DNA of 64,000 nucleotides from positions 4,883 to 68,882 of the forward strand of contig JASEJC010000001.1 in the NCBI GenBank assembly GCA_030016755.1, written 5' to 3'. Position numbers and translations under genes: made by a program. The DNA comes from Candidatus Hodarchaeaceae archaeon. GTDB taxonomy: Archaea; Hadarchaeota; Hadarchaeia; Hadarchaeales; Hadarchaeaceae. Positions within the stretch are counted from its first letter, which is position 1. Every line of letters starts with the position of its first letter. The notes beneath the pieces are model-generated. The model worked only from the letters and a program-made list of their open reading frames with translations. It did no database searches and was not told where the DNA came from. Below, in pieces: positions 1 to 64,000 of this stretch.

Positions 1-611
1 TGGCAGAGGGAAAGGACCCGAAGACCGTTGCCGAAGCGGCGGCGGCCTTGGCCCGGGCCAGCGGCTACGCGCTGGTGACCCGAGCGAGCGAGGCCCACCT
101 GAAAGCAGTCAAGGCAAAGCTTCGGGGCAACTTCAAGCTCGAACACAACCCGCTGGCCAAGACCCTGCTGGTGAAGAAGAAGGGCCACGTTTTTCCGAAG
201 GGCGGGAAAATTGGGGTGCTCGCCGCGGGGACGGCTGACGTTCCAGTGGCGGAGGAGGCTGCGGTGGCGGCCGAGGTGATGGGCTGCGAGGTGCTGAAGG
301 CGTACGACGTGGGGGTCGCGGGAATCCACAGGCTTTTCGGGCCGCTCGAGCGAATGCTTAAGGATGGGGTATCGGCCTTGGTTGTCGTGGCAGGCATGGA
401 GGGAACGCTTCCATCCTTAGTCTCAAGCCTGACAGATGTCCCGGTGGTGGGGGTGCCGACATCGGTGGGGTACGGGGTCGGGGTAAAGGGCATTGGAGCG
501 CTGATAACCATGCTCCAGTCGTGCTCACCAAAAATTGCGGTATGCAACATAGATAACGGGTACGGTGCGGGGGTCTTCGCGGCGCTTGTAGCTAGACAAA
601 AGACGCGCTAA
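1..611 (+). CDS. larB: LarB-like PurE/AIR-carboxylase-family protein (nickel-pincer cofactor biosynthesis); the 5' end lies outside the window
   Basis: Frame 3 is open from base 3 (track ORF 48-611). Motifs GVLAAGTADVPVAEEA, YDVGVAGIHRL and VVVVAGMEGTLPS are typical of LarB/PurE-class proteins. Confidence 0.75.
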   Translation, partial: AEGKDPKTVAEAAAALARASGYALVTRASEAHLKAVKAKLRGNFKLEHNPLAKTLLVKKKGHVFPKGGKIGVLAAGTADVPVAEEAAVAAEVMGCEVLKAYDVGVAGIHRLFGPLERMLKDGVSALVVVAGMEGTLPSLVSSLTDVPVVGVPTSVGYGVGVKGIGALITMLQSCSPKIAVCNIDNGYGAGVFAALVARQKTR

Positions 612-1264
612 GTTCGCAGGGCTTTTCTTATATCCTCGCCTGTAATTGGCCCTTCCCTCAGAATTTTCAGGTGTTTCGTGCTCAGGTCCACGACTGTCGA
701 GGGCGTGCGGAGCTCGCATCTTCCCGCGTCTAGGGCGAGGTCAACTTTATCCCCTAGTTGCTCCAAGGCCTCCTTTACCGTCGTGGGGGGAGGGCCGCCG
801 GAGACGTTGGCGGAGGTAGTCGTGATGGGCCCTCCGGCGAACTCTATGAGCCTGAGCGCGGCGGGATGATCTGGGACCCGGATGCCTACCTTCCCCGTGC
901 CGGAGGTCAAAAGTTTCGAAACGGTTGGCTTGGCCTTGACCACGACGGTGAGGGGGCCAGGCGCAAATTTTTTGAGAAGGGTTTCGGCGACCGGCGTGAG
1001 CTCAGCAACTTGGCGGGCCATCTCGATTGAACTCACGGCAACTGAGATCGGGCTCTCCAGAGGTCTGACCTTCGCCGCGAAAACTTTGGCAACGGCTTCA
1101 TCTGAGCAGGCGTCGGCGCCCAGTCCGTAGACCGTCTCGGTGGGATAGACTACCAAACCGCCCGCCTTTACCACGGCAGCGGCTTTTGTAATCGCTCTGG
1201 AGGCAGGTGCCTTTTTGCCGACTTTCAAAATTTTAACCGCCACAGCATCCCGATTCTTTTCCAC
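608..1264 (-). CDS. tsaC: L-threonylcarbamoyladenylate synthase, YrdC/TsaC/Sua5 family (t6A biosynthesis)
   Basis: 218 aa. Contains GGLVVYPTETVYGLGADA and a later TTSANVSG motif, both characteristic of the YrdC domain. Confidence 0.8.
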   Translation of the reverse strand: MEKNRDAVAVKILKVGKKAPASRAITKAAAVVKAGGLVVYPTETVYGLGADACSDEAVAKVFAAKVRPLESPISVAVSSIEMARQVAELTPVAETLLKKFAPGPLTVVVKAKPTVSKLLTSGTGKVGIRVPDHPAALRLIEFAGGPITTTSANVSGGPPPTTVKEALEQLGDKVDLALDAGRCELRTPSTVVDLSTKHLKILREGPITGEDIRKALRT

Positions 1265-1288
1265 TTCCGCTGTTATTTACCTAATCGA

Positions 1289-1396
1289 TGGTGCGGGGGA
1301 GGGGATTCGAACCCCCGAACCCCTACGGGACCAGACCCTGAATCTGGCGCCTTGAGTCGGCCTTCAGGACCTTTGACCTGGCTAGGCTACCCCCGC
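1289..1396 (-). tRNA. tRNA-Leu(CAG), class II, with an encoded CCA and a ~20-nt non-canonical intron in the D-arm region (about 1350-1369)
   Basis: Hand-folded. Acceptor GCGGGGG/CCCCCGC, D stem GCC/GGC after removing the insert, anticodon stem CCAGA/TCTGG with loop TTCAGGG. 14-nt variable arm, T arm GGGGG-TTCGAAT-CCCCT, then ACCA. Confidence 0.85.
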
Positions 1397-1482
1397 ACCT
1401 GAAAATCATTGGGTGTGTAGCTTTAACTTTTCTTCTGGGGCAACCTATATGAAAACAGGGGACAATCAGGATTTGGGATAAC

Positions 1483-2658
1483 ATGCCAGAAATCGACGTA
1501 GCTGTGTTGCTAACTGCCATCATCATAATGAGCTTCATCTACATGCTACTCTCTCCCTACATGCTAGGGGTCCAGGCGCGCATTGGGGTCGGGCAGCTGC
1601 GCAAGTCCGTTGCCGAGCTCCAGGCGCGTGCGAAGGAGAGCAGGAAAATAGCGCTGGGCGCGATAGCCAAACACGGGAAGCCGAAGCGCGACGTGGAGAA
1701 GGAGTTCGACAACTTTCTAGAGTTCTTCGCCATCGAGCCCGTGAGCGATGACCCCAGCGGAGTCCTGCGAAGGCTCGAACATATCCTTGATGTGCGGAAG
1801 CGACGGTTCGAGGGGGTGGTGGCTCGCTTGGCCCCAAATGCCGACCCAGAGTCAGCTGCAAACCTTGAGATGGTCATAGAGGGGGCTATGGCGAACTACG
1901 CCCTCTACCGCTTCATGCGCCACTTCACGCTGCTCGCCGAGAAGACGAAAAACATGCAGCTCGTCATGCTCATCCAGCTGAACGTCCCGTTCCTCAAGGA
2001 ATACTCCAAGGCCTTCGTGGAGGCAACAAGAGCCTTCGCCGCGGGAAAACCGATCGGCGACGGCGTGGGGGCGCTGACCGCAGCGAAACTCATAGACAAG
2101 GCCAAGTGGCAGGAGCCCGTCGAGGATACCGTCTACGCCGAGACCAAGTTCGACGGGCGAAAGCTCATCGTCGTCAAAGCAAAGGGGCCCGGCGGCAGGG
2201 TCGGCAAGCCGGGCGAGCTGGTCAAGCGGTTAATCCAAAAGCGAAAGGTCTCCCGCATCATCATGATCGACGCGGCCGGGAAGCTCGAGGGTGAAACGAG
2301 CGGGCAGGTGATTGAGGGAGTCGGGGCGGCAATCGGAGGCCCCCCAACCGAGAAGCACAAGATAGAGGAGATCGCGACCAGGCACAAAATACCGGTCGAC
2401 GCCATCGTGATCAAGGAGTCATTCACCGAGGCGATAAAACCCCTCAACAAGCACCTCGCCAAGGGAGTAGACGTTGCGATTGATACGGTTAAAAAAGCCG
2501 TAAGGGAGCGCACGAAGCCCGGCGATGTCGTCATCGTCGCTGGGATCGGGAACACCATAGGCATAGGGCAGGGCCTAAGGGAGACACCAAAGGAATTCCC
2601 AGCGCCACCTGAGAAGGAGAAGGGCGAGATCGAATCGAGCTTTCTGCCCCTGCGGTGA
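1483..2658 (+). CDS. Conserved archaeal protein with an N-terminal TM helix (DUF1512-like, from memory of the family)
   Basis: 391-aa ORF with a hydrophobic N-terminus (VLLTAIIIMSFIYMLL). No overlapping better ORF. The family assignment is from recollection only. Confidence 0.55.
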   Translation: MPEIDVAVLLTAIIIMSFIYMLLSPYMLGVQARIGVGQLRKSVAELQARAKESRKIALGAIAKHGKPKRDVEKEFDNFLEFFAIEPVSDDPSGVLRRLEHILDVRKRRFEGVVARLAPNADPESAANLEMVIEGAMANYALYRFMRHFTLLAEKTKNMQLVMLIQLNVPFLKEYSKAFVEATRAFAAGKPIGDGVGALTAAKLIDKAKWQEPVEDTVYAETKFDGRKLIVVKAKGPGGRVGKPGELVKRLIQKRKVSRIIMIDAAGKLEGETSGQVIEGVGAAIGGPPTEKHKIEEIATRHKIPVDAIVIKESFTEAIKPLNKHLAKGVDVAIDTVKKAVRERTKPGDVVIVAGIGNTIGIGQGLRETPKEFPAPPEKEKGEIESSFLPLR

Positions 2659-2706
2659 CCCTATTTTTAAGCCGCGGGGCGGATATTTTCTTAAGGAGTG
2701 GTATAC

Positions 2707-4896
2707 ATGCGACGCTACAAGCACCTAGCTGATGTCGAGAAAATTATGTGGATCCCAACACAAATTCGCAACATAGGCATCGTCGCGCACGTTGACCATG
2801 GGAAAACCACCTTAACGGATTCGCTGGTAGCCGCCTCGGGCATAATCAGCTACGACCTCGCGGGAGAGCAGCTCTTCACAGACTACCTCGAGATCGAGCA
2901 GCAGCGCGGCATTACCGTGCAGACGGCTGCTGTCAGCCTAGCGCACACCCTTGAGGGCAAGGAATACCTCATCAATCTACTCGACACCCCTGGCCACGTA
3001 GACTTCAGCGGTGACGTCACCCGGGCCCTGCGGGCGATTGACGGGGTGGTTGTTGTGGTTGACGCCGTCGAGGGAGTCATGCCCCAGACTGAGACGGTGC
3101 TACGTCAAGCTCTCCACGAACGAGCGCGCCCCGTGCTATTCATCAACAAGGTCGACCGCTTAATCGACGAACTCAAGCTGACGCCCGAGGGGATGCAGGC
3201 GCGCTTCATCAGGTTGATAACCAAGTTCAACCAGCTAATCAAGAGATACGCCCGCCCGGAAGATGCTGATAAATGGCAGGTGAAAGTTGAGGAAGGCTCG
3301 GTAGCGTTTGGGTCCGCAAAGGAGAAGTGGGCCCTTTCGGTTCCCCAGATGAAGAAGAAAAACATTAGCTTCAAAGACATCATCACCGCTTACCAGAGCG
3401 GCACCCAGGCCGAGCTGGCAAAGAAGAGCCCGCTTTTTGAGGTCGTCCTTGATATGGTCATTAGACACCTCCCCAACCCAAAACAGGCACAAGCAAGCCG
3501 GATGCCTGTGATATGGAAAGGCGACCTAGAGAGTGAACTCGGAAAAAGCATGGTTGCTGCCGACCCCAAAGGTAAGGTATGCATGGTGATCACAGACATC
3601 ATCGTTGACGAACAGGCTGGCGTGATCTCCACTGGGCGGATCTTCTCTGGTGTCCTAGAGAAGGGAAAAACTGTCAGGTTAGTTAGCGCCAATCAGGAGG
3701 CTCGCGTCCAGCAGGTTAGTGTCTACATGGGGCCCGACCGCGTTCCGGTTGAGAAAATCCCTGCTGGAAACATCGCCGCTATCATAGGGATGAAGGAGGC
3801 CTACGTGGGAGAGACCCTCATTGAGGCTGGCGTGGAAGGCAGGGGATTCGAAGAGCTCCGCTACATAAGCGAGCCCGTCGTCACGGTGGCCGTGGAGCCG
3901 AAGAACTTTCAAGAGTTACCCAAGCTCGTGAACGCGCTGAAGCGGATCTCTCGGGAGGACCCGAACATCAAGATCAAAATCAACGAAGAAACCGGGGAGT
4001 ATTTGGTATCCGGAATGGGGGAAGTCCATCTTGAAATCGTCGAATACAAGCTGAAGGAGGCGGGACTCGAGGTAAAAACTTCTGAACCCATCGTCGTCTA
4101 CCGTGAAGCCCTAACTGGAAAGGCCGGGCCGATCGAGGGCAAATCGCCGAACAAACACAACCGCTTCATGGTCGCGGTTGAACCATTGGAACCGGATGTC
4201 ATCAAGGCCATTGAGGAGGGCAAGGTCACTGACAAGCAGGAGCGGAAGGAGCGCGCGAATGTGCTCAGGGAACTCGGGTGGGAGACCCACGCAGCCCGCA
4301 ACATCGTCTCGATAATCGGCCCGAACATCATGACCGACGTGAGCAAGGGAGTGCAGTACATGCGGGAGGTGCAGGACTACGTCATCGAAGCATTCAAGGA
4401 GGTCGTCGAGGAGGGTCCCACCATGCGTGAGCCCATGCGCGGGTTGAAGGTGCTTATAGTTGACGCCACGCTGCACGAGGACTCGGTTCACCGGGGACCA
4501 GCACAGATTATACCTGCTGTCAGGCGCCCGATCCAGGCGGGGATCCTTCTCGCCAACCCAACCGTGCTCGAGCCCCTACTCAAACTTGAGGTGCGCGTGC
4601 CGCAGGAGTTCATGGGCGGCGCGACCAAGGTCATACAAGGCCGCCGGGGACGAATTCTAAGCATGGAGTCAGAGGAAGACATCGCGATAATAAAGGCCTC
4701 GCTCCCCGTGGCGAACTCTTTCGGGTTGGCTGCAGAGCTGCGTTCGGAAACCGAGGGACGGGCGATCTGGGGGACGGAGTTCGAGAAATTCGAGCAGCTG
4801 CCGCGGGAGCTTCAGGAACAGGTCATCCGGAACACGCGGAAGCGCAAGGGGCTGAAGCTGGAGCCGCCCAAGCCTGACGAGTTTATGGAGAAGTGA
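2707..4896 (+). CDS. fusA: Translation elongation factor 2 (aEF-2)
   Basis: GTPase motifs AHVDHGKTT, DTPGH and NKVDR, with the full five-domain length. AAGGAG lies about 10 nt upstream of ATG 2707 (the track ORF starts at GTG 2698). Confidence 0.97.
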   Translation: MRRYKHLADVEKIMWIPTQIRNIGIVAHVDHGKTTLTDSLVAASGIISYDLAGEQLFTDYLEIEQQRGITVQTAAVSLAHTLEGKEYLINLLDTPGHVDFSGDVTRALRAIDGVVVVVDAVEGVMPQTETVLRQALHERARPVLFINKVDRLIDELKLTPEGMQARFIRLITKFNQLIKRYARPEDADKWQVKVEEGSVAFGSAKEKWALSVPQMKKKNISFKDIITAYQSGTQAELAKKSPLFEVVLDMVIRHLPNPKQAQASRMPVIWKGDLESELGKSMVAADPKGKVCMVITDIIVDEQAGVISTGRIFSGVLEKGKTVRLVSANQEARVQQVSVYMGPDRVPVEKIPAGNIAAIIGMKEAYVGETLIEAGVEGRGFEELRYISEPVVTVAVEPKNFQELPKLVNALKRISREDPNIKIKINEETGEYLVSGMGEVHLEIVEYKLKEAGLEVKTSEPIVVYREALTGKAGPIEGKSPNKHNRFMVAVEPLEPDVIKAIEEGKVTDKQERKERANVLRELGWETHAARNIVSIIGPNIMTDVSKGVQYMREVQDYVIEAFKEVVEEGPTMREPMRGLKVLIVDATLHEDSVHRGPAQIIPAVRRPIQAGILLANPTVLEPLLKLEVRVPQEFMGGATKVIQGRRGRILSMESEEDIAIIKASLPVANSFGLAAELRSETEGRAIWGTEFEKFEQLPRELQEQVIRNTRKRKGLKLEPPKPDEFMEK

Positions 4897-5719
4897 GCAG
4901 GTTAGCTATCTCCCCAAATTTCTCCGGCACGAGGTCCATGACGCGGGCTTCAGCAAGCTCTTTAGGGAGCCTTTGATCTATTGTTGCTCGCCTATCCTCC
5001 TTCGATATTTTCACGCCAGGAAACACCTCCCCGAACGAGCGGTAAAGCGCATTTCGCACCCGCTGGCGCCGATGCTGGAAGAGCGCTCGAATAACCCTGA
5101 AAAAAACTTGCTCGTCTTTTACCTTGAATGGTGGCTCTCGCGGCCTGAGCCTGACCATCGCTGAGGTGACTTTTGGTTGGGGGAAAAATGCTGTTGACGG
5201 CACCTCATTGAGCAACTCGACGCTCGCCCGATAGTGCGTGCTCAGTGTCAGGCGGCCATACTCATCGGACCCTGGCTTCGCTGCGAGCCGCTCGGCGAAC
5301 TCCCGCTGGTACATCAATACGGCCAGCTCGAAACCGTGCTCTAGTAACCTGAACGTGATGTCTGAGGAGATGCCGTAGGGGAGGTTCGCGACGACTTTGT
5401 TAAACTTGGGAAGCTCTATGCGCAGCGCGTCCCCGCACAGTAGCTCGACGTTCGAGTGGCTTCTTAACCGTTCCTCTAGAACTTTTACGAGTCTCCTATC
5501 TCGCTCCACCGCGATGACCCTCCCGGCACGCGAGGCAAGCAAAAGCGTTAGATTGCCTATCCCTGCGCCAATCTCGAGCACCACGTCGCCACGCGAGAGC
5601 TCGGCGTAATCGACCATCCGCTCCAAAACAATGGGGTCGATGACTTGGTGCTGCCCTGCCCGCCTGCTGAGCCTTATTCCCTGCTTGCGCAAGAACCGCA
5701 ATGTTTCCTCAAACATCAA
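4883..5719 (-). CDS. rsmA: 16S rRNA (adenine1518/1519-N6)-dimethyltransferase (KsgA/Dim1)
   Basis: GQHQVIDP, SAM-binding motif VLEIGAGIGNLT, and NLPYGISS. Confidence 0.9.
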   Translation of the reverse strand: MMFEETLRFLRKQGIRLSRRAGQHQVIDPIVLERMVDYAELSRGDVVLEIGAGIGNLTLLLASRAGRVIAVERDRRLVKVLEERLRSHSNVELLCGDALRIELPKFNKVVANLPYGISSDITFRLLEHGFELAVLMYQREFAERLAAKPGSDEYGRLTLSTHYRASVELLNEVPSTAFFPQPKVTSAMVRLRPREPPFKVKDEQVFFRVIRALFQHRRQRVRNALYRSFGEVFPGVKISKEDRRATIDQRLPKELAEARVMDLVPEKFGEIANLLTSP

Positions 5720-5748
5720 TTCTAATACTCTTGGATGGACTATTTAGG

Positions 5749-6108
5749 ATGGGGACGGCAATGGTCTCGGAAACTTTCAAACGAGGGAAGGAGGCCCTGT
5801 TCAACCGGCTGCACAAGGGAGTGGTTCTGACGCCTGAGATAGAGCGAGAGATAATGGATGTCTATGGTGGACGGGGCAAGCGGGCTCTCGCGGCGATCAA
5901 AGGGCGCCGCGTGATAAAGCGCGGGCAGCGGTGGTTCGTGCGCGGCATGACGGATGAATATGAAGTTGTCAAAAATTTTTGCACCTGCAGGGACTATGTT
6001 CTCAATATCACCACAGGAAAAGTTGATGTCGACTGCTGTTACCATGCGCTCGCTAAAACCATCTGCGAGGCGCTCAACTCGTACTACGTGCTCCAGCCCG
6101 AGGGCTAA
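5749..6108 (+). CDS. SWIM zinc-finger domain protein
   Basis: CxC-x(n)-CxH signature: FCTCRDYVLNITTGKVDVDCCYHALAK. The start was moved to ATG 5749 to avoid overlapping the divergent rsmA start. Confidence 0.65.
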   Translation: MGTAMVSETFKRGKEALFNRLHKGVVLTPEIEREIMDVYGGRGKRALAAIKGRRVIKRGQRWFVRGMTDEYEVVKNFCTCRDYVLNITTGKVDVDCCYHALAKTICEALNSYYVLQPEG

Positions 6109-6757
6109 ATTTTGTGCGTTTTAGATGGCGAACTCCAATCGGGCATAGGTCGTTAATTGGGCATTCTTGGTGAAGAGGGTTCCGGGCGCGACAGTAGCGC
6201 CGACCAAGCTCGACCAAAAGCATGTGGGCATCGCGCCTTCTGCCCGCGGATGTGACGCTCTCCAGCTTTGCCTTAACCTGCTCATGATTGTCTTTGTGTG
6301 AAGCAAGCCCCAAGCGCTTTGAGATTCGGAATACGTGGGTGTCTACCGCTATCACATCCTTCCCCGCCCCAAACGCCATCACCACATCGGCGGTCTTGAA
6401 GCCAACCCCCGGAAGCGAGAGCAGTTCTCGACGCGCCTCTTCTACCGGTTTCTGTAGGACAGAGTTAAGGTTCCCACCATATTTTTCCAACACTGCACGC
6501 GAGATTTCCCTCAGCCGCTTGGACTTTTCCCTGTGCAAGCCAGCAGGGCGAATAAGCTCTCGGATCTCTCGCACATCAGCGTTGGCGAGCTGTGCGGGCG
6601 TTCGAAACCTAGAGGTGAGGCGGTTGTAGGCTGCACGGGTGTTGCGCCAGTTGGTGTTCTGGGAGAGTACAGTGCCGACGAGCAGCAAGAATGGGTCATC
6701 GGTGTAGCGACGCCAAGGCTCGAACTCAGCACCCAACCGGTTTAAAATCATGTCCAT
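6074..6757 (-). CDS. nth: Endonuclease III / HhH-GPD DNA glycosylase with a 4Fe-4S cluster loop
   Basis: LVGTVLSQNT, HhH element LPGVGFKTADVV, catalytic D in VDTHV, and C-terminal Cys cluster CRARNPLHQECPINDLC. The start was set at MDMILN (6757). Confidence 0.85.
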   Translation of the reverse strand: MDMILNRLGAEFEPWRRYTDDPFLLLVGTVLSQNTNWRNTRAAYNRLTSRFRTPAQLANADVREIRELIRPAGLHREKSKRLREISRAVLEKYGGNLNSVLQKPVEEARRELLSLPGVGFKTADVVMAFGAGKDVIAVDTHVFRISKRLGLASHKDNHEQVKAKLESVTSAGRRRDAHMLLVELGRRYCRARNPLHQECPINDLCPIGVRHLKRTKFSPRAGARSTS

Positions 6758-6809
6758 GCGGCGGGGGCCCGCTTGCCTATCCTTTAAATCTCCCGCCGCC
6801 CCAGCCTGA

Positions 6810-7214
6810 ATGGTGACCGATTTGAGCGCCATCGATGTCCTCTACCTAGTTCTCCTCATCGGCTCTTTGGCTTTTGGGCTCGAGGCGATGCTTCTCGGTT
6901 TGGGGGGCAAGCTCATGGTGCTCTATCGCCGGCGGAAAGCCAAGACGCTTGCGATTGCCCTCGCGGTGGGGCTTTCGATTGTGGGGCCAGCGGTGGTGAC
7001 TTCGGTGGTCTTCGCACTGGAGCCGCTCTATTTCTGTGTGCTGTTGCTCGCGTACATGTTCATCGCGGGCAAACTCATCAGCGTGTTTGGACCCGGGCGC
7101 GTTCGAACGCCCCCACCACCTTTGCCACCACGACCCTCCGAGAAAGAAATCGAGGCGATGGTCAGGAAGCGCGGGCTCGGCAAACTTGTGAGTAAAAAGA
7201 GGAAGCGCTATTGA
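6810..7214 (+). CDS. Small membrane protein with a Pro-rich and basic C-terminal tail; function unknown
   Basis: 134 aa with about three hydrophobic helices, followed by PPPPLPPRP and KKRKRY. Confidence 0.5.
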   Translation: MVTDLSAIDVLYLVLLIGSLAFGLEAMLLGLGGKLMVLYRRRKAKTLAIALAVGLSIVGPAVVTSVVFALEPLYFCVLLLAYMFIAGKLISVFGPGRVRTPPPPLPPRPSEKEIEAMVRKRGLGKLVSKKRKRY

Positions 7215-7515
7215 ACCGGGTAATAAGCATATTTCCAAATGTAGCATATGTTACCACGGAACTGAAGAGGTTAACCAAATATTACATTCAAGTTGCCAAG
7301 TCCATAAATCCCGACGCGAGCCCCGTGAAGAAACAGCTGAAGATAACACTCAACTATGAGATTATTCTACGATGACCCCAACTTTGTTTCGAGATTCAAG
7401 CTGGCCCTTCGTAGCAGCCCACTTTCCGCTTTGAATCCTCAATAATCCACTTGACCTGTTTTACGACTTCACCGGCGATAATTTCGTTTGACTGAAGCGC
7501 TTTAAAATTGACGCG

Positions 7516-8079
7516 TCAGGCTGAATATCGTTTGTCTAACTCTCCAACTAGTTCTCTCACAGGTTTGAACTCTTTCATATACCGAGCCAAATCCTTCTTC
7601 ACCGCACGCCATAGTTCGTCCAACTCGCGTGAACGGTTGCCTCGCTCGCGATATTTGACCGCCTGTACAAGCATCGAGAGATAGTCGGCTGCGTGGACGA
7701 GGTTGGCCTCGGGGGTGCGCTTCTCGCTGTACTCCTGCCAAAGCGCCAGATATTTTTCTCTTTTCGGCAGCTTACCAAAGAGATCCTCAAGTGCTCTTTT
7801 TTCGACGCGCTTCTTCGTGCCTGCGGGCCCCAAGTATTTCAAAGCCGTGTAGGGGAAGTCACCGACCGATGCCTCAGCCCAATCGTGCACGACCGCCATG
7901 CTGAGTGCTCGCCCCTGATCAATTTTCTTGCCCTGGCGCTCGAGTTCATCGGCAAGGAGTAAAGTTATTGCCGTAACATCGAATGTGTGTTGCGCCACAT
8001 CCTCGACCTCGCTGGACGAAACGTTGCAAAGCAGCCAACCCGTGCGGGGGATGCGCTTGAGGTTGTTGAGCCGCTCCAA
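7516..8079 (-). CDS. HD-domain phosphohydrolase (YfbR-like 5'-deoxynucleotidase family)
   Basis: RIPRTGW near the N-terminus, H...HD pattern (AQHTFDV, VVHDWAE), 187 aa. Confidence 0.8.
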   Translation of the reverse strand: MERLNNLKRIPRTGWLLCNVSSSEVEDVAQHTFDVTAITLLLADELERQGKKIDQGRALSMAVVHDWAEASVGDFPYTALKYLGPAGTKKRVEKRALEDLFGKLPKREKYLALWQEYSEKRTPEANLVHAADYLSMLVQAVKYRERGNRSRELDELWRAVKKDLARYMKEFKPVRELVGELDKRYSA

Positions 8080-8093
8080 AAATTCATTTAATT

Positions 8094-8498
8094 TCAGACG
8101 ACCACCAGCTTGGCCTGCTTGACCCCACGGAGGGCGCCCAACCGATCGACGAGCTTGCGGATCTTCTCAGCTGGACCCTTGACGATTAACGTCTCTAAGC
8201 AGTTTTTGGTGTCCACGTGTAAATGCTGGACTGCGCCTATGATACTCAAACTCGCGTGTTGGATATCCATGAGCGCATCAGTCAGTCCTCGAACATCGTG
8301 CTCATACATCACGAGGATGGCGCCAAGTTGTTCTCCCTTTAACTCGCTGCGCCACTTGTAACTCGCCAAGAAATCCCGAAGCGCGTCCCTCACCGCTTCT
8401 GAGCGGCTCGCGTAGCCCTGAGCTTTGAGCATGCGATCGAGCTCATCTAGCAAATCTTGGGGCAACGTCAAGCTCACCCGCGTTATCCTTTGCGACAT
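8094..8498 (-). CDS. nikR: Nickel-responsive regulator NikR (ribbon-helix-helix plus C-terminal metal-binding domain)
   Basis: RVSLTLPQDLLDELD...GYASRSEAVRDALR forms the RHH. The C-terminal domain contains HVHLD-like VQHLHVD. The start was set at MSQRITRVS (8498). Confidence 0.85.
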   Translation of the reverse strand: MSQRITRVSLTLPQDLLDELDRMLKAQGYASRSEAVRDALRDFLASYKWRSELKGEQLGAILVMYEHDVRGLTDALMDIQHASLSIIGAVQHLHVDTKNCLETLIVKGPAEKIRKLVDRLGALRGVKQAKLVVV

Positions 8499-8545
8499 GC
8501 TTCCCCATCCAAACTTACACACATTTCAGTATTTCAAGTTTCGTA

Positions 8546-8573
8546 GTAATATTTATAACTAGAAAAGTATTAC
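8546..8573. promoter_or_regulatory. Dyad GTAATA-N16-TATTAC in the nikR / 8591 divergent promoter (candidate NikR operator)
   Basis: Perfect 6-bp inverted repeat with exactly 16 nt between the half-sites. The spacer contains TTTATAA (TATA-like). The E. coli NikR site has the same geometry (GTATGA-N16-TCATAC). Confidence 0.55.
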
Positions 8574-8590
8574 CACTTACCAAGAAAAAA

Positions 8591-8914
8591 ATGTTAGGAG
8601 GCACAAAAGTGGTTTGCTATACGATACCCTTGGCGGCGGCGATAATTTCGACCATCCTGTGGAGCTCCCAACGAAGAGGTCCTGCAGGGTGGTGGCTCAA
8701 CCTGCTGCTCTACGGAGGTGCAATGTTCGGAGTGGTGGATCACCTTTGGAACGGCGAGCTGTTCCTCATCGGGGAAGCGCCGCTCATGGACTTGCTCCTT
8801 GGATTTACAATTACGGCCGTCATCTTCGGTGGGTGGGGAATTACTTTCGCCGTTGCCAGAGCGTACCCCAATCTTGGCTACCGCATGGGTTTTTTGGAGC
8901 AGAAAAGACGCTGA
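8591..8914 (+). CDS. Small integral membrane protein divergent from nikR; function unknown
   Basis: 107 aa with three hydrophobic segments. It shares the promoter region that carries the dyad. Confidence 0.5.
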   Translation: MLGGTKVVCYTIPLAAAIISTILWSSQRRGPAGWWLNLLLYGGAMFGVVDHLWNGELFLIGEAPLMDLLLGFTITAVIFGGWGITFAVARAYPNLGYRMGFLEQKRR

Positions 8915-8991
8915 GCCTGCGAGTTCAACCCAAGTCGCGAGCAAAAAAAAAGCATTTAATTAGGGGACTCCATCTTAACTCGGTGAGGTGA

Positions 8992-9261
8992 ATGGAGGAA
9001 GTTGCACCTGAAGAGAAGAAGCTCGTGGGAAAGGTGACCCACTACTTCACTAAGATAGGGGTGGGAGTCATCGAGCTTTCCGACGAGCTGAAGGTTGGCG
9101 ACCGGATCTCGATCGAGGGCGCGACGACAAACATCCAGCAAACCGTGGAGTCGATGGAGATTGAGCACAAAGCCGTGCAGAGCGCGAGCGCAGGGCAGTC
9201 GATTGGGCTCAAGGTCGTCCAGCGTGTGCGCGAGGGCGATCTCGTCTACAAGCTGGGCTGA
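8992..9261 (+). CDS. Small translation-elongation-factor-like protein (EF-Tu domain 2-like beta-barrel)
   Basis: 89 aa. GKVTHYFTKIGVGVIELSDELKVGDRISIEG...GQSIGLKV matches the small stand-alone EF-domain-2 family as I recall it. Confidence 0.7.
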   Translation: MEEVAPEEKKLVGKVTHYFTKIGVGVIELSDELKVGDRISIEGATTNIQQTVESMEIEHKAVQSASAGQSIGLKVVQRVREGDLVYKLG

Positions 9262-10091
9262 CGCCTTTTACCCTCTTTGAAAAGCTTTTCGAAGGTCCGA
9301 TCGGCGAGTTCCCTGAATGCCCTTGCCGCCCGAGATTTAGGGGAGTAGCGCACGACTGGGATGCCCGCCGTCAGACTTTCTCTAACTTTATCGTCGTCGG
9401 GTACCGTGGCGATAATCGGCCACCCAAGAGTCTTCCTGATCTCTGACAGGGGAACCTCGTAACGCTTGCCCATGATTTTGTTGACAACGACGCCTGTGAT
9501 CGGGATGCGGTACCGCTGGGCCGCACGGAAGGTCCGAAGGGTGCTAGCGATAGTCGGGATTTCAGGATTCGTCACAACCAGCATCTCGTCGCAAGCCTTT
9601 ATCGCAGCTACCGCCTCTGCACCAAGACCGGGCGCGGAGTCGATTATGATCAGCTTGTACTTTGACCTTGTCGGCTCTATAGCTCCTTTCAGATCAACTA
9701 GTGGGATACCCCCCTCATAAGCTACTGAACCAGGAACGGCGTGTAACTTGCCACCGACAACATTTGTAGCTCTTTCTATAGGTACTGCGCCCGCTAGGAC
9801 ATCGTGAATCGTCACCTTGGGGTCTATGATGCCGAGGTGTAGGCCGAGATTTGGTGCTGAGAGGTTTGCCTCAATTACTATTACCCCATTTCCAAGTCGC
9901 TCAGCCAAAAGCATGCCCAAGTTCGCTGCCGTTGTAGTCTTCCCCACGCCACCTTTACATGAAAATACGCCAACCACGCGCGCGCGCCGTGGTTTTATCT
10001 CGATCCTGCGCCCGCCACGCTTAAATCCGCGAAGCAGTTCTTTCATGCTAGAAAAGCGTTTTTTACGGGCGCTCGACAATCTACCAACCAT
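9246..10091 (-). CDS. MinD/ParA/Mrp-family P-loop ATPase
   Basis: Deviant Walker A motif SCKGGVGKTTTAANLG. 281 aa with a basic N-terminal extension. Confidence 0.85.
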   Translation of the reverse strand: MVGRLSSARKKRFSSMKELLRGFKRGGRRIEIKPRRARVVGVFSCKGGVGKTTTAANLGMLLAERLGNGVIVIEANLSAPNLGLHLGIIDPKVTIHDVLAGAVPIERATNVVGGKLHAVPGSVAYEGGIPLVDLKGAIEPTRSKYKLIIIDSAPGLGAEAVAAIKACDEMLVVTNPEIPTIASTLRTFRAAQRYRIPITGVVVNKIMGKRYEVPLSEIRKTLGWPIIATVPDDDKVRESLTAGIPVVRYSPKSRAARAFRELADRTFEKLFKEGKRRQPSL

Positions 10092-10109
10092 ACCAGTTGT
10101 GGCTGACCA

Positions 10110-10436
10110 TCATAAAAGTGTTGTAAACTCACCTGTCCTCGCTTGCTTAGCAGCTTCCTTACCCTTGTCCGTCAAAGTGTAAGCGGTCAACAACCCGCGC
10201 CTTGTCTCCCCGATCAAGCCTCGTTTCTTGAGAGATCCTAACAACACATCCATCCTGCTTGGGTTCACCGAGACCCCTTGACGAGCGAAAATCTCTTGGA
10301 TGATTTCGTGCTTGCTCATCGACGTGTGCCCATATAGAAAGCCTAAGACCAGAGTTTCTAGATTATCTGCCACAAATTTTGTGCTCTTCGCGACGTCTAT
10401 CTTGCGCACATTTTCAGTCGGGAATGGGGCCTTCAT
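10110..10436 (-). CDS. PadR-like winged-helix DNA-binding protein
   Basis: 108 aa. LVLGFLYGH..MSKHEIIQEI...LLGSLKKRGLI...YTLTDKGKE follows the wHTH pattern. Its ATG overlaps the stop of the upstream gene (ATGA). Confidence 0.6.
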   Translation of the reverse strand: MKAPFPTENVRKIDVAKSTKFVADNLETLVLGFLYGHTSMSKHEIIQEIFARQGVSVNPSRMDVLLGSLKKRGLIGETRRGLLTAYTLTDKGKEAAKQARTGEFTTLL

Positions 10437-11320
10437 TTTTCCCGCCCCATCTTGCGCTTTAGCCGCTTCAACAGCCTTACATCTTCCTTTGCGCCTTTTT
10501 GCACCTTTGGCTTGCTCGGCCGCTCAAGCGTCTCAATCGCGGGTTCTTCCGCGGGCCTGAGTTTTGTCGCATGTTTCAAACGTCTGATGGTTGGGGCCAT
10601 CTCGGGTCCCCTAACCTCCGCGCCTCTGGGTTTTCTCCCCATTACCCTGCGCTTGAGCCAAGCCAGCGAGACAAATGGTTTCATCGGGCGGGTTGAGAAC
10701 CAGTAAAATGCTGAAACCCCACCTGCAACAGCGACGATCGACAGCACCGCATACAGGCCCAGCGGCGCGGGAACCCCAGCCGACTGCCCCGCCACTGCAA
10801 ATACTGAAAACCCGGGACTAGTGGCCTCGTAGTAGAGGTAGAAATCGCTAGTTTGGATCAAAGTTGTTGGTAGCTCCTGCCACGCACCGTTCAACCTCAG
10901 CAGCGTGATAGAATTTTCGTCAATGCGATTTTGCTCGGCCCAGTCTCTTAGCACCCTGAACTGAATTACCGCGTTCTCGATGTCTTCGCTCGCTTCGAGA
11001 GAGAAGTAGGTCTGCACAAGTAAGGAAGGCTCTGCGACTCCTGCTGGTTTCTCAAGCTGCTCAACTACGATATCCACTTTCTTGACGTTTTCCCCAAGCC
11101 AAAGCGTTATCCGGGTGATTGTTGGATGCCCGACCAGCACGATGCTGTGCGTGTTGGCTAGGTTGTCTTCCGCAGCGCCTTGGATTGTCATAAGATTTCC
11201 TAGTGAAGCGAGAGAGATGGGGGCAAAAGCAATCGCCGCCAGAAGGCCCACAATAAGACACCCTAAAACTTGCCCCGCCCAGTAACCTCTACCCCGTGCC
11301 TTTGCCAGGGGTCCGCTCAA
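10433..11320 (-). CDS. Membrane protein with a PGF-pre-PGF-like extracellular domain and a Lys/Arg-rich cytoplasmic tail
   Basis: N-terminal TM, then a domain ending ...YYEATSPGFSVFAVAG, a second TM, and a tail rich in K/R. The domain name is from recollection of TIGR04213-type proteins. Confidence 0.6.
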   Translation of the reverse strand: MSGPLAKARGRGYWAGQVLGCLIVGLLAAIAFAPISLASLGNLMTIQGAAEDNLANTHSIVLVGHPTITRITLWLGENVKKVDIVVEQLEKPAGVAEPSLLVQTYFSLEASEDIENAVIQFRVLRDWAEQNRIDENSITLLRLNGAWQELPTTLIQTSDFYLYYEATSPGFSVFAVAGQSAGVPAPLGLYAVLSIVAVAGGVSAFYWFSTRPMKPFVSLAWLKRRVMGRKPRGAEVRGPEMAPTIRRLKHATKLRPAEEPAIETLERPSKPKVQKGAKEDVRLLKRLKRKMGREK

Positions 11321-11433
11321 GCACTTCCCTCGTTTAACCCTTTTTTGGCCGGGCTTTTATCGGCTTTTAAAAGGTGAAAATCTTTCAAATTTTTTCGAAA
11401 CATTTATTAATCCTCGAATGGGCCCCAATATTG

Positions 11434-12072
11434 ATGAAGAAAGGCGAACGGGTTCTGCGCGAGATCCTATACCGCTTTCACGAGCGCAATGAGCGGTTCA
11501 TGAGCCAAAAGGCGCTGGCGGAGGCTTGCGGACTTTCCCTTGGCACGGTCAACCCAATCGTGCGCAGGCTAGAACAGCTTGGCGCCATCGAGAAGAAACC
11601 CCTAGGATTTAGGGTCAGCGATGTGACGCGCATCCTGCTGTACTGGGCCAGCAAGAGGAACTTGGCTAAGGATATAGTCTATAGCACCAGCACTTCCCTC
11701 TCAGCAGCAAATATTGAGAAGGACCTGCCCCAAGGCTCGGTTATGACTGCCTATTCTGGTTTCAATGCTAGATTTGGTGAAGTGCCGATAGACTATCAAG
11801 AAGTTTATGTGTATGCAGACCCGGCTGAGCTGAAGCGAAGGTTCCCCCGCGCGCGAGGCCGTTTGAATAACCTCATCGTGCTGAAGCCAGATGAACACCT
11901 CATTCGACTCAGCGAGGGAGGTATTGCCCCCCTAGCCCAGATTTACGTTGACCTGTGGCAACTTGGTGATCCGGCAAAAAAACTCGTCGATGAACTCGGC
12001 GCGCGGATGCGGGCAGGGGAGATAGGTGCGCTTCAGGGGATTATTAAAAGGACCCGGGAGCGGCCCGGATAA
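11434..12072 (+). CDS. Winged-helix transcriptional regulator with an uncharacterised C-terminal domain
   Basis: MSQKALAEACGLSLGTVNPIVRRLEQLGAIEKK forms the wHTH. The start was set at ATG 11434 (MKKGERV). Confidence 0.6.
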   Translation: MKKGERVLREILYRFHERNERFMSQKALAEACGLSLGTVNPIVRRLEQLGAIEKKPLGFRVSDVTRILLYWASKRNLAKDIVYSTSTSLSAANIEKDLPQGSVMTAYSGFNARFGEVPIDYQEVYVYADPAELKRRFPRARGRLNNLIVLKPDEHLIRLSEGGIAPLAQIYVDLWQLGDPAKKLVDELGARMRAGEIGALQGIIKRTRERPG

Positions 12073-12940
12073 TCGACTTCTCAAGCTTTAGGAGCAGAGC
12101 CTTTGCGCCCTCCAAGTTTGCCGTTTTACCCCTACACCGCGAACACGCTGCTGCTGCACGCTCGATATCTTTGCGGAAGCTCTCGTATGGTTTTGCCGCC
12201 TCAATTATCCTGTTCACAAGTGCCCGGATTTGCTTTGCCGGCACTTCAAATGTGCCACAGAAGGGGCACCCTGCCAACTCCTCAACGGCGCTGACCCTCA
12301 TTAAGGCCCGGTCTGGTCCCGATGGGTGCCGCTTCTTGACCAGGCGAACCGCATCCTCTGGGCAAACCTCCTCACAGCTGGCGCAACTGATGCACTTATC
12401 GTACATGAATTTCACCGTTCGCTTGTTGCCCTCGTCCGCCAGCTCTATCGCGGATGTTGGGCATGCCTTTTCACATGCGCCGCAGCCCGTACACTTCTCT
12501 GAATCAAGCTCGGGCTGCCCCCTGAAACCCTTGGGGGCCAGCCAGCGTCTGTACTTGACACCCATGGTCCGAGCTACCCCCTCCCCTATCGCCTGGGGAC
12601 TGGGTGGGCAACCAAGGACATACAAATTAACCGGGATGAACTTGTCCGTTGGTTCAAGAGCACTGTACGATTTCTGGAAAATCCCGCTTGATAGAGCACA
12701 CGTACCAACTGCAATCACGGTTTTGGGTTCCCTGAGCTTGTTGTAAACTTCCTTGAGGGGTCCCGCCATTTTTGCGCTGACGACTCCAACAACGAGGAGC
12801 ATATTCGCTTTCTCGGGCTCGTCCACTATTCTCGCTTTGAGATTTCCAATACCGAACCTCTCAGCCAGTGCACACACTACCTCGATGTCGCAGCCATTGC
12901 AGGAGCCAACGTTCAGGCGGTAAACTCCTATCTCGCTCAC
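12044..12940 (-). CDS. [NiFe]-hydrogenase small subunit (NuoB/MbhJ/EchC-like) fused to a 2x[4Fe-4S] ferredoxin domain and a CxxC-x37-CxxC tail
   Basis: GSCNGCDIEV, GTCALSSG and GCPPSP are the NuoB-type cluster ligands. CTGCGACEKACP and CISCASCEEVCP follow, then CPFC...CSRC. GTG start at 12940. Confidence 0.85.
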   Translation of the reverse strand: MSEIGVYRLNVGSCNGCDIEVVCALAERFGIGNLKARIVDEPEKANMLLVVGVVSAKMAGPLKEVYNKLREPKTVIAVGTCALSSGIFQKSYSALEPTDKFIPVNLYVLGCPPSPQAIGEGVARTMGVKYRRWLAPKGFRGQPELDSEKCTGCGACEKACPTSAIELADEGNKRTVKFMYDKCISCASCEEVCPEDAVRLVKKRHPSGPDRALMRVSAVEELAGCPFCGTFEVPAKQIRALVNRIIEAAKPYESFRKDIERAAAACSRCRGKTANLEGAKALLLKLEKSIIRAAPGSF

Positions 12941-12951
12941 CTCAACCCGTC

Positions 12952-14277
12952 CTAAATTCCCGTACTAAACTGTACAGGCAATTTTTCTGGCTCCATCCCC
13001 AGCTTCGCTTGGGCTACAAGCCCATCCACTGGGGACTGCATCTGCCAGCAGTCGGCGGGGACGTGCCTCGCCCCATCCTTAGCTATGTTCCAGCTCGCCA
13101 CCAAGTGACGGCTGGCCTCGAACCCGCAAGCTTTGCACCTGTAGGTGTGCCCATTCGGCCTGTTGTACCGGCCACATATCGGGCAGTCCTTCGACTTGTG
13201 GTAGTTGCTGACCTCCACCGTTGGCAGTCCTTGTCGCGCCACCTTGTACTCGGCATAGAACTGGAACTTTCGGAAAGGCCACTGGTTGAGCCTCCTGCGC
13301 ATGTCCTTCCGCAGGGCCCTGCCGTTCTTCGACTTGCGCTTCGAGCGCATGAAACCACGAATTCCCTTGATACCCCCGAAGGTGACCGCGACTCGCTCTC
13401 GCTCGGCAATCTTGGCGATCTGTTTGCTGACAACGTGTAGGATCTGGTTAGTGCGGTTGCGCTCCCTTCGCCAGTACTTCGCCTTGAGCCTGCGCTTCTG
13501 CACCGGTCGCTGCGGTGGCGTATCCAGCTTTCGCTGAATCGATTTGCGCTTGAGCTGTGACGAGTGCCTTATCGCGGGGAGCTTTGAGACATCGAGACTG
13601 ATGTGTTTTGGCTGTTCGTTTGGCTTCAGGATGGTCAAATCAACGCTCTGCTCGTTGATGTCTATGCCGCAGATGCCCTCCGTTGGCCTCGGTTCCACCT
13701 CGCACTTGAACGGCACAAAAACATTGGCTCGATCTTTGAATAGCGAGATCGTGATTTCCCCGACTTTCTTTTTACCTTCCCGCCAGTCGCGGAGGTATCG
13801 GAGTACGTGGTGCTCGGTCACCACGAGCGGAAGCCAAAGGTACTCCCCGCGACGGATTCTGATTTGAATCACATTTCCGCAGAACCTGCAAACGCCAGTT
13901 TGGTTTCTATCGCCCCAGAGTTCTAGGCGCATTGTCCGCGCTTTGTAGGCGGGTGGCTTCTCCGGGTTCGCCTGTCCTTGGCGACAGAGCTTCCGCCACG
14001 AGCGGAGCGTCTGCGTAGCCATCTGCCCGGCCGAGTGGAACCAGTGCGTCGCTAGATCAAAGCGCGACTTCCACTCCTCGTAGGCGACGTGATGTAGCGA
14101 GGCGCGGGAAGTAACCTTATGTTCGAGGCACTTCTGGATGTAGAAGTTAACCGACTCCGCGAACTTGCCGAGGAGATCGCCCAGCAGCTCGCGCTTTCGC
14201 CCAGTCAGCGGAGGTGTAATGAATCTAGCGGAGCTGACGGACTGCACATCTTCTACCTCCGATGCGTTTTCTACCAT
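12952..14277 (-). CDS. TnpB-like (IS200/IS605 OrfB family) protein with apparently degenerate RuvC motifs II and III
   Basis: GICGIDINE (RuvC-I), zinc ribbon CPICG...CKACG and C-terminal WNIA are present. The expected IVxEDL reads VAVTFGGI, and the expected RDxNAAxNI reads RHLVASWNI. The track ORF extends to GTG 14412. ATG 14277 (MVENAS) lies about 45 nt downstream of a TATA-like box. Confidence 0.85.
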   Translation of the reverse strand: MVENASEVEDVQSVSSARFITPPLTGRKRELLGDLLGKFAESVNFYIQKCLEHKVTSRASLHHVAYEEWKSRFDLATHWFHSAGQMATQTLRSWRKLCRQGQANPEKPPAYKARTMRLELWGDRNQTGVCRFCGNVIQIRIRRGEYLWLPLVVTEHHVLRYLRDWREGKKKVGEITISLFKDRANVFVPFKCEVEPRPTEGICGIDINEQSVDLTILKPNEQPKHISLDVSKLPAIRHSSQLKRKSIQRKLDTPPQRPVQKRRLKAKYWRRERNRTNQILHVVSKQIAKIAERERVAVTFGGIKGIRGFMRSKRKSKNGRALRKDMRRRLNQWPFRKFQFYAEYKVARQGLPTVEVSNYHKSKDCPICGRYNRPNGHTYRCKACGFEASRHLVASWNIAKDGARHVPADCWQMQSPVDGLVAQAKLGMEPEKLPVQFSTGI

Positions 14278-14320
14278 TTTCTGCCCAAGCCACTTTGGGG
14301 GAGGGGGGTCTCCGAAAGTA

Positions 14321-14338
14321 ATATATAAACTATTTAAA
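14321..14338 (-). promoter_or_regulatory. TATA-like box (minus strand CCTTTAAATAGTTTATATAT) upstream of the TnpB-like ORF
   Basis: AT-rich box in an otherwise GC-rich spacer, about 45 nt upstream of ATG 14277. Confidence 0.4.
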
Positions 14339-14449
14339 GGGCTCCCAGGCACGACCTGATTGTCTTCTAGAGCCCATTTTTGGTGCCTTTTTTCGCCATT
14401 TTTCAGGGGCACCGAAAGTATTCCCCGAATGATACGGTCTGGTACGGTT

Positions 14450-15595
14450 TTATGTAGCAGCTACAACACCCCTCAGCTCATCTAAAGTGACCCGCCTGCT
14501 CCTTCCCGTCCGCTCGTCCACGACAGTGACGCGATTCGTACAGGAGATGCAACGGTCCAGGCTCTCCAAAATCACTGGGAAGTCGGCTAGTTTTTGTTCG
14601 CGGAGCATCTCCACGACGGCTCGATCGTTCATGTAAGTAGGTGGCCTGAGCTTAACCCGTTCTGGATAATTTGTTCCGTTCGACCTCACATAATAAATAA
14701 GCTCGCCTCGCGGTGCCTCCACTCTGCTGAAGTCCTCCCCAACCAGCGGCTCCCTAATATCCACGCTAATTTCACCTTTAGGCATGCGCTCGATTAGCTG
14801 TCGGATAATTTTCACGCTTTCCAAAGTCTCCCTCGCCCGAACCAAAGCCCTTGAAAAAACATCGCCCTCCTCTTCCGTGGGGATTTCGAAATCCACTTCC
14901 CCATAGGCGGCATACGGGTCGTCTTTCCGTATATCGCTTTCAACACCTGATGCTCTGAGCACGGGGCCCACTACACCGTATGCCCTTGCTTTACCCCTAG
15001 GTAGGGGACCGAGCCCCGAAAGCGTGGGCGCTGCATTCCTAAGCTCTCTTGAAATGTCATCAGTGAGGGTTTCGAGGTCACCCATCAGAGACTTCACTGC
15101 TGCCAACATCCTCTTGGTCACGTCGCGCCTGACCCCACCTATCGAATTTATCGAAAAGTGCACCCGGTTGCCGCAGATGGACTCGATTAAATCCATCAAG
15201 CTCTCACGAGCGTTGATGATTTTAATGAACTGACCTTCGTTGTGTAGTGTATGAAAAAACAACCCAAACCACATGTAATGACTGTGCAAACGATCCATCT
15301 CAAAAACTAGTGACCTGATATTTCTCGCCCGCGCCGGAACTTCCGCGCCGAAAATCTTTTCCACCGCTTGGCAATATGCCGTGGAGTGGGCTTGGGAGCA
15401 CAACCCGCATACGCGCTCAGCCAGGAAAACATTTTGAACAAATGACTTCGATTCCATCAGGCGCTCAATCCCACGATGCGTATAGCCTTGCCTAATTTCC
15501 ACATCAGTAATTTTGCCATCGCGCACAGTAATCTCGTATAACTCTGGCTCCAGCAACAAGGGGTGATATGGCCCTACCTTTACCACATCGAACAT
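14450..15595 (-). CDS. [NiFe]-hydrogenase large subunit, group-4-like (EchE/MbhL/NuoD fold)
   Basis: N-terminal Ni-binding pair RVCGLCSQAH and C-terminal pair DRCISCTNR are both present. VGPYHPLLLEP and GYTHRGIE are family motifs. Confidence 0.9.
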   Translation of the reverse strand: MFDVVKVGPYHPLLLEPELYEITVRDGKITDVEIRQGYTHRGIERLMESKSFVQNVFLAERVCGLCSQAHSTAYCQAVEKIFGAEVPARARNIRSLVFEMDRLHSHYMWFGLFFHTLHNEGQFIKIINARESLMDLIESICGNRVHFSINSIGGVRRDVTKRMLAAVKSLMGDLETLTDDISRELRNAAPTLSGLGPLPRGKARAYGVVGPVLRASGVESDIRKDDPYAAYGEVDFEIPTEEEGDVFSRALVRARETLESVKIIRQLIERMPKGEISVDIREPLVGEDFSRVEAPRGELIYYVRSNGTNYPERVKLRPPTYMNDRAVVEMLREQKLADFPVILESLDRCISCTNRVTVVDERTGRSRRVTLDELRGVVAAT

Positions 15596-16462
15596 TTACC
15601 CAATCCTCGCAGCCAGTTGGGAGACTGGGCTTCGATGAAACTCTAACGACAGCTCCTTTGCAGGTACACTAAAGGCGAGGGCTAGAAGCTCAGCTAAGTG
15701 TAGACATGGGACCGAAAACTTTTCGCCGTATCTTCTGAGGTCAAGCTGCCCTGATTCAAACTGAACGTTGCATGCGGGACACACCACCGTGACGCCATCG
15801 ACCCCCACGTGTTGATAGCACTTCAGCTTAGGGAGGAGGTTGTGCTTCAGCGAAAACTCTTTATCTACTTGGGATGTCGGAAAACCGCAACACATCTGAT
15901 CTAAATCACAGCGGATGACCTCAGCCCCCGTCGCGCGCACTAGCTCCTCGAACTGCCTTGGCTTCCTCCAGATGTCTCCACCGTCTTCCTCCCTGAAGAG
16001 GTGACAACCGTAGTGTACCGCTAGCTTCAGGTTAAGCGGTTTCTTGACCCGCTCCTTTATCGCTTCGACTCCGACATCCTCATGGAGAACCTCTACAATG
16101 TGCCTGACCTTTATTGTCCCCCCGTACTTCCTCCCCACCTTGGTCAAGAGCTCATTGATCTCGCCGGCAGTTTCCTCCTGTTTCATGGCTTCGTTGGCCT
16201 CCCACAGTGTCTCAAAACAGCCGTTGCACAGCACCACAACATCGAGGCCCTGTTTCTCCGCTATGCTCAAGTTCCTAGCCGATAGGGAGAGCGCGACCTT
16301 CCTATCCATCAGGCGTGCCAAGATTGGGTCCGGGCAACATGTGTAGCCCGACATGTCCGCGATCTCGAGCCCAAGCGAACTGAAAACTTTGCGTGTGGCC
16401 AGTTCAGCGCTGGGGAGCCGCTGGGGTATCAAACAACCCAAGAAAAGAGCATATTTTTTCAC
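15596..16462 (-). CDS. HdrB-like protein with two CCG domains (heterodisulfide-reductase subunit B family)
   Basis: YALFLGC...YTCCPDP and ...QMCCGFP...CPAC are the CCG-type Cys motifs. The probable GTG start at 16462 overlaps the NuoC-like stop (GTGA). Confidence 0.8.
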   Translation of the reverse strand: MKKYALFLGCLIPQRLPSAELATRKVFSSLGLEIADMSGYTCCPDPILARLMDRKVALSLSARNLSIAEKQGLDVVVLCNGCFETLWEANEAMKQEETAGEINELLTKVGRKYGGTIKVRHIVEVLHEDVGVEAIKERVKKPLNLKLAVHYGCHLFREEDGGDIWRKPRQFEELVRATGAEVIRCDLDQMCCGFPTSQVDKEFSLKHNLLPKLKCYQHVGVDGVTVVCPACNVQFESGQLDLRRYGEKFSVPCLHLAELLALAFSVPAKELSLEFHRSPVSQLAARIG

Positions 16463-17130
16463 TTTTTCGTCCCCCTCAATTTCTTCCGCTCCCAATCGTA
16501 GCCGACCCGCTCGCTGAAACTCGTCTGCTTGATTAGCTCGTGAACCTCTTTCAGCTGGGGCTCGCTCGAGTAACTTGCGGGGGGTTGGGGAGGTAGCCCC
16601 GCCTCCACGCGCCTGCGCTCAACCAAGGGAGTTATGGGCGCAGTGGCACCGACGGTTGTAATAGCCTCAGCTACGGGGGTGATTTCATCTGGCACTGGGG
16701 GCTTGAAGGGCTTGCCCAGCGGGAAACTGCCCTCCGGCCACTCGTCTTGTAACACCAAATGCCTCGGCTCGGGATGGTCCCTGAATTTCGCCCCGCAAAG
16801 CTCGGCTGCCTCCTTCTCCGCCCATTCCGCCGCCGGAGTCAGGCCGACTATGCTATCGATTTCAGGGTTCTCCTTCGCCAACCTTGTTTTCAGCACCACG
16901 ACCCTACCCGTTAAATCGAAGTGGTAAAGCAACTCGATATCCAACCCCACATCGATGGCTGCGATGATTATGAACCGTGCCCCCCCACCAAGCAGGCTCT
17001 CGGTGGCCTTTCTTATCGCCCCAGGTGTTATCTCCGCCCAAACCTTGCGTTCTCGAGGCGTGGACGCGTTCAGAAGTTCGTCCCCGAGGTTTTCCTTCAG
17101 GAGTTTAACTATTGCGTTTTCCTCCACCAT
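16459..17130 (-). CDS. NuoC/MbhK/EchD-like 30-kDa hydrogenase subunit
   Basis: LLYHFDL...PAAEWAEKEAAELCGAKFRDHPEPRHL. The start was set at MVEENAIV (17130), after AAAGGAGGTG, overlapping the upstream stop (TAATG). Confidence 0.85.
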   Translation of the reverse strand: MVEENAIVKLLKENLGDELLNASTPRERKVWAEITPGAIRKATESLLGGGARFIIIAAIDVGLDIELLYHFDLTGRVVVLKTRLAKENPEIDSIVGLTPAAEWAEKEAAELCGAKFRDHPEPRHLVLQDEWPEGSFPLGKPFKPPVPDEITPVAEAITTVGATAPITPLVERRRVEAGLPPQPPASYSSEPQLKEVHELIKQTSFSERVGYDWERKKLRGTKK

Positions 17131-17705
17131 TACACCTCCTTTAGATATCGACTTCGCATGAACTCTGACGCTTCGGCGCGGGTGCCAACCCTGATCGCTT
17201 GAGGGGAGCAGTACTTGGCGCACTGAGGGTCGCCGTCGCAGAAGTTACACTTGGTTGCGACGCGGTGCTCCTCGTCGAACCATGCTGCGGCAAGGGGGCA
17301 GGCGTAGATGCAGGAGCGGCAACCGGTGCACTTCATCGGGTTTATTGCCACCCATCCCGTGCGCTCGTCCCTAGTAATTGCGTCCTCCGGGCAGGCGGCA
17401 ACGCACACCGGGTTCTCGCAGTGTAAACAGTTGTTCGCTTCACGCACAAACTTCTGATCGTCGATGAAAACATGAATATGGGATTTCTCCGGGTTGAGGG
17501 TGCCGAAGTTTCTGTGGGCGCACGCGATCTCACAATACCGGCAACCCGTGCACCGTTCCGCATCGTAGATAAGCACGAGCTGCTCCTCCTTAGACTTCTC
17601 CAAGAGGGTCGCCTCTTTTGCCGAAAGGGGGCTGATGCGCTTAAGGCTTTCGTTTCTTGCCACCCAAGCTGCGTTCGAAAATTTCCTCGCCCGGTTTCCA
17701 CCCAA
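17130..17705 (-). CDS. Poly-ferredoxin of the HycB/DmsB type (four Cys clusters)
   Basis: CTGCRYCEIAC, CLHCENPVCVAACP, CTGCRSCIYACP and CNFCDGDPQCAKYC. The start is uncertain because the ORF overlaps the 3' end of the upstream gene by about 65 nt. Confidence 0.8.
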   Translation of the reverse strand: MGGNRARKFSNAAWVARNESLKRISPLSAKEATLLEKSKEEQLVLIYDAERCTGCRYCEIACAHRNFGTLNPEKSHIHVFIDDQKFVREANNCLHCENPVCVAACPEDAITRDERTGWVAINPMKCTGCRSCIYACPLAAAWFDEEHRVATKCNFCDGDPQCAKYCSPQAIRVGTRAEASEFMRSRYLKEV

Positions 17706-18612
17706 AACGCTCCTGAATCACGGTGTAGGCGGCAGATGGGGGGATGATGCCCTGTTCGGTTATTATAAGGTCTATGTACTCGGCGGGGGTGACATCAAAT
17801 GCGGGGTTTCTAATCTTCAGCCCCGGGAACCGCTTTGGGTTCACCACCTCGCTTGGGTCGCGCTCCTCTATCTCCACCAGCTGTCCTACTAGGGTCCCTG
17901 GGTGAAATTTGTATGTCTCCGCCGCCACGAAGAATGGCACCCTAGCCTCGTGCGCGGTCATGGCTATCTGGGCGGTCCCTATCTTGTTCACGACCGCCCC
18001 ATTTGCCGCGATGCTGTCTGCCCCGACCACCACTTTGCTGACATCGCGGATGAAATAGCGCACCGCAGAGTCGATTATGAGCGTGGTGGGTATGCCGGCT
18101 TTGAGGAGTTCTTTAACGCTAATCAGGCCTTGCCAAGCTGGGCGCGACTCGGTGACAAATACCTTGATATCTTTTCCCTGCTTGAAGGCCGTTTCGATGA
18201 CGGACAGGGCACATTGGCTGTTGCAGTGGGTCAGCAAAGTGTCGCCATCTGAAATCCTGTTCGCCCCTATCTCACCGATGCGTCTAACTGCCTCATTTGA
18301 GCTCTTAATGAATTCGTCGGCGCGAGAGATCACAACTTTTCGAAGCATGGCAAGGTCAGTACCGCGTGCCTGCTCAAGGCTCAAGTTAACGTAACGGATT
18401 GCATTTGGTAGGGAAACCGCGGTCGGTCGTGTGCTGAGCAAGAGCCTCGATACGCGGTTTATCTCCCTAGTGAACTCAGCTGCCGTTTTAGCCCTAGTAT
18501 CTTTCGCTGTGATTTTCAAGGCTCGCGCGGCCGCCCTCGCTATATTGCCCGCACCCCTGATACGCATCGACTTGATATCACGAGCTATTCGCTTTACCTC
18601 GGCTACTGCCAT
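17641..18612 (-). CDS. eIF-2B alpha/beta/delta-family protein (ribose-1,5-bisphosphate isomerase-like)
   Basis: IRGAGNIARAAA, GADSIAANGAVVNKIGT and FFVAAETYKF. About 323 aa counting from MAVAEVKR. Confidence 0.8.
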   Translation of the reverse strand: MAVAEVKRIARDIKSMRIRGAGNIARAAARALKITAKDTRAKTAAEFTREINRVSRLLLSTRPTAVSLPNAIRYVNLSLEQARGTDLAMLRKVVISRADEFIKSSNEAVRRIGEIGANRISDGDTLLTHCNSQCALSVIETAFKQGKDIKVFVTESRPAWQGLISVKELLKAGIPTTLIIDSAVRYFIRDVSKVVVGADSIAANGAVVNKIGTAQIAMTAHEARVPFFVAAETYKFHPGTLVGQLVEIEERDPSEVVNPKRFPGLKIRNPAFDVTPAEYIDLIITEQGIIPPSAAYTVIQERFGWKPGEEIFERSLGGKKRKP

Positions 18613-18663
18613 AAATTCCACCAATCTTTATACTCGTCCTCCAGATTAAAACAATTGGAACGT

Positions 18664-18894
18664 TCACTTTCGAATGCGGCGGCGGAGCTCGTTGAGGAAT
18701 ATCTGCGCATCTGTTTTCCTTGTCACATCCGCCCGCCCGGAGATTGTTCGCCTCACATTCTCGATGAATACGTCAACACTTTCACTGTTCTTGAGTTCAC
18801 TCTCGATCAATTCCTTTAGTTCCTGCGGGTAAACGATGTAGGGCGAAACCGACGAAAGCGAGTCCCTTATAAGCCTCGCATCATCTTCGCGCAT
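18664..18894 (-). CDS. Small hypothetical protein
   Basis: 76-aa ORF in operon-like position after the Lrp gene. No recognisable motif. Confidence 0.4.
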   Translation of the reverse strand: MREDDARLIRDSLSSVSPYIVYPQELKELIESELKNSESVDVFIENVRRTISGRADVTRKTDAQIFLNELRRRIRK

Positions 18895-18902
18895 CTCGGC
18901 AC

Positions 18903-19343
18903 CTAGAGATTGACGATGGTTTCTTTGAGCGTTTCCATCGCCAGAGTAGTCCTAACGCTCTTTACCGAGTCAAAGGACTGGATGTGATCATCGACAAACT
19001 TGTTCAGGCTGTCCATGTCCCGAGCACGGATCTTCATCATCAAGCTGTGGCCCCCCGTGGTACGGTGGAGCTCGCAGACCTCATGGCGGCGGGCGAGGGA
19101 GCGAGTCAGCTCCCGCATGGCCTGAGAGTCCACATCCACGCTGACAAATGCCACCACCCCGTACCCATACTTCTTGGGGTCTATGACCGCAGAATAACCC
19201 TTGATCAGGCCAGACCGCTCAAGCTGCTTGATCCGCCGCCTTACCCCGGAGGTGCTCAGACCGACCTCACGTCCCATCCTGCGCAGCGGAACATGTGCAT
19301 CGTCGCTCAGCATCTTCAAAAGTTTCAGGTCAACGCTGTCCAA
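18903..19343 (-). CDS. Lrp/AsnC-family transcriptional regulator
   Basis: DLKLLKMLSDDAHVPLRRMGREVGLSTSGVRRRIKQLERSGLIKGY plus a C-terminal RAM-like domain. Confidence 0.85.
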   Translation of the reverse strand: MDSVDLKLLKMLSDDAHVPLRRMGREVGLSTSGVRRRIKQLERSGLIKGYSAVIDPKKYGYGVVAFVSVDVDSQAMRELTRSLARRHEVCELHRTTGGHSLMMKIRARDMDSLNKFVDDHIQSFDSVKSVRTTLAMETLKETIVNL

Positions 19344-19427
19344 GCTTCATCCCCCGGCCCAACTCGGATTAGTAGTGTGGAGGTTTCACTTATTTATTTT
19401 TTGTGTGGCGAATTTTGTACATTAGAG

Positions 19428-20921
19428 TTAGATTATTTTCAATTTTTTCACAACCGAGGCACACGCGTTTACCAATGAGTTGCCCCACCGCGGCTTATCG
19501 TTAAACAACAAGACCTGCTCATAGCGTTCGCCGTGCTGCTTCAGAAAGCTGGAAAGGGACTCGGCAACTGCCCTAATCTGCTCAGGGTCCAGTTCTCTCG
19601 GCACCTGCAGCTGTCCAAGGGGGTAGACTTCCTCCAGCTCTTCCGGGACAACCCCAAAGGGGGGCACCAGCTTCACTAGGTGGGTCTTCTCAGGCTCCGG
19701 CAGCTCGGGGCGTTCCCCCTCAAACGCAGGCATGATTGCCAAGATAGGCAGTGGCGGTGGTTCATACCGCTCCTCAAGCCTACGCATATGGCGCAGGACC
19801 TCCGGGCGGCCGGCCGACTCCTCACCTGAGTAGAAAAAGGCGGATGTTTTTGTCACCGGATCGAAGCGCTCGATGAAGTCCCTGTAGCTCATGAGCCTCC
19901 TAAAGCCATCCAGCAGCCGAGGATGGGCCCGGCACCTGAGCTGGACATGTTGCCACAACCTCCCCTCAACAATCGCCTGCCGGATACGCCGAAGTTCCCC
20001 AAAGGTCACGTGAAGGTTATGCCTGGCCAAGAGCTTGACCTGCTCGTCCTCTGGTGCATCATACAACTTTTCCGGAGAACCCCCAGCGCAAACCGGACAC
20101 TCGCAGGGCAGGTACGAGAGTTCCTCAAGCTTAAGTGTTCCCTCCGAGGTGAGGTATCTCCCGTCCCGCGCGTATAGCACGTAAGCAGCGGAGTCGAAGA
20201 GATCGCACCCCATCGCCACCGCCAGCGCGAACATCATTGGGTGTCCAGCGCCGAAGAGGTGGGCGGGGCGCTGGGGTGGCAGGTTCTGCTTAGCCGCCAT
20301 CACCAGATCAACCAGCTCGGCGAACCGGTAGCCCTCCAACAACTCGACGGGACTGCCTATGGCATGCAGCTGGTAGTCGAGCTTTCCAACCTCGCGCGCG
20401 GACTCCGCCACCAAATCGCTGAAAAGCCCCCCTTGGACGGGGCCGCACCACATGACCTTTGGGTTGGAGCGGAGTTTGACTGCCTGCCGGGCACGCTCGA
20501 GCGTCACTTGAACGGTCTCCGCTGCCCGCTCCCTAGTGGTTTGGACGCCGGTCGGGATATCAAGTATCGTGGCGATGTCGGGGGCGATGGCGTCTTGATA
20601 TCGCACGATCTCCTCGGGCGAAACCTCCACGCCGCCGTAGCGGAGGATCTGGTACCCGCCAGAATCCGTGAAAATAGGTCCGTTGTAATCCAGTATCCCG
20701 TGAATTTTTCGCTTCTCAGCCTCCTCGCCGAAGCTGCGCAGGGTCAGATAGGCGTTCGTCATCATCAGCTCGGCACCGAACTCCCGCCTCATCTGCCTTG
20801 GTGATAGCAGAATGTCCGATGGGGCTATCACAGGCATGAGCGTCGGCGTGGTCACATCGCCGTGTGCGGTGGTAAGCTTGCCCACTCGACCCAAGCCGTC
20901 TCGGTGTAGAACCTCGAAGAT
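19428..20921 (-). CDS. tgtA: tRNA-guanine(15) transglycosylase (archaeosine TGT); short form without an evident PUA domain
   Basis: FEVLHRDGLGRVGKL...TPTLMPV, FTDSGGYQ and zinc motif CECPVC. The track ORF starts at TTG 20894. The conserved N-terminus extends in frame to ATC 20921 (see findings). Confidence 0.85.
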   Translation of the reverse strand: MFEVLHRDGLGRVGKLTTAHGDVTTPTLMPVIAPSDILLSPRQMRREFGAELMMTNAYLTLRSFGEEAEKRKIHGILDYNGPIFTDSGGYQILRYGGVEVSPEEIVRYQDAIAPDIATILDIPTGVQTTRERAAETVQVTLERARQAVKLRSNPKVMWCGPVQGGLFSDLVAESAREVGKLDYQLHAIGSPVELLEGYRFAELVDLVMAAKQNLPPQRPAHLFGAGHPMMFALAVAMGCDLFDSAAYVLYARDGRYLTSEGTLKLEELSYLPCECPVCAGGSPEKLYDAPEDEQVKLLARHNLHVTFGELRRIRQAIVEGRLWQHVQLRCRAHPRLLDGFRRLMSYRDFIERFDPVTKTSAFFYSGEESAGRPEVLRHMRRLEERYEPPPLPILAIMPAFEGERPELPEPEKTHLVKLVPPFGVVPEELEEVYPLGQLQVPRELDPEQIRAVAESLSSFLKQHGERYEQVLLFNDKPRWGNSLVNACASVVKKLKII

Positions 20922-20982
20922 GGAATCACCATATCAGACTGCATGAGAAACAACAAAAAGTTTTATTGCCAATGGAGGGGGG

Positions 20983-22194
20983 CTAGCAGACCGGGAACTT
21001 GCCTTCCGCAAGCTCCTTACAGAACTCATCGATGTGCTCGAGTTCGGAATCCATTGTTTTTCCTATTTGCCATCGAATGCTCCCTATATCTACTCCTGGT
21101 TTTGTGATGACTCGGGCGGTGGCTATTGCTGGTTCATCGATTGGTTTGCCTATTTGGCTCACGAGCCAGACGTAGACCTCGCTCAGGCCCGGAACTTGGG
21201 TATAAATTTCGTTCGCGATCTTGTGGGCCAGGATATTGTATATCTTGCCGACATGGCTCACTGGGTTCTTTCCAGCCGCAGCCTCCGACCCCGTATGGCG
21301 ATTGAGCGGGATGACCCCGTTTGGCCTGTTGCCCCTGCCGACCTGCCCGGAGTCCGCACCGTCCGCACTCGTCCCGAGCACCGTGAGGTAAACCCCACCA
21401 ACCCCGCGCCCCCTTGCGTCAAGCGTGTTTAATTTTAGGTCGACCTTTTTGAAATCGGAGTTTTTGACCACAAACGCGCGCAGTTGGTCGAGGATCTCCT
21501 CCTTTTTCCTAAAGTAATCGTCCTCGCTCTCTACGTGCCTGTCTACAAAAGCCATCCCCACCGTTAGGGAAAGCTCGTTGTTGACCCTGAACCCCATTAC
21601 CTTCACATCCTCACCCGTCGCGGGGAACTCCTTTTTGAACTTGCTCGAGTTGAGGAACTGCTCGGTCTTCAACACGAGCCGCTCGGTCGGAGTCATTGGG
21701 GCATAGCCGACCGCAGCTGAGGTGTCGTTCGCGCTGAGGACCTTGCCCTTGCGCCTGAAGATGTCCGTCAGAGCCGCTGAGCCTGGCTTGAGTTCGACCT
21801 GATATCGCATATGTTTCTCAGGGTCAACAAACCTCAGGTTTTTCCTGATCCAGTCCTTCGCCGCGCGTATCGCTATCTCCTTAACTGGAATCCTTACCCC
21901 TTCTACCTCCTCAGTGGCCCGGTCGCCGAATATCAGTAGCATTGGTTGCTTGACCTCTCCCCCGCCAAATCGTGTTTCCACCTCTCCTGCCACAAGTAAC
22001 GACTTGTCAGCGTTGTGATGCATGATGGTGCCAAATTTTTTTATGTACTCTTTACTCAACTCAACCGAAACCCGATCTAGAATCGCATCGCATATCGAAT
22101 CGGGATGACCCAAACCCTTCCGCTCTACCACCTCAAGCTTCTGCTCTTCCAATGGGGTCTGCTTGAACTCCTCAACCATGATGTTTCGCACCAA
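20983..22194 (-). CDS. mat: Archaeal-type S-adenosylmethionine synthetase
   Basis: 403 aa. VERKGLGHPDSICDAI and overall similarity to the archaeal MAT family rather than bacterial MetK. Confidence 0.92.
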   Translation of the reverse strand: MVRNIMVEEFKQTPLEEQKLEVVERKGLGHPDSICDAILDRVSVELSKEYIKKFGTIMHHNADKSLLVAGEVETRFGGGEVKQPMLLIFGDRATEEVEGVRIPVKEIAIRAAKDWIRKNLRFVDPEKHMRYQVELKPGSAALTDIFRRKGKVLSANDTSAAVGYAPMTPTERLVLKTEQFLNSSKFKKEFPATGEDVKVMGFRVNNELSLTVGMAFVDRHVESEDDYFRKKEEILDQLRAFVVKNSDFKKVDLKLNTLDARGRGVGGVYLTVLGTSADGADSGQVGRGNRPNGVIPLNRHTGSEAAAGKNPVSHVGKIYNILAHKIANEIYTQVPGLSEVYVWLVSQIGKPIDEPAIATARVITKPGVDIGSIRWQIGKTMDSELEHIDEFCKELAEGKFPVC

Positions 22195-22277
22195 GTTAAC
22201 GCCTCGTGGATTTTGGTCGGCGAATGAGATATTTATAGGTTTGGATGGAAATATAACTCACAGGAATTGGTGGTTTC

Positions 22278-22853
22278 TTGGTGATTTTCAAACCATCTGA
22301 GGTTAAAGTGATGCGAGTGCGGCTGGGGCTCACTCAAGCCAAGCTGGCCGAGCTAGCCGGGGTGACCCAAGCATACATTGCAAAGATTGAAGCGGGCGAA
22401 GCTGATCCACGAGTCTCTACCCTCGAGAAAATCTCCAAGGCGCTCGAGCAGGTTGGCGCCGGAGAACAACACATATCAGTTGGCCAAATAATGTCTTCCC
22501 CAATCATCTCTGTAAGACCAACTGACAGGATAGAGCGGGCCGTTCGGCTGATGAAGTCCCACGATATCTCACAGCTCCCCGTGTTAGACGGTGATGTCCC
22601 AGTGGGATCTGTATCTGAAACAACAGTTGTCCGCAAAATCGCCTCCGGTGAGAACATGAGCAAGCTACTGAAGCGCAGCGTCAGTGAGATAATGGACGGC
22701 CCTCTTCCAACCGTGAGCAAGGATTCCGATGTCGATGTCGCTTACCACCTGCTCGAATACGAACCGGCCGTGGTCGTGCTGGAGCGTGGAAAAGCGGTCG
22801 GCATCGTGGCCAAGGCGGACGTGTTCAAGCTCACCGGCAAGCCCAAGACCTAA
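22278..22853 (+). CDS. XRE-type HTH regulator fused to a CBS-domain pair
   Basis: LGLTQAKLAELAGVTQAYIAKIEAGE, followed by two CBS repeats (ISQLPVLD..., VVVLERGKAVGIV). Confidence 0.75.
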   Translation: MVIFKPSEVKVMRVRLGLTQAKLAELAGVTQAYIAKIEAGEADPRVSTLEKISKALEQVGAGEQHISVGQIMSSPIISVRPTDRIERAVRLMKSHDISQLPVLDGDVPVGSVSETTVVRKIASGENMSKLLKRSVSEIMDGPLPTVSKDSDVDVAYHLLEYEPAVVVLERGKAVGIVAKADVFKLTGKPKT

Positions 22854-22899
22854 CTTCAATGTTTTTTATTACAGGACCCAGAATGATAATGCTGGTGTT

Positions 22900-23613
22900 A
22901 TGGCAGAGGTACGGGAAAGGATCGCCAAGTGGATCGCAGGCGACATTGCCCTGTCCGACGACCCTGGGGCGGCCTTCAGGCGCTGGCGGGAAAGGTTCGG
23001 GCTCAATCAGACCGCCTTGGCCAAGGTTATGCGCGTCTCTCCTTCGGTCATCAGTGACTACGAGTCCGGCAGGAGGAAATCCCCTGGGGCCGCCACAATC
23101 AAGCGCGTGGTGGAGGCGTTTCTCAGCGCGGACGAGAAGGGGGGAGGAGCTGTTTCTAGGACTTTCTCGCAGGTGTTCGGCAGCCAGCTGCCGCCTGACG
23201 TGGTGCTTGAAATCAGAGAATTCGGCGAGCCGGTGGATGGAAAGACCATCTGCAAAGCTGTTGGGGGAACGGTCGTGGCGAACAAGGAGCTGCTCGATCA
23301 GAAACTCTTCGGGTACACCGTCATAGACAGCTACAAGGCTGTTCTCGGGCTTTCGAGCGACGATTTCCGGCGTCTGTATGGGTTGACCACCGAACGGGCG
23401 CTTGTTTTCACCGGCGTCACCACCGGGCGCTCCCCCATGGTGGCTGTGAAGGTCATCGGGATAACCCCTGGTATGGTAGTTTTACATGGGGAGCTCGGGG
23501 AAGCCGACGCGTTGGGCGTGAAAATAGCCGAGCTTCTCAAGGTGCCGCTTGTCGTCTCGAAGCTACCTTCTGTGGCTGGGTTGCTTGAGGGCCTCCGAAA
23601 GTGCGCTCGTTGA
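22900..23613 (+). CDS. XRE-type HTH regulator with a conserved archaeal C-terminal domain (COG1395-like, from memory)
   Basis: FGLNQTALAKVMRVSPSVISDYESGRR. The start was set at ATG 22900 (MAEVRERI); the upstream part of the track ORF overlaps the previous gene. Confidence 0.7.
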   Translation: MAEVRERIAKWIAGDIALSDDPGAAFRRWRERFGLNQTALAKVMRVSPSVISDYESGRRKSPGAATIKRVVEAFLSADEKGGGAVSRTFSQVFGSQLPPDVVLEIREFGEPVDGKTICKAVGGTVVANKELLDQKLFGYTVIDSYKAVLGLSSDDFRRLYGLTTERALVFTGVTTGRSPMVAVKVIGITPGMVVLHGELGEADALGVKIAELLKVPLVVSKLPSVAGLLEGLRKCAR

Positions 23614-23649
23614 CAAAAGATTTCTGACCCTGTTTTTAGTCTTACGTCA

Positions 23650-23673
23650 ATTGTCGATATATTTCCCGACAAT
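23650..23673. promoter_or_regulatory. Perfect palindrome ATTGTCG-N10-CGACAAT overlapping a TATA-like element upstream of the mevalonate operon
   Basis: 7-bp arms with spacer ATATATTTCC, about 75 nt upstream of the HMG-CoA synthase ATG and directly downstream of an HTH regulator gene. Confidence 0.4.
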
Positions 23674-23747
23674 CAAAAGGTTTTTATCGCCCTCTCTCAG
23701 CATAAACATAAAAATTGGTTGGGCTAAGACAAAAGGTGACTAAACCA

Positions 23748-24794
23748 ATGGATGTAGGTATAGTCGGTTACGGTGTTTACATCCCGCGGTACCGCATCCG
23801 AGTCGAAGAGATCGCCAAAGTCTGGGGGGATGACCCAGAACGCATTAAACATGGGCTGCTGGTTGAAGAGAAATCAGTCCCCGGCCCAGATGAAGACACT
23901 GCAACAATAGCTGTCGAAGCCGCGCGGAACGCTGTAAAACGGGCGGGGATCAACCCCCAGGAGATCGGTGCGATTTACGTTGGCTCGGAGTCCCATCCGT
24001 ATGCGGTCAAACCTACCGCCACCATAGTAGCGGAAGCCATCGATGCCACTCCTCATCTTACTGCTGCAGACTACGAGTTCGCTTGCAAGGCGGGGACCGC
24101 TGGAATCCAGACTTGTATGGGGGCGGTCGAGGCTGGGATGATAAAGTATGGGATGGCCATAGGCGCCGATACTGCCCAAGGGGCCCCCGGCGACCCGCTC
24201 GAATACACGGCTGCTGCAGGTGGCGGTGCTTTCATCATTGGCAAAAACGGAGGCAAGACCATAGCAACAATCGAGGGGACCTACTCTTACACGACCGACA
24301 CCCCTGACTTCTGGCGCCGCGATATGAGACCTTACCCTAAGCACGGGGGAAGGTTCACTGGTAAACCTGCCTACTTCAAACATGTGCTGTCCGCCGCCCA
24401 CGGCCTTCTCCGCGAACTCGAGCTCACCCCCCAAGACTTCGCATACGCTGTCTTCCACCAACCAAACGGGAAGTTCCCGCTCCAAGTTGCTGAGGAACTT
24501 GGCTTCTCGAATGAACAAGTGATGCCTGGCCTGCTTACACCTAAAGTGGGAAACACCTACTCTGGGTCATCCATGATTGGTCTCGCCGCCGCCCTTGATC
24601 AAGCCAAGCCGGGAGATCGCATCTTGGTCGTTTCCTATGGTTCGGGCGCGGGAAGCGATGCCTTCAGCATTGTGGCGCGTGATGCTATAGAAGCGAAACG
24701 CGATGCCGCCAAAACTGTAGCCGAATACATAAATAATAAGGCATACATCGACTACTCAACTTACGCCAAGTTCAAGAGGATGTTGGTGAGATAG
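23748..24794 (+). CDS. Hydroxymethylglutaryl-CoA synthase (archaeal type)
   Basis: [17 protein letters not shown] and catalytic Cys context YEFACKAGT. It sits first in the conserved HMGCS-thiolase-DUF35 order. Confidence 0.9.
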
Positions 24795-25958
24795 ATGCGT
24801 GACGTAGCCGTTATTGGGGTCGGGATCACCAAGTTCGGCGAGCTCTGGGATGTCTCCTTCAGGGAGATGATTATAGAGGCCGGAGCCCGAGCGATTGAGG
24901 ACGCAAAAATCGATGGCAAACAGCTTGACGCGATGTATGTTGGAAACATGTCCTCAGGGCAGTTTATCCGTCAAGAGCACACTGGTGCCCTCATAGCCGA
25001 CCATGCTGGGCTTGTGCCCATCCCTTCAACACGTGTCGAGGGTGCGTGCGCATCCGGTGGCCTCGCACTCCGCCAAGCAGTGATTACCGTCGCCTCAGGG
25101 ATCCACGATTTCGTCGTCGCGGCTGGTATAGAGAAAATGACCGATGTGTTGTCTGGGGTAGCAATGGGGGCCCTTGCAACCGCTGCCGATCAAGAATGGG
25201 AGGTGTACGTGGGGGCGACTTTTCCCGGGCTCTACGCGCTGATGGCACGTCGGCATATGTACGAGTTCGGGACGACTGAAGAACAGATGGCGATGGTCGC
25301 TGTAAAAAATCACCAAAATGCCTGTTTCAACCCGTGCGCCCAGTACCACATGAAGGTCACAGTCGACGCCGTGCTCAACTCGCCGCCGGTCACCCTGCCC
25401 CTAAAGCTTCTCGACTGCTCGCCGATCACCGACGGCGCGGCCTGTGTGATTCTCGCCCCTGCGGAAAAAGCGCGGAAATTTAATGATACCCCCATTTTGA
25501 TCACCGGCACCGGACAGGCAAGCGATAGCATTTCCCTGCACAGCCGCCCGTCACTCACCAGCCTGAGGGCAACAACAGAAGCGGCAAAGGCTGCGTACAA
25601 GATGGCTGGCGTGGGGCCGGATGATATAGACTTGGCCGAGGTCCATGACTGCTTCACCATAGCTGAGCTCATGGCGATCGAGGACTTGGGGTTCTGTAAA
25701 AAAGGTGAGGGGGGGAAAGTGACGCAGGAAGGCGAGACTGCAATCGGTGGCAGAATTCCAATCAACACCAGCGGTGGACTGAAAGGGAAAGGACATCCCG
25801 TGGGTGCCACCGGTATCGCTCAAGCGGTGGAGATCGTGCAGCAGCTCCGCGGCGAGGCTGGAAAGAGGCAGGTCGACGGTGCGGAAATTGGGTTGGCGCA
25901 CAACGTTGGTGGCTCAGGGGGCACCGCTGTCGTGCATGTATTCAAGAGAGGTGATTAA
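24795..25958 (+). CDS. Acetyl-CoA acetyltransferase (archaeal thiolase)
   Basis: VEGACASGG (active-site Cys), C-terminal GHPVGATG and NVGGSGG. The start abuts the HMGCS stop. Confidence 0.9.
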
Positions 25959-26357
25959 GTGGCCGTCCCACGTTTCTGGCGCGAAATCCCCAGTAGGTAC
26001 AACCTAATTGGCAGCCGTTGCGGAAACTGCAACAAGGTCATGTTTCCTCCCCGGCATATATGCCCTCACTGCAGGCGAATAGGGAAGCTGGAGCCTTATA
26101 AGCTGAAGCCGCGTGGCAAGGTAGTCTCCTACGCCATCACTCATGTGGCTGCGAATGGGTTTGAGGACCAAGTGCCATACGTGCTCGCCATAGTGGAGCT
26201 CGAGGATGGGCCACGCCTTACGACCCAGATCACAGACTGCGACCCGGCAGAGGTCAAAATAGGTGACGAGGTCGAAATCGTTTTCAGGCGAATGGGTGAG
26301 GAAGGCGAGGACGGAGTTCTATACTATGGCTACAAAGGGAAATTGGTTAAACCTTGA
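25959..26357 (+). CDS. DUF35 Zn-ribbon/OB-fold protein (scaffold of the thiolase/HMGCS complex)
   Basis: CGNCNKVMFPPRHICPHC zinc ribbon followed by an OB fold. GTG start abuts the thiolase stop. Confidence 0.85.
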   Translation: MAVPRFWREIPSRYNLIGSRCGNCNKVMFPPRHICPHCRRIGKLEPYKLKPRGKVVSYAITHVAANGFEDQVPYVLAIVELEDGPRLTTQITDCDPAEVKIGDEVEIVFRRMGEEGEDGVLYYGYKGKLVKP

Positions 26358-26378
26358 TCTCAAAATCAGCTTTAAAAC

Positions 26379-27134
26379 CTACGTCCGCCGTGCAAACGTC
26401 AGATAGCCAGTATGTGCGATCATCCGTGTACTTGGCCGTGTGCAGCTAGCTTTTACCTCAAACTCGCGGACTAGGCACTCAATTGTTTTAAAATTCGTGA
26501 ACTTGAAATTTGGGAATTCGCTGTAAAGGCGCTGGATATGCTCGACACACGGCGTGAAGACCGCGAGGTATCCCCCTGGTTTCAGCGCTCGCTCAGCATG
26601 CGCCAGCGCTCGCTCGGGCTGAGGCAGGTCCAACGTGACTAGGTCGACATCGGACTCGTCTATTCCTTCGTAAATGTCCTTGAGCTTCACCGTCACAATC
26701 TCGGCTAGCCCCGCCAAGCGGATATTTTCCTCTGCTAGGCGCGCGAAGTCCTCCCTGATTTCATATGTCACCACGCGCCCATCGGGTCTGACGAGGTTGC
26801 CCAAAAAAATCGCGAGCGAACCTGACCCAACGCCTGCATCGACCACGAGGCTGCCGGGCCCAACCCCCGTATACGCGACAATCTGCGCCGCATCCTTGGG
26901 GAGCATGATCTGGGGGGCGCGCCTGAGTTTTTGTAGATAGTCGATGATGGACGGGCGGAGTAAGACAAATTCATTCCCCAGATGCGACTTCAGCTTAGCC
27001 CCGGGTTCCTTTCCGACCGCCTCGCCCAGATCGACCACGCCCAGGTTGGTCTGGAGCTGCCTCCTTTCTGCCCTCGTGAGGTACTTCCTGCCTCGCTCGT
27101 CGATGAGTATTATTCTCTCCCCTTCCTCGATCAT
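26379..27134 (-). CDS. trmI: tRNA (adenine57/58-N1)-methyltransferase TrmI (Gcd14 family)
   Basis: VVDAGVGSGSLAIFL is the SAM motif, with DLPQPE later. The start was set at MIEEGERI (27134), because the track start would collide with the secF start. Confidence 0.85.
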   Translation of the reverse strand: MIEEGERIILIDERGRKYLTRAERRQLQTNLGVVDLGEAVGKEPGAKLKSHLGNEFVLLRPSIIDYLQKLRRAPQIMLPKDAAQIVAYTGVGPGSLVVDAGVGSGSLAIFLGNLVRPDGRVVTYEIREDFARLAEENIRLAGLAEIVTVKLKDIYEGIDESDVDLVTLDLPQPERALAHAERALKPGGYLAVFTPCVEHIQRLYSEFPNFKFTNFKTIECLVREFEVKASCTRPSTRMIAHTGYLTFARRT

Positions 27135-27189
27135 GGAGCTCCCGTCAAAGTGTGTTATATACCTAGTATCTAAAAAATAAGGGGAGGCC

Positions 27190-28059
27190 ATGAAGCTCGC
27201 CTTGCAATACTGGCAATTGAGGGGCCGTCAGCGTGTCGCGATCCCGCTTGCTATATCCGTCCTCCTCCTAGTTCCCTTTCTGGTCTTAGGGGTGCCTCTC
27301 AGCAGGGACTTCAAGGGCGGCTCGCTGGTGATGGTCCGAGGACTGGAAAACGTCCCCAGCGCCAGCAGTGTAGAATCCGCGGTGGAGGGCTTGCTCGGCA
27401 CGGACGCTGAGGTTGTGCTACTCGAGAACGGCCTTCACATTGAGACAGACGCGCTGGATGGAGCCAGTGAAAACAACGTCAAGGGGATGCTCTCCAGTCA
27501 ATTTGGGATTCCTACCGACCGGGTCACCATAGGGACGATGGGGCCGACGATCAGGGGCCATCAGAGCAGGCAGGCGCTGTTCTCTATAATCGGCGCGTTC
27601 GTCGGGATTGGGGTGCTCTCCATTCTCATCTTCAGGCGTCGCATCGTCCCTGTAACCATCCTGTTGGTGCTGGGGCTTGACATCCTCGGTGTTTTAGGGT
27701 ACATGGCGCTGCTCCGGGTGTCCTTGGACCTAGCATCGATCATAGGAATCACGATGCTCATCGGCTACGTCGTCAACACCAACATGCTGCTCGCTTGGCG
27801 CATCCTCAAACGAGCTGGCGGTGAACCCAAGGAACAAGTGTCCAGGTCCATGGATACAGGGTTAACGATGAACGTGCTGATGATCGTGCTGCTCCTCAGC
27901 TTGAACATCCTCACGAGCGCCCACGAGCTCAACGTGCTAACCGCTGTGCTCGTCTTTGGCATTGCGATCAACATTATCAACACCTGGTTCTTGGGCGCTG
28001 GGATCCTGCTCAGGCATGTTGAACGACTGAAGGTGAGGGAGTACCATGTCGCTATTTAA
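27190..28059 (+). CDS. secF: Protein-export membrane protein SecF
   Basis: DFKGGS motif after the first TM, six predicted TM helices, GGGGAGG SD before the ATG. Confidence 0.85.
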   Translation: MKLALQYWQLRGRQRVAIPLAISVLLLVPFLVLGVPLSRDFKGGSLVMVRGLENVPSASSVESAVEGLLGTDAEVVLLENGLHIETDALDGASENNVKGMLSSQFGIPTDRVTIGTMGPTIRGHQSRQALFSIIGAFVGIGVLSILIFRRRIVPVTILLVLGLDILGVLGYMALLRVSLDLASIIGITMLIGYVVNTNMLLAWRILKRAGGEPKEQVSRSMDTGLTMNVLMIVLLLSLNILTSAHELNVLTAVLVFGIAINIINTWFLGAGILLRHVERLKVREYHVAI

Positions 28060-29782
28060 AGAACGACGCGTAAAGTTGCTGGCCCTTGTGGTTCTGATAT
28101 CGGTGATGCTGGTCTGGAGGCCATGGGGAGGACTCGAACCGCGGGCGCGAGGACTGAATTTTGGAGTCGACATCGCAGGTGGATACAGGGCTGTTCTCTG
28201 GCTGGATGTTTCTCACGTCACCATACGCACATCCACAGACAACTTGGACTCCGCTTGGAACTCCATACGCTCCGCGCTTGAGGATAGCTTGAACACCACG
28301 GTAAACTTGGTCGCACGATACCCGGCTGAAAACAGGATAGTGGTGGAGGTAGGGAAGTCTGTAACAAGCGCCTTCGTCCAGGAGATAATCGGCGGGTCAG
28401 GCACCGTCGTTGATGTCCAAAATTCCGCAACCCCGAGCACGCTGGATGACGTCATCTCAAAACTTCATGCACGCATTGATCCCTACGGCCTACTCGAGAC
28501 GCGCTTCTGGACGCTCGGGGAGAACTACATACTGTTTGAGACAGCCCAGTTGGATTACTACACCAAGGAACTGGTGACCAAACAGGGGCGGCTCGAGCTC
28601 TTCATCGAAAATGAGCTGGTGCTCACTGATAAAGACATTGAGATTTTTGGAACTCCAGTACCTGCTGGCCGGGTATATTCCAGCATTCCCATCCAGTATA
28701 CGGAGGAGGGTGAACAAAAGCTCAAAACTGCGTCCGAGGGGAAAACTGGTCTTGCCGGTGCAGTTTATCTTGATCGCCCCTCTGACGCCATCTTGATTTT
28801 TGACGAGAGGGTGCTGAACGAACTCTCCAAACTGACCTACGACAACGCTACTCGGATGTTCACTTACACGACCACGGAATACACGGGTGAGGAGCTTCAG
28901 TATACCTTGCGCGTCCCTGCCATTGGAACCTCCGTGGAGAACCTCTCGCCAGAAGCGCTTGAGTATCTTGAGAGTCCTGATGGGGTCAAACTACGTGCTC
29001 TCCTTTTAGGCAGCACGGATGATTTCGCGCGCATCATCGAAAACGTCCCCGCGCGCTATCGGGTCGAAAGCATTCCCCAGCTCAGCGGTGAAAGCAAGGA
29101 TAAATGGATCAAACGAGCCTGCGGCGTCATCTCTGATCTCCCGGTCTATCTGGGGGTGGGATCGGGCCGGATCGTTGTTGAAGCCAGCCTGCAGGAAGTA
29201 AGGAATCTCCGCACGATCCTGTCCAACAAATCGCCGACGGAACTATCGCTCACAAGTGAAGCCGAGATAGGATCCCGTCTAGGTGCCGGGTTTATGAGGG
29301 AGGCTCTAATTGCTGGCGCCGTCGCCGTCGCTGGGGTGTTTTTACTGATTTATTATCGGTATCGGCGCTGGAAAATCTGTCTGGTGTTCATCGGGTTCAC
29401 GCTGTGCGAACTGTTGATAACCTTTGGTGGCGCGTCCGTGTTGGGTCTGACCCTTGGGCTACCTGAGATAGGCGGGTTGTTGGTGGTCATCGGCACTGGC
29501 ATTGACCACCAGTTGACCACGACCGACGAAGTGCTGCGGGGAGTCCACCCCGAGAAGGCGGGTGCGGGCTGGAGGGCCTCGCGGACGCTTCCGATGATCT
29601 ACGCCTCGATTTTTATGACGCTCGCGGCCGTGGTACCGATTGCCGTGCTCGGGTTCGGTGCGCTCCGCGGTTTTGCTACAATCGCGATAACGGGGACGGT
29701 CCTTGCCTTTCTTTTTACCCGACCAACCTATCCCAAAGCAATCGACGCAATCTTGACATCTAGCCGTGCCTCAGCCACGTAA
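28046..29782 (+). CDS. secD: Protein-export membrane protein SecD (long extracytoplasmic domain)
   Basis: N-terminal TM, GVDIAGGY motif, large loop, C-terminal six-TM block. It overlaps the secF stop. Confidence 0.8.
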   Translation: MSLFKERRVKLLALVVLISVMLVWRPWGGLEPRARGLNFGVDIAGGYRAVLWLDVSHVTIRTSTDNLDSAWNSIRSALEDSLNTTVNLVARYPAENRIVVEVGKSVTSAFVQEIIGGSGTVVDVQNSATPSTLDDVISKLHARIDPYGLLETRFWTLGENYILFETAQLDYYTKELVTKQGRLELFIENELVLTDKDIEIFGTPVPAGRVYSSIPIQYTEEGEQKLKTASEGKTGLAGAVYLDRPSDAILIFDERVLNELSKLTYDNATRMFTYTTTEYTGEELQYTLRVPAIGTSVENLSPEALEYLESPDGVKLRALLLGSTDDFARIIENVPARYRVESIPQLSGESKDKWIKRACGVISDLPVYLGVGSGRIVVEASLQEVRNLRTILSNKSPTELSLTSEAEIGSRLGAGFMREALIAGAVAVAGVFLLIYYRYRRWKICLVFIGFTLCELLITFGGASVLGLTLGLPEIGGLLVVIGTGIDHQLTTTDEVLRGVHPEKAGAGWRASRTLPMIYASIFMTLAAVVPIAVLGFGALRGFATIAITGTVLAFLFTRPTYPKAIDAILTSSRASAT

Positions 29783-30055
29783 CACCAAAACTACCGCGGA
29801 TAGGGCGGCCAGCAAACCGATCGTTAGCGTGAAACCCAGGAAGAGCCTGTGAACGCCGAGGGCCCTTAGCGCGTCCTTGGATATCGCGTAGATCGAGGCC
29901 GCGCAGGCGAAGTAAAACCACAGGACAACTGTCGCGATTAGGAGCAGGTCCAGATTCAACAATATCATCACGAATGCCAAGAACCCTGCAGCCACAGTCG
30001 CGATCGTGAACGGGAAGAAGAGGGCTGTGAGGATCATCCACTTCCGGGAATTCAT
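29771..30055 (-). CDS. Small three-TM membrane protein downstream of the giant surface-protein gene
   Basis: 94 aa, almost entirely hydrophobic helices, on the same strand as the 30101-36499 gene. Confidence 0.45.
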   Translation of the reverse strand: MNSRKWMILTALFFPFTIATVAAGFLAFVMILLNLDLLLIATVVLWFYFACAASIYAISKDALRALGVHRLFLGFTLTIGLLAALSAVVLVLRG

Positions 30056-30100
30056 TCAATCACTTCTAAATGGATGAATAAGGGGGGAGAGCATTTCAGG

Positions 30101-33100
30101 TTATTTATTCTTGCCCTTGGCGTTGCCTCGCCCCTGATTACCGCCACCTTGGTCTAGGTTTCCACCACGTTGCCCTGGCCCTGCCCGCCACCCTGATTCT
30201 CCTTGACCTTGGCCCGGAGATTGACCGCCCTGCTCGGGAGGCGTTTGGGGTGGGCCTTGTCCCTGCCCTTGGTTTCCACCCTGCCCCGGCGTCCCGCCCG
30301 ATTGGCCTGGCGGAACTTCTGGCCTGTTCCCGTGACCTTGGCCCTGTCCCTCACTAGGTTTGATAACCCGGATGGTGTCGCTTCCTCTGAACGGTGCGGA
30401 GCCCCACTTGCCGATTACCGTCAGCTCAACATTGTCACCAACGCTCACCAGCCCTTGCACGGCCGAGCGATCGAACTTAACCATCAGGTCTGGCACGCCG
30501 TCGCCGTCGTGGTCACCGATCTCGGTTGGCCAAGGCTCAGCGGATAGGATTCCCTCGAGGAAGATGTCGCCCTCGAGAGCCACGGTGCTCACGTCGATTT
30601 TCGCCACATCAAGGCCGCCCGGCAGCTCGATGTAGCAGGTTATCCAGCGGCCTTGGCTACGGAGGTTTAGAGTTTCAGGGTCGATGTCGATCATAGCGGG
30701 TATCAAGGTGGCACACCTGGCGTCGGCTTCCGGTGGCGGCCCCTCGACGTTTCCCGCCACATCGCAGGCTATAGAGTAGAACTCGTAGAAGCCGTGGCCT
30801 GCTGGTATGTCGAACGACCACTCGTAGGGCTCCTCGTTGTCGGCCCCGAACGATGTCCAATCGCCCCAAGTTGAATTGTCGAGCGAATGGCGGTAGTAAA
30901 GCTCGACGCTCGCGACGCCGCTCAGTCCATCCGATGCTGTGGCGGTAATTGCAAAAGGCGTCAAGGTCTGCCAGTAGGGCTCGATCGGATCGACCGAGGA
31001 GACCGGTGGAGTAGTGTCAACCCCGATCCTCTCATCGGGCTCCTCGGGTGCCTTCTCGACATTTCCGGCAACGTCTGCGGCGATCGAGTAGAGTTCGTAG
31101 TAACCATTGCCTTGGGACGGGTCGAACTGCCAAGCGTACGGGGACTGGTCATCAGCGGCGTAAAGCGTCCAGCCCGACCAGTTGAGGTTATCGGGCGAGT
31201 AACGGTAGTATAATCTGACATCCCTCATTCCGCTTGGTACGGCACCGTTCGGCGGGACTGGATCGTTTGCCGCGGCAGTCACTTCAATTGGAAGCATCGA
31301 AGCGTTGTGCCAGTGGGGTTCGATTGAGTTAAGGCTGGAAATGGGGGGCAGCGTGTCGACGCCCGCCTGTGCATCGGCACTCTCCGGGGCCGCCTCACGG
31401 TTTCCGGCTCGGTCCGCCGCAACCGAGTAGAACTCATAGAAGCCATCGCCAGCGGGGGCATCGAATGTCCAAGAGTAAGGTTCGGAATTGTCTATGTCGT
31501 AAAGCGCCCAGTCGCTCCATGTTGAGTTATCAGCGGAGTATCGGTACCACAGTTCAATGTTTTCGGCTCCACTCAGCGCGTCGGAAACCGTGGCGGTTAC
31601 CTGGAACGGGACCGTCCCCGCGTTCTGCCACAATGGGCTGACTGGGTCAACGGAAGATAATGGTGGCATAGTGTCAACGCCGCACATCGCGCCCGTAACC
31701 ACGGCCTTCACGGTTGGAGTGTACTTCCAGCCGCCATCCGTGTAGATGCTCTCGCCGTTCCACACCGCGTCCCATATGGTTCCAATCCCAGAGGCAACGG
31801 ACATCAATCCTCCTGAGGGTAACTCATACCTCCAGATCTTGCCATCTTGCCACACAAGGTACAGATATCCATCACCGGGTATCATTATCGAAACTATCGC
31901 CACGGGATACGGGTATCCGGGCGCTTGCACGGGTGTGACGCCGGAGATCGTCTTCAATCTGACCCAGCTATCGGAAGAAATCGTATACCTCCACAGTTCC
32001 AATGAATAATATGTCCCCTCAAGGAGCGCATAAATGTGATCCCGTCCATCCCACGTCAAGTCCGCTGCCAGCATGCTAGACGGGAACGATAGGGTATCCC
32101 ACCTGTTGCCCGAGATGGAGTACCGCAAGAAGATCCCACCGTTGTCCAAGGTGTAAATGTAATCGTCGCCAGTCCATACCAGTGCCCCCCTGTGAATCCC
32201 GATGGGAGTTGATGCCATGCTCTCCCAGCGGTTTGCTGAGATGGAATATCGCCAGAAGTCATGCTTGGGGTCGAAGTAGTAGCCTCTAAGGGCGTAGAGA
32301 TGCCCATCTGCCCAAATCAAGCTGTTGAAGCTCGCCCCTTCAGCCGGCATAGCGGTCAGGTGCGTCCACGTATTGTTGGAGATAGAGTAACTCCAGAGTT
32401 CGCTCCATGTGCGCATGTATACCTTGTCGCCCCCATCCCAAGCCAGCCCCCTCCAGCCCTCGGTGGATGCCGGAGCCGAGATGGAAGAGAACGTTCCATC
32501 AACATGAACTACTGAGACAGCCCCCCTCATCCCCTCCGCGTTGCCAGCGCGATCTGTTGCGACGCTTGTGAACTCGTAGTACCCGTCCCCCGCAGGAGAA
32601 TCGAACTTCCAAGTCCAAGGCTCGTTGTCATCGATGCCGAGCGACCGCCACTCGGACCAGCTTGAGTTATCTGGCGAGTAGCGGTAGAAAAGCTCAACGT
32701 TACCGACCCCTGAGAGGATATCCGACGCTTTTGCGGTCACCTCAAGCGGGAGGGTCTCATCATTTTGCCAATAAGGCGTTATTTGGTCGAGGTAAGATTC
32801 TGGAGGCGTGGTGTCCACACCAGCTCTAGCAGTCGCCTTCGGCCATGTTATGTGTGTGTCCACATTCACATCGCCGAATAGGTCAAACCATACTGTGTAA
32901 ATGTAGTCGGATGTATCAGATCCAGCAAACTCGCTTCTGATGTTCCCATCCACAGAGATGACCTCAATGTTACCAATTCGAACAGGTTCGGGTAACCATA
33001 TCCGACCTCTGAAACCTTCTAGCTCCTCCACCCATTCATCAACAGGCTCAGGAATCCAGTGCCGGCCCCATATTTCTTTTATTTCCATCCTTACCCTGAT

Positions 33101-36100
33101 ATCGACGTCCATCATGGTTACATCTATCCACGTGGGCCACCAACCATTCTCCCAATATCCGTAAAAGTTCTCGCCTTCGATCTCGATCCAAATCCCATAA
33201 GTTCCATTCGGGTTCCCGGGATTTCCTCCGTACTCATACTCTGGGGCCTCGACCTCATATGGTCCGCGCTCAAAAGAGGCCCCTGCCTCACCCCTAAGGC
33301 TTCCTATGAGCGTTCTCGATTCGACCACGGGCTGCTCGAGGTTCCCCGCCCTGTCAACGGCGAGGGTGCCGAACTCGTAGTAACCGTCCTCCTCGGGGGC
33401 GTCGAATGAGCACTCCCATGGCCACTCGTTATCAACACCGTAAAGCCTCCAGTCGTTCCAGCCCATGTTGTCATTTGAGTACCTGTAGAACAGCATGACC
33501 TCTTTAACGCCGCTCCGGTCGTCCGTCGCGGTTGCCGTGATAGTGAAAGGCAGCTCACTTTGCCAGTAGGGTGAGATCGTATCTACAGATGAGGTGGGCG
33601 GGACGGTATCGATGTAGACGTATGTGGCCCCCGACCAATCGCTCCAAGCCCCCGCCCCGTTCTGTGCGCGGACCTTGATGTAATAAATGCCATCAGCTAA
33701 AGTTGGATGATAGCTAGTATCCGTTGTGTAAAACGTGTCTTCCGACCAAGAGCGGTATACCTCATATTGATTCACCCCAGTATCAGGATCGCTTGCTACC
33801 CAGTACCAATGCGGTGAATTGTGGTTCGACCATTCTCTGCCGCAGTGATCCTCACCGACTATCGGGGTAGTTGGAGGCGTTGTATCCACGACTAAGGTGT
33901 AAGTGCCGTCACCGCTAATTTTACGAACCTCGATATAGTAATAACCCGACATCTCCGCAGTATAGATTATCTCCTCGCTCATGTGGCCTAGATGTGTGGA
34001 ACTCGCGATTAAGTTCTGTTCAGGATCGTATAGATGAAGGTCGAAATCACATTCGTGGTTTTCTTTTATGCCAATCGTTTTGCCCTTTTCTGCCCCAATT
34101 TGATAAAAGTCCTTTATATCCACCCCTCTTAAGCTGCCTGTGTATCTCCCCGAAAGTATCCTCCTTGGGCAATCAAGATTATCGCCTGCATCGCCTGCGA
34201 ATCCCGCATCAAATTGTTGTTCGATCCTAATCATCTCCGTGTCTAAATAACTTACCCCGGCGTATTTCGCTCTTGCTCTCAGGAGATAAGTGCCGCTTGG
34301 AGCATTTGCCGGCGCAAATATTGACTCCCTATAATACGCAGAACTGCCTGATCCGAGGGTAGTCCTATCAATAAGTCCGCCACTGATGGTCTGGCCATTA
34401 CTGTCCATGAACTCCAAGTATACATCAACTCGCTCTAAAGTGCGTGGTAAGTTATTACGCACATCGAAGAGAACGTAAAACTCATCGCCTGCCATAACTT
34501 CTGAAGGGGCCTCTAATAAATTAACGGTCAGCTCATTAATGACCCTCATCGGCATTTGTGGATCACCTAGCAAAACTGTTGTCAGTATCAGACCCCGATT
34601 ATTTGGATCACCGACCCCTTTCTCTTGTAAGTACTGCCGCTTTGCGGCATCTAAACACACCGCCGGTTGGTACCGATGTTCTGTAAAAAATTTCTGCCAA
34701 AAAAGAACATCAAGTTTTCCGCTTAAATCCTCATTAAGACCAGGTTCAAAAAGAACTCCGTGCACGTATGGTGCCTCTCTAGAGTTACCTACATAAGCGA
34801 TTGCAGTTTTTCCTTCGACAAAGGGACTGTATAGAGAATATTCACCTATCGTTGGTTTATCGTAATCGAAACTCGCAGAATAACATGCTACTACATACAT
34901 CAAAAAACCTTCTGAATTTGTAAGTTGAGCTACCGTGCATTCTCGGTAAAATGGAAAAAAGTCCTTTTTTCCTTTCTTTCCTTTTGCCGATAACTCAATT
35001 TCGTTTCCATGTGAAAACGAGTTAATGATTCCGGGTTCAAGTTGATTTATGGCATTCACTACGTTTATCTCTGTTAAATTCGCATCTTCGTCATAAAGTG
35101 TATGAGTGTCAACCTGCCCCCTTGCGAAATTAGCTATGGGGGCTTTAACTTCTGAACCATAATGGTCCCTAGTCCAACTTTGGTATATCCAGCCGCCGAG
35201 TAAAAGGAAATCCTCAACCGCCGGGCGATTAGCACCATACTCTGTGATCTTTTTAATAGATGGGGTTGGTACCCTGCTGACGTGGACCTCTGGTATCCAA
35301 TCTACTTCATCAAAAATTATCGATCCTAAAAAGGAAGCAAATTCACCGAAATTGCTATTGGTATTGTAATCGTCCCAAGTTCCATCCAAACAAGCATAAT
35401 AAGAATCTGCTGGCGCAAACGCTCGCCAAACCTCTCCGCGTTTCTTTGCTTGTTCTTCGAATATCCCATACAAGCGTACGTATCTTGTAGGAAGTTCCCA
35501 GTAATTGTCAAGCGCTGGTGGCTGCGGTGTCGCATCATAGGACGTTGGCCTATCGGCTGGATCCACGTCACCATTCAACAACACCCACTTGACATTTTTA
35601 TTAAGATAATACCATTTAATGCAATTTCTTATTTTTTCCGGTATATCTCTACCTTGGTAAGTATTTGTGATGCCGAGTGTGACATGGTCAAAAATCACGT
35701 TCCCGTCTTCGCTTTGATCTACCGTGACAACGTATGTTTCTAACCCCCAATCCTCTTTTTGCCGTACAAAGGCGTTCAAGTCCGCATCAACTAACTTTGG
35801 TCGCGTCACGATGAGGTAACCATCATCATTTGAGTTCTCTTGGGAGGCTAAATCATCATGTTTGATTTCAGACTCTAGACTATTATATGGAGGGTCTACT
35901 TCTACATACACCTTAATTTGTTCATAAAATACCATCTCCCCTACTGAAGGACGATATTGAATCGGGTAAACCCAGATGCCAATTACTAGCGACCCTCCTT
36001 CCCCACCCACCACCATAGCTTCCCCCAAACGTCCGGGATAGAATAAACCTGAATTATAAACGTTCCCATCCAGAAATAAAACCGTTGATTGTGATGTTTG

Positions 36101-36499
36101 TGCTGGTATAATGTAACTACCTTCAGTAAGTTGAAGTGTAATAGGGTCACTTGTTTCAAAACTAACGCTTACTATCTGTGGCAGCTCTTCTAACAAACAA
36201 CCGTCAGCCCAAGGAACTTTCAACAAATGCCCTTTGTAAGGCAACATCGGCTTGCCTTGAGCATTTAAGTAGGTACAATTTTCAATTCTCACAATGCTAT
36301 AATTTTCGTTTTCTTCGATTCGAGGAAAATCAAACGTAAATGTGTATTCAACTATTACGTTTTGGTTGTCTGATATAGTCTCGGCTGCCATGCTCACTTG
36401 AGAAGTGCCATTTTCTACGAGCGTGAAACCAGAAGTTAAAGGAATAAAACAAAGCAATAAAAAACCAAATATTGGTAGAATCCTAATAATCCATTTGAT
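30101..36499 (-). CDS. Giant secreted/surface protein: C25-type cysteine peptidase + CARDB-like + PPC domain + repeated Ig-like modules + Kelch-like propeller + Gly/Gln/Pro tail
   Basis: Uninterrupted 2118-aa track ORF (TTG 36457). The in-frame upstream codons encode a signal-peptide-like KWIIRILPIFGFLL beginning at ATC 36499. The domain evidence is listed under the separate features. Confidence 0.9.
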   Translation of the reverse strand: MKWIIRILPIFGFLLLCFIPLTSGFTLVENGTSQVSMAAETISDNQNVIVEYTFTFDFPRIEENENYSIVRIENCTYLNAQGKPMLPYKGHLLKVPWADGCLLEELPQIVSVSFETSDPITLQLTEGSYIIPAQTSQSTVLFLDGNVYNSGLFYPGRLGEAMVVGGEGGSLVIGIWVYPIQYRPSVGEMVFYEQIKVYVEVDPPYNSLESEIKHDDLASQENSNDDGYLIVTRPKLVDADLNAFVRQKEDWGLETYVVTVDQSEDGNVIFDHVTLGITNTYQGRDIPEKIRNCIKWYYLNKNVKWVLLNGDVDPADRPTSYDATPQPPALDNYWELPTRYVRLYGIFEEQAKKRGEVWRAFAPADSYYACLDGTWDDYNTNSNFGEFASFLGSIIFDEVDWIPEVHVSRVPTPSIKKITEYGANRPAVEDFLLLGGWIYQSWTRDHYGSEVKAPIANFARGQVDTHTLYDEDANLTEINVVNAINQLEPGIINSFSHGNEIELSAKGKKGKKDFFPFYRECTVAQLTNSEGFLMYVVACYSASFDYDKPTIGEYSLYSPFVEGKTAIAYVGNSREAPYVHGVLFEPGLNEDLSGKLDVLFWQKFFTEHRYQPAVCLDAAKRQYLQEKGVGDPNNRGLILTTVLLGDPQMPMRVINELTVNLLEAPSEVMAGDEFYVLFDVRNNLPRTLERVDVYLEFMDSNGQTISGGLIDRTTLGSGSSAYYRESIFAPANAPSGTYLLRARAKYAGVSYLDTEMIRIEQQFDAGFAGDAGDNLDCPRRILSGRYTGSLRGVDIKDFYQIGAEKGKTIGIKENHECDFDLHLYDPEQNLIASSTHLGHMSEEIIYTAEMSGYYYIEVRKISGDGTYTLVVDTTPPTTPIVGEDHCGREWSNHNSPHWYWVASDPDTGVNQYEVYRSWSEDTFYTTDTSYHPTLADGIYYIKVRAQNGAGAWSDWSGATYVYIDTVPPTSSVDTISPYWQSELPFTITATATDDRSGVKEVMLFYRYSNDNMGWNDWRLYGVDNEWPWECSFDAPEEDGYYEFGTLAVDRAGNLEQPVVESRTLIGSLRGEAGASFERGPYEVEAPEYEYGGNPGNPNGTYGIWIEIEGENFYGYWENGWWPTWIDVTMMDVDIRVRMEIKEIWGRHWIPEPVDEWVEELEGFRGRIWLPEPVRIGNIEVISVDGNIRSEFAGSDTSDYIYTVWFDLFGDVNVDTHITWPKATARAGVDTTPPESYLDQITPYWQNDETLPLEVTAKASDILSGVGNVELFYRYSPDNSSWSEWRSLGIDDNEPWTWKFDSPAGDGYYEFTSVATDRAGNAEGMRGAVSVVHVDGTFSSISAPASTEGWRGLAWDGGDKVYMRTWSELWSYSISNNTWTHLTAMPAEGASFNSLIWADGHLYALRGYYFDPKHDFWRYSISANRWESMASTPIGIHRGALVWTGDDYIYTLDNGGIFLRYSISGNRWDTLSFPSSMLAADLTWDGRDHIYALLEGTYYSLELWRYTISSDSWVRLKTISGVTPVQAPGYPYPVAIVSIMIPGDGYLYLVWQDGKIWRYELPSGGLMSVASGIGTIWDAVWNGESIYTDGGWKYTPTVKAVVTGAMCGVDTMPPLSSVDPVSPLWQNAGTVPFQVTATVSDALSGAENIELWYRYSADNSTWSDWALYDIDNSEPYSWTFDAPAGDGFYEFYSVAADRAGNREAAPESADAQAGVDTLPPISSLNSIEPHWHNASMLPIEVTAAANDPVPPNGAVPSGMRDVRLYYRYSPDNLNWSGWTLYAADDQSPYAWQFDPSQGNGYYELYSIAADVAGNVEKAPEEPDERIGVDTTPPVSSVDPIEPYWQTLTPFAITATASDGLSGVASVELYYRHSLDNSTWGDWTSFGADNEEPYEWSFDIPAGHGFYEFYSIACDVAGNVEGPPPEADARCATLIPAMIDIDPETLNLRSQGRWITCYIELPGGLDVAKIDVSTVALEGDIFLEGILSAEPWPTEIGDHDGDGVPDLMVKFDRSAVQGLVSVGDNVELTVIGKWGSAPFRGSDTIRVIKPSEGQGQGHGNRPEVPPGQSGGTPGQGGNQGQGQGPPQTPPEQGGQSPGQGQGESGWRAGPGQRGGNLDQGGGNQGRGNAKGKNK
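30104..30358 (-). repeat. C-terminal low-complexity Gly/Gln/Pro-rich tail ending GNAKGKNK
   Basis: aa ~2034-2118: GQGQGHGN...GQGGNQGQGQGPPQTPPEQGGQSPGQGQG. No C-terminal TM or PGF-type sorting signal. Confidence 0.8.
30713..31678 (-). repeat. Three tandem ~106-113-aa repeat modules (VDTxPPxSSV...SGV...YRYSxDNxxWxxW...PYxWxFDxPxGxGxYEFYSxAxDxAGNxE)
   Basis: aa 1594-1915 of the track ORF. Two further diverged copies lie at nt 33302-33613 and 32498-32821. Confidence 0.85.
31688..32461 (-). repeat. Kelch-like beta-propeller (about six blades) inserted between repeat modules of the giant protein
   Basis: Recurrent blade pattern: ...LWSYSISNNTW..., FWRYSISANRW, FLRYSISGNRW, LWRYTISSDSW, IWRYELPSGG. 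Each is preceded by a G-x-hydrophobic-Y strand. Confidence 0.7.
33887..34204 (-). other. Pre-peptidase C-terminal (PPC)-like domain of the giant protein
   Basis: GDAGDN...DIKDFYQIGAEKGKTIGI...DFDLHLYDPEQNLIASS...GYYYIEVRKISGDGTYTLVV follows the PPC pattern. Confidence 0.65.
34538..35830 (-). other. Peptidase C25 (gingipain/caspase-fold) catalytic region of the giant protein
   Basis: Domain opening YLIVTRPKLVDADLNAFVRQKEDWGLETYVV. Candidate catalytic His in NSFSHGNE (aa 483) and Cys in YVVACYSASF (aa 525). Confidence 0.7.
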
Positions 36500-36544
36500 A
36501 AAACCAACCCCTCGTTACTTTGAGTTATCTATCAACTGTAGTAT

Positions 36545-37276
36545 TTAGAACCTCCTCCTGCGCTGCCAAATTAGTAGCTGAACCCCGATGCTCATGAGCA
36601 CCACAAGTAAAATACACCAAAACCATGGAAAATAAGAAACCTCTCTAATTGGAGTGTCTGGCACCCTCCCGCGATTGTAAATCCATAGAGGTGTACCAGT
36701 TTCGCGGTTTAGGAGAATCAGTTCTTCGTTACGATCTTTTATTCCTCTGGCTACCACATAATCTCCGCCTGCTGAAATCGCAACTGGGGGTTCAAAGACA
36801 AGAAATATAGACCAGAGCGGAGTGTTATTTTCTTTAGAAAATGTGAGCACGTTAAAAAAGGTACTGGCAACGATGTATGTACCGTCCGAGGAGATACCCA
36901 CGTATGCTATATACTCGCTATAGGACCATAGGGGTTGATTGTCTTGGTTCGAAAAGAGGTAAAGGGCGTTGGAAGCGCCAGCTGCTATGTAATCCCCATT
37001 ATCTGAAATTGACATACAGCCCATAAGAGTTTCGTAACTCCACAGTGGTTGGTTATCCTCACGAGAGAACAAACAAAAGCCCTGAGAAACAGTAAAAGAT
37101 GCCACAATAAATCTGGCGTCTGATGATATCTCGAGGTGAGAATCATAGTGAACCCACGCGCTAGCATGTCCGCTCACCAATAACATAATAACAGCGGCAA
37201 TTGCTGTGATCAAAATTAAGGTGCTACGTAAAGGTGGCAGAGAAGTGTACTTTTCTTTATACATCTGAATCTCCAT
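36545..37276 (-). CDS. Membrane-anchored beta-propeller-repeat protein (PQQ/WD-like repeats) directly upstream of the giant gene
   Basis: N-terminal TM. Four repeats end in (E/Q)(D/E)NQPLWSY / NNTPLWSI / TGTPLWIY. C-terminal TM followed by RRRRF. Confidence 0.65.
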   Translation of the reverse strand: MEIQMYKEKYTSLPPLRSTLILITAIAAVIMLLVSGHASAWVHYDSHLEISSDARFIVASFTVSQGFCLFSREDNQPLWSYETLMGCMSISDNGDYIAAGASNALYLFSNQDNQPLWSYSEYIAYVGISSDGTYIVASTFFNVLTFSKENNTPLWSIFLVFEPPVAISAGGDYVVARGIKDRNEELILLNRETGTPLWIYNRGRVPDTPIREVSYFPWFWCILLVVLMSIGVQLLIWQRRRRF

Positions 37277-37528
37277 TTCTAACTTACCCTGGTGGCTTAA
37301 ACGCTTTAGATATCAATCTTGATTTTTTGGACTAACCCAGCGCTCATGCTGATTCTGGTCTCCGCCCAGTAGCGGGCCTGACGGGATTCCGACCCAGCGT
37401 GGGGAATTGGGTCTGCTTAATCTCGATACTCACCATAAGTGATAATCTAGCCTTGTATTTGTACTTCCTATGGGCGAAGGAGGTGCTGACGGTCATCTTC
37501 AGGTGCCCCTCTCATCTCCCGACGACTA

Positions 37529-37912
37529 TCACATAAACAAGTATTGGGTCGTCGTGGGCAGCTCCCTCCGCAGAGCCGCAACCTCGGGCCGATAAATCAG
37601 CAGCTCCCCAGCAGCTCGTTTGTTCAAGATTTTGCCCGCCACCCTCGCCTCCGGCTCCCCGCTGATCCTCGCCGCCCCTCTGCCGAGTTTTGGATCAAGC
37701 GCGATCAGGATCGGCAACTGGAGTTTATCCCAATCCGTTTCGGGCAGGAGCTTAGAAAGGGACTCGAGCTCTTCGCGCTTGAAGAAGTGGGTGCTACCAT
37801 CGCGCGTCCGAACTGAGGGTTTTGGGGACGAGAGTGCCTCCCGCAAAGATATGCGCCTCTCGGGCAGGTGGACGTTGAGCCGCCCAAGCTCGAGTTTGAT
37901 GATGCGCTCCAC
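37529..37912 (-). CDS. UPF0216/DUF61-family archaeal protein
   Basis: LELGRLNVHLPERRISLREAL...VRTRDGSTHFFKREELESL...LQLPILI matches my recollection of the DUF61 pattern. Confidence 0.65.
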   Translation of the reverse strand: MERIIKLELGRLNVHLPERRISLREALSSPKPSVRTRDGSTHFFKREELESLSKLLPETDWDKLQLPILIALDPKLGRGAARISGEPEARVAGKILNKRAAGELLIYRPEVAALRRELPTTTQYLFM

Positions 37913-37914
37913 GC

Positions 37915-38553
37915 TTACCCGCGCTCCTCGAGTATCGCCTTTATCCGCTTCAGGCGGGTGAAGTTCTCGCGCTCCATCTCGTCGAGCCTCATCATGATGA
38001 ACTTGAGGGCCCCCCTCAGCCTAGGGATCAGGATGTACTCTAGCGCGTTCACCCTTCGCTTCGTCTTCTCGAGCTCCTTAGCGATCGCGAACGCCGATGC
38101 CTCGAGTTCGGCAAGTTCGACCAAGAGCTTAAGCGCTCGCTCGAATTCCCGCGATGCCTCGTCCAGCTCCGATGAAGTCATGTGTAGGCTATATCCCCTT
38201 GCCACAGCATTGCGCTCCACTTCTCCAACCTCCACCGCGGGCACCGTGATGCCCATGATGAAGCGTGTCGAAATTTCCAGCTGAAGTTCTCGCTTGGTCT
38301 CCCTCGCCGCCTGCATGGTCTCGAGCGTCCCCATGACGGCAAAACAATTAGACAGCGCGCGGTGAGCCTTCGAAAGCTGCTCTAGCGCCTTCGCCCTTGA
38401 GTCCTGAATCCTCCTCAATACCTCGAAGAACTCCATTACTAGCGCGTCCATCTTCTCCTTCAGCAGGTCGTGGCCCCTCTGCGCTAGCCCCACGCGCTTC
38501 CTGAGCTTCATGAGCTCCATCCGGGTCGGGGAAACTGCTAACGCCGCCGCCAT
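37915..38553 (-). CDS. atpD: A-type ATP synthase subunit D
   Basis: SPTRMELMKLRKRVGLAQRGHDLLKEKMDAL and ...RVNALEYILIPRL. Confidence 0.92.
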   Translation of the reverse strand: MAAALAVSPTRMELMKLRKRVGLAQRGHDLLKEKMDALVMEFFEVLRRIQDSRAKALEQLSKAHRALSNCFAVMGTLETMQAARETKRELQLEISTRFIMGITVPAVEVGEVERNAVARGYSLHMTSSELDEASREFERALKLLVELAELEASAFAIAKELEKTKRRVNALEYILIPRLRGALKFIMMRLDEMERENFTRLKRIKAILEERG

Positions 38554-38892
38554 CTACTCGCCCTCCTTTTTCACCATTATTTCGGCCCCGACCGTTCGCC
38601 TGATCACCTCGCGCAGCTCATCGACCTTCGGTGTGTACCCAGTTTTGTCGGGAATTCGGAGCACGAGGGGGAGCAGCCGCTTCGCCCGCATCGCCTGGCG
38701 GAACTCGAACCCGAGCTCCTCCGCGACGCGATGGGTCAATAGGATGAGCCCGATCTCATCGCTTGCTAAAAATTCTTTCAGCTTGGCGAGCGTCTCGTCC
38801 TTCGTCGCGTGAACGTGTGCGTAGGTGGCGCCAGCCAAGGCCATGCCCGTGGTGGTGTCCAGATCCCCGATGACGGCAACTCTATAACTCAA
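38554..38892 (-). CDS. atpF: A-type ATP synthase subunit F
   Basis: 112 aa. VAVIGDLDTTTGMALAG pattern, position between C and D. Confidence 0.85.
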   Translation of the reverse strand: MSYRVAVIGDLDTTTGMALAGATYAHVHATKDETLAKLKEFLASDEIGLILLTHRVAEELGFEFRQAMRAKRLLPLVLRIPDKTGYTPKVDELREVIRRTVGAEIMVKKEGE

Positions 38893-40015
38893 TCTTTGCC
38901 ACCCTCGTGATTTTTTCCTTTATTTTCTGCGGCTCCGCGCCGTCCGCCTTGAGCCTGATTATCGCGCGCAGGTTTCGCATCTCGTTCTCCTTCAGGTTGA
39001 TGTACGAAACCACGGGCGCTATGCTGAAGAACTGGGTGAACTCAAGCCACCTACATAATTTAAGGTGCACTTCATCGAGAGCCCGCTCGGCCGCGGAGAT
39101 CCCTTGCTCCTCTATCTGCGGCATGGCTTCTGCCAAAATTTTGCCTGGGGTGGTGATGTGGATCATGTGTATTGCCGAGCGGACGTCCTCGGCCGTGACC
39201 ATCGCCTTCAACATCACATCCGTCAGCTCGTGCGAAGGCTTCACAAGATACTTGTCGATTTCATCTGGTGGGGTGCCCTCATGTTTGAGCCGCAAAATCA
39301 GCTTGATGTTCACCGAGTCGATCTCGTAGCCGATAATCGCCTTTAGTATTGACCGCTGTGCCCTCTTTGCCAGCACGTCCTCCCACAGGGCCTTGTAATA
39401 GTGCTTGTCGAGAGCCAAAAGCAATGCAATCAAGCCGCGCTTCTCGTAATCCTCCAGTGCCGCCGATATCACGTCGAAGTACTCACTTCCCTTCAGGAAT
39501 TCCAGCAATCCTTTCAAATCCTCTGCTGACGTGAGCATCTCGAGCCTCTCGCGGGGCATCGTCGGTGAAGACAACAGCACTTGTAATCTTTGCTCCTTTG
39601 GAATCTTGTTGTGAATCATTGTGATGAGGGCCTTGAGGTTCCAGAGGTCCACCCGCTGGAGTATCCTCAAAACGGTTCCCTTGCGTTGCTCCGGCACCAT
39701 GGCGATGAGCTCGCGGTAGCGTGCGTTCAAATTCTCCCTCAGCGCTCGCTCCACCGCCACCATGTCGACTTCCTCGCCTTTCGCGACCTCGGCGAGCTGC
39801 GGTCGGTATTCAGTGTCTTCCAGAGCGGAGAATATGTTCACGATCCTCGGGGCGTCCGCAAGCTCCATCAGACGGGCCTCCGATAGCAGCCTCGCCTCCC
39901 ACGCGCTTATGGTCGCGTTGCAGAAGACGTACGGCATCGAGCGGCGGGCGCTGATGATCACTAGGGCAAACATGGCACCTATCAGGGCTAGGACAAAAAT
40001 TAGGACCTCTATCAT
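38882..40015 (-). CDS. atpC: A-type ATP synthase subunit C (d-like); possible 26-aa hydrophobic N-terminal extension
   Basis: YVFCNATISAWEARLLS is the usual subunit-C N-terminus and begins at aa 28. ATG 40015 overlaps the atpE stop (ATGA). The alternative start is ATG 39937. Confidence 0.85.
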   Translation of the reverse strand: MIEVLIFVLALIGAMFALVIISARRSMPYVFCNATISAWEARLLSEARLMELADAPRIVNIFSALEDTEYRPQLAEVAKGEEVDMVAVERALRENLNARYRELIAMVPEQRKGTVLRILQRVDLWNLKALITMIHNKIPKEQRLQVLLSSPTMPRERLEMLTSAEDLKGLLEFLKGSEYFDVISAALEDYEKRGLIALLLALDKHYYKALWEDVLAKRAQRSILKAIIGYEIDSVNIKLILRLKHEGTPPDEIDKYLVKPSHELTDVMLKAMVTAEDVRSAIHMIHITTPGKILAEAMPQIEEQGISAAERALDEVHLKLCRWLEFTQFFSIAPVVSYINLKENEMRNLRAIIRLKADGAEPQKIKEKITRVAKIEL

Positions 40016-40641
40016 TTGAACCCTTCGAAGAGGACCTTTGCTATTTTTACTCGCAGGGTTTCAAATTCCCTCCGCATCCTGCCCTCGAACGTCTCGTCGA
40101 TTTCAACCTTCCCATCAGGCGTTCCGACCCTTACCCCGCCGATCACCTGAATGGGCTCCCCGAAAGAAATCGTCACGCTTTTCTTATCCCCGCCCAGCTC
40201 GCGCTCTATCTGGTCCTTGGTCCCTGCTAGCAGCTTCAGATCACGGCGATTGGCCCGGATGACGACGCTGTCCGAACCGAGCTTCTTGCCCGCAGCCACA
40301 GCGATGCCGACCAAGTCCTTCTCATATTTTTTTGACGATGCGTGGGCCCGTAGTTTATCCTCCACCTCCTTGAGGACCTCGTTTATCAACGCCTCCCGCT
40401 TCTGGAGCATCTCCCTTTTGGCCTTCATTCGGCCTTCGGCGAGCACTTGTCCGTAAATCTGCTTTCCTTGGATGCGCGCCTCTTTGACAACTCGTTCTTC
40501 CTCCTCCTTGGCACCAAAGCTGGCTGCATCGAGCAGCGTCTTTGCCTCCCGCTTCGCCGCCCTGATTATCTCCGTGGATTTCTCCTTAGCCTCCTTGAGG
40601 ATATCCTCCGCTATCAGCTGGGCGCCTTTCTCTGCTGGCAA
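40012..40641 (-). CDS. atpE: A-type ATP synthase subunit E
   Basis: 209 aa. N-terminal charged coiled coil (IAEDILKEAKEKSTEIIRAAKREAK) and a globular C-terminus. Confidence 0.85.
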   Translation of the reverse strand: MPAEKGAQLIAEDILKEAKEKSTEIIRAAKREAKTLLDAASFGAKEEEERVVKEARIQGKQIYGQVLAEGRMKAKREMLQKREALINEVLKEVEDKLRAHASSKKYEKDLVGIAVAAGKKLGSDSVVIRANRRDLKLLAGTKDQIERELGGDKKSVTISFGEPIQVIGGVRVGTPDGKVEIDETFEGRMRREFETLRVKIAKVLFEGFK

Positions 40642-40654
40642 GACATGCCCCCCC

Positions 40655-41140
40655 TTAACCCATCGCGCCGATACTTGATAAAATCAAAATTGTTGCCAAA
40701 AGCCCCAAGATAGCGTAAAGCTCGACCATCACCGTGTAAAGCATGCTTTGCCCAAACACCTCTGGCCTCTTTGCGACAGCGCTGACGCCCGCTGTGGCGA
40801 CCTTTCCCTGAGAATATGCTGTAGCCCCTTGGAGAATAGCTGGAACGGCCGCTACTAGCACAACCATGCCCATCCAGGGGGCAATAGCAATCTTAGCAAC
40901 AACCGCTGGGTAAGCCACAAATATTATCAAGAAACCCGCCACGAAACCATAAATCCCCTGTGTGCCCGGAAGCACCTCTAGCACAAAAAGTTTTGAGAAC
41001 TTCTTTGGATCCTCCGCTGATACCGCCGCCGCTGCAACTCCGGTCATCCCGACGCCAACAGCTGAGAAAATCCCCGGAATGACCACTGCCAGCCCCGCCG
41101 CCAACGCTACCCAGACCTCTTCACCTGCCAGGCCACTCAC
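40655..41140 (-). CDS. atpK: A-type ATP synthase proteolipid subunit K; duplicated four-TM form
   Basis: 161 aa with two hairpins. Each has a Glu in the second helix (VLEVLPGTQGIYGF and VMVELYAILGL). Confidence 0.85.
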   Translation of the reverse strand: MSGLAGEEVWVALAAGLAVVIPGIFSAVGVGMTGVAAAAVSAEDPKKFSKLFVLEVLPGTQGIYGFVAGFLIIFVAYPAVVAKIAIAPWMGMVVLVAAVPAILQGATAYSQGKVATAGVSAVAKRPEVFGQSMLYTVMVELYAILGLLATILILSSIGAMG

Positions 41141-43166
41141 CCCCTTCTACTTTGGTAAACCTCCTTTTAGCTTTGAATGGTGCGAACTTTTCCCCACCCG
41201 ACTCGTAGAATTTTCCGAAGAACTCGGCGAAGTGAAGACGCATTGTGTGGATGAAACCCCCTAGGCTATTAATGAATATGTTGAAGGTGTGAGCAGCTAC
41301 GAAAACAAACGCGATTCCAATCATCGCCAAAATGGCTATTATTATGGCTGGCGAAAGCGAAAGATTAGGCGCCACCATCCCGCCCCAAGCGATCCCGAGG
41401 ATGAAATTTATCGAAAATGCGATCACCCCAGTCGCGATCCCGAGGGCTAAAAGCCTTGAATAAGAGGTCACGTCAGCGATCAACCCAGTTATACCATAAA
41501 CGACGTTAATCGGTCCTCCAACTTTTTCCCTAGCGCTTTTACCGATCATGACTGCGCCGACTATGCCTATCGCCAAACCGAGGTAGAAGAGGATCCTGAA
41601 TGCCACGATGGTGGCTGCTGCTGGGACAAGGGGGTTGAACGCAGCAAAAAGATCTATTTTAGGAAATGCAAAATTCAGCCCAAATTCGTACATGCCGATA
41701 CCTAAAATGCAGAAGCATAGCCCGAAGAATCCGATTAAAATCAGCACGCGTGATATGCGGCTGAATAAAATACTTTTCCAGTCCCTCCTGAAGATATCCT
41801 TCAACACCCCCGCCAGCCCGAACGCCACGATGAGGTGGATGATGCCTATGAATATAACCACCTTAAGCAGTGGGATTGGTCGCTGAATCGGATTTACCCA
41901 GAAGCCCTGCCCAAATCCGAAGCACCCCCCTATCAGGAGACCAACGATAACTGTGAATATCGCACACACGACCATCATCCGCCTGAGCTTTCGCGGGAAT
42001 ATTTTCGCCAACCAAACGCCGGAGGCCATGAAAATCCCGAGCGCGATGCCGTAGCCCACATCGGACAGAGCTATGGCGAAAAACAGCGCGAAGGTAAGGC
42101 TCACGAAGGGCGTTGGGTCCACTTCATCGTACTTCGGTAGCCCATACATTCCTGTCACATACTCGAAGTCCTCCACCACTTGCGGGTTCTTCAGCTCGAC
42201 GGGGACAGCCTCTACTTCAGCCCGCTGAGGGTCGTAAGTGCGCAGGACGTGGCGTCCATTCGTTGCGGTGCTCAACACCTCTTCAAGTTCAGCCACCTGC
42301 TTCGCCCGCACCCATCCCTCAATCACAGTTGTGGCGTCGGTGTAGCCGAAAAGGCCGGCACACTCCAGCTGCTCCCTTTGAATCTCCAAGAGCTCCCTCA
42401 CCTGGGAAACTCCCTTAGCCCTCGTGCGAGCCAATCTTCGCACCGCTCGCTCGAGACCCCGCTGTTGCCCCTCGGTCTTTGCTAGCCGCTTCTTCAACTC
42501 CTTGATTGCTGCCGCGGGAGAACCTGAAAAAGGGGGGAGCTCCAAGAGTTCTACCTCGTACCTGTAAAACACCGGCGATAGTTTTTGCTGGTCCTGTGCG
42601 CGACATGCCACGACCACCATCCTCCGCTTCCCCGCCCCAATCGTCGACGTGAACACCCGCCGCGCTAGGGCCTCTTTAACCGCCGCGAAGAATTCCTTGA
42701 CCCGCTCCTCGGCGATGTACCCGACCGCGACTCTGATCTCATCGGTTGAGCGAAGGTACCGCAGCGGGAACCTGATCTCCCTGAATTTCTCCAGCACCCC
42801 AATCTGAGCAAGCAGGTCTTGGCGCTCCTTTTCTAGTCCATCGCTTTTCTCCTTCAGCTGCGTCACCTTGGGCCCCAGTTTGCCAATGCTTTTTTTCGCC
42901 AGCTTCAGGGTTTGCTCAAACGTCAGCTGCTTGACGGTGGTTGGTTTTCCAGATGCTGGTCCAAGGAACTCCTCCATCTCCTTGAACTTTGTGAGGAGAG
43001 ATGAAAGCTCATAAACTTCTTCCCCGACCGCCTTCCGCGTCACCTCGAGCTCTGTGATCTCCTTTAGCTGTATCACACCTGCTTCGTGCAGCCTCGCGAC
43101 GACATCGTCATGTGCCCTGCGGTGGAAAATCACGCGAAACTTTTTCATCCTCACTGTTTTGAACAT
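41121..43166 (-). CDS. atpI: A-type ATP synthase subunit I (a-like stator/proton channel)
   Basis: MFKTVRMKKFRVIF...LHEAGVIQL N-terminal domain and a C-terminal polytopic membrane domain with RLHFAEFF-type helix. The start was set at ATG 43166. Confidence 0.9.
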   Translation of the reverse strand: MFKTVRMKKFRVIFHRRAHDDVVARLHEAGVIQLKEITELEVTRKAVGEEVYELSSLLTKFKEMEEFLGPASGKPTTVKQLTFEQTLKLAKKSIGKLGPKVTQLKEKSDGLEKERQDLLAQIGVLEKFREIRFPLRYLRSTDEIRVAVGYIAEERVKEFFAAVKEALARRVFTSTIGAGKRRMVVVACRAQDQQKLSPVFYRYEVELLELPPFSGSPAAAIKELKKRLAKTEGQQRGLERAVRRLARTRAKGVSQVRELLEIQREQLECAGLFGYTDATTVIEGWVRAKQVAELEEVLSTATNGRHVLRTYDPQRAEVEAVPVELKNPQVVEDFEYVTGMYGLPKYDEVDPTPFVSLTFALFFAIALSDVGYGIALGIFMASGVWLAKIFPRKLRRMMVVCAIFTVIVGLLIGGCFGFGQGFWVNPIQRPIPLLKVVIFIGIIHLIVAFGLAGVLKDIFRRDWKSILFSRISRVLILIGFFGLCFCILGIGMYEFGLNFAFPKIDLFAAFNPLVPAAATIVAFRILFYLGLAIGIVGAVMIGKSAREKVGGPINVVYGITGLIADVTSYSRLLALGIATGVIAFSINFILGIAWGGMVAPNLSLSPAIIIAILAMIGIAFVFVAAHTFNIFINSLGGFIHTMRLHFAEFFGKFYESGGEKFAPFKAKRRFTKVEGGEWPGR

Positions 43167-43170
43167 CGGG

Positions 43171-43494
43171 TCACCCGGCAACGGCATCCAGAACGAGTTT
43201 GACGGCCCCCGCCTGTCGCTCCCTGGCCCTCCGCTCCATCGCTTGAATATGTCTCCGCGTCTTTTTCACAAGCTCCTGAACGTCGGCCTCTGCCTTTTTC
43301 TTCGCGTCATCAAGCACCTTCTGGGCCTTCGCCTTTGCCTCGAGCTTGGCGCTTTCCTTTAGCTTTTCCACTTCTTTCCGGGCTGACTCCAAGATGGCCG
43401 ATGCTTCGCGCTGGGCCGCCTCCACCTGCTCTTTCGCCCTTTTCTCGGCCTCGAAAATCACGCGAAGGCTTTCCTCGACCACCTGTTTCACCAC
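43171..43494 (-). CDS. atpH: A-type ATP synthase subunit H
   Basis: 107-aa Lys/Glu/Ala-rich coiled coil at the first position of the operon. Confidence 0.7.
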
Positions 43495-43520
43495 CAGCGC
43501 CTATGGTAATTTGTTGTGGT

Positions 43521-43559
43521 ATTCATAAAAGTTCTGATTGCAGAGATATTCATAAAAGT
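43521..43559. promoter_or_regulatory. Two exact 12-nt direct repeats ATTCATAAAAGT (43521-43532 and 43548-43559) in the atpH/atpA divergent promoter
   Basis: Read directly from the sequence, period 27 nt. Each copy contains a TATA-like core (CATAAAAG / CTTTTATG). Confidence 0.45.
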
Positions 43560-43595
43560 GGAGGCGTTAATCATAGCTGGAGCTGGGGTGTTGAA

Positions 43596-45383
43596 TTGGG
43601 GAAGATAGTTCGAATCACCGGGCCCGTAGTCATCGCTGACAAGATGAAGGGCTCGGAGATGTACGAGCTCGTCAGGGTGGGGGAGGAGGGCCTGATGGGG
43701 GAGATAATCGGCCTTACCGAGGACCGCGCGACCATCCAGGTTTACGAGGAAACCTCTGGCGTAAAACCGGGCGAGAAGGTCGAGGGTACCGGAAAACCTC
43801 TTTCGGTCGAGCTCGGCCCTGGGCTGATAGGCGCAATTTACGACGGTACACAGCGGCCGCTCACGGTCATCCGGGCGAAAATTGGTGACATGATAAAGCG
43901 TGGGGTCTCCGCTCACGCCCTACCGCGCGATAAGAAATGGGAGTTCGTCCCCAAGGTCAAGAAAGGCGCGGATGTGGTCGAGGGCGATATTTTAGGGACG
44001 GTCAAGGAAAGCAAGCTCGTCGAACATCGAATTTTGGTACCTCCGGGCATCAACGGGAAAGTTCTAGAAGTTGCGGATGGGGCACACAAAGTCGAAGATG
44101 CCATCGCCACGATCGAAACGGCTGATGGCAAGCGGGATATCCCGATGATGCAAATTTGGCCCGTGCGACGAGCGCGACCGTTTAAGGAAAAGTTTGATCC
44201 AAATGAGCCGCTTTTGACTGGACAGCGGGTTGCCGACACTTTCTTTCCGATCGCGAAGGGGGGAACTGTTGCAATTCCTGGAGGGTTCGGATCTGGAAAG
44301 ACGGTTTTCCTCCAGCAGGTCGCGAAGTGGGCTGACGCCGACATCGTCACCTATGTCGGTGCTGGCGAACGCGGCAATGAGATGTGTGATGTGCTCGTGC
44401 ACTTCCCGCAGCTGAAGGATCCGCGAACAGGCGAGTCGCTGATGGAACGGACCACGCTCATCGCCAACACCTCCAACATGCCCGTCGCTGCCCGAGAAGC
44501 GGGAGTCTACACTGGAATCACCATCGCCGAGTACTTCCGCGACATGGGCTACGATGTGGCGCTCATGGCCGACTCGACCTCGCGGTGGGCCGAGGCTATG
44601 CGCGAGATATCCGGGCGGCTGGAGGAGATGCCAGGAGAAGAGGGCTTCCCAGCATACCTCGCCTCGCGGCTGGCCGAGTTCTACGAGCGGGCTGGTCGGG
44701 TGCGAACCCTGGGCAGCGATGAGCGCTTCGGCTCCGTGACCGTGCTAGGTGCTGTCTCGCCTCCTGGCGGCGACCTCTCAGAGCCTGTCTGCCAAAATAC
44801 GCTCCGCATAGTCAAGGTCTTCTGGGCGCTTGACACGGGTTTGGCAGACCGCCGCCACTTCCCGGCCATCCACTGGCTGACCAGCTACTCGCTGTACGTC
44901 GACAACGTGCGGGAGTGGTGGAAACAAAAACTTGGGGAGGATTGGAAATCTCTACGTGACGAGGCTATCGCCATGCTCCAGAAAGAGGCGGAACTCGAGG
45001 AAATCGTGAAGCTTGTGGGCCCTGATGCCCTCCCCGAACCCGAGCGAGCCGTGCTAGAGGCAGCCCGGATGCTGCGCGAGGACTTCCTCCAGCAGTTCGC
45101 CTTCCACGAGGTCGATACCTATTGCCCTGTGGAAAAACAACTCGGGATGCTCAGGCTCGTGCTGGATTTCTACCGCAATTCTGTTGAAGCCGCAAAGCGG
45201 GGCATCCCTGTGGCGGAAATCAAAAAACTGCCCATCAAGGATACCATCGCCAGCATGAAGCGGCTACCATCTGAAAAATTCGCAAAGGAGCAAGGAAAGA
45301 TGGAAAAGCAACTCATGGAGCAATTTGAGGCGTTGTTGAAGACGAGAAAAGCGCCGGTGGAGGAGGGTAAGCGTGAAGGGTGA
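43596..45383 (+). CDS. atpA: A-type ATP synthase catalytic subunit A
   Basis: [11 protein letters not shown], Walker A GGFGSGKT, and SRWAEALREISGR-like [25 protein letters not shown] 43596 was chosen; the upstream part of the track ORF is antisense to atpH and Pro-rich. Confidence 0.95.
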
Positions 45384-46764
45384 AGCTGTGAAGAGCCGCG
45401 AGTACCTGACCGTCGCAGAGGTTTCGGGGCCGCTCATGATCGTCGAGGGCGTCAGCGGCGTGGCCTACGGGGAGGTGGTGGAGGTCATCACGCCGGACGG
45501 GGAGGTCAAGCACGGGCAGGTGCTGGATGCCTACGAGGACCGCGCAGTGGTACAGGTCTACGAGGGCACGAGGGGAATTGACACCTTCAAGACTCGGGTC
45601 AGGTTCACTGGGGAGACGATCAAGTTCGGCGTCGGGCTTGAGCTGCTCGGGAGGATATTCAGCGGGCGGGGGGCGCCTATAGATGGCGGCCCAAAGCCGA
45701 TTTTCGAGGACGAGTGGGATGTACATGGGGCCCCGATAAACCCGGCCGCGCGCGAGTACCCGAGCGAGTTCATCCAGACAGGCATTTCGGTCATCGACGG
45801 CATGAACACCCTCGTGCGGGGCCAAAAGTTACCCATCTTCTCGGGCGCGGGGCTGCCGCACAACGAGCTCGCCGCCCAAATCGCCAGACAAGCCAAGGTT
45901 TTAGGCGAGGAGGAAAAGTTCGCCGTAGTGTTTTGCGGGATGGGGATAACGCATGAAGAGGCGGCGTTTTTCATTAAGGATTTCGAGCAAACCGGTGCAC
46001 TCGAGCGCGCGGCGGTTTTTCTAAACTTGGCTAACGACCCTGCCATCGAGCGCATCCTGACCCCGAGGCTAGCCCTGACCGCTGCCGAGTACTTCGCGTT
46101 CACTCAGGGGATGCATGTGCTGGTGATCCTCACGGACTTGACCAACTACTGCGAGGCCCTCCGGGAGATTTCGGCGGCGCGCAGCGAGGTCCCTGGCAGG
46201 CGTGGGTACCCCGGCTATCTTTACACAGATCTTGCGACTATGTATGAACGCGCTGGTAGGATAAAGGGCAAAAAGGGCTCGGTTACTCAGATGCCAATCC
46301 TGACCATGCCCGGCGACGATATCACTCACCCGATTCCTGATCTAACAGGCTATATCACGGAAGGACAGCTTTGTATGGACCGTGAGCTCCACCGGAAGGG
46401 GGTCTACCCTCCGATCAACCCTCTGCCATCGCTCTCTAGGCTGATGAAGGATGGGATAGGCCCAGGCCGCACGCGGGAGGATCACATGGACAACTCGAAC
46501 CAGCTCTACGCGGCCTACGCTGAGGGGAAGGACCTCCGGGCGCTCGTGGCAGTCGTTGGGGGAGAGGCGCTCACCGAGAGGGACCGGCGCTACCTCGACT
46601 TCGCTGACCGCTTCGAGCAGGAGTTCATAAACCAGGGGCGGGACGAGGACCGGTCAATCGAGACCACCCTTGACCTAGGGTGGGAACTCCTGCGCACGCT
46701 TCCGGAGGCCGAGCTCAAGCGCATCGATCCAAAATTCATAGAGAAGTACCTGCGCCCGAAGTAG
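45373..46764 (+). CDS. atpB: A-type ATP synthase subunit B
   Basis: [19 protein letters not shown], degenerate P-loop SGAGLPHNE and [18 protein letters not shown] start overlaps the atpA stop. Confidence 0.95.
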
Positions 46765-46793
46765 CTGGAGTTGGAGGTGGTGGTCTGGAGGAG

Positions 46794-46979
46794 GTGCTGA
46801 TAAGCGAGCGCAAAAAGGTGGTGGTGCAGAAGAGCAGGTTCAGAGGCGTTGACACGCTGGATATCAGGACGTGGATAGAGACGCCGGAGTACAAGGGATT
46901 CACGAGGAAAGGCGTCAACATCCCGATCGAGAAGGGGGAGGAGCTGGCCAAGAAAATCCTGAAAGTGGTCAAAGAATGA
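46794..46979 (+). CDS. PC4/p15-like single-stranded-DNA-binding protein
   Basis: ISERKKVVVQKSRFRGVDTLDIRTWIETPEYKGFTRKGVNIPIEKGEEL parallels the PC4 core (..VSVRDFKGKVLIDIREYW....GRKGISL). The start codon is uncertain (GTG 46794 assumed). Confidence 0.6.
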   Translation: MLISERKKVVVQKSRFRGVDTLDIRTWIETPEYKGFTRKGVNIPIEKGEELAKKILKVVKE

Positions 46980-47166
46980 GATCGGTTGCGCTCGGAACTC
47001 AAAATCTTCATCACAAATCAGATTAGCCAGGCTCCTCATCGCGCGTGATAAATTTTCAACTAGGAGGCTTAAAGTTGCGGGTCGATGAAAGGATTACCCC
47101 GCGTTAATGTTAATACGCCCCGCGCATCAGTTCAATGCTGAAACGAGCGAGGATTGGGATGATAGG

Positions 47167-48282
47167 ATGCCAAGGTTTGTCGTCACTCCTTGGGAGGTTA
47201 AGGGAAAAGTCGACTATGACAAACTCGTCAAGCAGTTTGGAACCAAGCTGATAGACCACGCGCTCCTCAAAAGACTGGAGAAGCATGCTGGAAAACTTCA
47301 CATGTTTTTAGAGCGCGGGATTTTCTTCTCCCACCGCGATTTCGACTGGATTTTAAACAAGTATGAGGAAGGGGAAAAATTCTTTCTCTACACCGGGCGG
47401 GGACCTTCGGGCCACACCCACGTTGGACACCTCATCCCGTGGATATTTACTAAGTACCTGCAAGACGCGTTCGACGCCGAGCTCTACTTCCAAATGACCG
47501 ATGACGAGAAATTCCTTTTCAGGCGGGATCTCGACTTGGACGACGCGATTGGGTTTACCTACGAAAACGCTTTAGATGTGATTGCATGTGGCTTCGATCC
47601 CAAGAAAACGTTCATTTTTTCTGATGTGGAATACGCAAAAACACTGTACAAGACCGCGATTCAAGTTGCCAAACACACCACTTTCTCGACCGTGAAAGCG
47701 GTTTTCGGATTCAAAGGAAGTAGCAACATCGGCATCATATTCTTCCCGGCCATGCAGGCGGCGCCATGCTTCTTCCCGTCTGTGTTGAAGGGCAAAAACA
47801 TCCCCTGTTTGATTCCAGCGGCCATAGACCAGGACCCCTACTGGCGACCGAGCAGAGACGTCGCGCCAAAACTTGGGTTCTACAAGCCGGCGCAACTGCA
47901 CTGTAAATTCATCCCTGGTTTGGGCAAAGGCGGGAAGATGAGCGCGAGCCAGCCAGAAACATGCATATTCACAACCGACGCACCAGAGGCGGCTGCGAAG
48001 AAAATTATGAACGCGTTCACAGGGGGGAGGGGGACGGTCAAGGAGCAGCGGGAGAAGGGCGGCAATCCAGATATTTGCTCCGTCTACCAATACTTCTACT
48101 TCCTTTTCGAAGAGAGCGACAAAAAATTGGGGGAAATCTACCGCACGTGCAAAAATGGTGAACTGATCTGCGGCGACTGCAAGAAAATGCTGGCCGAAAA
48201 GGTCAAGAAATTTTTAGTCGATCATCAGCGCAAGAGAGAAAAGGCGAAGAACGTCATCCAGGAATTCATGCTCAAAGATTAA
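47167..48282 (+). CDS. trpS: Tryptophan--tRNA ligase (archaeal/eukaryotic type)
   Basis: VTPWEVKGKVDYDKLVKQFG, HIGH-type GHTHVGHLIPW, KMSAS. The start was set at MPRFVV (47167). Confidence 0.9.
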   Translation: MPRFVVTPWEVKGKVDYDKLVKQFGTKLIDHALLKRLEKHAGKLHMFLERGIFFSHRDFDWILNKYEEGEKFFLYTGRGPSGHTHVGHLIPWIFTKYLQDAFDAELYFQMTDDEKFLFRRDLDLDDAIGFTYENALDVIACGFDPKKTFIFSDVEYAKTLYKTAIQVAKHTTFSTVKAVFGFKGSSNIGIIFFPAMQAAPCFFPSVLKGKNIPCLIPAAIDQDPYWRPSRDVAPKLGFYKPAQLHCKFIPGLGKGGKMSASQPETCIFTTDAPEAAAKKIMNAFTGGRGTVKEQREKGGNPDICSVYQYFYFLFEESDKKLGEIYRTCKNGELICGDCKKMLAEKVKKFLVDHQRKREKAKNVIQEFMLKD

Positions 48283-48283
48283 T

Positions 48284-48826
48284 TTATGGTCTCTCGCGAG
48301 TCAGCGCGTAGTAGGTAACGTCTCCCTCGTCATCCACGATTGCCCACAAAATTTTCTTCCTCACGCTGTGGGCGAGCCGCACAGCCCGCGCGAGTTCGGT
48401 GGGCGTGAGCTTCACCCCCTCTGGCACCGCCTGAACCAAAAACTTGGAATGCGCTTCCCCTGGTTTGTCCCCGCGCTCGTACACCCGGAAGTGAGCCCCG
48501 AACTTCAGACCCGTCTTGATTATGTACCCTCGCGAGCGGAGGTCGGCGTAAACCGCGTACTTGAGCATGGCCTCGGGGTCTGCCTCGGTGAACTTCTCCA
48601 AGAGGTCTTTGAACTTCAGCTTCTTTCCTTCCTCGTCGACCACGCGGAGCTTCCCGCCCTCAAGCAGGTAGAAGGCCTCGGCGGGCGCAAGCTGGAGCTT
48701 CCCCCCCGCCAGCGGCTTTCCGTAAGAGCCCCGCTGGTAGAGCTGGTTCGCCTGCGCCTCGTCCCAGACTATTATTTTGCCTTTGTACAACTGGGCCTCT
48801 ACAACTGGGATTTCGGCTTCTTCCAT
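48284..48826 (-). CDS. endA: tRNA-splicing endonuclease EndA (short, ~180-aa subunit)
   Basis: YADLRSRGYIIKTGLKFGAHFRVYERG...HSKFLV contains the catalytic Tyr/His/Lys context. Confidence 0.85.
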   Translation of the reverse strand: MEEAEIPVVEAQLYKGKIIVWDEAQANQLYQRGSYGKPLAGGKLQLAPAEAFYLLEGGKLRVVDEEGKKLKFKDLLEKFTEADPEAMLKYAVYADLRSRGYIIKTGLKFGAHFRVYERGDKPGEAHSKFLVQAVPEGVKLTPTELARAVRLAHSVRKKILWAIVDDEGDVTYYALTRERP

Positions 48827-48982
48827 GCCGTCCCCCTTACACCTATTCAAGCGCGGTTAAGAAGGTTGCTTTTCCGTGGTTGGATAAACGGGGGTGTTGG
48901 TTGAAGAACTGTATATCTCTATAAATAAGGGTGTTTACAAGCCCAAGTGACCTTCGGAGCGTATCTAACCATCGATCTTAAA

Positions 48983-50506
48983 TTATGCTGCCGCCTTCAG
49001 TTCGACGGGGACTCGGGGTTGCTCGCCCCTGACTTTCATCTTGAGCTCCCGCCAGTACCGCACGTTGTGGATGCATCCAGGGTCGGGAGCCTGCACGTCC
49101 CCGTAGTAGGCGTACGCGCGGGCCCTGCACCCGCCGCAGATGTAGCGGTGCTCGCACGCGCCGCAACCCTCTAATGCGTCCCGGTCCCTGAGCTTCCAGA
49201 GGACCTCGGAGGAATGCCAGACATCGCGCAAGCGGTCCCTCCTGATGTTGCCGAGCTTGATAGGCATGAACACGCAGGGGGTGATGTCGCCGTTGGGCTC
49301 AAGACCGCAGTAGAGCCTCCCCGCCCCACACCCTCCCAAGAAATCCGCAAGGCTTTTCGTTCGGCCCTGTAAGGCCCGCATCGCCCCCTCAGAGGTGAAG
49401 TGGGTCGAGACTATCCCACTGGCGCTGTAAGTCCCGTACGCGAACTCCCAGGAGACCATCGAGTACTGGGGCGCGGTGGAGTAGCAGATCAGCTTGCAAT
49501 TGCTGTCTATCATTCGTGTGTAGAGGTACTTGAGCAGCTCGTGTCGCTCCTGCGGGCTCGGGTCTTGGTCAATAATGTCCTTGCCCCGCCCCACGGGAAC
49601 GTAATTAAACATTATGACGCGTTTGACCCCAAGCTCCTGTTCTGCGAAGTCGACAAGCTTGGGGATTTCGTGGAGGTTGTAACGGGTTGCAGTTAGTGCC
49701 ACGCAAGTATCGATGCCCTCGGCGACGCTATTTTTGATGCCCTCGCAGGTGCGCTTCCACGCCCCCGGGACGCCCCTGAATTTATCGTGCGCCTCCTCGA
49801 ACCCATCGAGGGAGATCTCCGCGTAGCCGAAAACATCTTTCATCTTCCTCGCGACCTCCCGCGTGATCACGGTACCGTTCGTGGCAACGGAGGTGAAAAA
49901 TCCCTTGTTTCTAGCATAACCAGCAACTTCGAAGATGTCCTTCCTCAGCAGCGGTTCACCGCCTGAAAATGCTATCGCCACGACACCGGCATCCTCGAAC
50001 TCATCAATGACCCGCTTCGCCTCCTCCGTCGTCAGCTCGTCCTTCATCGCCTCAGGCCCCGCACCCTCGTAGCAGTGCTCGCACCGTAGGTTGCAAAGCT
50101 TGGTGTAGTTCCACACGACCAAAAAAGGGGCCACCGAGGTGAAGGGCCTGCGGGCGCCGTAGCGGGCGATGCCCTCGAGCACGTTAACCATGCCGCGCCG
50201 GATGACGGGGTCCTTCAGGTGCTCCTTCAGATTTTCGCCCGAGTAGCCGAAGACGTTGCTCCCGTGACCCATAACGAGCTTAACCACGAAGGACGCCAGC
50301 CTATCCTGGAAGTCAACGGGGATGTCTTCGCCGATATATCTACGAATGGCAATGTCCAGTCGGTTGCCACCGCGTTTGCTCCGCCCGCAGACAAATCTGA
50401 GCAAGATTTTGGAGATGGGGTTTCCGAGCCACCGCTGCACAGACTTAACTACTACCTCCTCCTTTCCGGGGGCGGCTTTTTCTTTGGATATTGATGCCAC
50501 GGGCAT
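48983..50506 (-). CDS. Radical SAM enzyme with a C-terminal SPASM-like Cys-rich domain and a ~130-aa N-terminal extension
   Basis: CNLRCEHCY is the CxxxCxxC motif, with GGEPLL. The C-terminal part has GGCGAG...C...CGACEHRYICGGCRARA. Confidence 0.85.
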   Translation of the reverse strand: MPVASISKEKAAPGKEEVVVKSVQRWLGNPISKILLRFVCGRSKRGGNRLDIAIRRYIGEDIPVDFQDRLASFVVKLVMGHGSNVFGYSGENLKEHLKDPVIRRGMVNVLEGIARYGARRPFTSVAPFLVVWNYTKLCNLRCEHCYEGAGPEAMKDELTTEEAKRVIDEFEDAGVVAIAFSGGEPLLRKDIFEVAGYARNKGFFTSVATNGTVITREVARKMKDVFGYAEISLDGFEEAHDKFRGVPGAWKRTCEGIKNSVAEGIDTCVALTATRYNLHEIPKLVDFAEQELGVKRVIMFNYVPVGRGKDIIDQDPSPQERHELLKYLYTRMIDSNCKLICYSTAPQYSMVSWEFAYGTYSASGIVSTHFTSEGAMRALQGRTKSLADFLGGCGAGRLYCGLEPNGDITPCVFMPIKLGNIRRDRLRDVWHSSEVLWKLRDRDALEGCGACEHRYICGGCRARAYAYYGDVQAPDPGCIHNVRYWRELKMKVRGEQPRVPVELKAAA

Positions 50507-50809
50507 CGCCCACGAAAATTCTCTTTCTACCGTATGGCCTGCCTTTCTTATAAAGGCACCCGCGTGGTCAAAAACCGCCTAAAACGCTACCTATAAATAA
50601 GCACGCCGATATATTAACTGTCGAAGCCGGTATCGGCAATCGCGCTAATACCGGGCGGCGCAGCTGAGACGATGACGAGAGTTTGATGCTGAGGGGATGT
50701 GGCTTTTTCCCGATACCGCTTGGAGCTGTGGCGGGTAGAATGGTCACCTCCACCTTAGTCGGTGCGGCTGGCCGCCTGGTATTAAGGATTTATTGATTTT
50801 TGAATTTGG

Positions 50810-50902
50810 TGGTGGGGTCGCCGAGATTCGAACTCGGGTCACTGGCTTTTTCGCCCGAGGGCCCCGAAGCCAATAGGATAGACCAGGCTACCCCACGACC
50901 CC
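50810..50902 (-). tRNA. tRNA-Pro(CGG) with a 15-nt canonical (37/38) intron and an encoded CCA
   Basis: Hand-folded. Acceptor GGGGTCG/CGACCCC, anticodon stem TTGGC/GCCAG, loop TTCGGG-[GCCCTCGGGCGAAAA]-A. T arm CCGAG-TTCGAAT-CTCGG, then ACCA. Confidence 0.85.
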
Positions 50903-50953
50903 GACAAGATTATGCCAACTTGAGTAAAAAAAAGCTTTGAACGGTTGCAGCTT

Positions 50954-52144
50954 TTATTTACCTCTCTCAAGGAGTTTCTCAACTTCTCGTTCAATCCACT
51001 CCGCTGGGGCCTCCTGGATGCTGACCTTGAGGCTATGCCCACGGTGCCCGGGCCCCGATGGCTGGAGGTCCACCAAGCCGAGTCCATCCAACCGTTTTAG
51101 GTGATCCCAGAACTGAGTGTGCGCGAAGGGCTCCTCCCCGTACTCCTCGCAGACCACGCGGTAGCTCTTCTCGATATCCCCAGTCATCGCGTACGCGCGC
51201 TTGGAAACCCTCAGCCTGCGCGCCGCGGCAAGGAGCACAAGCTTCTCATGGAGCTGCAAGTCACGCAGGACTTCCCGCTTGACCTCCGGGTAGACCTCCG
51301 CCTTGGCCTGACGTGCGTGCTCAGGCATCACCACATCCTTTCCCTCACCATCCGCAATCGTCCCCGCCCTCCAGAGCAGCTCTAGGGCGAGACGTGCATC
51401 CCCCCACCGCGAGGCGATATCCGCGATCAACTCGACCGTCTCCTCCTCGACCGCCCCTGTCTTGAAGGCCTCCCCAACCCGTTGCCTCAGGATGTCCGCG
51501 AGCTGCGGCGCGGTGTAGCAATCGAGGGGTAACACATTGTGCATGAAAGTGCTCTGGGTCGCAGCGTCCAGGGCCCGCAGAAAACTTTTGTCCCGCGCGA
51601 TCGCGACAATACTTATCCGGTTCGGGCCGCCTGTTTCCTCGGCCGCACGCGTTAGCGAGTACACTAGGTCGGGGCCGTTCAGCTGGACAAAGTAATCGAG
51701 TTCGTCCAAGGTGAGCACGAGATACGCATCGTGGGCCCCAAGGTAGGTGACGGCTGTATCGAGGAGCTTCTCGGGGCCAAGCCCGTGGTAGGGCCAGCGC
51801 GGGTTGAGGTACTGATAGATTTTCGCTAGGACGGAGTACGGCGTCTTGTCCTTGCGACAGTTAACATGGAGGTACCTTATGTCGAGTTTCCTCCCCTTTG
51901 CCGTCGCCTCAAGCACCGCCCCGAACCTCCTGGCCAAAACAGTTTTCCCAACCCCCGTGCTGCCGGTGATCAGCACGCGCTGGCTCGCTTGGCTTTCGAT
52001 AACAGGTTTGAAGATTTGGGTCAACTTGCGGAACTCCTCATCGCGGTGTACCAGCACCTCGGGGACATAATCAGGAGAAAGCTTGCTAGCGTCGCGAAAA
52101 ACCGATTCGCGCTCGAGCTCTTCCTCAAAAATCCTCTCCGACAT
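50954..52144 (-). CDS. cdc6: Orc1/Cdc6 replication initiator
   Basis: LSPDYVPEVLVHRDEEF, Walker A GSTGVGKT, Walker B LVLTLDELD, and a C-terminal winged helix. The start was set at MSERIF (52144). Confidence 0.92.
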   Translation of the reverse strand: MSERIFEEELERESVFRDASKLSPDYVPEVLVHRDEEFRKLTQIFKPVIESQASQRVLITGSTGVGKTVLARRFGAVLEATAKGRKLDIRYLHVNCRKDKTPYSVLAKIYQYLNPRWPYHGLGPEKLLDTAVTYLGAHDAYLVLTLDELDYFVQLNGPDLVYSLTRAAEETGGPNRISIVAIARDKSFLRALDAATQSTFMHNVLPLDCYTAPQLADILRQRVGEAFKTGAVEEETVELIADIASRWGDARLALELLWRAGTIADGEGKDVVMPEHARQAKAEVYPEVKREVLRDLQLHEKLVLLAAARRLRVSKRAYAMTGDIEKSYRVVCEEYGEEPFAHTQFWDHLKRLDGLGLVDLQPSGPGHRGHSLKVSIQEAPAEWIEREVEKLLERGK

Positions 52145-52185
52145 GGGTGTCCCTGCTGAAGTTATCTCGCTCAAACATAATAATT

Positions 52186-53655
52186 CTACGCCAGCACCAA
52201 AAGATATATCACGACCAACATCGCCGCGGTTACGATTGAAAATACCCAAACCGCCTGAGACCAACTCCACCCTTTTCGGTAGTGTAAAAAGGAGCCCGCC
52301 GCAATCGAAAGTACTACCACCCCGGTGCCTAGGGTTGCAAATGCTGCCAACAGGAGCGGGTACTCGTAAGCTAGGCGCAGCGCTTCCAGATCCTGCCCAG
52401 CCAGCCAGCGGACGAGCTGGACCCCGAAGGATGCTGTCTGCTCCAGCCTCACATTATCTACCGCGTCAAGGTTGTCGCCCAACGTGTGGATTGGCCAGAT
52501 GACCTTGCCGCTCTTCGGATTCGCCCAGAAGATCCAAGTTGCTGGCACCCCAGCTCTCGTGAAACTCACGTGATCGCTGTAGCCCCCTATTGCGCTCAAA
52601 TGCTCGGATTTCACGTAGAAGCCGAGGTTTCGCGCCAAATCTTGAATGAAAAAGTCGAGCCATTCGGTCGTCGCGTAGCTACCAGAGTCCAATAGTCCAA
52701 CCCGCAGCCCATTTTCCGGCCCCGCCGCAATCGAGCCGAATATTATTGCGGCGACTATTTTGTTCTCGGCATGCTCGCGCATGAACGCCGCGCTCCCCAG
52801 CAGGCCGAGTTCCTCGCTGCCAAAAGTCGCAAACAGTATCGTGCGAGGGAGATTCTCCGTCGACAGCGCCCGCGCAATCTCGAGCACGACTGCCACCCCG
52901 GACGCACCATCGACCGCACCCGGGGTCATGACAGAGTCGTGATGAGCACCCACTACTATTATTTCGTCGCTTCGGCCGCGCAAAAGCGCCAAAACATTCT
53001 GAGATATCAAATTTTCAGCTCTTGCCTTGAACTGTAGTTCGACCTCAACGTTTTCTTGCTTTAAAAGTTCTATTAGGCGCTCGGCATCCCAGCTGGATAT
53101 CCAGAGCAGGGGTACCTTCAGTTGGATTGTCCAAGGTGGCTCAAAGTATGCCGGCCATTTGTCGTAATATGTCAGGATAGCTAGAGGTAGTTCCTCCCCC
53201 ATCCCTCCGACGAACGGCTCCAGCTTCCCCCTATCGATCAGGACGAAGTGTTTCTGCAACTGTTCGTAATTCTCTGGCAACTCGACTGCGCGCGCGAGCT
53301 TCCCGGCCACATTCTCCGCGGAAGGGGAGTAAAGGATCGGCACGAATTTTAATTCAAACTGCTCAGGAGATATAACACGGAGTCGATTTTCTTCGATTAA
53401 ATAAGAGTTCTGGACAGCGAAATTTTCACTCCACGCTTCTAGCCCATACCTCCGGAACTCGTTCTCGATGTAGCTCGCGGCTATGGCCTCGGCCTCGGTG
53501 CCGGCGAAGCGTGGGGCGATGCTCACCAGATACTCCACGTGTGTGTACGCTCTGTTCTCGGTGTTCCCAAGCTGCTGTCCTCCAACCAATCCCGCTGAAA
53601 ACAATGACGCTGCAAATGCCAATCCAGCTACTAGGGATAGTAGTCTTGTCCGCAA
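52186..53655 (-). CDS. M28-family zinc aminopeptidase with a signal peptide, a PA-like insert and C-terminal TM helices
   Basis: VVGAHHDS, DGASGVAVVLEIA and FGSEELGLLGS are the metal-ligand motifs. Confidence 0.8.
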   Translation of the reverse strand: MRTRLLSLVAGLAFAASLFSAGLVGGQQLGNTENRAYTHVEYLVSIAPRFAGTEAEAIAASYIENEFRRYGLEAWSENFAVQNSYLIEENRLRVISPEQFELKFVPILYSPSAENVAGKLARAVELPENYEQLQKHFVLIDRGKLEPFVGGMGEELPLAILTYYDKWPAYFEPPWTIQLKVPLLWISSWDAERLIELLKQENVEVELQFKARAENLISQNVLALLRGRSDEIIVVGAHHDSVMTPGAVDGASGVAVVLEIARALSTENLPRTILFATFGSEELGLLGSAAFMREHAENKIVAAIIFGSIAAGPENGLRVGLLDSGSYATTEWLDFFIQDLARNLGFYVKSEHLSAIGGYSDHVSFTRAGVPATWIFWANPKSGKVIWPIHTLGDNLDAVDNVRLEQTASFGVQLVRWLAGQDLEALRLAYEYPLLLAAFATLGTGVVVLSIAAGSFLHYRKGWSWSQAVWVFSIVTAAMLVVIYLLVLA

Positions 53656-53666
53656 GATATTCCCCG

Positions 53667-54893
53667 TTACTTCTTTTCGGGTGGCGCCCCTTTGAAAGCG
53701 AGCTTGACGAGCGCAGGGGTGATTAGCGATGTCACGAGCACGACCATGACCGCCATCGACAACAGCTCTGCCCCAATGACTCCTGTACTGGCACCCATCG
53801 CCGCTATGACAAGCGCTATCTCGGCGCGGGGCATCATCCCAACTCCCACGCGAAGTGAATCCTTAACACCGAACCCGCTCGCCAACGCCCCTATCCCGCA
53901 GCCCGCCACCTTGTCGAACATTGCAATGATGGCTAGAGCAACGGCTAAGGAACATGCGCCCGTGAGGGCCCCGAGGTCTGTGCGTGCGCCCATCACAACG
54001 AAGAAAATCGGGATGAAGAGCCCATACCCTACCGTCGAGACCTTTGCCCTCAGGGATTCGGCCACGGGGGACCTGCTCATAACCAACCCGGCCACGAAAG
54101 CCCCCGTCAGCGCGGCAATCCTTATCCTCTCAGCGAGCGCCCCGATCAGGAAGACCACCGCCAGCGCTATTGACAAGGTTACCTCCTCCACCCGCAACCT
54201 GCCCACGAATGTCAGTAGGCGAGGCATAGTCTTGAAGCCTATGAAGAGCACCACTATGAAGAAGAGGGCAATCAGTGCAATGTTTTCTGCGAGCCCGAGG
54301 GAGGTGAGCCCCCCAAACGCCAGCCCCCCCAGCACGCCGAGGATAACGATAGCTATCACGTCATCGATGACCGCCGCTCCGAGAATCGTCATCCCAACGC
54401 GCGTATGGAGGCTGTGCACATCCATAAGCGTTCGGACGGTGATTCCCACGCTGGTCGCGGCCAAGATCGCCCCCACAAAGGCTGCCTCTAGCGGGGCCCA
54501 GTTTAACAGGGAAGCGACGCCGAACCCTAGCAGGAATGCGGTTATAACTCCTGTCACGGCAACTATTGCTGCGGGTTTTCCAGACTTCTTGAACTCTTCC
54601 ACATCTATCGAAAGCCCAGCCAGAAATAATAGGAGGATTATCCCGATCTGCGCGAGCACGTCCATAAATACCCCGGCTTCCGAGGAGAGGTTGATGAAGA
54701 GCGCGGTTCCGAACAGCCTCTGCGACAACCATCCCGCTACAGACGGGCCGATCATGATTCCGGCAACTAGCTCCCCGAGCACCCCCGGCTGTCTGATCTT
54801 CGCCGCAAGCACCCCACCCAATTTTGCGGCTATGAGGATGATGCCCAGGTATAGAAGTACCGATGGGAGCACTTGCGAAATCTCGACTGCCAT
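53667..54893 (-). CDS. Cation:proton antiporter (CPA2, Kef/NapA-like)
   Basis: 408 aa, about 12-13 TM helices, GELVAGIMIGPS near the N-terminus. Confidence 0.85.
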   Translation of the reverse strand: MAVEISQVLPSVLLYLGIILIAAKLGGVLAAKIRQPGVLGELVAGIMIGPSVAGWLSQRLFGTALFINLSSEAGVFMDVLAQIGIILLLFLAGLSIDVEEFKKSGKPAAIVAVTGVITAFLLGFGVASLLNWAPLEAAFVGAILAATSVGITVRTLMDVHSLHTRVGMTILGAAVIDDVIAIVILGVLGGLAFGGLTSLGLAENIALIALFFIVVLFIGFKTMPRLLTFVGRLRVEEVTLSIALAVVFLIGALAERIRIAALTGAFVAGLVMSRSPVAESLRAKVSTVGYGLFIPIFFVVMGARTDLGALTGACSLAVALAIIAMFDKVAGCGIGALASGFGVKDSLRVGVGMMPRAEIALVIAAMGASTGVIGAELLSMAVMVVLVTSLITPALVKLAFKGAPPEKK

Positions 54894-54902
54894 GTCCCGC
54901 GC

Positions 54903-55391
54903 CTACCTCAGAACCCGATAAAGTTCGATGATGTCCCTTAGGGAGACGAGCCCGACAAGCTTCTCGCCCTCGACGACAGGGAGGCGGCGGAGCTTGTGCG
55001 CGACCATCAGGTTCAGGGCCTCGGCGACCGTCATCTCGGGCGTCACCGCGACTGGGCGCTTCGTCATAATCTCGCCGACGGTGCTCGCAGCGCTTTTCAT
55101 GGCCTGCCTAAACACAGAGCCGACCGTCGCTTGCGGGATCGGGGGGTGAAGCACCTGAAGCACATCGCTCTCGGTGACTATGCCGAGAAGCTTCTGATCC
55201 TTGTTGACCACCGGGAAGCAGGCCTCAATCTGCCCCATCATGCGCTCCAGCAGGCCGTCGATCGAAGTTTCTGGGCGGACGGTCCTAGGCCTGCGGTTCA
55301 TTATTTCCTTCACCCTCTTCTCGCTCAACCTGCGGGTAGGGATGGGCCCTGATGGCGTAGGTTCCTTTTTCTCTCCGTTCACGCTCGACAC
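54903..55391 (-). CDS. CBS-domain pair protein
   Basis: Two CBS repeats (FPVVNKDQKLLGIVTESD and LPVVEGEKLVGLVSLRD). Confidence 0.8.
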   Translation of the reverse strand: MSSVNGEKKEPTPSGPIPTRRLSEKRVKEIMNRRPRTVRPETSIDGLLERMMGQIEACFPVVNKDQKLLGIVTESDVLQVLHPPIPQATVGSVFRQAMKSAASTVGEIMTKRPVAVTPEMTVAEALNLMVAHKLRRLPVVEGEKLVGLVSLRDIIELYRVLR

Positions 55392-55461
55392 CGTATCAAG
55401 CTGGTGTGCGGACTTAAAACGTTTAGCAGTCCCCTAACACCTCTGATAACACGATTGATAC

Positions 55462-57336
55462 TTATCGTAATTCTATCCTGTTTATCTGTCCCAAATTGGC
55501 CAAATCGTTCATCTTTACCAATTCGCCCGAGATAGTATATAGCACATCGTCTATGTAGAGGGATCTTTTGACGGAATAATCGCGGGAGGGACAGTTGCTC
55601 CATGAAGAGACAGGGTAAGTGCTCTGTGTTCTATCGTCGTAGTGGATTATCCTCGCTCTGAACACCAAACCGTCCTCCAAAGAAACCCTGAACACATAGG
55701 CTCCTTGCCAGCCGGGTTGTCCCCACCCCCATGAGCTTTCTCCGTCTTCGACTACGGAAACTGGTACTACGAGGAGGTTCTTTGACCTGCTGAACAAAAA
55801 CGCCCTGTGGTCGTATAGAGCGTAAGAATCAGTCCCCCGCTCGCCAATCACATACTTGGATACCTCCCTCGGATTCTCTGGATCGCTCACATCGAAGAGG
55901 GCTATTTTCACGCCTTGGAACCACGCGAAGCTCCCAGCATCCTCCGTGTCCTTGCCCACGCCTATGAGGTGGGTTTCATCGTAGGGGTGTAGGTAGTCAG
56001 AGTATCCCGGGATCTTCAATTCCCCAAGAACCTTTGGGTTTCGAGGATCGCTCAGGTCTATCACAAACAGTGGGTCAACCTTTTTGAACGTCACGAGGTA
56101 TGCTTTAGTGCCCATAAATCTTGCAGAATAGATTCTTTCCCCTTTAGCAAGACCCTCCAGCCTTCCAATAATGTTAAGATCTTCACCGAGCACATAAACA
56201 TGATTCTTGGCTGTGCCGCTTCCAGTCCTCCAAACCTCCCCTGTTGTGGTCGCGATTCTGAAATACCCTTGGTATTCATCCATGGAGAATTGATTCAGAA
56301 CGCGCCCTGGAACCTCCCCCTGAGTTTTGTACTCGATTTCTCTGCCAGCCATGGCGATTTTATGAACGATCGTCTTTTCCGCTTCGGTGTGGTAAGTTAT
56401 GTAAATGTTGTTTGAGGAGACAAAGATGTTCTGGGCCGCGCCTATAAGGTACGTTTCACTTGTTATTTCCTCATCGTCATTTTGTGTGTTTATTACCATT
56501 ATGGTCGTGAAATTGTAAGAATCATCTCTGACATCAAAATAGTATATCTCGCTTGCCTGAATTGTTCTAGTTTCATCATCAATTGTGATTTCAGGTAAAG
56601 TGATCTCGAGATTTGCCCTGCGAACTTCATAGCCTATGCCTGGCCAAAGAATTAGGGGCCCCTCCCAAGTGTATGTACAGTCAATTTGACCTGAGTTTAC
56701 AATCAAGTACACAAAGTCCCCGATCATCCTCGATTTGAAATATCGTCCATTGAACGAAAGGCTCCTAGCTAAAACTGGGTTTTCCCTATTTGAAACGTTA
56801 TAAATCCTGACAAATGACCGTCCCAAAACGATAAGTTTATCATCATTTATGAACAGCTCGGTCGGATAACTGTTCTCTTCTATCCTAGAGAGGATTTTAG
56901 CATATTGGGCGGGATACGCATCGATGATAAACACCTTGTTTCCTGAGACGACGTAGATGTATTCCCCATCGCTCTTCACGATGTCCGCCTCATCAACTCC
57001 CTCAACCTGAATATTTGTTGTTGAGAAATCTGTCGAGGTGGTTGTTGCGTCGTCTACTGTATTATAACTAAACTCGCCGTCAATTGTATACTCGAAACCC
57101 GCTCCCCCATCTCCCCTATAGCTTGGAGCAGACGCGCTAGGTACATACAGGCCCCCGACCCGACTGTAGTAACGGTTGCTCAAGCCAATATTCGTTCTCA
57201 GAAAACTTTCCAGTTCTTGGTAAGATGAAAATCTCTTTAATTGTCCCCGTGAGACCTGGGTGCCAATAATTGCTCCCACCACCAGACTGGCAAACAAAAT
57301 AGTTGCGAGAATTGATAAAATAACCCAGGGCCTCAT
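55462..57336 (-). CDS. Secreted beta-propeller-domain protein (COG4880/Beta_propel-like)
   Basis: N-terminal TM/signal, TTNIQVEGVDEADIVKSDGEYIYVV hallmark, 624 aa. Confidence 0.75.
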   Translation of the reverse strand: MRPWVILSILATILFASLVVGAIIGTQVSRGQLKRFSSYQELESFLRTNIGLSNRYYSRVGGLYVPSASAPSYRGDGGAGFEYTIDGEFSYNTVDDATTTSTDFSTTNIQVEGVDEADIVKSDGEYIYVVSGNKVFIIDAYPAQYAKILSRIEENSYPTELFINDDKLIVLGRSFVRIYNVSNRENPVLARSLSFNGRYFKSRMIGDFVYLIVNSGQIDCTYTWEGPLILWPGIGYEVRRANLEITLPEITIDDETRTIQASEIYYFDVRDDSYNFTTIMVINTQNDDEEITSETYLIGAAQNIFVSSNNIYITYHTEAEKTIVHKIAMAGREIEYKTQGEVPGRVLNQFSMDEYQGYFRIATTTGEVWRTGSGTAKNHVYVLGEDLNIIGRLEGLAKGERIYSARFMGTKAYLVTFKKVDPLFVIDLSDPRNPKVLGELKIPGYSDYLHPYDETHLIGVGKDTEDAGSFAWFQGVKIALFDVSDPENPREVSKYVIGERGTDSYALYDHRAFLFSRSKNLLVVPVSVVEDGESSWGWGQPGWQGAYVFRVSLEDGLVFRARIIHYDDRTQSTYPVSSWSNCPSRDYSVKRSLYIDDVLYTISGELVKMNDLANLGQINRIELR

Positions 57337-57638
57337 TCCAGGTTCACCTCCGCGCGTGCGTTGTGGTTACTTTTCATGGTTCTCATCACGTCGCCAATCA
57401 GCCTTTTGAACCCGTACATGACCACGGCAATGCCGATGCTTAAAATAAGGAATCCTGAGGCGATAACCGACGTCGGAACCGATACCGAATAATAGCTTCG
57501 AAAGCTCATTTGAAATATAGATGCCAGATAATCCGCCCCGATGATGCACACGAGGAGCCCAGACACCAAGATGAAGGCCGCGAATACTGCGTCGAGGTAA
57601 TAGAGGGGAGTTGGTTGCCGGCTTGACGCATCTTCCAT
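57333..57638 (-). CDS. Small two-TM membrane protein
   Basis: The start was set at MEDASSRQ (57638) after GGAGG. The upstream part of the track ORF overlaps the Zn-ribbon ORF. Confidence 0.45.
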   Translation of the reverse strand: MEDASSRQPTPLYYLDAVFAAFILVSGLLVCIIGADYLASIFQMSFRSYYSVSVPTSVIASGFLILSIGIAVVMYGFKRLIGDVMRTMKSNHNARAEVNLE

Positions 57639-57670
57639 CTTTCTGCCTCCCTGTTGCCCACTTAGGCCCC

Positions 57671-57814
57671 CTAAGCCGCTACCCACCACGGCGGCACCCT
57701 CATGAGCGACGGGCCGCACTTTCCGCACTGCACCTCGATTATGTCGTCGATCCCGTCCGCGTACAGGGTCCGGATGAGCCGGGCTTCACGGCCACAGTTC
57801 GGGCATTCTACCAT
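57671..57814 (-). CDS. 47-aa zinc-ribbon protein (below the size cut-off of the ORF track)
   Basis: Hand translation: MVECPNCGREARLIRTLYADGIDDIIEVQCGKCGPSLMRVPPWWVAA. It has two CxxC knuckles. The ATG lies directly at the edge of the AT-rich promoter region. Confidence 0.5.
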   Translation of the reverse strand: MVECPNCGREARLIRTLYADGIDDIIEVQCGKCGPSLMRVPPWWVAA

Positions 57815-58123
57815 TTTTCTTCTCCTCTTTTTTGTCTTTTCGGTCTTTATTATGCTCCTTTTTTTATTTAAAGCTATTTAATCGTTCTTTTTTACCTAAA
57901 CGTTCATTATTTTTCTTTAAAATCCATAAAGGTTCCTGAAAGTTCTAAATAGTTCACAAAAGGCTGATTTAACTTTATTTTCCGAAAAACTGAAATTTCC
58001 CGCACTAAATCAACCAAAGAAAAAAATAATAACAAAAACAAGTGTATCCGGCCTGTTTCGCCCTAGATATAGTTAAACCAGTGAAATTTGGGATTAGTGA
58101 GCTTTTATGAGTATCTAGGTTTG

Positions 58124-59095
58124 ATGGAGGCCCTGCGTAAGGCTTATCTAATTCCGCACGGAAGAGGGCTTAGGGGTGATGCCCTGCGAAAGCTCTGTCT
58201 GCTAGCGACCTCCATTGGAATCCTTATTGCGCTCTGTCTACTCGCTCCCTCCTCCGCCCAGGTCCTGGGACGGAAAACCGAAATCGAGGTCCGTGCGGAT
58301 GGTTCGGCTATCTGGGTAATTGAAAATAAATTTCCCCTTACCACCCTCGATAATGAAATCCAACTCACAATCTCTTGGTTCGAGAATTCCTTGAAAAACA
58401 GGGTCGACAGCGCGGAAGTTATAGCAGGCAGGAGTATGCAAATTAAAGACTTTACAGCGAGTGGACCCGTCCAGTATCCAGATCACAAGAAGGTGAGATA
58501 TCGATTTGAGTGGACCAACTTTGCGGAGGTTGAGGAGACCCGGCTTAGGATAGGGGATGTCTTCGAGCCTGGATTCTTGGACCTCCCGACTACCGCCGAT
58601 TCCTTAACCATCCGATACCCTGCGGGCTACAGGATTTCGGAGGTGATACCAACCCCGAGCGAAACTACCGAGCGTGAGCTCACCTGGAATGGCCCGCGAA
58701 GTTTCGGCTTCGGCAAACCAAGCATAACACTGAAGCCTATCCCGTCCCCCTGGCCAATCCTAGCCCTTGCCGCCATAATCATCTGTGGTCTAGTCGCCGG
58801 ATGGTTCCTCTGGTTCAAAAAGCTGTTTAGGCCTATGGCCAAGGCGGCGAAGAAGCCGGAAGTTCCCCCGGCTGAGAAAATCCTAAAAAGCGATGTCGAG
58901 AGGGCGGTCGAGATACTGAAAGAGGCCGGCGGGAAGATGTACCAGACCGAGCTCGTCCGGCGCTTGGACTTCTCGAAATCGAAGGGGAGCGCGCTGCTGA
59001 GCTCCATGGAGCGGGCCGGGACCATTCAAAGAACCAGGATGGGGAGGAAGAACCTCATCACGCTGAAGCCAAAGGAAGCTCCACCTGAAGAGTGA
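58124..59095 (+). CDS. Single-pass membrane protein with an extracytoplasmic domain and a cytoplasmic winged-helix DNA-binding domain
   Basis: Signal/TM (LCLLATSIGILIALCLLAPSSA), a second TM (WPILALAAIIICGLVAGWFLWF), then MYQTELVRRLDFSKSKGSALLSSMERAGTIQR. The track start is TTG 58088. Confidence 0.6.
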   Translation: MEALRKAYLIPHGRGLRGDALRKLCLLATSIGILIALCLLAPSSAQVLGRKTEIEVRADGSAIWVIENKFPLTTLDNEIQLTISWFENSLKNRVDSAEVIAGRSMQIKDFTASGPVQYPDHKKVRYRFEWTNFAEVEETRLRIGDVFEPGFLDLPTTADSLTIRYPAGYRISEVIPTPSETTERELTWNGPRSFGFGKPSITLKPIPSPWPILALAAIIICGLVAGWFLWFKKLFRPMAKAAKKPEVPPAEKILKSDVERAVEILKEAGGKMYQTELVRRLDFSKSKGSALLSSMERAGTIQRTRMGRKNLITLKPKEAPPEE

Positions 59096-59676
59096 ACCCT
59101 TGGTGTTGTAATTTGATCATCGAAATCGTCACCCTGGGCAAGATCCCGCGCGAGGTATTGGTTGAGCTGTCACGCAGGCTTGAAAAAACCTATGCACCCC
59201 ACATCAAAAGCTGTGCGATCGGCGCCTCGCTCGAGATTCCGCCCGCGGCCTACAACCCATCACGGAAGCAGTACGATGCAGACCTCATCCTCGAGCGGGT
59301 GCTCCACCGGATAACCGGCGAACACAGGGTACTGGTACTGCTCGACGTTGACCTCTACACGTCCTCTCGCGACCTCAACTTCATCTTCGGCCAGGCCCAA
59401 AGTCCGGGCAGGGTCGCGCTCGTCTCGCTCCACCGACTCAACCCACCCTTCTATGGGAAACCACCGGACCCAGAGCTTTTCCTCGCGCGTGCGACAAAGG
59501 AAGCCGTCCACGAACTCGGGCACACGTTTGGGCTCAAGCACTGTACTGACCCAAGCTGCGTCATGTGTTTTTCAAACTCCATCCTAGACGTGGACAAGAA
59601 GAAGTCAACCTTTTGTAAAACATGCCGACGAAAACTACACCGTCAGACAACTTTCACCATTCGCGTCTGGCGGTAG
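59092..59676 (+). CDS. amzA: Archaemetzincin (zinc metalloprotease)
   Basis: HELGHTFGLKHCTDPSCVMCFSNS followed by CKTC, which is the HExxHxxGxxxCxxxxCxM...CxxC signature. Confidence 0.88.
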   Translation: MNPWCCNLIIEIVTLGKIPREVLVELSRRLEKTYAPHIKSCAIGASLEIPPAAYNPSRKQYDADLILERVLHRITGEHRVLVLLDVDLYTSSRDLNFIFGQAQSPGRVALVSLHRLNPPFYGKPPDPELFLARATKEAVHELGHTFGLKHCTDPSCVMCFSNSILDVDKKKSTFCKTCRRKLHRQTTFTIRVWR

Positions 59677-60749
59677 CCCGTGATCACGCGGATATAACCA
59701 CGAAACTCACGGTCGAGCTCTGAGTCGCCAGTGTCGACCTTCAGCGTGGGGGTGAGCGAGAGCTTGTGGGGGGTCGCCAGCACCCACACATTTTCTTTCC
59801 CGACGCACCTCACCACCTCTGGGCTGAGCTGTTGGTTCCCCCGTCCGAGGATGAAGCCCTGCTTGCCTATGGGGCTCACCACTATCGTCGTCGGTTTGCC
59901 CCTGATGGCCTTGAGGATCTGCCGCTCGTTCACGTCACGCGCGAGCAACTTGTAGTCTTTGACCAAGTCGACCCCGAGCAGCGTCGAATCGTAAATACCC
60001 AGCTCCTCTGCCACTGCCCTAGTCGTAGTGCCTGGGCCAAGTACGTAAATACGTCTTTTTTCCATAAGCTCAACCACCCCGCGAGCAATCGCCTTCTGAT
60101 CAGCGAGCTCGAAGCCGGAGCTGCCCTCCTTCGTCGCCTGCATCATGACTGGCTCGTAAGGCACGTTAGCGTAACCCAAGAGTTTCGCGACGAGGCGGTT
60201 CTCGCGGTAGGCTTCCTCATCTATATCCATCACCTCTGCCTGCTGAAGCGGTAGCCCCTCACGTAGGAAACGGGCCGCGATTTCGCCCGCCGCTTGGGGG
60301 GTATTCGCAAACACCGCCGAGTGCATTTTGACGCCCGTGGGAATTCCCAGAATTGGTACGAGCGCATCTACGGCTTTTATCGTGTCGGCTGCCGTACCGT
60401 CTCCTCCGGCGAAAAGGATAAGATCAACCTTTTCCAGAAGCATCTCCTTCGCCGCGCGCTTCGTGTCCTCGGCGGTCGTCTTCCCAGAGGTTATCTTGCC
60501 AATCACCCTGACCTCCAGCCCCGCCGCCTCAGCCTCGTCCGCTCCCATCTCCGCGGGATATGTCAGAAGCTCGAACTTCGCCATGTGGTGCTTGAGCACG
60601 CGCAATGCCTCGACTGCCCGCGCGGGTGCTACTGGTTCGGCTCCAAGCTCCCGTGCCTTTGCTAAGATTTCTGGGCTATCTGTGCCCTTCAGGCCAACCC
60701 TGCCGCCCATGCCTGCAATCGGGTTGACAATGAGACCTAGCTTTTTCAT
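59643..60749 (-). CDS. ATP-NAD kinase-family protein (COG3199-like)
   Basis: [21 protein letters not shown] and FAGGDGTA. The ATG overlaps the gcvPB stop (ATGA). Confidence 0.75.
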
Positions 60750-62251
60750 TTCTTCGCCAATTTACGATACATCCGCCAGCTCAAAATAGGTTCGCGGGAG
60801 GCCTTGACCTCGTCCAGCCTAGCGATCGCAGTAGCAGTGGGGGCCGCCTGCAGCTTCTCCGGGTCCGAGCGCGCCTCTTCAGCTATCTGCTTCAACGCTT
60901 CTATAAACTGATCAAGTTCCTCCTTGGTTTCCGTCTCGGTCGGCTCGATCATCAGCGCCTCGGGGACTATCGGCGGGAAATAGTAGGTGGGCGCATGCAT
61001 CCCGAAATCAAGCAGCCTTTTAGCCACGAAGTGTGCCCTGACCCCATATTTTTTCTTCAACGGCTCAGCGCTGAAGACGACCTCGTGCTTGCAGGGGCCG
61101 CTTGTGTCGAACTTCAACTCATAGCCCTCGACTTTCAGCAATTTTCGCATGATGTAGTTTGCGTTGAGCACCGCGGCCTCGCTCACCTCCTCCAGCCCCT
61201 CGGCGCCCATCAGCAAGATGTAAGCGTAAGCCTTCACTAGCACCCCGAAGTTACCATAAAAGGATTTGATCTTTCCAATTGAGTTTGGCCTGTTGTAGTC
61301 CAGGTAGTAGCGCTTTCGCCTGCGGTCGTACTCGATCACCGGGACTGGTAGGAACTTCTCAAGCTTTCGAACGACCCCTATGGGACCTGCCCCCGGGCCC
61401 CCGCCGCCGTGAGGTGTGGAAAATGTCTTGTGGAGGTTGAAGTGGACGATGTCGAAGCCCATGTCCCCCGGGCGAGCCTTTCCCAAAATTCCGTTCAGGT
61501 TCGCACCATCGTAGTAAAGCAGGCCCCCGACCTTGTGGATCGCCTCCGCAATCTCCAGTATCTCGTCCTCGAACAGCCCCAGCGTGTTTGGGTTCGTCAG
61601 CATGAGGGCCGCTGTCCTATTTGAGACAGCCTCACGCAATGCCCCTAAATCAACTCGGCCACGGTTGTTTGAGGGCACGACTACGACATTGAATCCTGCC
61701 ATCGCTGCGCTGGCGAAGTTCGTGCCGTGGGCAGAGTCCGGAACGATCACCTCCGTGCGCTTCGACCCCGTCGACTTGTGGTATGCACGCACGAGCAGCA
61801 TGCCCAAGAGTTCGCCGTGGGCCCCTGCCGATGGGTGCAGACATACCCGCGAAACTCCCGCTATCTCTGCAAGGTGGCGCTCGAGCCTATACATCAGCTC
61901 CAAAGCACCTTGGACCGTTTCTTCAGCTTGGTATGGATGGATATGCGCCGCCCCGTCCAAGTTAACCAGCTCGTCGCATACCTTCGGGTTGTATTTCATA
62001 GTGCAGGAGCCCAGTGGGTAAAACCCAGAGTCGACGCCATAGTTCATCTGCGAGAGCCGCGTATAGTGCCTAACCACCTGCGGTTCCGACAGCTCTGGTA
62101 GTTCAAGTGAGGTGCGAGTGAGCTTCTCAGGAATTTTCACGCGGGCGGGTGCCCTTGGCAGCGAGGCCCCCATCCGGCCAGCCTTGCTGAGCTCAAATAC
62201 CAGCGGTTCCAAGCACCCTTCTCTGGCCCAGCGCGCCTGACGGTACGTCAT
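60746..62251 (-). CDS. gcvPB: Glycine dehydrogenase (aminomethyl-transferring) subunit 2
   Basis: [31 protein letters not shown] and the PLP-lysine context [16 protein letters not shown]. Confidence 0.93.
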
Positions 62252-62402
62252 CTAAAACACCCCCCTGCTTTAGCTGTGAGAAGCCTGAGTCTCTGTTTCC
62301 CGAGAGGGGCGGCCCAGTCAACGGCCGCGTCTTGTCCGGTGATTGGAGTCGGCGACACTTGTATCACCATGAGGGACAAGCCCTGCCCTTCAGAGCGGGG
62401 TA

Positions 62403-62457
62403 GTTGACCTGTGAAAGTCTTGTATAGTGCCCTGACAACCTGTGGTTCCGACAGCTC
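62403..62457 (-). pseudogene. Degenerate 55-nt duplicate of the gcvPB 5' coding region (copy of 62042-62095) inside the gcvPA-gcvPB spacer
   Basis: Hand alignment gives about 44 of 55 positions identical with one 1-nt indel. The copy encodes ELSEPQVVR then, after the indel, HYTRLSQVNY, versus [19 protein letters not shown] in gcvPB. Confidence 0.6.
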
Positions 62458-62475
62458 AATGAGGCGTACATAAGT

Positions 62476-63864
62476 TCACCCCTTGCCCCCAACTGCCCGG
62501 GCTGCGGCCTCCGCGAGCCTGTCGATATCCCCCTTCGTGTGCAGCTCGGTGGTGCAGAGAAGAGCCGTTTCACCCAGCTTCGGGAACTCGCCGCGAACCG
62601 GTTTGCCGCCTTGGATCCCTTGCTCGAGGAGCTTGGCATTGAACTTCTCGATCGTCAGTTTTGGTTTCGTGCACCTAAGCGTGAACTCGTTGAAGTGGGG
62701 CGCCTTGAAAATCGGCGCTTTCAGTCCTCCGATGGTGTTCAGCCGCTTCATCGCGTAGCTGGCGTTCGCCGCGCAGGTCTCCGCCAGCTCACGGAGCCCC
62801 TTCGGCCCGAGCGAGGTCAAGTAGATCGCCGCCGTGACCGCGCACAGCGCCTCGTTCGAGCATATGTTCGACGTCGCCCGCTCCCGCCTGATGTGCTGCT
62901 CGCGCGTCTGCAGGACCATCGCGAACCCGCGCGTCTTCCCGTCAAGCGTGGTCGTCATCCCCACGAGGCGGCCTGGGAGCTGCCTGATCAGCTTCTGGTC
63001 GTCGCGGCAGGCGAAAATGCCGAGCGTCGGGCCACCAAAACTCACGGGATTGCCCAGCGGCTGCCCCTCCCCTACCACGATGTCAGCACCATAATCGCCT
63101 GGGGCCTTGAGCAAGCCGAGCGAGATCGGGTTGACGCCGACCACGAAGAGCGCCCCCTTCTTGCGAGCGGCTTCAGATATCTCATCCACTCGCGTCTCCA
63201 AGAACCCCAAATAACTGGGATTTTCGACGTACACCCCCGCAACATCCTCGCCGAGTTCCTTGCGGAGCTCCCCCATATCCAACTGTCCCGTGGAACGGTC
63301 ATACCCCACCTTGACCACTTCTAGACCCGGACCCGCCGCGTAGTTTTGAAGGACCGAAAGACGCTCCAGGGAGATCAGCTCTGGCACGATGAACTTTCGC
63401 CTCCCTGTCACGCGGGCACACATCAGCGCGGCCTCCCCCAGCGCGGTCGACCAGTCGTACATCGAGGCGTTCGCGACCTCGAGACCCGTGAGCTCACAGA
63501 TAAGGCTCTGGTACTCGAACAACGCCTGGAGCATCCCCTGGCTGACTTCTGCCTGGTAGGGGGTGTATGATGTTAAGAATTCGGCACGTTGAGCCAGCGA
63601 GCGGACGTGAGCTGGGACATTATGGGGCCAGACCCCGCCGCCGATGAAAGATGGCATTTGGGTGAATGGCCTGTTTTTGGAGAGCATTGCCTGAACATGG
63701 CGCTTGACCTCGAGTTCCGACATCGCGGGGGGGAGCTTCAGCTTACGCTTGGGGCGAACCTTGGATGGGATGTCTGCGAAAAGTTCGTCGATGCTCACGA
63801 CTCCAATCTCACGCAGCATCTCCTCCCGAATCTCCCGCGTGTTCGGGATGTATGGGTGACCCAT
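62476..63864 (-). CDS. gcvPA: Glycine dehydrogenase (aminomethyl-transferring) subunit 1
   Basis: HPYIPNT...FLTSYTPYQAEVSQGMLQALFEYQ, 462 aa. Confidence 0.93.
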   Translation of the reverse strand: MGHPYIPNTREIREEMLREIGVVSIDELFADIPSKVRPKRKLKLPPAMSELEVKRHVQAMLSKNRPFTQMPSFIGGGVWPHNVPAHVRSLAQRAEFLTSYTPYQAEVSQGMLQALFEYQSLICELTGLEVANASMYDWSTALGEAALMCARVTGRRKFIVPELISLERLSVLQNYAAGPGLEVVKVGYDRSTGQLDMGELRKELGEDVAGVYVENPSYLGFLETRVDEISEAARKKGALFVVGVNPISLGLLKAPGDYGADIVVGEGQPLGNPVSFGGPTLGIFACRDDQKLIRQLPGRLVGMTTTLDGKTRGFAMVLQTREQHIRRERATSNICSNEALCAVTAAIYLTSLGPKGLRELAETCAANASYAMKRLNTIGGLKAPIFKAPHFNEFTLRCTKPKLTIEKFNAKLLEQGIQGGKPVRGEFPKLGETALLCTTELHTKGDIDRLAEAAARAVGGKG

Positions 63865-63873
63865 GCGTACCAG

Positions 63874-64000
63874 CTACTCAAGTTTCTTCACATATTCTGC
63901 GTAGGCCTTGGCGTCCATCAGTTGCTTGAGTTCGGCCTCGGGGGCGCTGGGCTCGAGCACGCAGATCCAGCCCTCCGCGTAGGGGCTCGTGTTTATCAGC
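63874..64000 (-). CDS. gcvH: Glycine cleavage system H protein; C-terminal part only (continues beyond the window)
   Basis: Hand translation of the minus strand: LINTSPYAEGWICVLEPSAPEAELKQLMDAKAYAEYVKKLE-stop. Confidence 0.85.
   Translation of the reverse strand, partial: LINTSPYAEGWICVLEPSAPEAELKQLMDAKAYAEYVKKLE

Follow-up and report, generated by a model that had tools for sequence, protein, structure and literature searches.

A probable cytoplasmic [NiFe]-hydrogenase:disulfide oxidoreductase encoded in a Hadarchaeota genome as a membrane-free relative of HdrB-linked group-4 hydrogenases

HdrB-linked group-4 hydrogenases and the organisation of the locus

Four kinds of HdrB-linked group-4 hydrogenase—Drh, Ehd, Ehe, and Ehg—were described from genomes between 2015 and 2022, all of them with membrane subunits (PMC9723716, PMC6046458), and the premise of the initial annotation that the normal partner of HdrB is group 3c Mvh is therefore outdated. 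Ehd, Ehd-like, Ehe, and Ehg enzymes are hosted by Methanomethylicia, Culexarchaeia, Nezhaarchaeia, and some Bathyarchaeia (Kohtz et al. 2022, PMC9723716; PMC12700198). Drh, from Methanocellales (Lyu & Lu 2015, PMC6046458), is of group-4 type, includes an hdrB gene, and lacks an antiporter subunit; H2-driven disulfide reduction without ion pumping has been proposed for it (PMC6046458). It is nonetheless described as membrane-associated, with the gene order drhB, hdrB, drhC, drhE, drhD, drhF, drhG, drhH, in which drhB would be an EchB/NuoH-type membrane subunit if the lettering corresponds to that of Ech. A group-4 cluster without membrane-subunit genes, EchEDFC of Sulfurospirillum multivorans, was singled out as remarkable and showed no expression under the conditions tested (PMC5357620).

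The window analysed here, a stretch of 64,000 nucleotides from a Candidatus Hodarchaeaceae archaeon, contains a related but distinct arrangement, and the six minus-strand genes listed for it by the initial annotation were borne out by open reading frames and Pfam matches. First in order is a HycB-like 4x[4Fe-4S] polyferredoxin (17130-17603 within an open frame of 17130-17705; 157 aa; Fer4_11), followed by a NuoC-like subunit with an HdrC-type C-terminal domain (16459-17130, ORF 16459-17223; 223 aa; Complex1_30kDa, PF00329), an HdrB homologue with two CCG motifs (15596-16462, ORF 15596-16495; 288 aa; two CCG domains, PF02754), and a group-4 [NiFe]-hydrogenase large subunit (14450-15595; 381 aa; PF00346 and PF00374). 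A TnpB element separates these from the small subunit (12044-12940; 298 aa; Oxidored_q6, PF01058, and Fer4), in which a NuoB/HycG-type domain is fused to a HycF/NuoI-type 2x[4Fe-4S] domain. With start codons inferred by alignment with homologues (TTG at 17603 for the polyferredoxin, ATG at 17130 for NuoC, and GTG at 16462 for HdrB), no gaps remain between the first four genes, which overlap or lie end to end. As annotated, an eIF-2B-family gene lies upstream of the locus and a winged-helix regulator in convergent orientation downstream of it, and neither the locus nor its flanks contain membrane genes.

Like this module, the Ehd group places a HycB-like polyferredoxin gene first, embeds hdrB in a group-4 operon between the NuoC and large-subunit genes, and has a NuoC with an HdrC-like tail; its large subunits are sister to those of the module, and a disulfide-reducing role has been proposed for it. 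In the Ehd group, however, an antiporter-like gene follows the polyferredoxin gene and NuoH follows the large-subunit gene, both of which are missing from the module, and separate genes encode the 2x[4Fe-4S] protein and the small subunit, which are fused in the module. EchEDFC, compared by description, resembles the module as a group-4 enzyme without membrane-subunit genes but has no HdrB. What is new is thus a group-4 hydrogenase linked to HdrB without membrane subunits, the HdrB linkage itself being already known from Ehd, Ehe, Ehg, and Drh.

Hydrogenase core and HdrB-type subunit

The large subunit carries the motifs RVCGLCSQAH and DRCISCTNR, in which CGLC (residues 63-66) and CISC (349-352) are invariant across 61 homologues, and its best matches among solved structures are HycE and MbhL. 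Within the small subunit, NCBIfam models place NuoB at residues 15-123 and the iron-sulfur subunit of formate hydrogenlyase at 136-277; the NuoB/HycG-type domain holds the site for the proximal [4Fe-4S] cluster, an extra conserved CxxC...CxxC site lies at the C-terminus, and each of the 16 cysteines is conserved in at least 98% of homologues. Its AlphaFold2 model (pLDDT 88.7) matched MbhJ, HycG, and HycF in Foldseek. All 16 cysteines of the polyferredoxin are invariant among 69 homologues, a number that by sequence suffices for four [4Fe-4S] clusters, and its closest solved relatives are the Fe-S subunits of AOR/WOR5 and HycB. The module thus combines a NuoD-type large subunit, a NuoB-type small subunit, and NuoC- and NuoI/HycF-type partners, all features of group 4. 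Because the cysteines expected to bind NiFe, [4Fe-4S], and non-cubane clusters are conserved throughout the family (invariant, or at least 98% in the small subunit), the earlier view of a real hydrogenase retaining both Ni-binding cysteine pairs holds for the family as a whole.

Among solved complexes, the soluble arm of E. coli formate hydrogenlyase (HycB-HycF-HycG-HycE; PDB 7Z0S) is the closest to this hydrogenase core: the large subunit has its best solved counterpart there, HycG and HycF together match the small-subunit fusion, and both systems have a HycB-like polyferredoxin and a HycE-like C-terminal extension on the large subunit. Unlike it, the module lacks a membrane arm (HycC and HycD in formate hydrogenlyase), has HdrB as its partner enzyme where formate hydrogenlyase has FdhF, and encodes NuoC, with its HdrC tail, as a protein of its own.

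The HdrB homologue matches the solved HdrB chains 8RVU_b and 5ODC_B with E ~1e-71. Against TIGR03288 (CoB-CoM heterodisulfide reductase subunit B) it scores 275.8 bits, below the equivalog cut-off of 345.15, which by sequence makes it an HdrB-family protein and not the methanogen equivalog. There is no variation in the ten cluster cysteines (C21, C53, C54, C90, C93; C164, C202, C203, C239, C242) or at the positions corresponding to E87 and H154, the proton-path residues of HdrB (PMC13518236). It is also the only CCG protein found in the source genome, which is 87% complete.

A second link to heterodisulfide reductase lies in the NuoC-like subunit, whose C-terminal ~80 aa are homologous to the C-terminal domain of HdrC. 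A single tail sequence matched solved HdrC chains at E 1e-5, and a profile of 27 tails matched at E 7.5e-13 with all five top matches to HdrC; the tail aligns to positions 85-143 of the 144 in TIGR03290. HdrC is thus represented at the module by its C-terminal domain only, fused to NuoC, with no stand-alone HdrC. The tail is also present in NuoC of membrane-bound Ehd-like clusters and missing from plain Ech NuoC, including that of the source genome itself (145 aa). Since the NuoC-like subunit ends in this domain, the fusion gives support at the level of sequence for a docking of HdrB on the hydrogenase.

Could the enzyme instead serve mainly to evolve H2 with electrons from ferredoxin, without pumping ions, the polyferredoxin being its ferredoxin port and the HdrB-like subunit acting on a non-disulfide target or in a regulatory or redox-sensing role? 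Group-4 hydrogenases are typically ferredoxin-coupled H2 evolvers (HydDB, PMC5037454), CCG domains also occur in non-disulfide enzymes (the subunit has weaker NCBIfam matches to SdhE, LdhH, GlpC, and GlcF), its HdrB score falls under the equivalog cut-off, and no obvious heterodisulfide metabolism was found in the 87% complete source genome. We nevertheless consider this unlikely: the match to HdrB is far stronger than to other CCG enzymes (at most 133 bits), the cluster cysteines and proton-path positions are invariant, the HdrC arm is kept, and in Bathyarchaeia the module lies near genes for GcvH-like proteins, TusA/DsrE/sulfur transport, and HdrA/MvhD.

Disulfide reduction with H2 in the cytoplasm, as proposed for the module, is carried out by the group 3c complex MvhAGD-HdrABC (PDB 5ODC, 8RVU), which shares with it the HdrB type of catalytic subunit and the HdrC C-terminal domain. 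The module differs in belonging to group 4 rather than 3c and in having other Fe-S subunits in place of the HdrC ferredoxin domain; as it has no HdrA or flavin, and the source genome no MvhD, electron bifurcation would not be expected.

Distribution, phylogeny, and membrane subunits

A search for the five-gene order in related genomes, suggested by the initial annotation, showed that it recurs, without the insertion, in at least ~70 species-level genomes of Hadarchaeota, Bathyarchaeia, Thermoplasmata, and a few NC10-type bacteria, with related loci taken as the best 80 of 116 HdrB relatives. Found in ~70 independent genomes, this arrangement is far beyond chance. Within its own phylum the module is patchy, present in ~15 of 66 species genomes. 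Genes for HycI, HypF, HypD, and HypC flank it in Bathyarchaeia, and HypD and HycI were found in the source genome.

Large subunits from 62 loci formed a single clade (SH-aLRT 100), phylogenetically separate from HycE and from the Ech-type enzyme of the source genome. In a wider tree, this clade was sister to an Ehd-like clade from Methanomethylicia, Nezhaarchaeales, and Bathyarchaeia and separate from it; it thus stands outside the described subgroups sampled (HycE, Ech-type, and Ehd-like sequences). At 50% identity the module clade collapses to one representative, and the next match is 47% identical. No Methanocella locus was among the best 80 of 116 HdrB relatives, and Drh is compared here by description.

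No transmembrane helices were predicted in any subunit. Searching the source genome for NuoH/NuoL-like partners, another of the checks suggested at the outset, recovered NuoH and antiporter genes only in a separate Ech operon, itself complete and encoding a NuoB, NuoC, and NuoD of its own. Membrane subunit genes were likewise absent from ~70 related loci except in one Thermoplasmata sub-branch (loci L091 and L102), where MbhD-, NuoK-, and antiporter-like genes directly follow the small-subunit gene; not all members of the clade are therefore membrane-free. Furthermore, in one relative (L026/L008) a complete Ech operon lies ~1.4 kb upstream of the module on the same strand, and in Hadarchaeota the module may thus be loosely associated with a membrane arm.

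These exceptions bear on the possibility that the module is an exchangeable peripheral arm docking on membrane subunits encoded elsewhere (those of the Ech arm or of Mrp type), such that its H2/disulfide chemistry would be ion-coupled, as proposed for Ehd, Ehe, and Ehg. Its closest relatives, the Ehd-like clade, do have antiporter and NuoH genes in the operon, and 36 of 50 carrier genomes encode NuoH somewhere. On the other hand, NuoH homologues are missing from the remaining 14 of the 50, five of which also lack an antiporter-like subunit—among them CP070773.1, a single-contig chromosome record of 1.19 Mb—and across 71 loci there is no conserved membrane neighbour. Membrane subunits are thus not consistently co-inherited with the module. 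Given also that the membrane genes of the source genome are confined to an Ech operon with its own soluble subunits, and that the module's small subunit, whose N-terminus is very short, is fused to a HycF-like domain, a peripheral arm of this kind seems improbable.

Proposed reaction and the TnpB insertion

Sequence and genome content together point to a cytoplasmic [NiFe]-hydrogenase:disulfide oxidoreductase of five subunits as the probable product of the locus, related to the HdrB-linked group-4 hydrogenases but free of membrane subunits. A soluble NuoBCD-type hydrogenase wired to a CCG/HdrB reductase, the core of the original reading, is thus supported because the metal ligands are invariant, the CCG protein is close to solved HdrB, the five-gene unit is conserved, and the large subunits form a clade of their own. 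The most likely activity would be that of a non-pumping H2:disulfide oxidoreductase acting in the cytoplasm, with the five proteins presumably in one complex. If the electron wire is ordered as in the solved soluble arm of formate hydrogenlyase, H2 would be split at the Ni-Fe site of the large subunit, and electrons would first reach the NuoB-type domain (proximal [4Fe-4S] cluster), next the fused HycF-type domain (two clusters), and then the polyferredoxin (four clusters), while the NuoC-like subunit would hold HdrB on the hydrogenase through its HdrB-embracing HdrC-type domain. Lacking NuoH-type and antiporter-type subunits, the reaction would pump no ions. The direction of catalysis and the nature of the substrate as a disulfide are likewise what we infer; with redox potentials of about -414 mV for H+/H2 and -140 mV for CoM-S-S-CoB, disulfide reduction driven by H2 is exergonic. 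Because the HdrB subunit falls below the equivalog cut-off and McrA, MvhD, and TusA were not found in the source genome (87% complete), we name no single substrate; the disulfide of a lipoyl protein, a disulfide of low molecular weight, or a persulfide could each qualify.

The TnpB-like gene included in the initial gene order is present but is not part of the module, being a lineage-specific insertion absent from all of the best 80 of 116 HdrB-relative loci. This putative IS200/IS605-type element of ~1.5 kb (~12950-14470, minus strand; ORF 12952-14412; Cas12f1-like_TNB, PF07282) encodes TnpB with a TNB domain and no TnpA, and its left end bears the hairpin GTAGCTGCTAC. Mapped against relative loci L018, L078, and L017, its junctions are precise, without a direct repeat. 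The insertion point lies within the final codons of the large-subunit gene, so that the protein tail reads ...DELRGVVAAT instead of ...DELRRLK, and the large- and small-subunit genes, which in relatives overlap (ATGA), are parted.

Such a disruption raises the question of whether the module is disabled or decaying in the source genome, its operon split and the end of its large subunit rewritten. Translational coupling between the large and small subunits is abolished and the last large-subunit residues are altered, and the patchy occurrence in the phylum would also fit with decay. Yet all six reading frames are intact with every ligand kept, and the small-subunit start codon is preserved 11 nt beyond the TnpB stop. 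HycE is processed after the arginine of CxxCxxR, and by analogy the altered residues, which lie in the C-terminal extension, would be removed in maturation. Two near-identical assemblies share the same left junction, and comparison with them gives a pN/pS of 0.14-0.18 for the four upstream genes. Decay is, on this evidence, unlikely, and the reading of a working hydrogenase is preferred, with the insertion perhaps lowering expression of the small subunit in the source genome.

Beyond the module, an Lrp/AsnC-family protein (18903-19343, minus strand), recognised from Pfam and from its conserved neighbourhood, is a candidate regulator, its neighbour cluster comprising 14 loci that span Hadarchaeota and Bathyarchaeia.

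Gene content and cofactor sites of the hydrogenase module

Six open frames occupy positions 12044-17705 of the window (minus strand), and both the frames and their Pfam matches bear out the layout proposed in the initial annotation—a polyferredoxin (start at 17603; Fer4_11), a NuoC-like protein (start at 17130; Complex1_30kDa), an HdrB-like protein (start at 16462; two CCG domains), the [NiFe]-hydrogenase large subunit (LSU; start at 15595; Complex1_49kDa plus an N-terminal NiFeSe_Hases segment), a TnpB (Cas12f1-like TNB domain) lying between the LSU and small subunit genes, and a NuoB-type small subunit (SSU; Oxidored_q6) that starts with GTG and is fused to a 2x[4Fe-4S] domain. The starts of the first three were guided by homologues, and with these starts the first four genes abut or overlap. 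The LSU carries the motifs RVCGLCSQAH and DRCISCTNR and, after them, a HycE-like extension (VTVVDERTGRS...). As also first described, the module is flanked by an eIF-2B-family gene and a convergent winged-helix regulator, both recognized by Pfam. Two to four kilobases from the module lie genes for the nickel-responsive regulator NikR (8094-8522, minus strand) and an Mrp/MinD-type P-loop ATPase (9246-10091, minus strand), the latter from the family that stands in for HypB in some archaea; a homologue of this ATPase is found between HycI and HypA in one related locus (L008). Two unannotated ORFs (10110-10436 and 10433-11320) separate these genes from the module.

Counted over 58-71 homologues per subunit, the expected cofactor ligands are almost all invariant—the four Ni-Fe cysteines of the LSU, the four proximal-cluster cysteines and eight HycF-type cysteines of the SSU, sixteen cysteines of the polyferredoxin, and ten cysteines in the two CCG motifs of the HdrB-like subunit. 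The SSU, a fusion of HycG/NuoB and HycF, ends in an additional CxxC...CxxC pair that is at least 98% conserved, though a Foldseek search with the SSU model gave no separate match for this region past HycF. The HdrB-like subunit matches solved HdrB chains with an E value of about 1e-71 and, in the alignment, retains the residues corresponding to E87 and H154 of HdrB, which a recent Hdr structure paper assigned to a proton path (PMC13518236); its score of 275.8 bits lies below the NCBIfam equivalog cut-off of 345. When a complex of four chains (SSU, polyferredoxin, NuoC, and HdrB as partner) was predicted, replacing chain 1 in a control gave a score almost as high, and the prediction speaks neither for nor against the complex.

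Phylogeny, distribution, and the membrane arm

Species-representative genomes were scanned with an HdrB alignment, and the best 80 of 116 loci were annotated by BLAST against proteins of the window and of Ech, the separate membrane-bound hydrogenase of this genome. Conservation of the five-gene order among relatives, which had been suggested as a check, was evident—Fer4-NuoC-HdrB-LSU-SSU::Fer4 occurs in about 70 of the best 80 loci. Carriers include Hadarchaeota, many Bathyarchaeia, Thermoplasmata/Methanomassiliicoccales, and NC10/Methylomirabilota-type bacteria, the last with a rearranged module in which the SSU gene has moved to the front. Such SSU-first modules in NC10/Methylomirabilota and Chloroflexota MAGs (L080-L084) suggest inter-domain transfer; a module labelled Krumholzibacteriaceae (L038) nests among Bathyarchaeia sequences, possibly reflecting a mis-binned contig. 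Nine loci were of a second type as judged by their LSU (Methanomethylicia, Nezhaarchaeales, Baldrarchaeum, a Nitrososphaerota-labelled MAG, and some Bathyarchaeia). In most of them the genes run Fer4-antiporter-NuoC-HdrB-LSU-NuoH-Fer4-SSU-HycI, which corresponds to the "Ehd/Ehd-like" architecture of Kohtz et al. (PMC9723716); whereas Ehd-like loci contain antiporter and NuoH genes and keep Fer4 and SSU separate, the module has neither membrane gene and fuses the two.

In a maximum-likelihood tree of the LSU, all 62 membrane-less sequences formed one clade (SH-aLRT 100, stem length 0.48), apart from the Ehd-like clade and from Ech. A wider FastTree analysis of 132 representatives placed this clade, together with three basal representatives, as sister (support 90) to one comprising the Ehd-like sequences along with several NuoCD-fused forms. 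Searching the whole protein library reduced the family to one representative at the 50%-identity level, which shares 53% identity with the query (464 bits) and is followed by a match of 47% identity (345 bits); the cluster names of the nearest representatives were Methanoregula, Bathyarchaeota, Desulfaltia, and Pelolinea only.

We then considered whether membrane subunits might be encoded elsewhere, a check raised in the initial annotation. The genome, which its named relatives put in Hadarchaeota/Hadesarchaea, is an 834 kb MAG in 62 contigs (87% complete) with only two [NiFe] large subunits, the sole other hydrogenase being a complete Ech-type operon on contig C24 (locus L007, 217-6191) that encodes an antiporter-like subunit, a small hydrophobic protein, NuoB, NuoC, LSU, NuoH, and a 2x[4Fe-4S] protein. 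NuoH and antiporter genes are confined to this operon, and thus the only membrane subunits of the genome already have their own catalytic partners. Maturation genes were likewise located, with HypD present in the genome and a HycI endopeptidase gene following the Ech operon on the opposite strand.

Several further observations agree with the claim that the module lacks membrane subunits. No convincing hydrophobic segment was found in its five proteins, while the Ech membrane subunits score clearly by the same test. A NuoH homologue is missing genome-wide in 14 of 50 module-carrying genomes, and in five of these antiporter-like (PF00361) genes are missing as well; CP070773.1, a Bathyarchaeota chromosome record of 1.19 Mb in one contig, is among the five. 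Across 71 loci, we found no conserved membrane-protein neighbour. Hydrophobic ORFs do lie near the module in 28 of these; those scanned were, with the exception of L091, unrelated transporters (ZIP, CbiQ, polysaccharide flippase, sulfur transporter). The exceptions are a Thermoplasmata sub-branch with MbhD-, NuoK-, and antiporter-like genes directly downstream (L091:11469-13906, L102:3612-4102) and one Hadarchaeales genome in which the Ech operon lies just upstream of the module. For the Bathyarchaeia/Hadarchaeota core of the clade, "soluble" is a well-supported inference from sequence and gene content.

Three Thermoplasmata relatives (L087, L091, L102) have an LSU without the C-terminal extension (357-359 aa) and differ in the second half of the NuoC tail; what comes after the module in L087 (5663-8884) is an NAD(P)H-binding NuoE/NuoF-GltD fusion of 1073 aa. 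One Bathyarchaeia locus (L088:1739-5764) has an LSU of the Ehd-like clade, unfused Fe-S and small subunit genes, and no antiporter or NuoH between the hydrogenase genes, and may have lost the membrane arm independently. Another membrane-less group-4 cluster (L103:288-7108; NuoC, LSU, SSU, 2x[4Fe-4S]) is immediately preceded by genes for a polyferredoxin, an aldehyde:ferredoxin oxidoreductase (AOR), and a Prismane-family (hybrid-cluster-type) protein, which suggests that soluble group-4 modules with exchangeable partners form a larger set.

Relation to described systems and proposed function

Group-4 hydrogenases are usually seen as ancestors or cousins of complex I that are bound to the membrane and pump ions. 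HdrB-linked members are known from genomes as Ehd, Ehe, and Ehg (PMC9723716), Ehg being expressed in a cultured Methanonezhaarchaeia strain (PMC12700198), and these, like Drh of Methanocella, have all been treated as membrane-bound (PMC6046458, PMC9723716, PMC12700198). Drh is "Ech-Hdr-like", and its gene list includes drhB (PMC6046458), which by analogy with Ech naming we read as EchB-like; the module is set apart from Drh by this published gene list, no Methanocella locus being among the best 80 of 116 HdrB relatives. Similarly, the hdrB2 genes reported by Qi et al. (2021) inside "fpo-like" operons always accompany fpoH and fpoL and, unlike the module, are of the membrane type. HydDB class 4g, to which one Bathyarchaeota BA1 sequence was assigned, is a loose class of unknown function (PMC5037454). 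The only soluble, cytosolic, or cytoplasmic group-4 case in the literature searched was a Sulfurospirillum cluster without membrane genes (PMC5357620), and we came across no account there of the five-gene HdrB form without membrane subunits. Since group-4 enzymes linked to HdrB are already known as a kind, albeit an uncharacterised one, the novelty is less than initially assumed; what stands is that the locus belongs to a distinct, widespread, membrane-less form of them.

The NuoC-like subunit, about 80 residues longer than Ech NuoC, offers a possible clue to how HdrB is held. As a single sequence, its tail aligns with solved HdrC chains in their C-terminal part (E = 1e-5) and covers positions 85-143 of 144 in the NCBIfam HdrC model; when 27 tails were combined into a profile, HdrC accounted for all of the top five PDB matches (E 7.5e-13 to 1.4e-3, with noise from E 0.6), spanning residues 106-182 of 184. 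The tail is present in membrane-less and Ehd-like clusters and missing from the Ech NuoC of this genome. In the 2017 HdrABC structure of Wagner and colleagues, the C-terminal part of HdrC reportedly reaches over HdrB; if so, the tail could by analogy act as a docking arm fixing HdrB onto the hydrogenase. This fusion, of which we found no description in the literature searched, would provide a concrete docking mechanism that the module shares with the membrane-bound Ehd-type enzymes, and it gives group-4 hydrogenases linked to HdrB a simple marker at the sequence level.

The distinct LSU clade, the conserved ligands, and the lack of a membrane arm together support the original reading of a soluble hydrogenase wired to a CCG-domain reductase, and the most likely function, judging from sequence, is probably cytoplasmic, non-pumping H2:disulfide oxidoreduction. 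Whether this extends to the whole clade (Bathyarchaeia, Hadarchaeota, some Thermoplasmata, and NC10-type bacteria) as free cytoplasmic enzymes seems to us evenly balanced—each would be a complex-I-like Q-module stripped of its membrane arm, with HdrB held through an HdrC-derived arm grafted onto NuoC, and would pass electrons from H2, with neither bifurcation nor pumping, to a thiol/disulfide pool, for which a lipoyl-protein, a persulfide carrier, or a low-molecular-weight disulfide are candidates.

Gene neighbourhoods bear on the candidate substrate. An Lrp/AsnC-type regulator is a conserved neighbour in both Hadarchaeota and Bathyarchaeia; HypF, HypD, and HypC are also among the conserved neighbours, and a divergent HycI gene lies beside the module in 18 Bathyarchaeia loci. 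Also in Bathyarchaeia, a GcvH-like protein gene flanks the module in 10 loci, NfnB/GltD-like, MvhD, and HdrA-like genes are nearby in 5-10 loci each, and TusA/DsrE/DsrH with a sulfur-transport gene adjoin it in a few; judging from this company, the substrate there would be a disulfide that is protein-bound or on a sulfur carrier. GcvH was also found within the Ehe cluster by Kohtz et al. (PMC9723716). In this Hadarchaeon, the module is not accompanied by any of the GcvH-like, NfnB/GltD-like, MvhD, HdrA-like, or TusA/DsrE genes, and the HdrB-like protein is the sole CCG-domain protein of the genome. McrA, MvhD/FlpD, and TusA were not found in this 87%-complete assembly, the last speaking against a TusA/DsrE sulfur relay as the partner here. 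HdrB as a stand-in for a missing glycine cleavage L-protein is unsupported, since a Pyr_redox_dim protein is present.

Bathyarchaeia and Hadarchaeota are abundant in subsurface sediments and hot springs, and metabolic models usually label such genes "Nuo/Fpo-like" or "membrane-bound hydrogenase", which for this module would wrongly imply energy conservation. If the proposed function is correct, the enzyme could be a main means of H2 uptake for some of the archaea that are most abundant in the subsurface, and its disulfide substrate, once found, would supply a missing piece in the use of Hdr-type chemistry by these non-methanogenic archaea. A conserved, widespread clade without a membrane arm would also indicate that the peripheral module is able to work alone with a different partner enzyme.

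The TnpB element and other features of the genome

Alignment to the closest relatives (L018, L078, and L017), in which the LSU gene ends ...DELRRLK* and its stop overlaps the SSU start (ATGA or GTGA), places an insert of about 1.5 kb (about 12950-14470) after the DELR codons, rewriting the LSU tail to ...DELRGVVAAT*. The insert begins with a hairpin, GTAGCTGCTAC, and ends at the TnpB stop codon, 11 nt ahead of the SSU GTG, so that the TnpB frame reaches to about 3 nt from the right end of the element. None of the 80 annotated loci (the best 80 of 116 HdrB relatives) carries it. Two near-identical assemblies (GCA_030018345.1 and one SRA assembly) both end inside the same left junction, and comparison with them gave pN/pS of 0.14-0.18 for the four genes upstream; the insertion is therefore real and shared within the population, and these four genes are still under purifying selection. 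The assembly holds one full copy. Some 140 nt close to the left end of this copy, which overlap the annotated TnpB start, recur at 79-81% identity on three other contigs (C61:24963-25100, C49:148-287, C33:10926-11027), and a 45-nt piece at 89% identity on a fourth (C1:3129-3173); these may be left-end remnants or miniature derivatives.

Elsewhere in the window, A-type ATP synthase genes (subunits C, I, A, and B; 38882-46764) indicate that the organism can use an ion gradient, presumably of Ech origin. Glycine cleavage P-protein halves lie at 60746-63864 (minus strand), with the only GcvH of the genome just past the window end (C11:68765-69148) in a canonical gcv context. A 2118-aa ORF with Peptidase_C25 and Ig-like domains (30101-36457, minus strand), of striking size for a 0.83 Mb genome, partly overlaps a low-GC stretch at 34-38 kb (GC 0.43-0.47 versus about 0.55 elsewhere) and may be a surface protease, an adhesin, or foreign DNA. 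The only tRNA of the window (50810-50902, minus strand; 90-93 nt), left without an anticodon assignment by ARAGORN, suggests an intron-containing archaeal tRNA.

Follow-up and report, generated by a model that had tools for sequence, protein, structure and literature searches.

A probable transposase-less IS607-family element in a [NiFe]-hydrogenase operon of Hadarchaeota, with a tnpB gene that has lost its RuvC-II glutamate

The locus and its genes

The window discussed here is the whole stretch of DNA that was analyzed, 64 kb in length. On its minus strand lie, in the order in which they are read, a gene for the large subunit of a group-4-type (NuoD-like) [NiFe]-hydrogenase (14450..15595), identified by profiles and orthologue alignment; a tnpB gene (12952..14277); and a gene for the hydrogenase small subunit (12044..12940), identified by profiles as NuoB-like with a 2x[4Fe-4S] domain. 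The two hydrogenase genes are parted from one another by an insertion sequence (IS) of which tnpB forms the greater part, and the large-subunit gene is the target into which this IS inserted. A first-pass annotation of the window had described an intact TnpB-like gene, without two of the canonical RuvC acidic residues, between the large- and small-subunit genes of a hydrogenase, and that description holds. The reading frame is indeed intact over about 440 codons. In its longest form it runs from a GTG (12952-14412, 486 aa); the ATG at 14277, which gives a protein of 441 aa and a stop, is likely to be the real start. The distance of 11 nt from the tnpB stop to the GTG of the small-subunit gene is borne out. 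The distance of 38 nt reported between the large-subunit stop and the gene is correct only when measured from the upstream GTG, and the stop in question itself lies inside the left end of the IS.

The 441-aa protein matches NCBI protein MDI6642456.1 at 100%. The motifs by which it was first taken for a TnpB (GICGIDINE, the zinc ribbon CPICG...CKACG, and a C-terminal WNIA) are all present, and profiles and fold agree. It scores 102.6 bits against the NCBIfam profile guided_TnpB (NF040570), just over the 100-bit cut-off, and 51.1 bits (cut-off 26.3) against the Pfam profile Cas12f1-like_TNB (PF07282), a match that covers the zinc ribbon (Cys365 to Cys384; 13126..13185), whose four cysteines are invariant. 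The AF2 model (pLDDT 82) predicts the TnpB/Cas12f fold, comprising WED, REC, RuvC and zinc-ribbon domains, and Foldseek places it closest, among PDB structures, to Cas12f, TnpB and Fanzor (E-values 1e-18 to 1e-7). The TATA-like box noted earlier upstream of the gene can be read in the sequence at 14320..14339 (CTTTAAATAGTTTATATATT), ~45-60 nt 5' of the tnpB ATG, and this puts it within the IS; a similar TATA occurs in the related locus L001, followed there by ACTTTCGGTGACC.

Boundaries and ends of the element

The first-pass annotation saw no recognizable IS ends and bounded the feature at 12941-14449. Both ends become visible once relatives are aligned. At the DNA level, 15 related loci are homologous to the window within 12947-14472 only, their flanks being unrelated, and a sister contig that is 98.3% identical (L033) departs from the window exactly at 14472. 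The element so defined (12947..14472, minus strand) is about 1,526 bp long when the GG of both junctions is counted. Its two boundaries both sit within G-runs, and so are uncertain by 2-3 nt each.

The left end (GGGGTGTTGTAGCTGCTACATAAAACCGTACCAGACCGTATCATT...ACTTTCGGTGCCC; 14405..14472), with the motif GGGGTGNTGTARCTGCTAC, has a pair of subterminal ACCGTA repeats spaced by 11 nt. This block is kept 5' of tnpB, or of tnpA-tnpB, in L001, L005, L010, L011, L012, L015, L016 and L033, and the sequences farther left are unrelated. The right end (TGTACAGTTTAGTACGGGAATTTAGGACGG; 12947..12976), with the motif GGGAWTTTAGGACGG, has a pair of (G)TAC(G/A)G repeats, in the orientation opposite to that of the left-end pair, and a terminal GG. 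The sequence ...GGGA(A/T)TTTAGGAC-GG, in which the hyphen marks the boundary, is kept in 15/15 loci, and what lies beyond it is again unrelated. The two pairs of repeats, and their opposite orientations, are conserved across loci. In the window, the junctions read ...CTGA-GGGG... and ...GGAC-GGG.... The target reconstructed from them is a run of 5 G; the window has 7 G, the 5 of the target and 2 more, and nothing else is duplicated. Both termini of the element are thus GG, its target is (G)GG, and it shows neither target-site duplication nor terminal inverted repeats; GG junctions, a (G)GG target, the lack of target-site duplication, and subterminal repeats are features of IS607 elements (PMC6188088). 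No clear TAM consensus emerged from the left flanks of 8 junctions.

In L010 and L012, a complete IS607 serine-transposase gene separates tnpB from the left end (NF033518, 197-200 bits, cut-off 110). In all, tnpA is found directly 5' of tnpB in three related loci (L009, L010 and L012), and as remnants in two (L013 and L014). The product of these sibling tnpA genes is a serine recombinase with a MerR-type HTH (NF033518), and we therefore assign the element to IS607 rather than to IS200/IS605. A canonical IS200/IS605 element, for which a Y1 tnpA was sought, is rejected on the same ground. Within the 64 kb window, neither a tnpA nor a second copy of the element was found, as the first-pass annotation had reported. 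The window copy is a non-autonomous derivative, since tnpA is absent here and present in sibling elements, and it would have been mobilized in trans. IS607 derivatives without tnpA are common. The sister genome, GCA_030018345.1, has at least three loci of the family, and the genomic contexts of all other copies differ. The lineage is archaeal, and occurs mainly in Hadarchaeota and Bathyarchaeia MAGs.

Insertion into the hydrogenase operon

Orthologous operons were compared, and those at L032 and L035/L036 have no insert. In these empty sites the large subunit is 378 aa long, and the stop codon of its gene overlaps the start of the small-subunit gene by 4 nt. The large subunits of the orthologues end in ...LDELRRLK or ...RRIR; those of the window and of a 99% relative are 381 aa long and end in ...LDELRGVVAAT. 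This altered tail (...R-GVVAAT and stop, encoded by GGT GTT GTA GCT GCT ACA TAA; 14450..14470) lies within the conserved left end, and the last six codons of the gene, together with its stop (14450-14452), come from the IS.

The sister genome contains several copies of the IS, and assemblies there break or switch flanks at it: L030 and L031 stop within the left end, and L033 has another left flank. One might therefore suspect an assembly artefact, either a chimera formed across copies of the IS or, behind the substitution E301G discussed below, which appears in the window assembly only, a consensus error. We consider this very improbable. The junction between the large-subunit gene and the left end is found also in L030 and L031, which belong to two other assemblies, and that between the right end and the small-subunit gene is found in a third contig, L033. 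When the element is removed in silico, moreover, the junction that results matches the empty-site orthologues both in length and in the 4-nt overlap. Because the junctions recur in other assemblies and contigs, and because removal restores the empty site, we take the insertion to be real.

Before insertion, the G-run GAGCTGAGGGGGTTGAGGTGA would have formed the overlapping stop/start junction of the large- and small-subunit genes. We infer that a serine transposase, acting in trans, inserted the element at a GG within this run. The last three codons of the large-subunit gene would thereby have been replaced, turning ...R-GLR and stop into ...R-GVVAAT and stop, and about 1.5 kb would have come to lie between two genes that were formerly translationally coupled. 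The element may exert a polar effect on the small subunit. The locus would then be a case, in a Hadarchaeota population, of an inserted IS that gives a [NiFe]-hydrogenase large subunit a new C-terminus and breaks its coupling to the small subunit.

Between the window and the sister strain, the small-subunit gene itself has 12 non-synonymous and 4 synonymous changes, where the background is 70:85. The Fisher p of 0.03 is not corrected for the 18 genes compared, and relaxed selection on the small subunit is therefore not claimed.

Hydrogenase, HdrB, NuoC and FeS neighbors were sought in all fetched loci of the family, and matches were obtained in the sister strain only. There, in GCA_030018345.1, a copy that is 99% identical lies 5' of the same small-subunit gene. 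With the matches confined to the sister strain, the family has no linkage to hydrogenase genes.

The structured RNA and its guide position

Covariation and synonymous constraint together point to a structured, ωRNA-like RNA over the 3'-terminal ~160 nt of tnpB (12947..13108, minus strand), ending at the right end of the element. Its best-supported helices fall within 12954-13072. Compensatory changes occur in 20/47 pairs of the structure, and 96% of cells are paired, versus 34-46% in slid controls; shuffle controls were included too. Over the same region, identity at synonymous codons climbs from about 0.65 to 0.9 and dS falls 2-4 fold. The placement of the scaffold, at the 3' end of tnpB and abutting the right end, is that of a predicted ωRNA. 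An Rfam scan of 12700-14700 returned no known RNA family, ωRNA-type motifs included. No more than 5 nt separate the end of the tnpB frame from that of the element, and the whole of the scaffold is therefore inside coding sequence. Because the structured RNA stops at the right end, a guide would derive from the flank: the position predicted from TnpB/ωRNA architecture is 12927..12946 (minus strand), which covers the small-subunit GTG at 12940. A search of the window with the guide-position sequence found its own flank as the sole match.

The catalytic site

Counts at the catalytic positions refer to the family alignment of 69 full-length homologues. The RuvC-I aspartate, Asp206 (13660..13662), is invariant in 69/69. 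The RuvC-II glutamate is replaced in the window copy by glycine, Gly301 (codon GGG; 13375..13377), and the motif there reads VAVTF-G-GIK, as against VAVAF-E-G/D-IK in 68/69 homologues. The RuvC-III aspartate is replaced by histidine, His391 (codon CAC; 13105..13107), and this is so in 69/69 close homologues, autonomous IS607 copies carrying tnpA among them; DRD is retained here by two distant homologues, P0102 and P0103. In place of the canonical D-E-D triad, the window copy thus has Asp206, Gly301 and His391, and the clade consensus is D-E-H.

That histidine stands in place of the RuvC-III aspartate had been read correctly from the single sequence, and both family and profile alignments confirm it. 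The absence of an acidic residue at RuvC-II had been read correctly as well; the position concerned, however, is Gly301 and not Thr299. A phmmer pairwise alignment to PDB TnpB sets Thr299 opposite the catalytic glutamate. We reject this placement: by the family alignment and the profile search it is a 2-residue slip, brought about by the missing glutamate of the window copy. The profile alignment identifies the Gly301 column with the catalytic glutamate of Cas12f and TnpB, and the positions where a glutamate and an aspartate might have been recovered, RuvC-II and RuvC-III, are occupied by Gly301 and His391.

The sister copy, P0224, is identical to that of the window at 435/441 aa and has Glu301, encoded by GAG, versus GGG in the window. 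E301G is therefore a single A-to-G change (window position 13376), seen in one assembly only. The presence of Glu301 in 68/69 homologues, and in the 99%-identical sister copy, marks the substitution as private and very recent, and it is no sign of a new RNA-guided regulator. Its source is the consensus of a single MAG; a minority variant or an error may lie behind it.

In changing the RuvC-II glutamate to glycine, this recent A-to-G would most likely have abolished cleavage by the window copy. Large TnpB clades do exist in which RuvC-II has glycine and the glutamate has been relocated (PMC10691335), and in the window copy the remaining protein is conserved and the ORF intact; by analogy with those RuvC-II 'rearranged' clades, another acid might compensate for the lost glutamate and the protein might still be an active RNA-guided nuclease. 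We think this highly improbable. The four substitutions derived in the window TnpB (C46Y, V86M, E158V and E301G) add no acidic residue and remove one, the canonical glutamate is present in 68/69 relatives, and in the TnpBs studied so far any mutation of the DED residues abolishes activity (10.1101/2023.11.30.569447).

For the clade at large the picture is different. The family dN/dS is about 0.11, and on this comparison of sequences the D-E-H TnpB clade is under strong purifying selection. Because of that selection, and because autonomous elements carry it, the D-E-H TnpB would presumably still work as the RNA-guided homing nuclease of its element.

Regulator, relic or recent knockout

The first-pass annotation had listed an RNA-guided regulator among the possible roles. 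One of the TldR kind would be a domesticated, nuclease-dead TnpB whose guide RNA regulates the hydrogenase operon or some other locus. The window copy has features that suit this idea. Two of the three canonical acidic residues are gone, both the reading frame and the ωRNA-like structure remain intact, and the gene lies inside the operon in the same orientation, with a guide position that overlaps the start of the small-subunit gene. Set against the family, however, the idea fails, and we regard it as extremely unlikely. His391 is common to autonomous IS607 copies. E301G is private, and the sister copy 5' of the same small-subunit gene has glutamate. Both transposon ends are kept, and 0 of roughly 20 other loci are near a hydrogenase. 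Binding at its own locus would not be expected from the architecture, because the guide match is preceded, on its 5' side, by the right end of the IS and not by the former left flank. TldRs, moreover, are defined by clade-conserved RuvC decay and new gene associations (bioRxiv 10.1101/2023.11.30.569447). Several copies with defined IS ends had been named in advance as a finding that would refute the proposal, and such copies exist: the sister genome is multi-copy and both ends are defined.

A decaying IS had been offered as another possibility, and of the three roles proposed it is here that the evidence points, in the form of an IS copy with a catalytic defect; general decay is not supported, and we reject it. 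At sites that are >=95% conserved, the window copy has 4 private changes, and the family median is 3. Compared with the sister strain, tnpB has 6 non-synonymous and 17 synonymous changes, no worse than the 70:85 of neighboring genes. With no excess of non-synonymous change, 'decay' comes down to one catalytic substitution and three other derived changes, and the catalytic change alone stands out. The tnpB frame, the ωRNA-like helices and both element ends are still intact.

In a more adventurous version of events, which we rate as a slim prospect, the Hadarchaeota/Bathyarchaeia IS607 clade would cleave in an RNA-guided manner through a true D-E-H RuvC site, and would then be a TnpB of thermophile origin with altered metal or substrate chemistry; the window copy would represent the first step of an exaptation: a freshly dead TnpB that still loads its ωRNA, with a guide over the small-subunit start, and is able to bind IS-free alleles or transcripts. 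We prefer to regard the locus as a transposase-less IS607-family tnpB with a recent, private loss of its catalytic glutamate, belonging to a selfish element rather than to a host regulator, and we put the probability of this reading at roughly 85%. Because a single recent change most likely abolishes cleavage, the window copy is best seen as a freshly disabled gene of a selfish element, and not as a regulator of its host.

Comparison with known systems

Members of the IS607 family, such as IS607 of Helicobacter pylori and IS1535 of Mycobacterium tuberculosis, encode a serine-recombinase TnpA and a TnpB, and the siblings of the present element share their tnpA-tnpB order. The element itself shares with them GG junctions, a (G)GG target, and the lack of terminal inverted repeats and of target-site duplication (PMC6188088). 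It differs in that tnpA has been wholly lost; from the left end to the tnpB ATG there are just 195 nt. Base-level boundaries, a predicted ωRNA structure and a target site are now given for a lineage of archaeal IS607 elements with a conserved D-E-H TnpB.

With the TnpB/ωRNA (OMEGA) nucleases, e.g. ISDra2 TnpB and ISFba1 TnpB, the window protein shares profile, fold, zinc ribbon and a structured RNA overlapping its 3' end. Here, in contrast, the catalytic residues are D-E-H in the clade and D-G-H in the window copy, the scaffold is wholly coding, and it has no match in Rfam.

Like the TldRs, the window copy has the TnpB fold without a full set of RuvC acids, and a guide-RNA-like structure adjoins it. 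Unlike theirs, its inactivation is not conserved in its clade, E301G being found in 1/69 homologues; its transposon ends are intact, its siblings carry tnpA, it has no conserved link to a non-transposon gene, and its host is archaeal. The outcome is a clean negative: an apparent archaeal, hydrogenase-linked TldR is in all likelihood a non-autonomous IS607 copy of the ordinary kind, in which a single base change has knocked out the catalytic site. A call of 'nuclease-dead' made from a single sequence can mislead when it is made without a family alignment.

Clades in which the RuvC-III aspartate has become histidine are known (the RIIIr branches; archaeal Ser-6, RIIIr-6), and Altae-Tran et al. 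2023 (PMC10691335) regard them as probably active. The clade described here resembles these RIIIr-type TnpBs (PMC10691335): it is likewise archaeal, associated with a serine recombinase, and D-to-H at RuvC-III, with RuvC-I and RuvC-II conserved. Its D-E-H lineage is a possible test case for histidine in the place of the RuvC-III aspartate.

Identity and ends of the element

The TnpB-like gene between the large- and small-subunit genes of the hydrogenase belongs to an ordinary, non-autonomous insertion of the IS607 family (window 12947–14472, minus strand). It is a new member of that family rather than a new kind of element, and its novelty is low. The first-pass annotation had picked out a real feature and described its residues rightly; among the roles that it offered, an IS copy is the one that fits.

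The window and 15 related loci share nucleotide homology over one block and nowhere beyond it. Its 3' limit lies 5 nt past the tnpB stop codon, in every locus at ...GGGA(A/T)TTTAGGAC followed across the junction by GG, after which the sequences are unrelated; on the 5' side lies a conserved block, GGGGTGATGTAACTGCTACATAAAACCGTA..., and everything to its left is again unrelated. GG is found at both junctions, the target being (G)GG, and neither terminal inverted repeats nor a target-site duplication occurs at the ends. Short subterminal repeats are present: the left end (near 14472) has two copies of ACCGTA, and the right end (near 12947) two inverted copies of (G)TAC(G/A)G. All of these properties match the published behavior of IS607 (PMC6188088). 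Two related loci, L010 from a Bathyarchaeia MAG and L012 from Hadesarchaea WYZ-LMO6, have a gene of 208–211 aa between the left-end block and tnpB; it scores 197–200 bits against the NCBIfam equivalog ‘IS607 family transposase’ (cut-off 110). The gene is present also in L009, and as remnants in L013 and L014. In the window copy both ends and tnpB are present but tnpA is absent; no second tnpB, nor any tnpA, was found elsewhere in the 64-kb window.

The 195 nt from the left end to the tnpB ATG include, at window 14278–14420, two copies of the motif TACTTTCGG(T/A)G(A/C)CC, the second directly after a TATA-like box. Between them lie the inverted repeats GGTGCC...GGCACC and GGGCTC...GAGCCC. This arrangement may be a promoter or leader that has been duplicated; alternatively, the 5' UTR may be structured.

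The tnpB gene and its catalytic residues

The open frame runs on the minus strand from a GTG at 14412 to 12952. We place the start of tnpB (12952–14277, 441 aa) at the ATG at 14277, which is common to the homologues and to the NCBI model MDI6642456.1 (100% identical). The protein narrowly exceeds the cut-off of the NCBIfam TnpB model (102.6 bits versus 100), and passes that of the Pfam Cas12f1-like TNB domain. Its AlphaFold2 model (31 homologues as input; mean pLDDT 82) finds its best PDB matches among Cas12f, TnpB and Fanzor complexes. One homologue is longer (P0070, 519 aa; locus L006, 3513–5072). Its frame continues through the right end for ~100 nt beyond ...CTTAGGAC and the GG that follows, and its length is therefore probably due to read-through at the element end rather than to a new domain.

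Catalytic positions were compared in 69 full-length homologues of 52–85% identity. Asp206 of RuvC-I (GxCGIDxNE) is present in all 69. In RuvC-II the strand is VAVAF-E-(G/D)-IKGIR: 68 sequences have the Glu, and the sole exception is the window protein (VAVTF-G-GIKGIR). At RuvC-III all 69 have His (RH[LF]VA[SA][WY]NIAKD), whereas among distant relatives from the same search DRD is kept in P0102 and P0103, and P0100 has Gln. The family profile puts residues 301 (Glu) and 391 (His) on the catalytic Glu and the RuvC-III Asp, respectively, of Cas12f and TnpB. The earlier claim that two RuvC acids are missing thus holds in substance, but the RuvC-II position is Gly301 and not Thr299; a single-sequence alignment slips by the same two residues. 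The two substitutions differ in history: His391 is clade-wide, and Gly301 is private to the window copy. In the TnpBs studied to date, cleavage is lost when any one of the three triad residues is mutated (according to 10.1101/2023.11.30.569447), and on this ground we infer that the window copy has no catalytic activity.

A recent loss of the RuvC-II glutamate

P0224, the tnpB product of locus L033 in the sister genome GCA_030018345.1, differs from the window protein at 6 of 441 residues. The window state is derived at four of these (C46Y, V86M, E158V and E301G), and none introduces a compensating acidic residue; Q210, T299 and F309 are common to both copies. Codon 301 is GAG in L033 and GGG in the window; in the window copy a single base change of recent date has probably disabled the nuclease. 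In tnpB the two strains differ at 17 synonymous and 6 non-synonymous sites, a ratio no worse than in neighboring host genes (85 and 70 in total). These differences therefore point neither to a long-term relaxation of constraint nor to selection for the dead state. Fourteen of the 23 codon differences, 13 of them synonymous, fall within 38 codons (60–97; window 13987–14100), a cluster that resembles a tract of gene conversion by another IS copy.

An ωRNA-like structure at the right end

Across 12 loci, synonymous-codon identity rises from ~0.65 over most of tnpB to 0.8–0.95 in the last ~90 codons, where pairwise dS drops 2–4 fold. RNAalifold, run on 15 loci, folds the stretch from ~13108 to the right end into nested helices, with pairing kept through changes on both sides in 20 of 47 pairs. 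Paired cells amount to 96%, versus 84% in shuffles (none of 500 matches the observed value) and 34–46% for slid partners, which also give a covariation score of 0.05–0.10 against the observed 0.41. The helices are retained in the window copy, whose terminal stem has a single G·G mismatch. No Rfam family matches. The layout is the usual one for TnpB, in which the guide is taken from the flank; here the flank at that position, GGTTGAGGTGAGCGAGATAG, spans the small-subunit start and has no other match within the window.

The insertion site

The element lies between a NuoD-like [NiFe] large subunit (14450–15595) and a NuoB-like small subunit with a fused 2x[4Fe-4S] domain (12044–12940), both on the minus strand. 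In two element-free orthologous operons (L032, at 81% identity, and L035/L036, syntenic from the TGT gene through the small subunit), large-subunit stop and small-subunit start overlap by 4 nt. Orthologous large subunits have 378 aa, with ...LDELRRLK or ...RRIR at the C-terminus; the window protein and its 99% relative have 381 aa and end ...LDELRGVVAAT, with GVVAAT and the stop encoded by the first 21 nt of the conserved left end after its GG. Removing 12947–14472 in silico, with one GG kept, gives GAG CTG AGG GGG TTG AGG TGA (...ELRGLR, 378 aa) and restores the GTGA overlap. The two window junctions together hold seven G, five of the target plus the duplicated GG core. Length, overlap and G count together indicate that the element landed precisely in the overlapping junction of the operon.

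In the large subunit the nickel-site motif CxxC...R (DRCISCTNR) is kept and the change is limited to the extreme tail beyond it, which, judging from hydrogenase maturation in general, may be tolerated. An effect on small-subunit expression is likely, and is one of two residual points of interest. Relative to the sister strain the small-subunit gene differs by 12 non-synonymous and 4 synonymous changes (large subunit 5:15; other genes 70:85), an excess (Fisher p 0.03, uncorrected) that is not significant after multiple testing; constraint may have relaxed after insertion.

Upstream of the subunit genes are HdrB-like, NuoC-like and ferredoxin-like genes, the order of the cluster (12044–17705) being ferredoxin-like 4Fe-4S, NuoC-like, HdrB-like (CCG domain), NuoD-like and NuoB-like + 2x[4Fe-4S]. 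No membrane subunits lie nearby, and the cluster is syntenic with TGT–AsnC–IF-2B in other Hadarchaeota (L035). The hydrogenase is apparently soluble, group-4-like and partnered by HdrB, and may merit separate study.

Mobility of the family

Every other locus of the family has different neighbors, and none is near a hydrogenase. GTDB species representatives, chiefly Hadarchaeota, mostly have one locus each, although MAG assemblies tend to under-represent repeats. The sister genome (‘Hadesarchaea archaeon’; 98.3–98.5% identical over ~14 kb) has three relevant contigs. L030 stops inside the left end, directly after the large subunit; in L033 the same small-subunit gene is immediately preceded by a 99%-identical IS, whose left flank is another one and parts from the window sequence precisely at 14472; and in L034 a 90%-identical copy adjoins a Na/H exchanger gene. 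Together with a family-wide dN/dS of ~0.11, the differing contexts and sister copies indicate a functional IS family that transposes occasionally, and not a host gene.

In L033 (JASEFD010000009.1, 5740–5830) the left neighbor is an unrelated MJ1316-like gene, and the L030 contig (6880–6973) ends 55 nt into the left end; at both junctions the left end provides an identical in-frame TAA stop. An assembly that is chimeric across IS copies could explain this, as could a genuine rearrangement, mediated by the IS, that split the operon. Two diverged copies (L016 and L017, ~63–65% aa identity to the window protein) have the same right flank, which ~10–110 nt downstream of the right end resembles a tRNA gene (...GCGGGGGTGCCTGAG...GGTTCGAATCC), and suggests an old, vertically inherited insertion beside a tRNA.

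NCBI labels the source of the window proteins ‘Candidatus Hodarchaeaceae archaeon’ (Asgard). For both the hydrogenase and TnpB the nearest relatives belong to Hadarchaeota, and because of this and the near-identity to the ‘Hadesarchaea’ genome the label looks like a Hod-/Had- mix-up.

Comparison with known TnpB and TldR proteins

TldRs are defined by clade-conserved RuvC decay, new associations with non-transposase genes, and guides to TAM-flanked promoters (10.1101/2023.11.30.569447). The first two were tested, and the window copy displays neither. Altae-Tran et al. (PMC10691335) describe several TnpB branches in which the RuvC-III Asp has become His, as well as archaea-specific rearranged branches (Ser-6 and RIIIr-6), and take conserved rearrangements to imply retained activity. 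The D-E-H clade (RuvC-I, -II and -III residues) agrees with this pattern, with its zinc finger kept and its serine-recombinase link, and we assign it to no named branch. The chemistry of its predicted site is the other residual point of interest.

Follow-up and report, generated by a model that had tools for sequence, protein, structure and literature searches.

Element and insertion site

In the window, as we call the whole 64,000-nt stretch of archaeal DNA analyzed here, the genes for a hydrogenase large and small subunit flank a gene of the "transposase" type in the orientation of the operon. This odd gene order is accounted for by a clean insertion, which hit a gene overlap of 4 nt and left both reading frames intact. 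The features of the inserted segment, all on the minus strand, are as follows.

12947 to 14468, minus strand: complete IS607-family element without tnpA, 1522 bp, left end TGTTGTAGCTGCTACATAAAAC, right end ...TTTAGGACGG
14469 to 14472, minus strand: GGGG directly 5' of the left end, candidate transposon-adjacent motif (TAM)
14447 to 14468, minus strand: left-end motif, also present upstream of tnpA in tnpA-bearing relatives
14321 to 14338, minus strand: TATA-box-like TTTAAATAGTTTATATAT, located 44-61 nt ahead of the tnpB ATG, single occurrence in the window
12952 to 14277, minus strand: tnpB coding sequence, 441 amino acids according to the NCBI annotation (the mechanical ORF reaches back to a GTG at 14412)

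The element lies within the GTGA stop/start overlap of the large- and small-subunit genes, and the large-subunit ORF takes its last codons (VVAAT) and its TAA stop (14452-14450) from the left-end motif. In silico removal of the element together with one GG restores the operon junction (...DELRGLR, with TGA overlapping GTG), and the restored junction aligns gap-free to the uninterrupted homologous operon of locus L131, in which the subunit genes overlap by ATGA. Insertion would have proceeded by GG-core recombination into the GTGA overlap. The sister contig (L130) retains the small subunit beside the element and differs in its left flank. Of the related TnpB loci, L001-L012 and L023 were checked and have no hydrogenase genes nearby, and the idea that TnpB is a constant member of the hydrogenase operon was rejected for this reason.

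Both end motifs were present in 19 full elements, falling into two size classes of 1.36-1.54 kb (tnpB only) and 1.95-1.98 kb (tnpA and tnpB). At the right end, conservation stops sharply at ...GGACGG (12947); flanks beyond this position are unrelated among 39 distinct elements, including the first 20 nt past GGACGG in 39 of 39 loci, and the flanks of related elements vary from locus to locus. The left end is preceded by GGG in 17 of the 19 full elements, the right end finishes in ...ACGG, and the last two G of the GGGG at 14469-14472 are the recombination core. TGGG or GGG is the TAM of published IS607 TnpBs (bioRxiv 10.1101/2023.11.20.567912; PMC10711439), and GGG probably serves as the TAM here.

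A serine recombinase gene, tnpA, is located directly upstream of tnpB in L001-L005, L055, L058, and others, at least 17 close loci in all, and TnpA of L002 scored 200 bits on transpos_IS607; the window copy is devoid of tnpA. Judged by the sequences of its relatives, which have a serine-recombinase tnpA and left ends that come after GGG, the element belongs to the IS607 family. Ends of the IS200/IS605 type were rejected, considering that the partner is a serine recombinase, not a Y1 (HUH) transposase, and that the junction motif is GGG, not A/T-rich.

A second copy of the element was not detected within the window by blastn, tblastn, or the covariance model described below. Near-identical copies with different flanks were not found either, all pairs with at least 93% identity representing the same locus, and there is thus no sign of recent transposition. 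Additional TTYAGGACGG motifs in L004, L005, L064, and L066 were dismissed as short chance matches, since the covariance model gives a single match per locus there. The TATA-box-like sequence, with a similar A/T-rich box at the same position in L007, might be an archaeal promoter for tnpB and the omega-RNA.

TnpB and its RuvC residues

The 441-amino-acid product, whose ORF ends in TAG at 12954-12952, is identical (100%) over its length to protein P0001. It scored 103 bits with NCBIfam guided_TnpB (cut-off, 100), matched Pfam PF07282 (Cas12f1-like_TNB) with an E value of 1.5e-13, and was similar to the TnpB of PDB entry 9nzp (E value, 1.3e-7). According to these matches, the ORF is a TnpB.

An intact RuvC Asp-Glu-Asp triad is absent from this protein; Asp206 is present. 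The RuvC-II position 301 is occupied by Gly in the window TnpB and by Glu in 110 of 113 relatives. Gly301 is private to the window copy, with a 98%-identical sister copy possessing Glu. The RuvC-III Asp of 9nzp and 8hr5 aligns with His391, and His replaces this Asp of the solved TnpB/Cas12f structures throughout the whole family. The neighboring Asp of other family members corresponds to Ser389 in the window TnpB and is missing in its clade too. At the alternative, Fanzor-type Glu position, six residues before the zinc finger, the alignment showed Asn or Pro by eye, which therefore offers no rescue of the Gly301 copy. Another catalytic residue may serve in this protein. Considering Gly in place of the catalytic RuvC-II Glu, the window copy may be inactive and bind without cutting, and with the family-wide RuvC-III His and the Asp missing in the clade, the nuclease activity of the lineage is putative.

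Conserved RNA fold at the 3' end of tnpB

The original prediction held that stacked perfect hairpins near the 3' end of tnpB form an omega-RNA scaffold, whose guide runs into the start of the small-subunit gene. The following features, all on the minus strand, are pertinent to this claim.

12947 to 13084, minus strand: conserved structured RNA of 138 nt with a provisional 5' end, candidate omega-RNA scaffold, 158.9 bits with covariance model R1 and sole R1 match in the window
13054 to 13072, minus strand: helix H1, GGCG.GG (13072-13066) with CC.CGCC (13060-13054)
12987 to 13048, minus strand: three-tier stem H2-H3-H4, 15 of 19 pairs changing on both sides
13048-13044 with 12991-12987, minus strand: H2, CUGGC with GCCAG, 99% paired, 3 of 5 pairs covarying
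13036-13029 with 13002-12995, minus strand: H3, GUCCCCAG with CUGGGGAU, 8 bp, 96.5% paired
13024-13019 with 13015-13010, minus strand: H4, UGGGCU with AGCCCA, 6 bp, 98.7% paired
12954 to 12984, minus strand: terminal hairpin H5/H6, AAAUUGCC (12984-12977) with GGGAAUUU (12961-12954) and an inner GUAC/GUAC stem
13034 to 13053, minus strand: first hairpin of the original prediction, GACUGC-UGGCAGAU-GCAGUC, a window-specific alternative pairing outside the conserved fold
12927 to 12946, minus strand: candidate guide GUUGAGGUGAGCGAGAUAGG, first 20 nt of the flank and first non-conserved sequence past the right end

With its 3' end 5 nt past the stop codon of tnpB, the scaffold takes in this stop codon and the final 44 codons. 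The predicted nested stems, in which CCCCAG (13034-13029) and CTGGGG (13002-12997) enclose GGGCT-TGT-AGCCC (13023-13011), are kept in the 39 elements as parts of the fuller helices H3 and H4, and 12 of the 14 pairs of these two helices change on both sides. The predicted first hairpin fared differently. GACTGC (13053-13048) and GCAGTC (13039-13034) do form an inverted repeat of 6 bp, free of mismatches and with a loop of 8 nt, on the minus strand, but as a scaffold part this pairing had to be abandoned, with 66.7% of cells paired, no better than shuffles, no real covariation, and one of its pairs found in 3 of 39 sequences. It is not formed in the minimum-energy fold of the window sequence. 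Instead, its CUGGC loop pairs with GCCAG (H2) in all relatives, a pairing that is formed in the window's own minimum-energy fold.

H1 and the terminal hairpin H5 are conserved hairpins that had escaped the original prediction. In the close clade, H1 is paired in 96.6% of cells, with two of six pairs changing on both sides, and H5 in 93.6%, with pair 124-160 flipping from A-U to U-A in 16 sequences. The 3' arm of H5 finishes in the first base of the stop codon, and H5 of the window has one G-G mismatch. CUAAG (columns 22-26 of alignment A2) and UUUAG (columns 161-165) constitute a candidate for a pseudoknot between the 5' region and the 3' end of the scaffold; these columns are nearly invariant, and their pairing competes with the base of H5. 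An extension of the structure further 5' (13067-13246) was rejected, given a consensus energy of -7.8 kcal/mol and little covariation, and a hairpin over the RuvC-III codons was left uncounted because it adopts different registers in the two sub-clades.

In the close-clade alignment, which comprises 39 distinct related elements, 93.6% of cells were paired, compared to 80.1% in shuffles and 33-46% with the partners slid. Compensatory changes in homologues, as expected of the predicted RNA, were observed at 22 of 37 pairs. The covariation score was 0.43 versus 0.19 and was reached by none of 500 shuffles. G-U pairs outnumbered A-C mismatches 93 to 19, an excess that indicates a sense-strand RNA.

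Rfam, including its RAGATH-18 and IS605-orfB motifs, contained no match to the scaffold, either at the gathering score over the whole window or at E values up to 10 at the locus. R1, a covariance model constructed from the close clade, matched the 3' end of tnpB in 34 relatives sharing only 31-38% protein identity (E values, 1e-14 to 1e-5). In these distant relatives, H2, H3, and H5 are 100%, 98%, and 95% paired, and nearly all of their pairs covary, including all 8 of H5, in an alignment that was fitted to R1 and whose pair counts are thus biased towards the structure. H4 is specific to the close clade. The protein tail encoded by the scaffold region varies, and pairing is kept.

The 120-nt stretch of the original prediction folded better than 200 of 200 shuffles (z, -4.6). 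The 138-nt scaffold alone reached a z of just -2.4, compared to -2.6 for the antisense strand, and folding energy alone is therefore insufficient to settle the matter. A scan for promoters and terminators, designed for bacteria and uninformative for an archaeal host, detected no terminator at the 3' end of the scaffold.

Taken together, we assign a probability of roughly 0.85 to the reading that 13084-12947 on the minus strand encodes the omega-RNA (reRNA) scaffold of an IS607-family TnpB element. Going by the sequence comparisons, the conserved hairpins are most likely the folded part of this RNA, which, as originally proposed, would extend across the 3' end of tnpB to the right end of the element.

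Candidate guide and proposed mechanism

As the original prediction had noted, 11 nt separate the tnpB stop from the small-subunit GTG at 12940, and a guide in this position overlaps the 5' end of the small-subunit gene. Starting at 12946 and taken as 20 nt long, the candidate guide covers the last 6 intergenic nt, the GTG start (12940-12938), and 11 more bases, comprising codons 2-4 and the greater part of codon 5. A search of the window with 3 mismatches allowed located it only once. We infer that 12927-12946 acts as the guide. Its overlap with the small-subunit gene follows from where the element inserted and provides no evidence of gene regulation.

By analogy with characterized IS607 systems, we propose that transcription through the end of tnpB yields an RNA with three stem-loop modules (H1, the H2-H3-H4 stack, and H5) and that this scaffold is bound by TnpB, with the 16-20 nt past the right end (from 12946) as the guide. 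The natural target would be the empty site, GGGG followed by GTTGAGGTGAGC..., recreated upon excision of the element, and guided cutting of this site would favor reinstatement of the element. The occupied site would be spared, since in it this sequence follows ACGG instead of GGG.

Alternative explanations

The pairing might represent DNA-level signals of the right end, such as binding or synapsis sites of the serine recombinase, rather than an RNA. The region does constitute the subterminal right end, CCGTAC near the left end recurs in reverse complement (GTACGG) within the terminal hairpin, and IS607-type end sequences serve more than one function (bioRxiv 10.1101/2023.11.20.567912). However, double-stranded DNA is the substrate of serine recombinases and intrastrand pairing has no relevance in it, selection keeps the pairing and not the sequence, the bias of G-U over A-C is strand-specific and typical of RNA, and the structure reaches 138 nt into the ORF. 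We regard this explanation as improbable, although the last 20-30 nt may have a dual role.

To an equally small degree, we consider it conceivable that the window's clade (about 50 protein clusters with Ser-Arg-His for the RuvC-III Asp motif) consists of mobile IS607 elements whose TnpB is non-cutting and performs RNA-guided DNA binding only. If so, the window ribonucleoprotein could occupy the operon transcript, or process it, where the small subunit begins, and thereby modulate hydrogenase expression.

A somewhat smaller probability still attaches to domestication of this TnpB as a nuclease-dead RNA-guided regulator resembling TldR, with its guide directed to the start of the hydrogenase small-subunit gene. 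TldRs no longer have transposon ends and show stable linkage to particular non-transposon genes (PMC10705468). Shared with them (PMC10705468) are the deviation of the window TnpB at two of three RuvC positions, namely, the missing RuvC-II Glu and canonical RuvC-III Asp, and a guide region lying over a gene start, here the small-subunit start codon. Moreover, the sister genome retains the element beside the small subunit despite a different left flank. In contrast to TldRs, the element has kept both ends and the GGG junction intact, its linkage lacks conservation, with hydrogenase genes missing near the related loci checked and flanks differing at every other locus, and one of the two deviations, Gly301, is private to the window copy. 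Single RuvC deviations are often spurious. Furthermore, the guide has mRNA sense, and the guide-matching DNA in cis follows ACGG, a form discriminated against by IS607 TnpBs (bioRxiv 10.1101/2023.11.20.567912).

The location at the 3' end of the ORF and the U-rich stretch (AAUUU or AUUUU) beside the hairpin at the scaffold's end would suit a 3' element that stabilizes or terminates the tnpB mRNA, or one that couples translation to the downstream gene. Yet a three-module fold of 138 nt kept from 85% to 31% protein identity is far beyond the needs of termination, its end always coincides with the transposon boundary irrespective of the downstream sequence, and the terminator scan found nothing there, which makes such a role very unlikely.

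Functionless chance inverted repeats in G+C-rich coding sequence, which would explain the first hairpin, neither conserved nor covarying, and the modest folding-energy excess of the scaffold over shuffles, are refuted for H2-H5 by covariation in the close clade and in distant relatives, where the same helices recur with new sequences, and this reading retains hardly any probability.

Comparison with known TnpB systems

An IS607-type TnpB omega-RNA remains the preferred reading, and the locus, though well supported, is an ordinary further instance of a known system, revealing no new mechanism. What it adds, for the guide RNA of an archaeal lineage of IS607 TnpBs outside Rfam, is a structure backed by covariation and a usable covariance model, along with exact element ends and a probable GGG motif. 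These might help to annotate the genomes of Hadesarchaea and Bathyarchaeia and to find compact RNA-guided proteins in thermophilic archaea.

In IS200/IS605 elements, a Y1 transposase acts with single-stranded DNA hairpin ends, the TAMs are A/T-rich, and the guide begins with the first base of the flank, a fixed core dinucleotide being absent. The TnpB omega-RNA of one such element, ISDra2 of Deinococcus radiodurans, was reportedly the subject of work by Karvelis and by Altae-Tran in 2021. Common to this system and the element described here are a guide RNA derived from the tnpB 3' end plus flank and the proposed role in homing or retention, directed against the empty donor site. RAGATH-18-derived reRNAs are structured RNAs downstream of or overlapping bacterial IS607 tnpB that guide DNA cleavage (PMC11061315). 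The scaffold does not belong to the RAGATH-18 RNA family, since no Rfam family matched it at even an E value of 10.

The closest likeness is to the IS607 TnpB reRNAs of CboIStron and ISXfa1. Unlike these bacterial reRNAs, the RNA described here resides in archaeal hosts (Hadesarchaea and Bathyarchaeia metagenome-assembled genomes) and has no detectable sequence similarity to them. A group I intron is absent from the element, tnpA has been lost from the window copy, and the TnpB of this copy has His for the RuvC-III Asp. The reRNA of ISXfa1 from Xylella fastidiosa is about 150 nt long, with three stem-loops and a pseudoknot, and its TAM is GGG (PMC10711439); the counterpart of this pseudoknot here is only the candidate CUAAG/UUUAG pairing. 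CboTnpB of Clostridium botulinum uses the TAM TGGG, with the right end TCGG and a scaffold ending in ...UCGG (bioRxiv 10.1101/2023.11.20.567912), compared to ...ACGG in the present scaffold. The similarities comprise an RNA that spans the tnpB 3' end and reaches the right end, a length of about 140-150 nt, three stem-loop modules, a GG core at both junctions with GGG by the left end and CGG at the right end, and, in the relatives of the window element, a serine recombinase with an N-terminal helix-turn-helix as the transposase partner.

Conserved RNA fold

Judged by its sequence, the candidate omega-RNA (also called reRNA) at the 3' end of the TnpB-like ORF behaves like an IS607 omega-RNA in every respect that can be tested at this level, which supports the original prediction and makes it a putative new archaeal representative of a known system. 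The prediction started from stacked perfect hairpins. All of the inverted repeats are present on the minus strand of the window: GACTGC (13053-13048) and GCAGTC (13039-13034), separated by an 8-nt loop, and CCCCAG (13034-13029) and CTGGGG (13002-12997), which flank GGGCT-TGT-AGCCC (13023-13011). RNAalifold and explicit pair counting on a 39-sequence alignment yielded the following helices.

Helices of the candidate omega-RNA
13072-13066 with 13060-13054, minus strand: H1, GGCG.GG / CC.CGCC
13048-13044 with 12991-12987, minus strand: H2, CUGGC / GCCAG
13036-13029 with 13002-12995, minus strand: H3, GUCCCCAG / CUGGGGAU
13024-13019 with 13015-13010, minus strand: H4, UGGGCU / AGCCCA
12984-12977 with 12961-12954, minus strand: H5, AAAUUGCC / GGGAAUUU

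A short GUAC/GUAC stem is nested in H5. The predicted CCCCAG/CTGGGG stem and its inner GGGCU hairpin are real, being conserved and covarying in the alignment, whereas the first hairpin, GACUGC/GCAGUC, is spurious: 66.7% of its cells are paired, as in shuffles, and one pair forms in only 3 of the 39 sequences. The bases of its loop form the 5' arm of H2 instead. Two further helices had been missed. Folding energy alone is not decisive, since the 120-nt stretch reached a z score of -4.6 (better than 200 of 200 shuffles) but the 138-nt core alone only -2.4, a modest gain over shuffles.

Across the 39 sequences, 93.6% of cells are paired, compared with 80.1% in shuffles and 33-46% with slid partners. 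The compensatory changes that the prediction called for were found in 22 of 37 pairs, altered on both sides; the covariation score, 0.43 compared with 0.19, was matched by none of 500 shuffles. H2, H3, and H4 are 96-99% paired and covary in 15 of 19 pairs. The excess of G-U pairs (93) over A-C mismatches (19) indicates that the fold is formed by the sense strand, as RNA, and the TnpB tail is variable where the helices covary, which places the constraint on the nucleic acid rather than on the protein. About one-third of the elements (e.g., L003, L004, L008, L009, L053, L060, and L064) carry a 9-13-nt insertion within the loop of the terminal hairpin H5 (columns 130-141 of alignment A2). As this insertion also adds codons to the TnpB tail (example ...PCQSGVRFDTGF), RNA and protein tail expand together.

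A covariance model, R1, built from the 138-nt alignment (window 12947-13084, minus strand), found a single site in the window (158.9 bits) and full-length matches at the tnpB 3' end in 34 relatives outside its training alignment, with 31-38% protein identity and E values of 1e-14 to 1e-5. In these relatives, whose alignment was fitted to R1, H2 is 100%, H3 98%, and H5 95% paired, and nearly every pair covaries. H4 is missing from them and thus represents a close-clade addition. Their RNAs likewise finish ...ACGG. No Rfam family matches the scaffold. A pseudoknot might form between CUAAG (columns 22-26 of A2) and UUUAG (columns 161-165), two stretches with almost no variation.

The element and its relatives

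When 39 distinct elements were aligned at their 3' ends, DNA conservation continued through the stop codon and broke off precisely behind ...GGGAWTTTAGGACGG; in all 39 loci, the 20 nt that follow are unrelated. This sharp boundary sets the right end of the element at window position 12947. Many relatives possess a serine-recombinase gene directly 5' of tnpB, overlapping its start, and the recombinase of one of them, L002, scored 200 bits against NCBIfam transpos_IS607, which assigns the family to IS607 rather than to IS200/IS605. Elements with this tnpA open with TGATGTAACTGCTACATAAAAC at the left end, GGG lying just before; in the window, the same left-end motif, TGTTGTAGCTGCTACATAAAAC, was found at 14468-14447, preceded by GGGG. 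The 19 complete elements come in two sizes: those with tnpA measure 1.95-1.98 kb and those lacking it 1.36-1.54 kb. The window element (12947-14468, 1522 bp) has no tnpA.

In two species, a tnpA-less element lies between tRNA-Glu and tRNA-Leu(TAA) (L006:5660-7403 and L007:2844-4681), with TnpB 63-65% identical to that of the window and a common right flank, CGCTAGTTTTATTGC. The guide region there covers a TATA-like TTTTATT ~30 nt upstream of tRNA-Leu, and the insertion looks old and vertically inherited. Loci L072 and L106, at opposite ends of a 43-kb metagenomic contig (Ga0078972_1003866), are two family copies with 89% identity across their shared 269 bp; at least some genomes thus carry two or more diverged copies.

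The window contains a single tRNA (50810-50902, minus strand, ~90 nt), for which ARAGORN names no anticodon ('cg') and which is probably an archaeal tRNA with an intron. By far the longest ORF is 30101-36457 (minus strand, 2118 codons).

Insertion into a hydrogenase operon

As predicted, 11 nt separate the tnpB stop (TAG, 12954-12952) from the GTG (12940) of the downstream gene, which encodes a hydrogenase small subunit of the NuoB type carrying two 4Fe-4S motifs. Upstream on the same strand are genes for a [NiFe] group-4 large subunit (14450-15595), an HdrB-like CCG protein, and a NuoC-like protein. Membership of TnpB in this operon was rejected: at the TnpB loci L001-L012 and L023, which include close and distant relatives, no hydrogenase genes were found alongside.

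The tail and stop of the large-subunit ORF come from the left-end motif of the element (...DELRGVVAAT*). In silico removal of the element and one GG core joins ...GAGCTGAGGGG to GTTGAGGTGAGC..., encoding ...DELRGLR with a TGA that overlaps the small-subunit GTG. This joint aligns without gaps to the uninterrupted operon L131 (small subunit 71% identical, large subunit ending ...DELRRLK*, genes overlapping by ATGA), from which we conclude that the insertion site was the 4-nt overlap between two translationally coupled genes; both reading frames stayed open.

The sister contig L130 (Hadesarchaea GCA_030018345.1) is 98.3% identical to window 14472-8044, beginning at the element's left end and running on past the small subunit. 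Its left flank (L130:1-2472; PRPP synthetase, radical-SAM protein, metallo-beta-lactamase, MJ1316-like ORF) is wholly unlike the window from 14473 onwards, explained either by two element copies having recombined or by a chimeric assembly at a repeat. In both contigs (window 14450-14470, L130:2462-2491), the 3' end of the upstream ORF continues in frame into the element, from which it gains an identical new tail and stop (...R-GVVAAT*). That the frame agrees although the left flanks differ may be coincidence.

TnpB and its RuvC residues

The ORF (12952-14412, minus strand, 486 codons) encodes a TnpB, as shown by its matches to NCBIfam guided_TnpB (103 bits, cutoff 100), Pfam Cas12f1-like_TNB, and the TnpB structure 9nzp (E 1.3e-7). 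An NCBI protein 100% identical to it has 441 amino acids and an ATG start at 14277. Approximately 94 protein clusters share 45-85% identity. Most derive from MAGs of Hadesarchaea/Hadarchaeota and Bathyarchaeia, and in a species-representative collection each genome has a single copy; the window holds no second TnpB copy. NCBI labels the window proteins 'Candidatus Hodarchaeaceae', an Asgard family, while Hadesarchaea/Hadarchaeota is the label on the sister contig (98% identical) and on all close relatives; two similar names have probably been confused in one of these labels.

The RuvC-I residue, Asp206, is conserved. At RuvC-II, 110 of 113 relatives have Glu, but the window copy has Gly301 (VTFGGIKG; codon 13375-13377, minus strand), while the L130 copy, differing at 6 of 441 residues (98% identical), has Glu; Gly301 may have arisen by a recent inactivating mutation or be an error in the MAG consensus. 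In RuvC-III, His or Gln (window His391) stands throughout the family opposite the Asp of solved TnpB/Cas12f chains (NADRNAS, NADYNAA), which we take to be catalytic in view of the active sites of Cas12a and Cas12f. Two residues upstream, 40 clusters keep the Asp of a DRH motif, but the window clade, with 52 clusters, has Ser there (window SRH, codons 389-391, 13105-13113, minus strand). Counted together, Ser, Gly, or Asn replaces this Asp in ~55 clusters, including elements still carrying tnpA. This would suggest either a rearranged active site or the loss of cleavage in a mobile clade. The study of TldRs, TnpB-derived nuclease-dead repressors, cautions that a lone RuvC deviation is often spurious (PMC10705468). 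The window copy is probably nuclease-impaired. TldR-like domestication is unlikely, as both transposon ends are intact, the hydrogenase linkage is unconserved, and no other copy has Gly301.

Candidate guide and probable mode of action

A read-through transcript of tnpB, perhaps starting at a TATA-like box (14338-14321), would supply the scaffold bound by TnpB, and the guide against the empty site would be the 16-20 nt beginning at 12946 (GUUGAGGUGAGCGAGAUAGG, with no second occurrence in the window). In that case, the predicted overlap of the guide with the small-subunit start is a side effect of the insertion position, and the guide cannot pair with the mRNA because both have the same sense. 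Processing of the candidate omega-RNA from a read-through operon transcript might possibly lower small-subunit expression.

In published IS607 systems, recombination by TnpA(S) takes place at a GG core, and CboTnpB, whose scaffold ends ...UCGG, requires TGGG and ignores its own right-end TCGG (bioRxiv 10.1101/2023.11.20.567912). The ISXfa1 TnpB works with a GGG motif and with a ~150-nt reRNA that contains three stem-loops and a pseudoknot (PMC10711439). The window family resembles these systems in its left-junction GGG (17 of 19 elements), its right-end ACGG, and its three structured modules.
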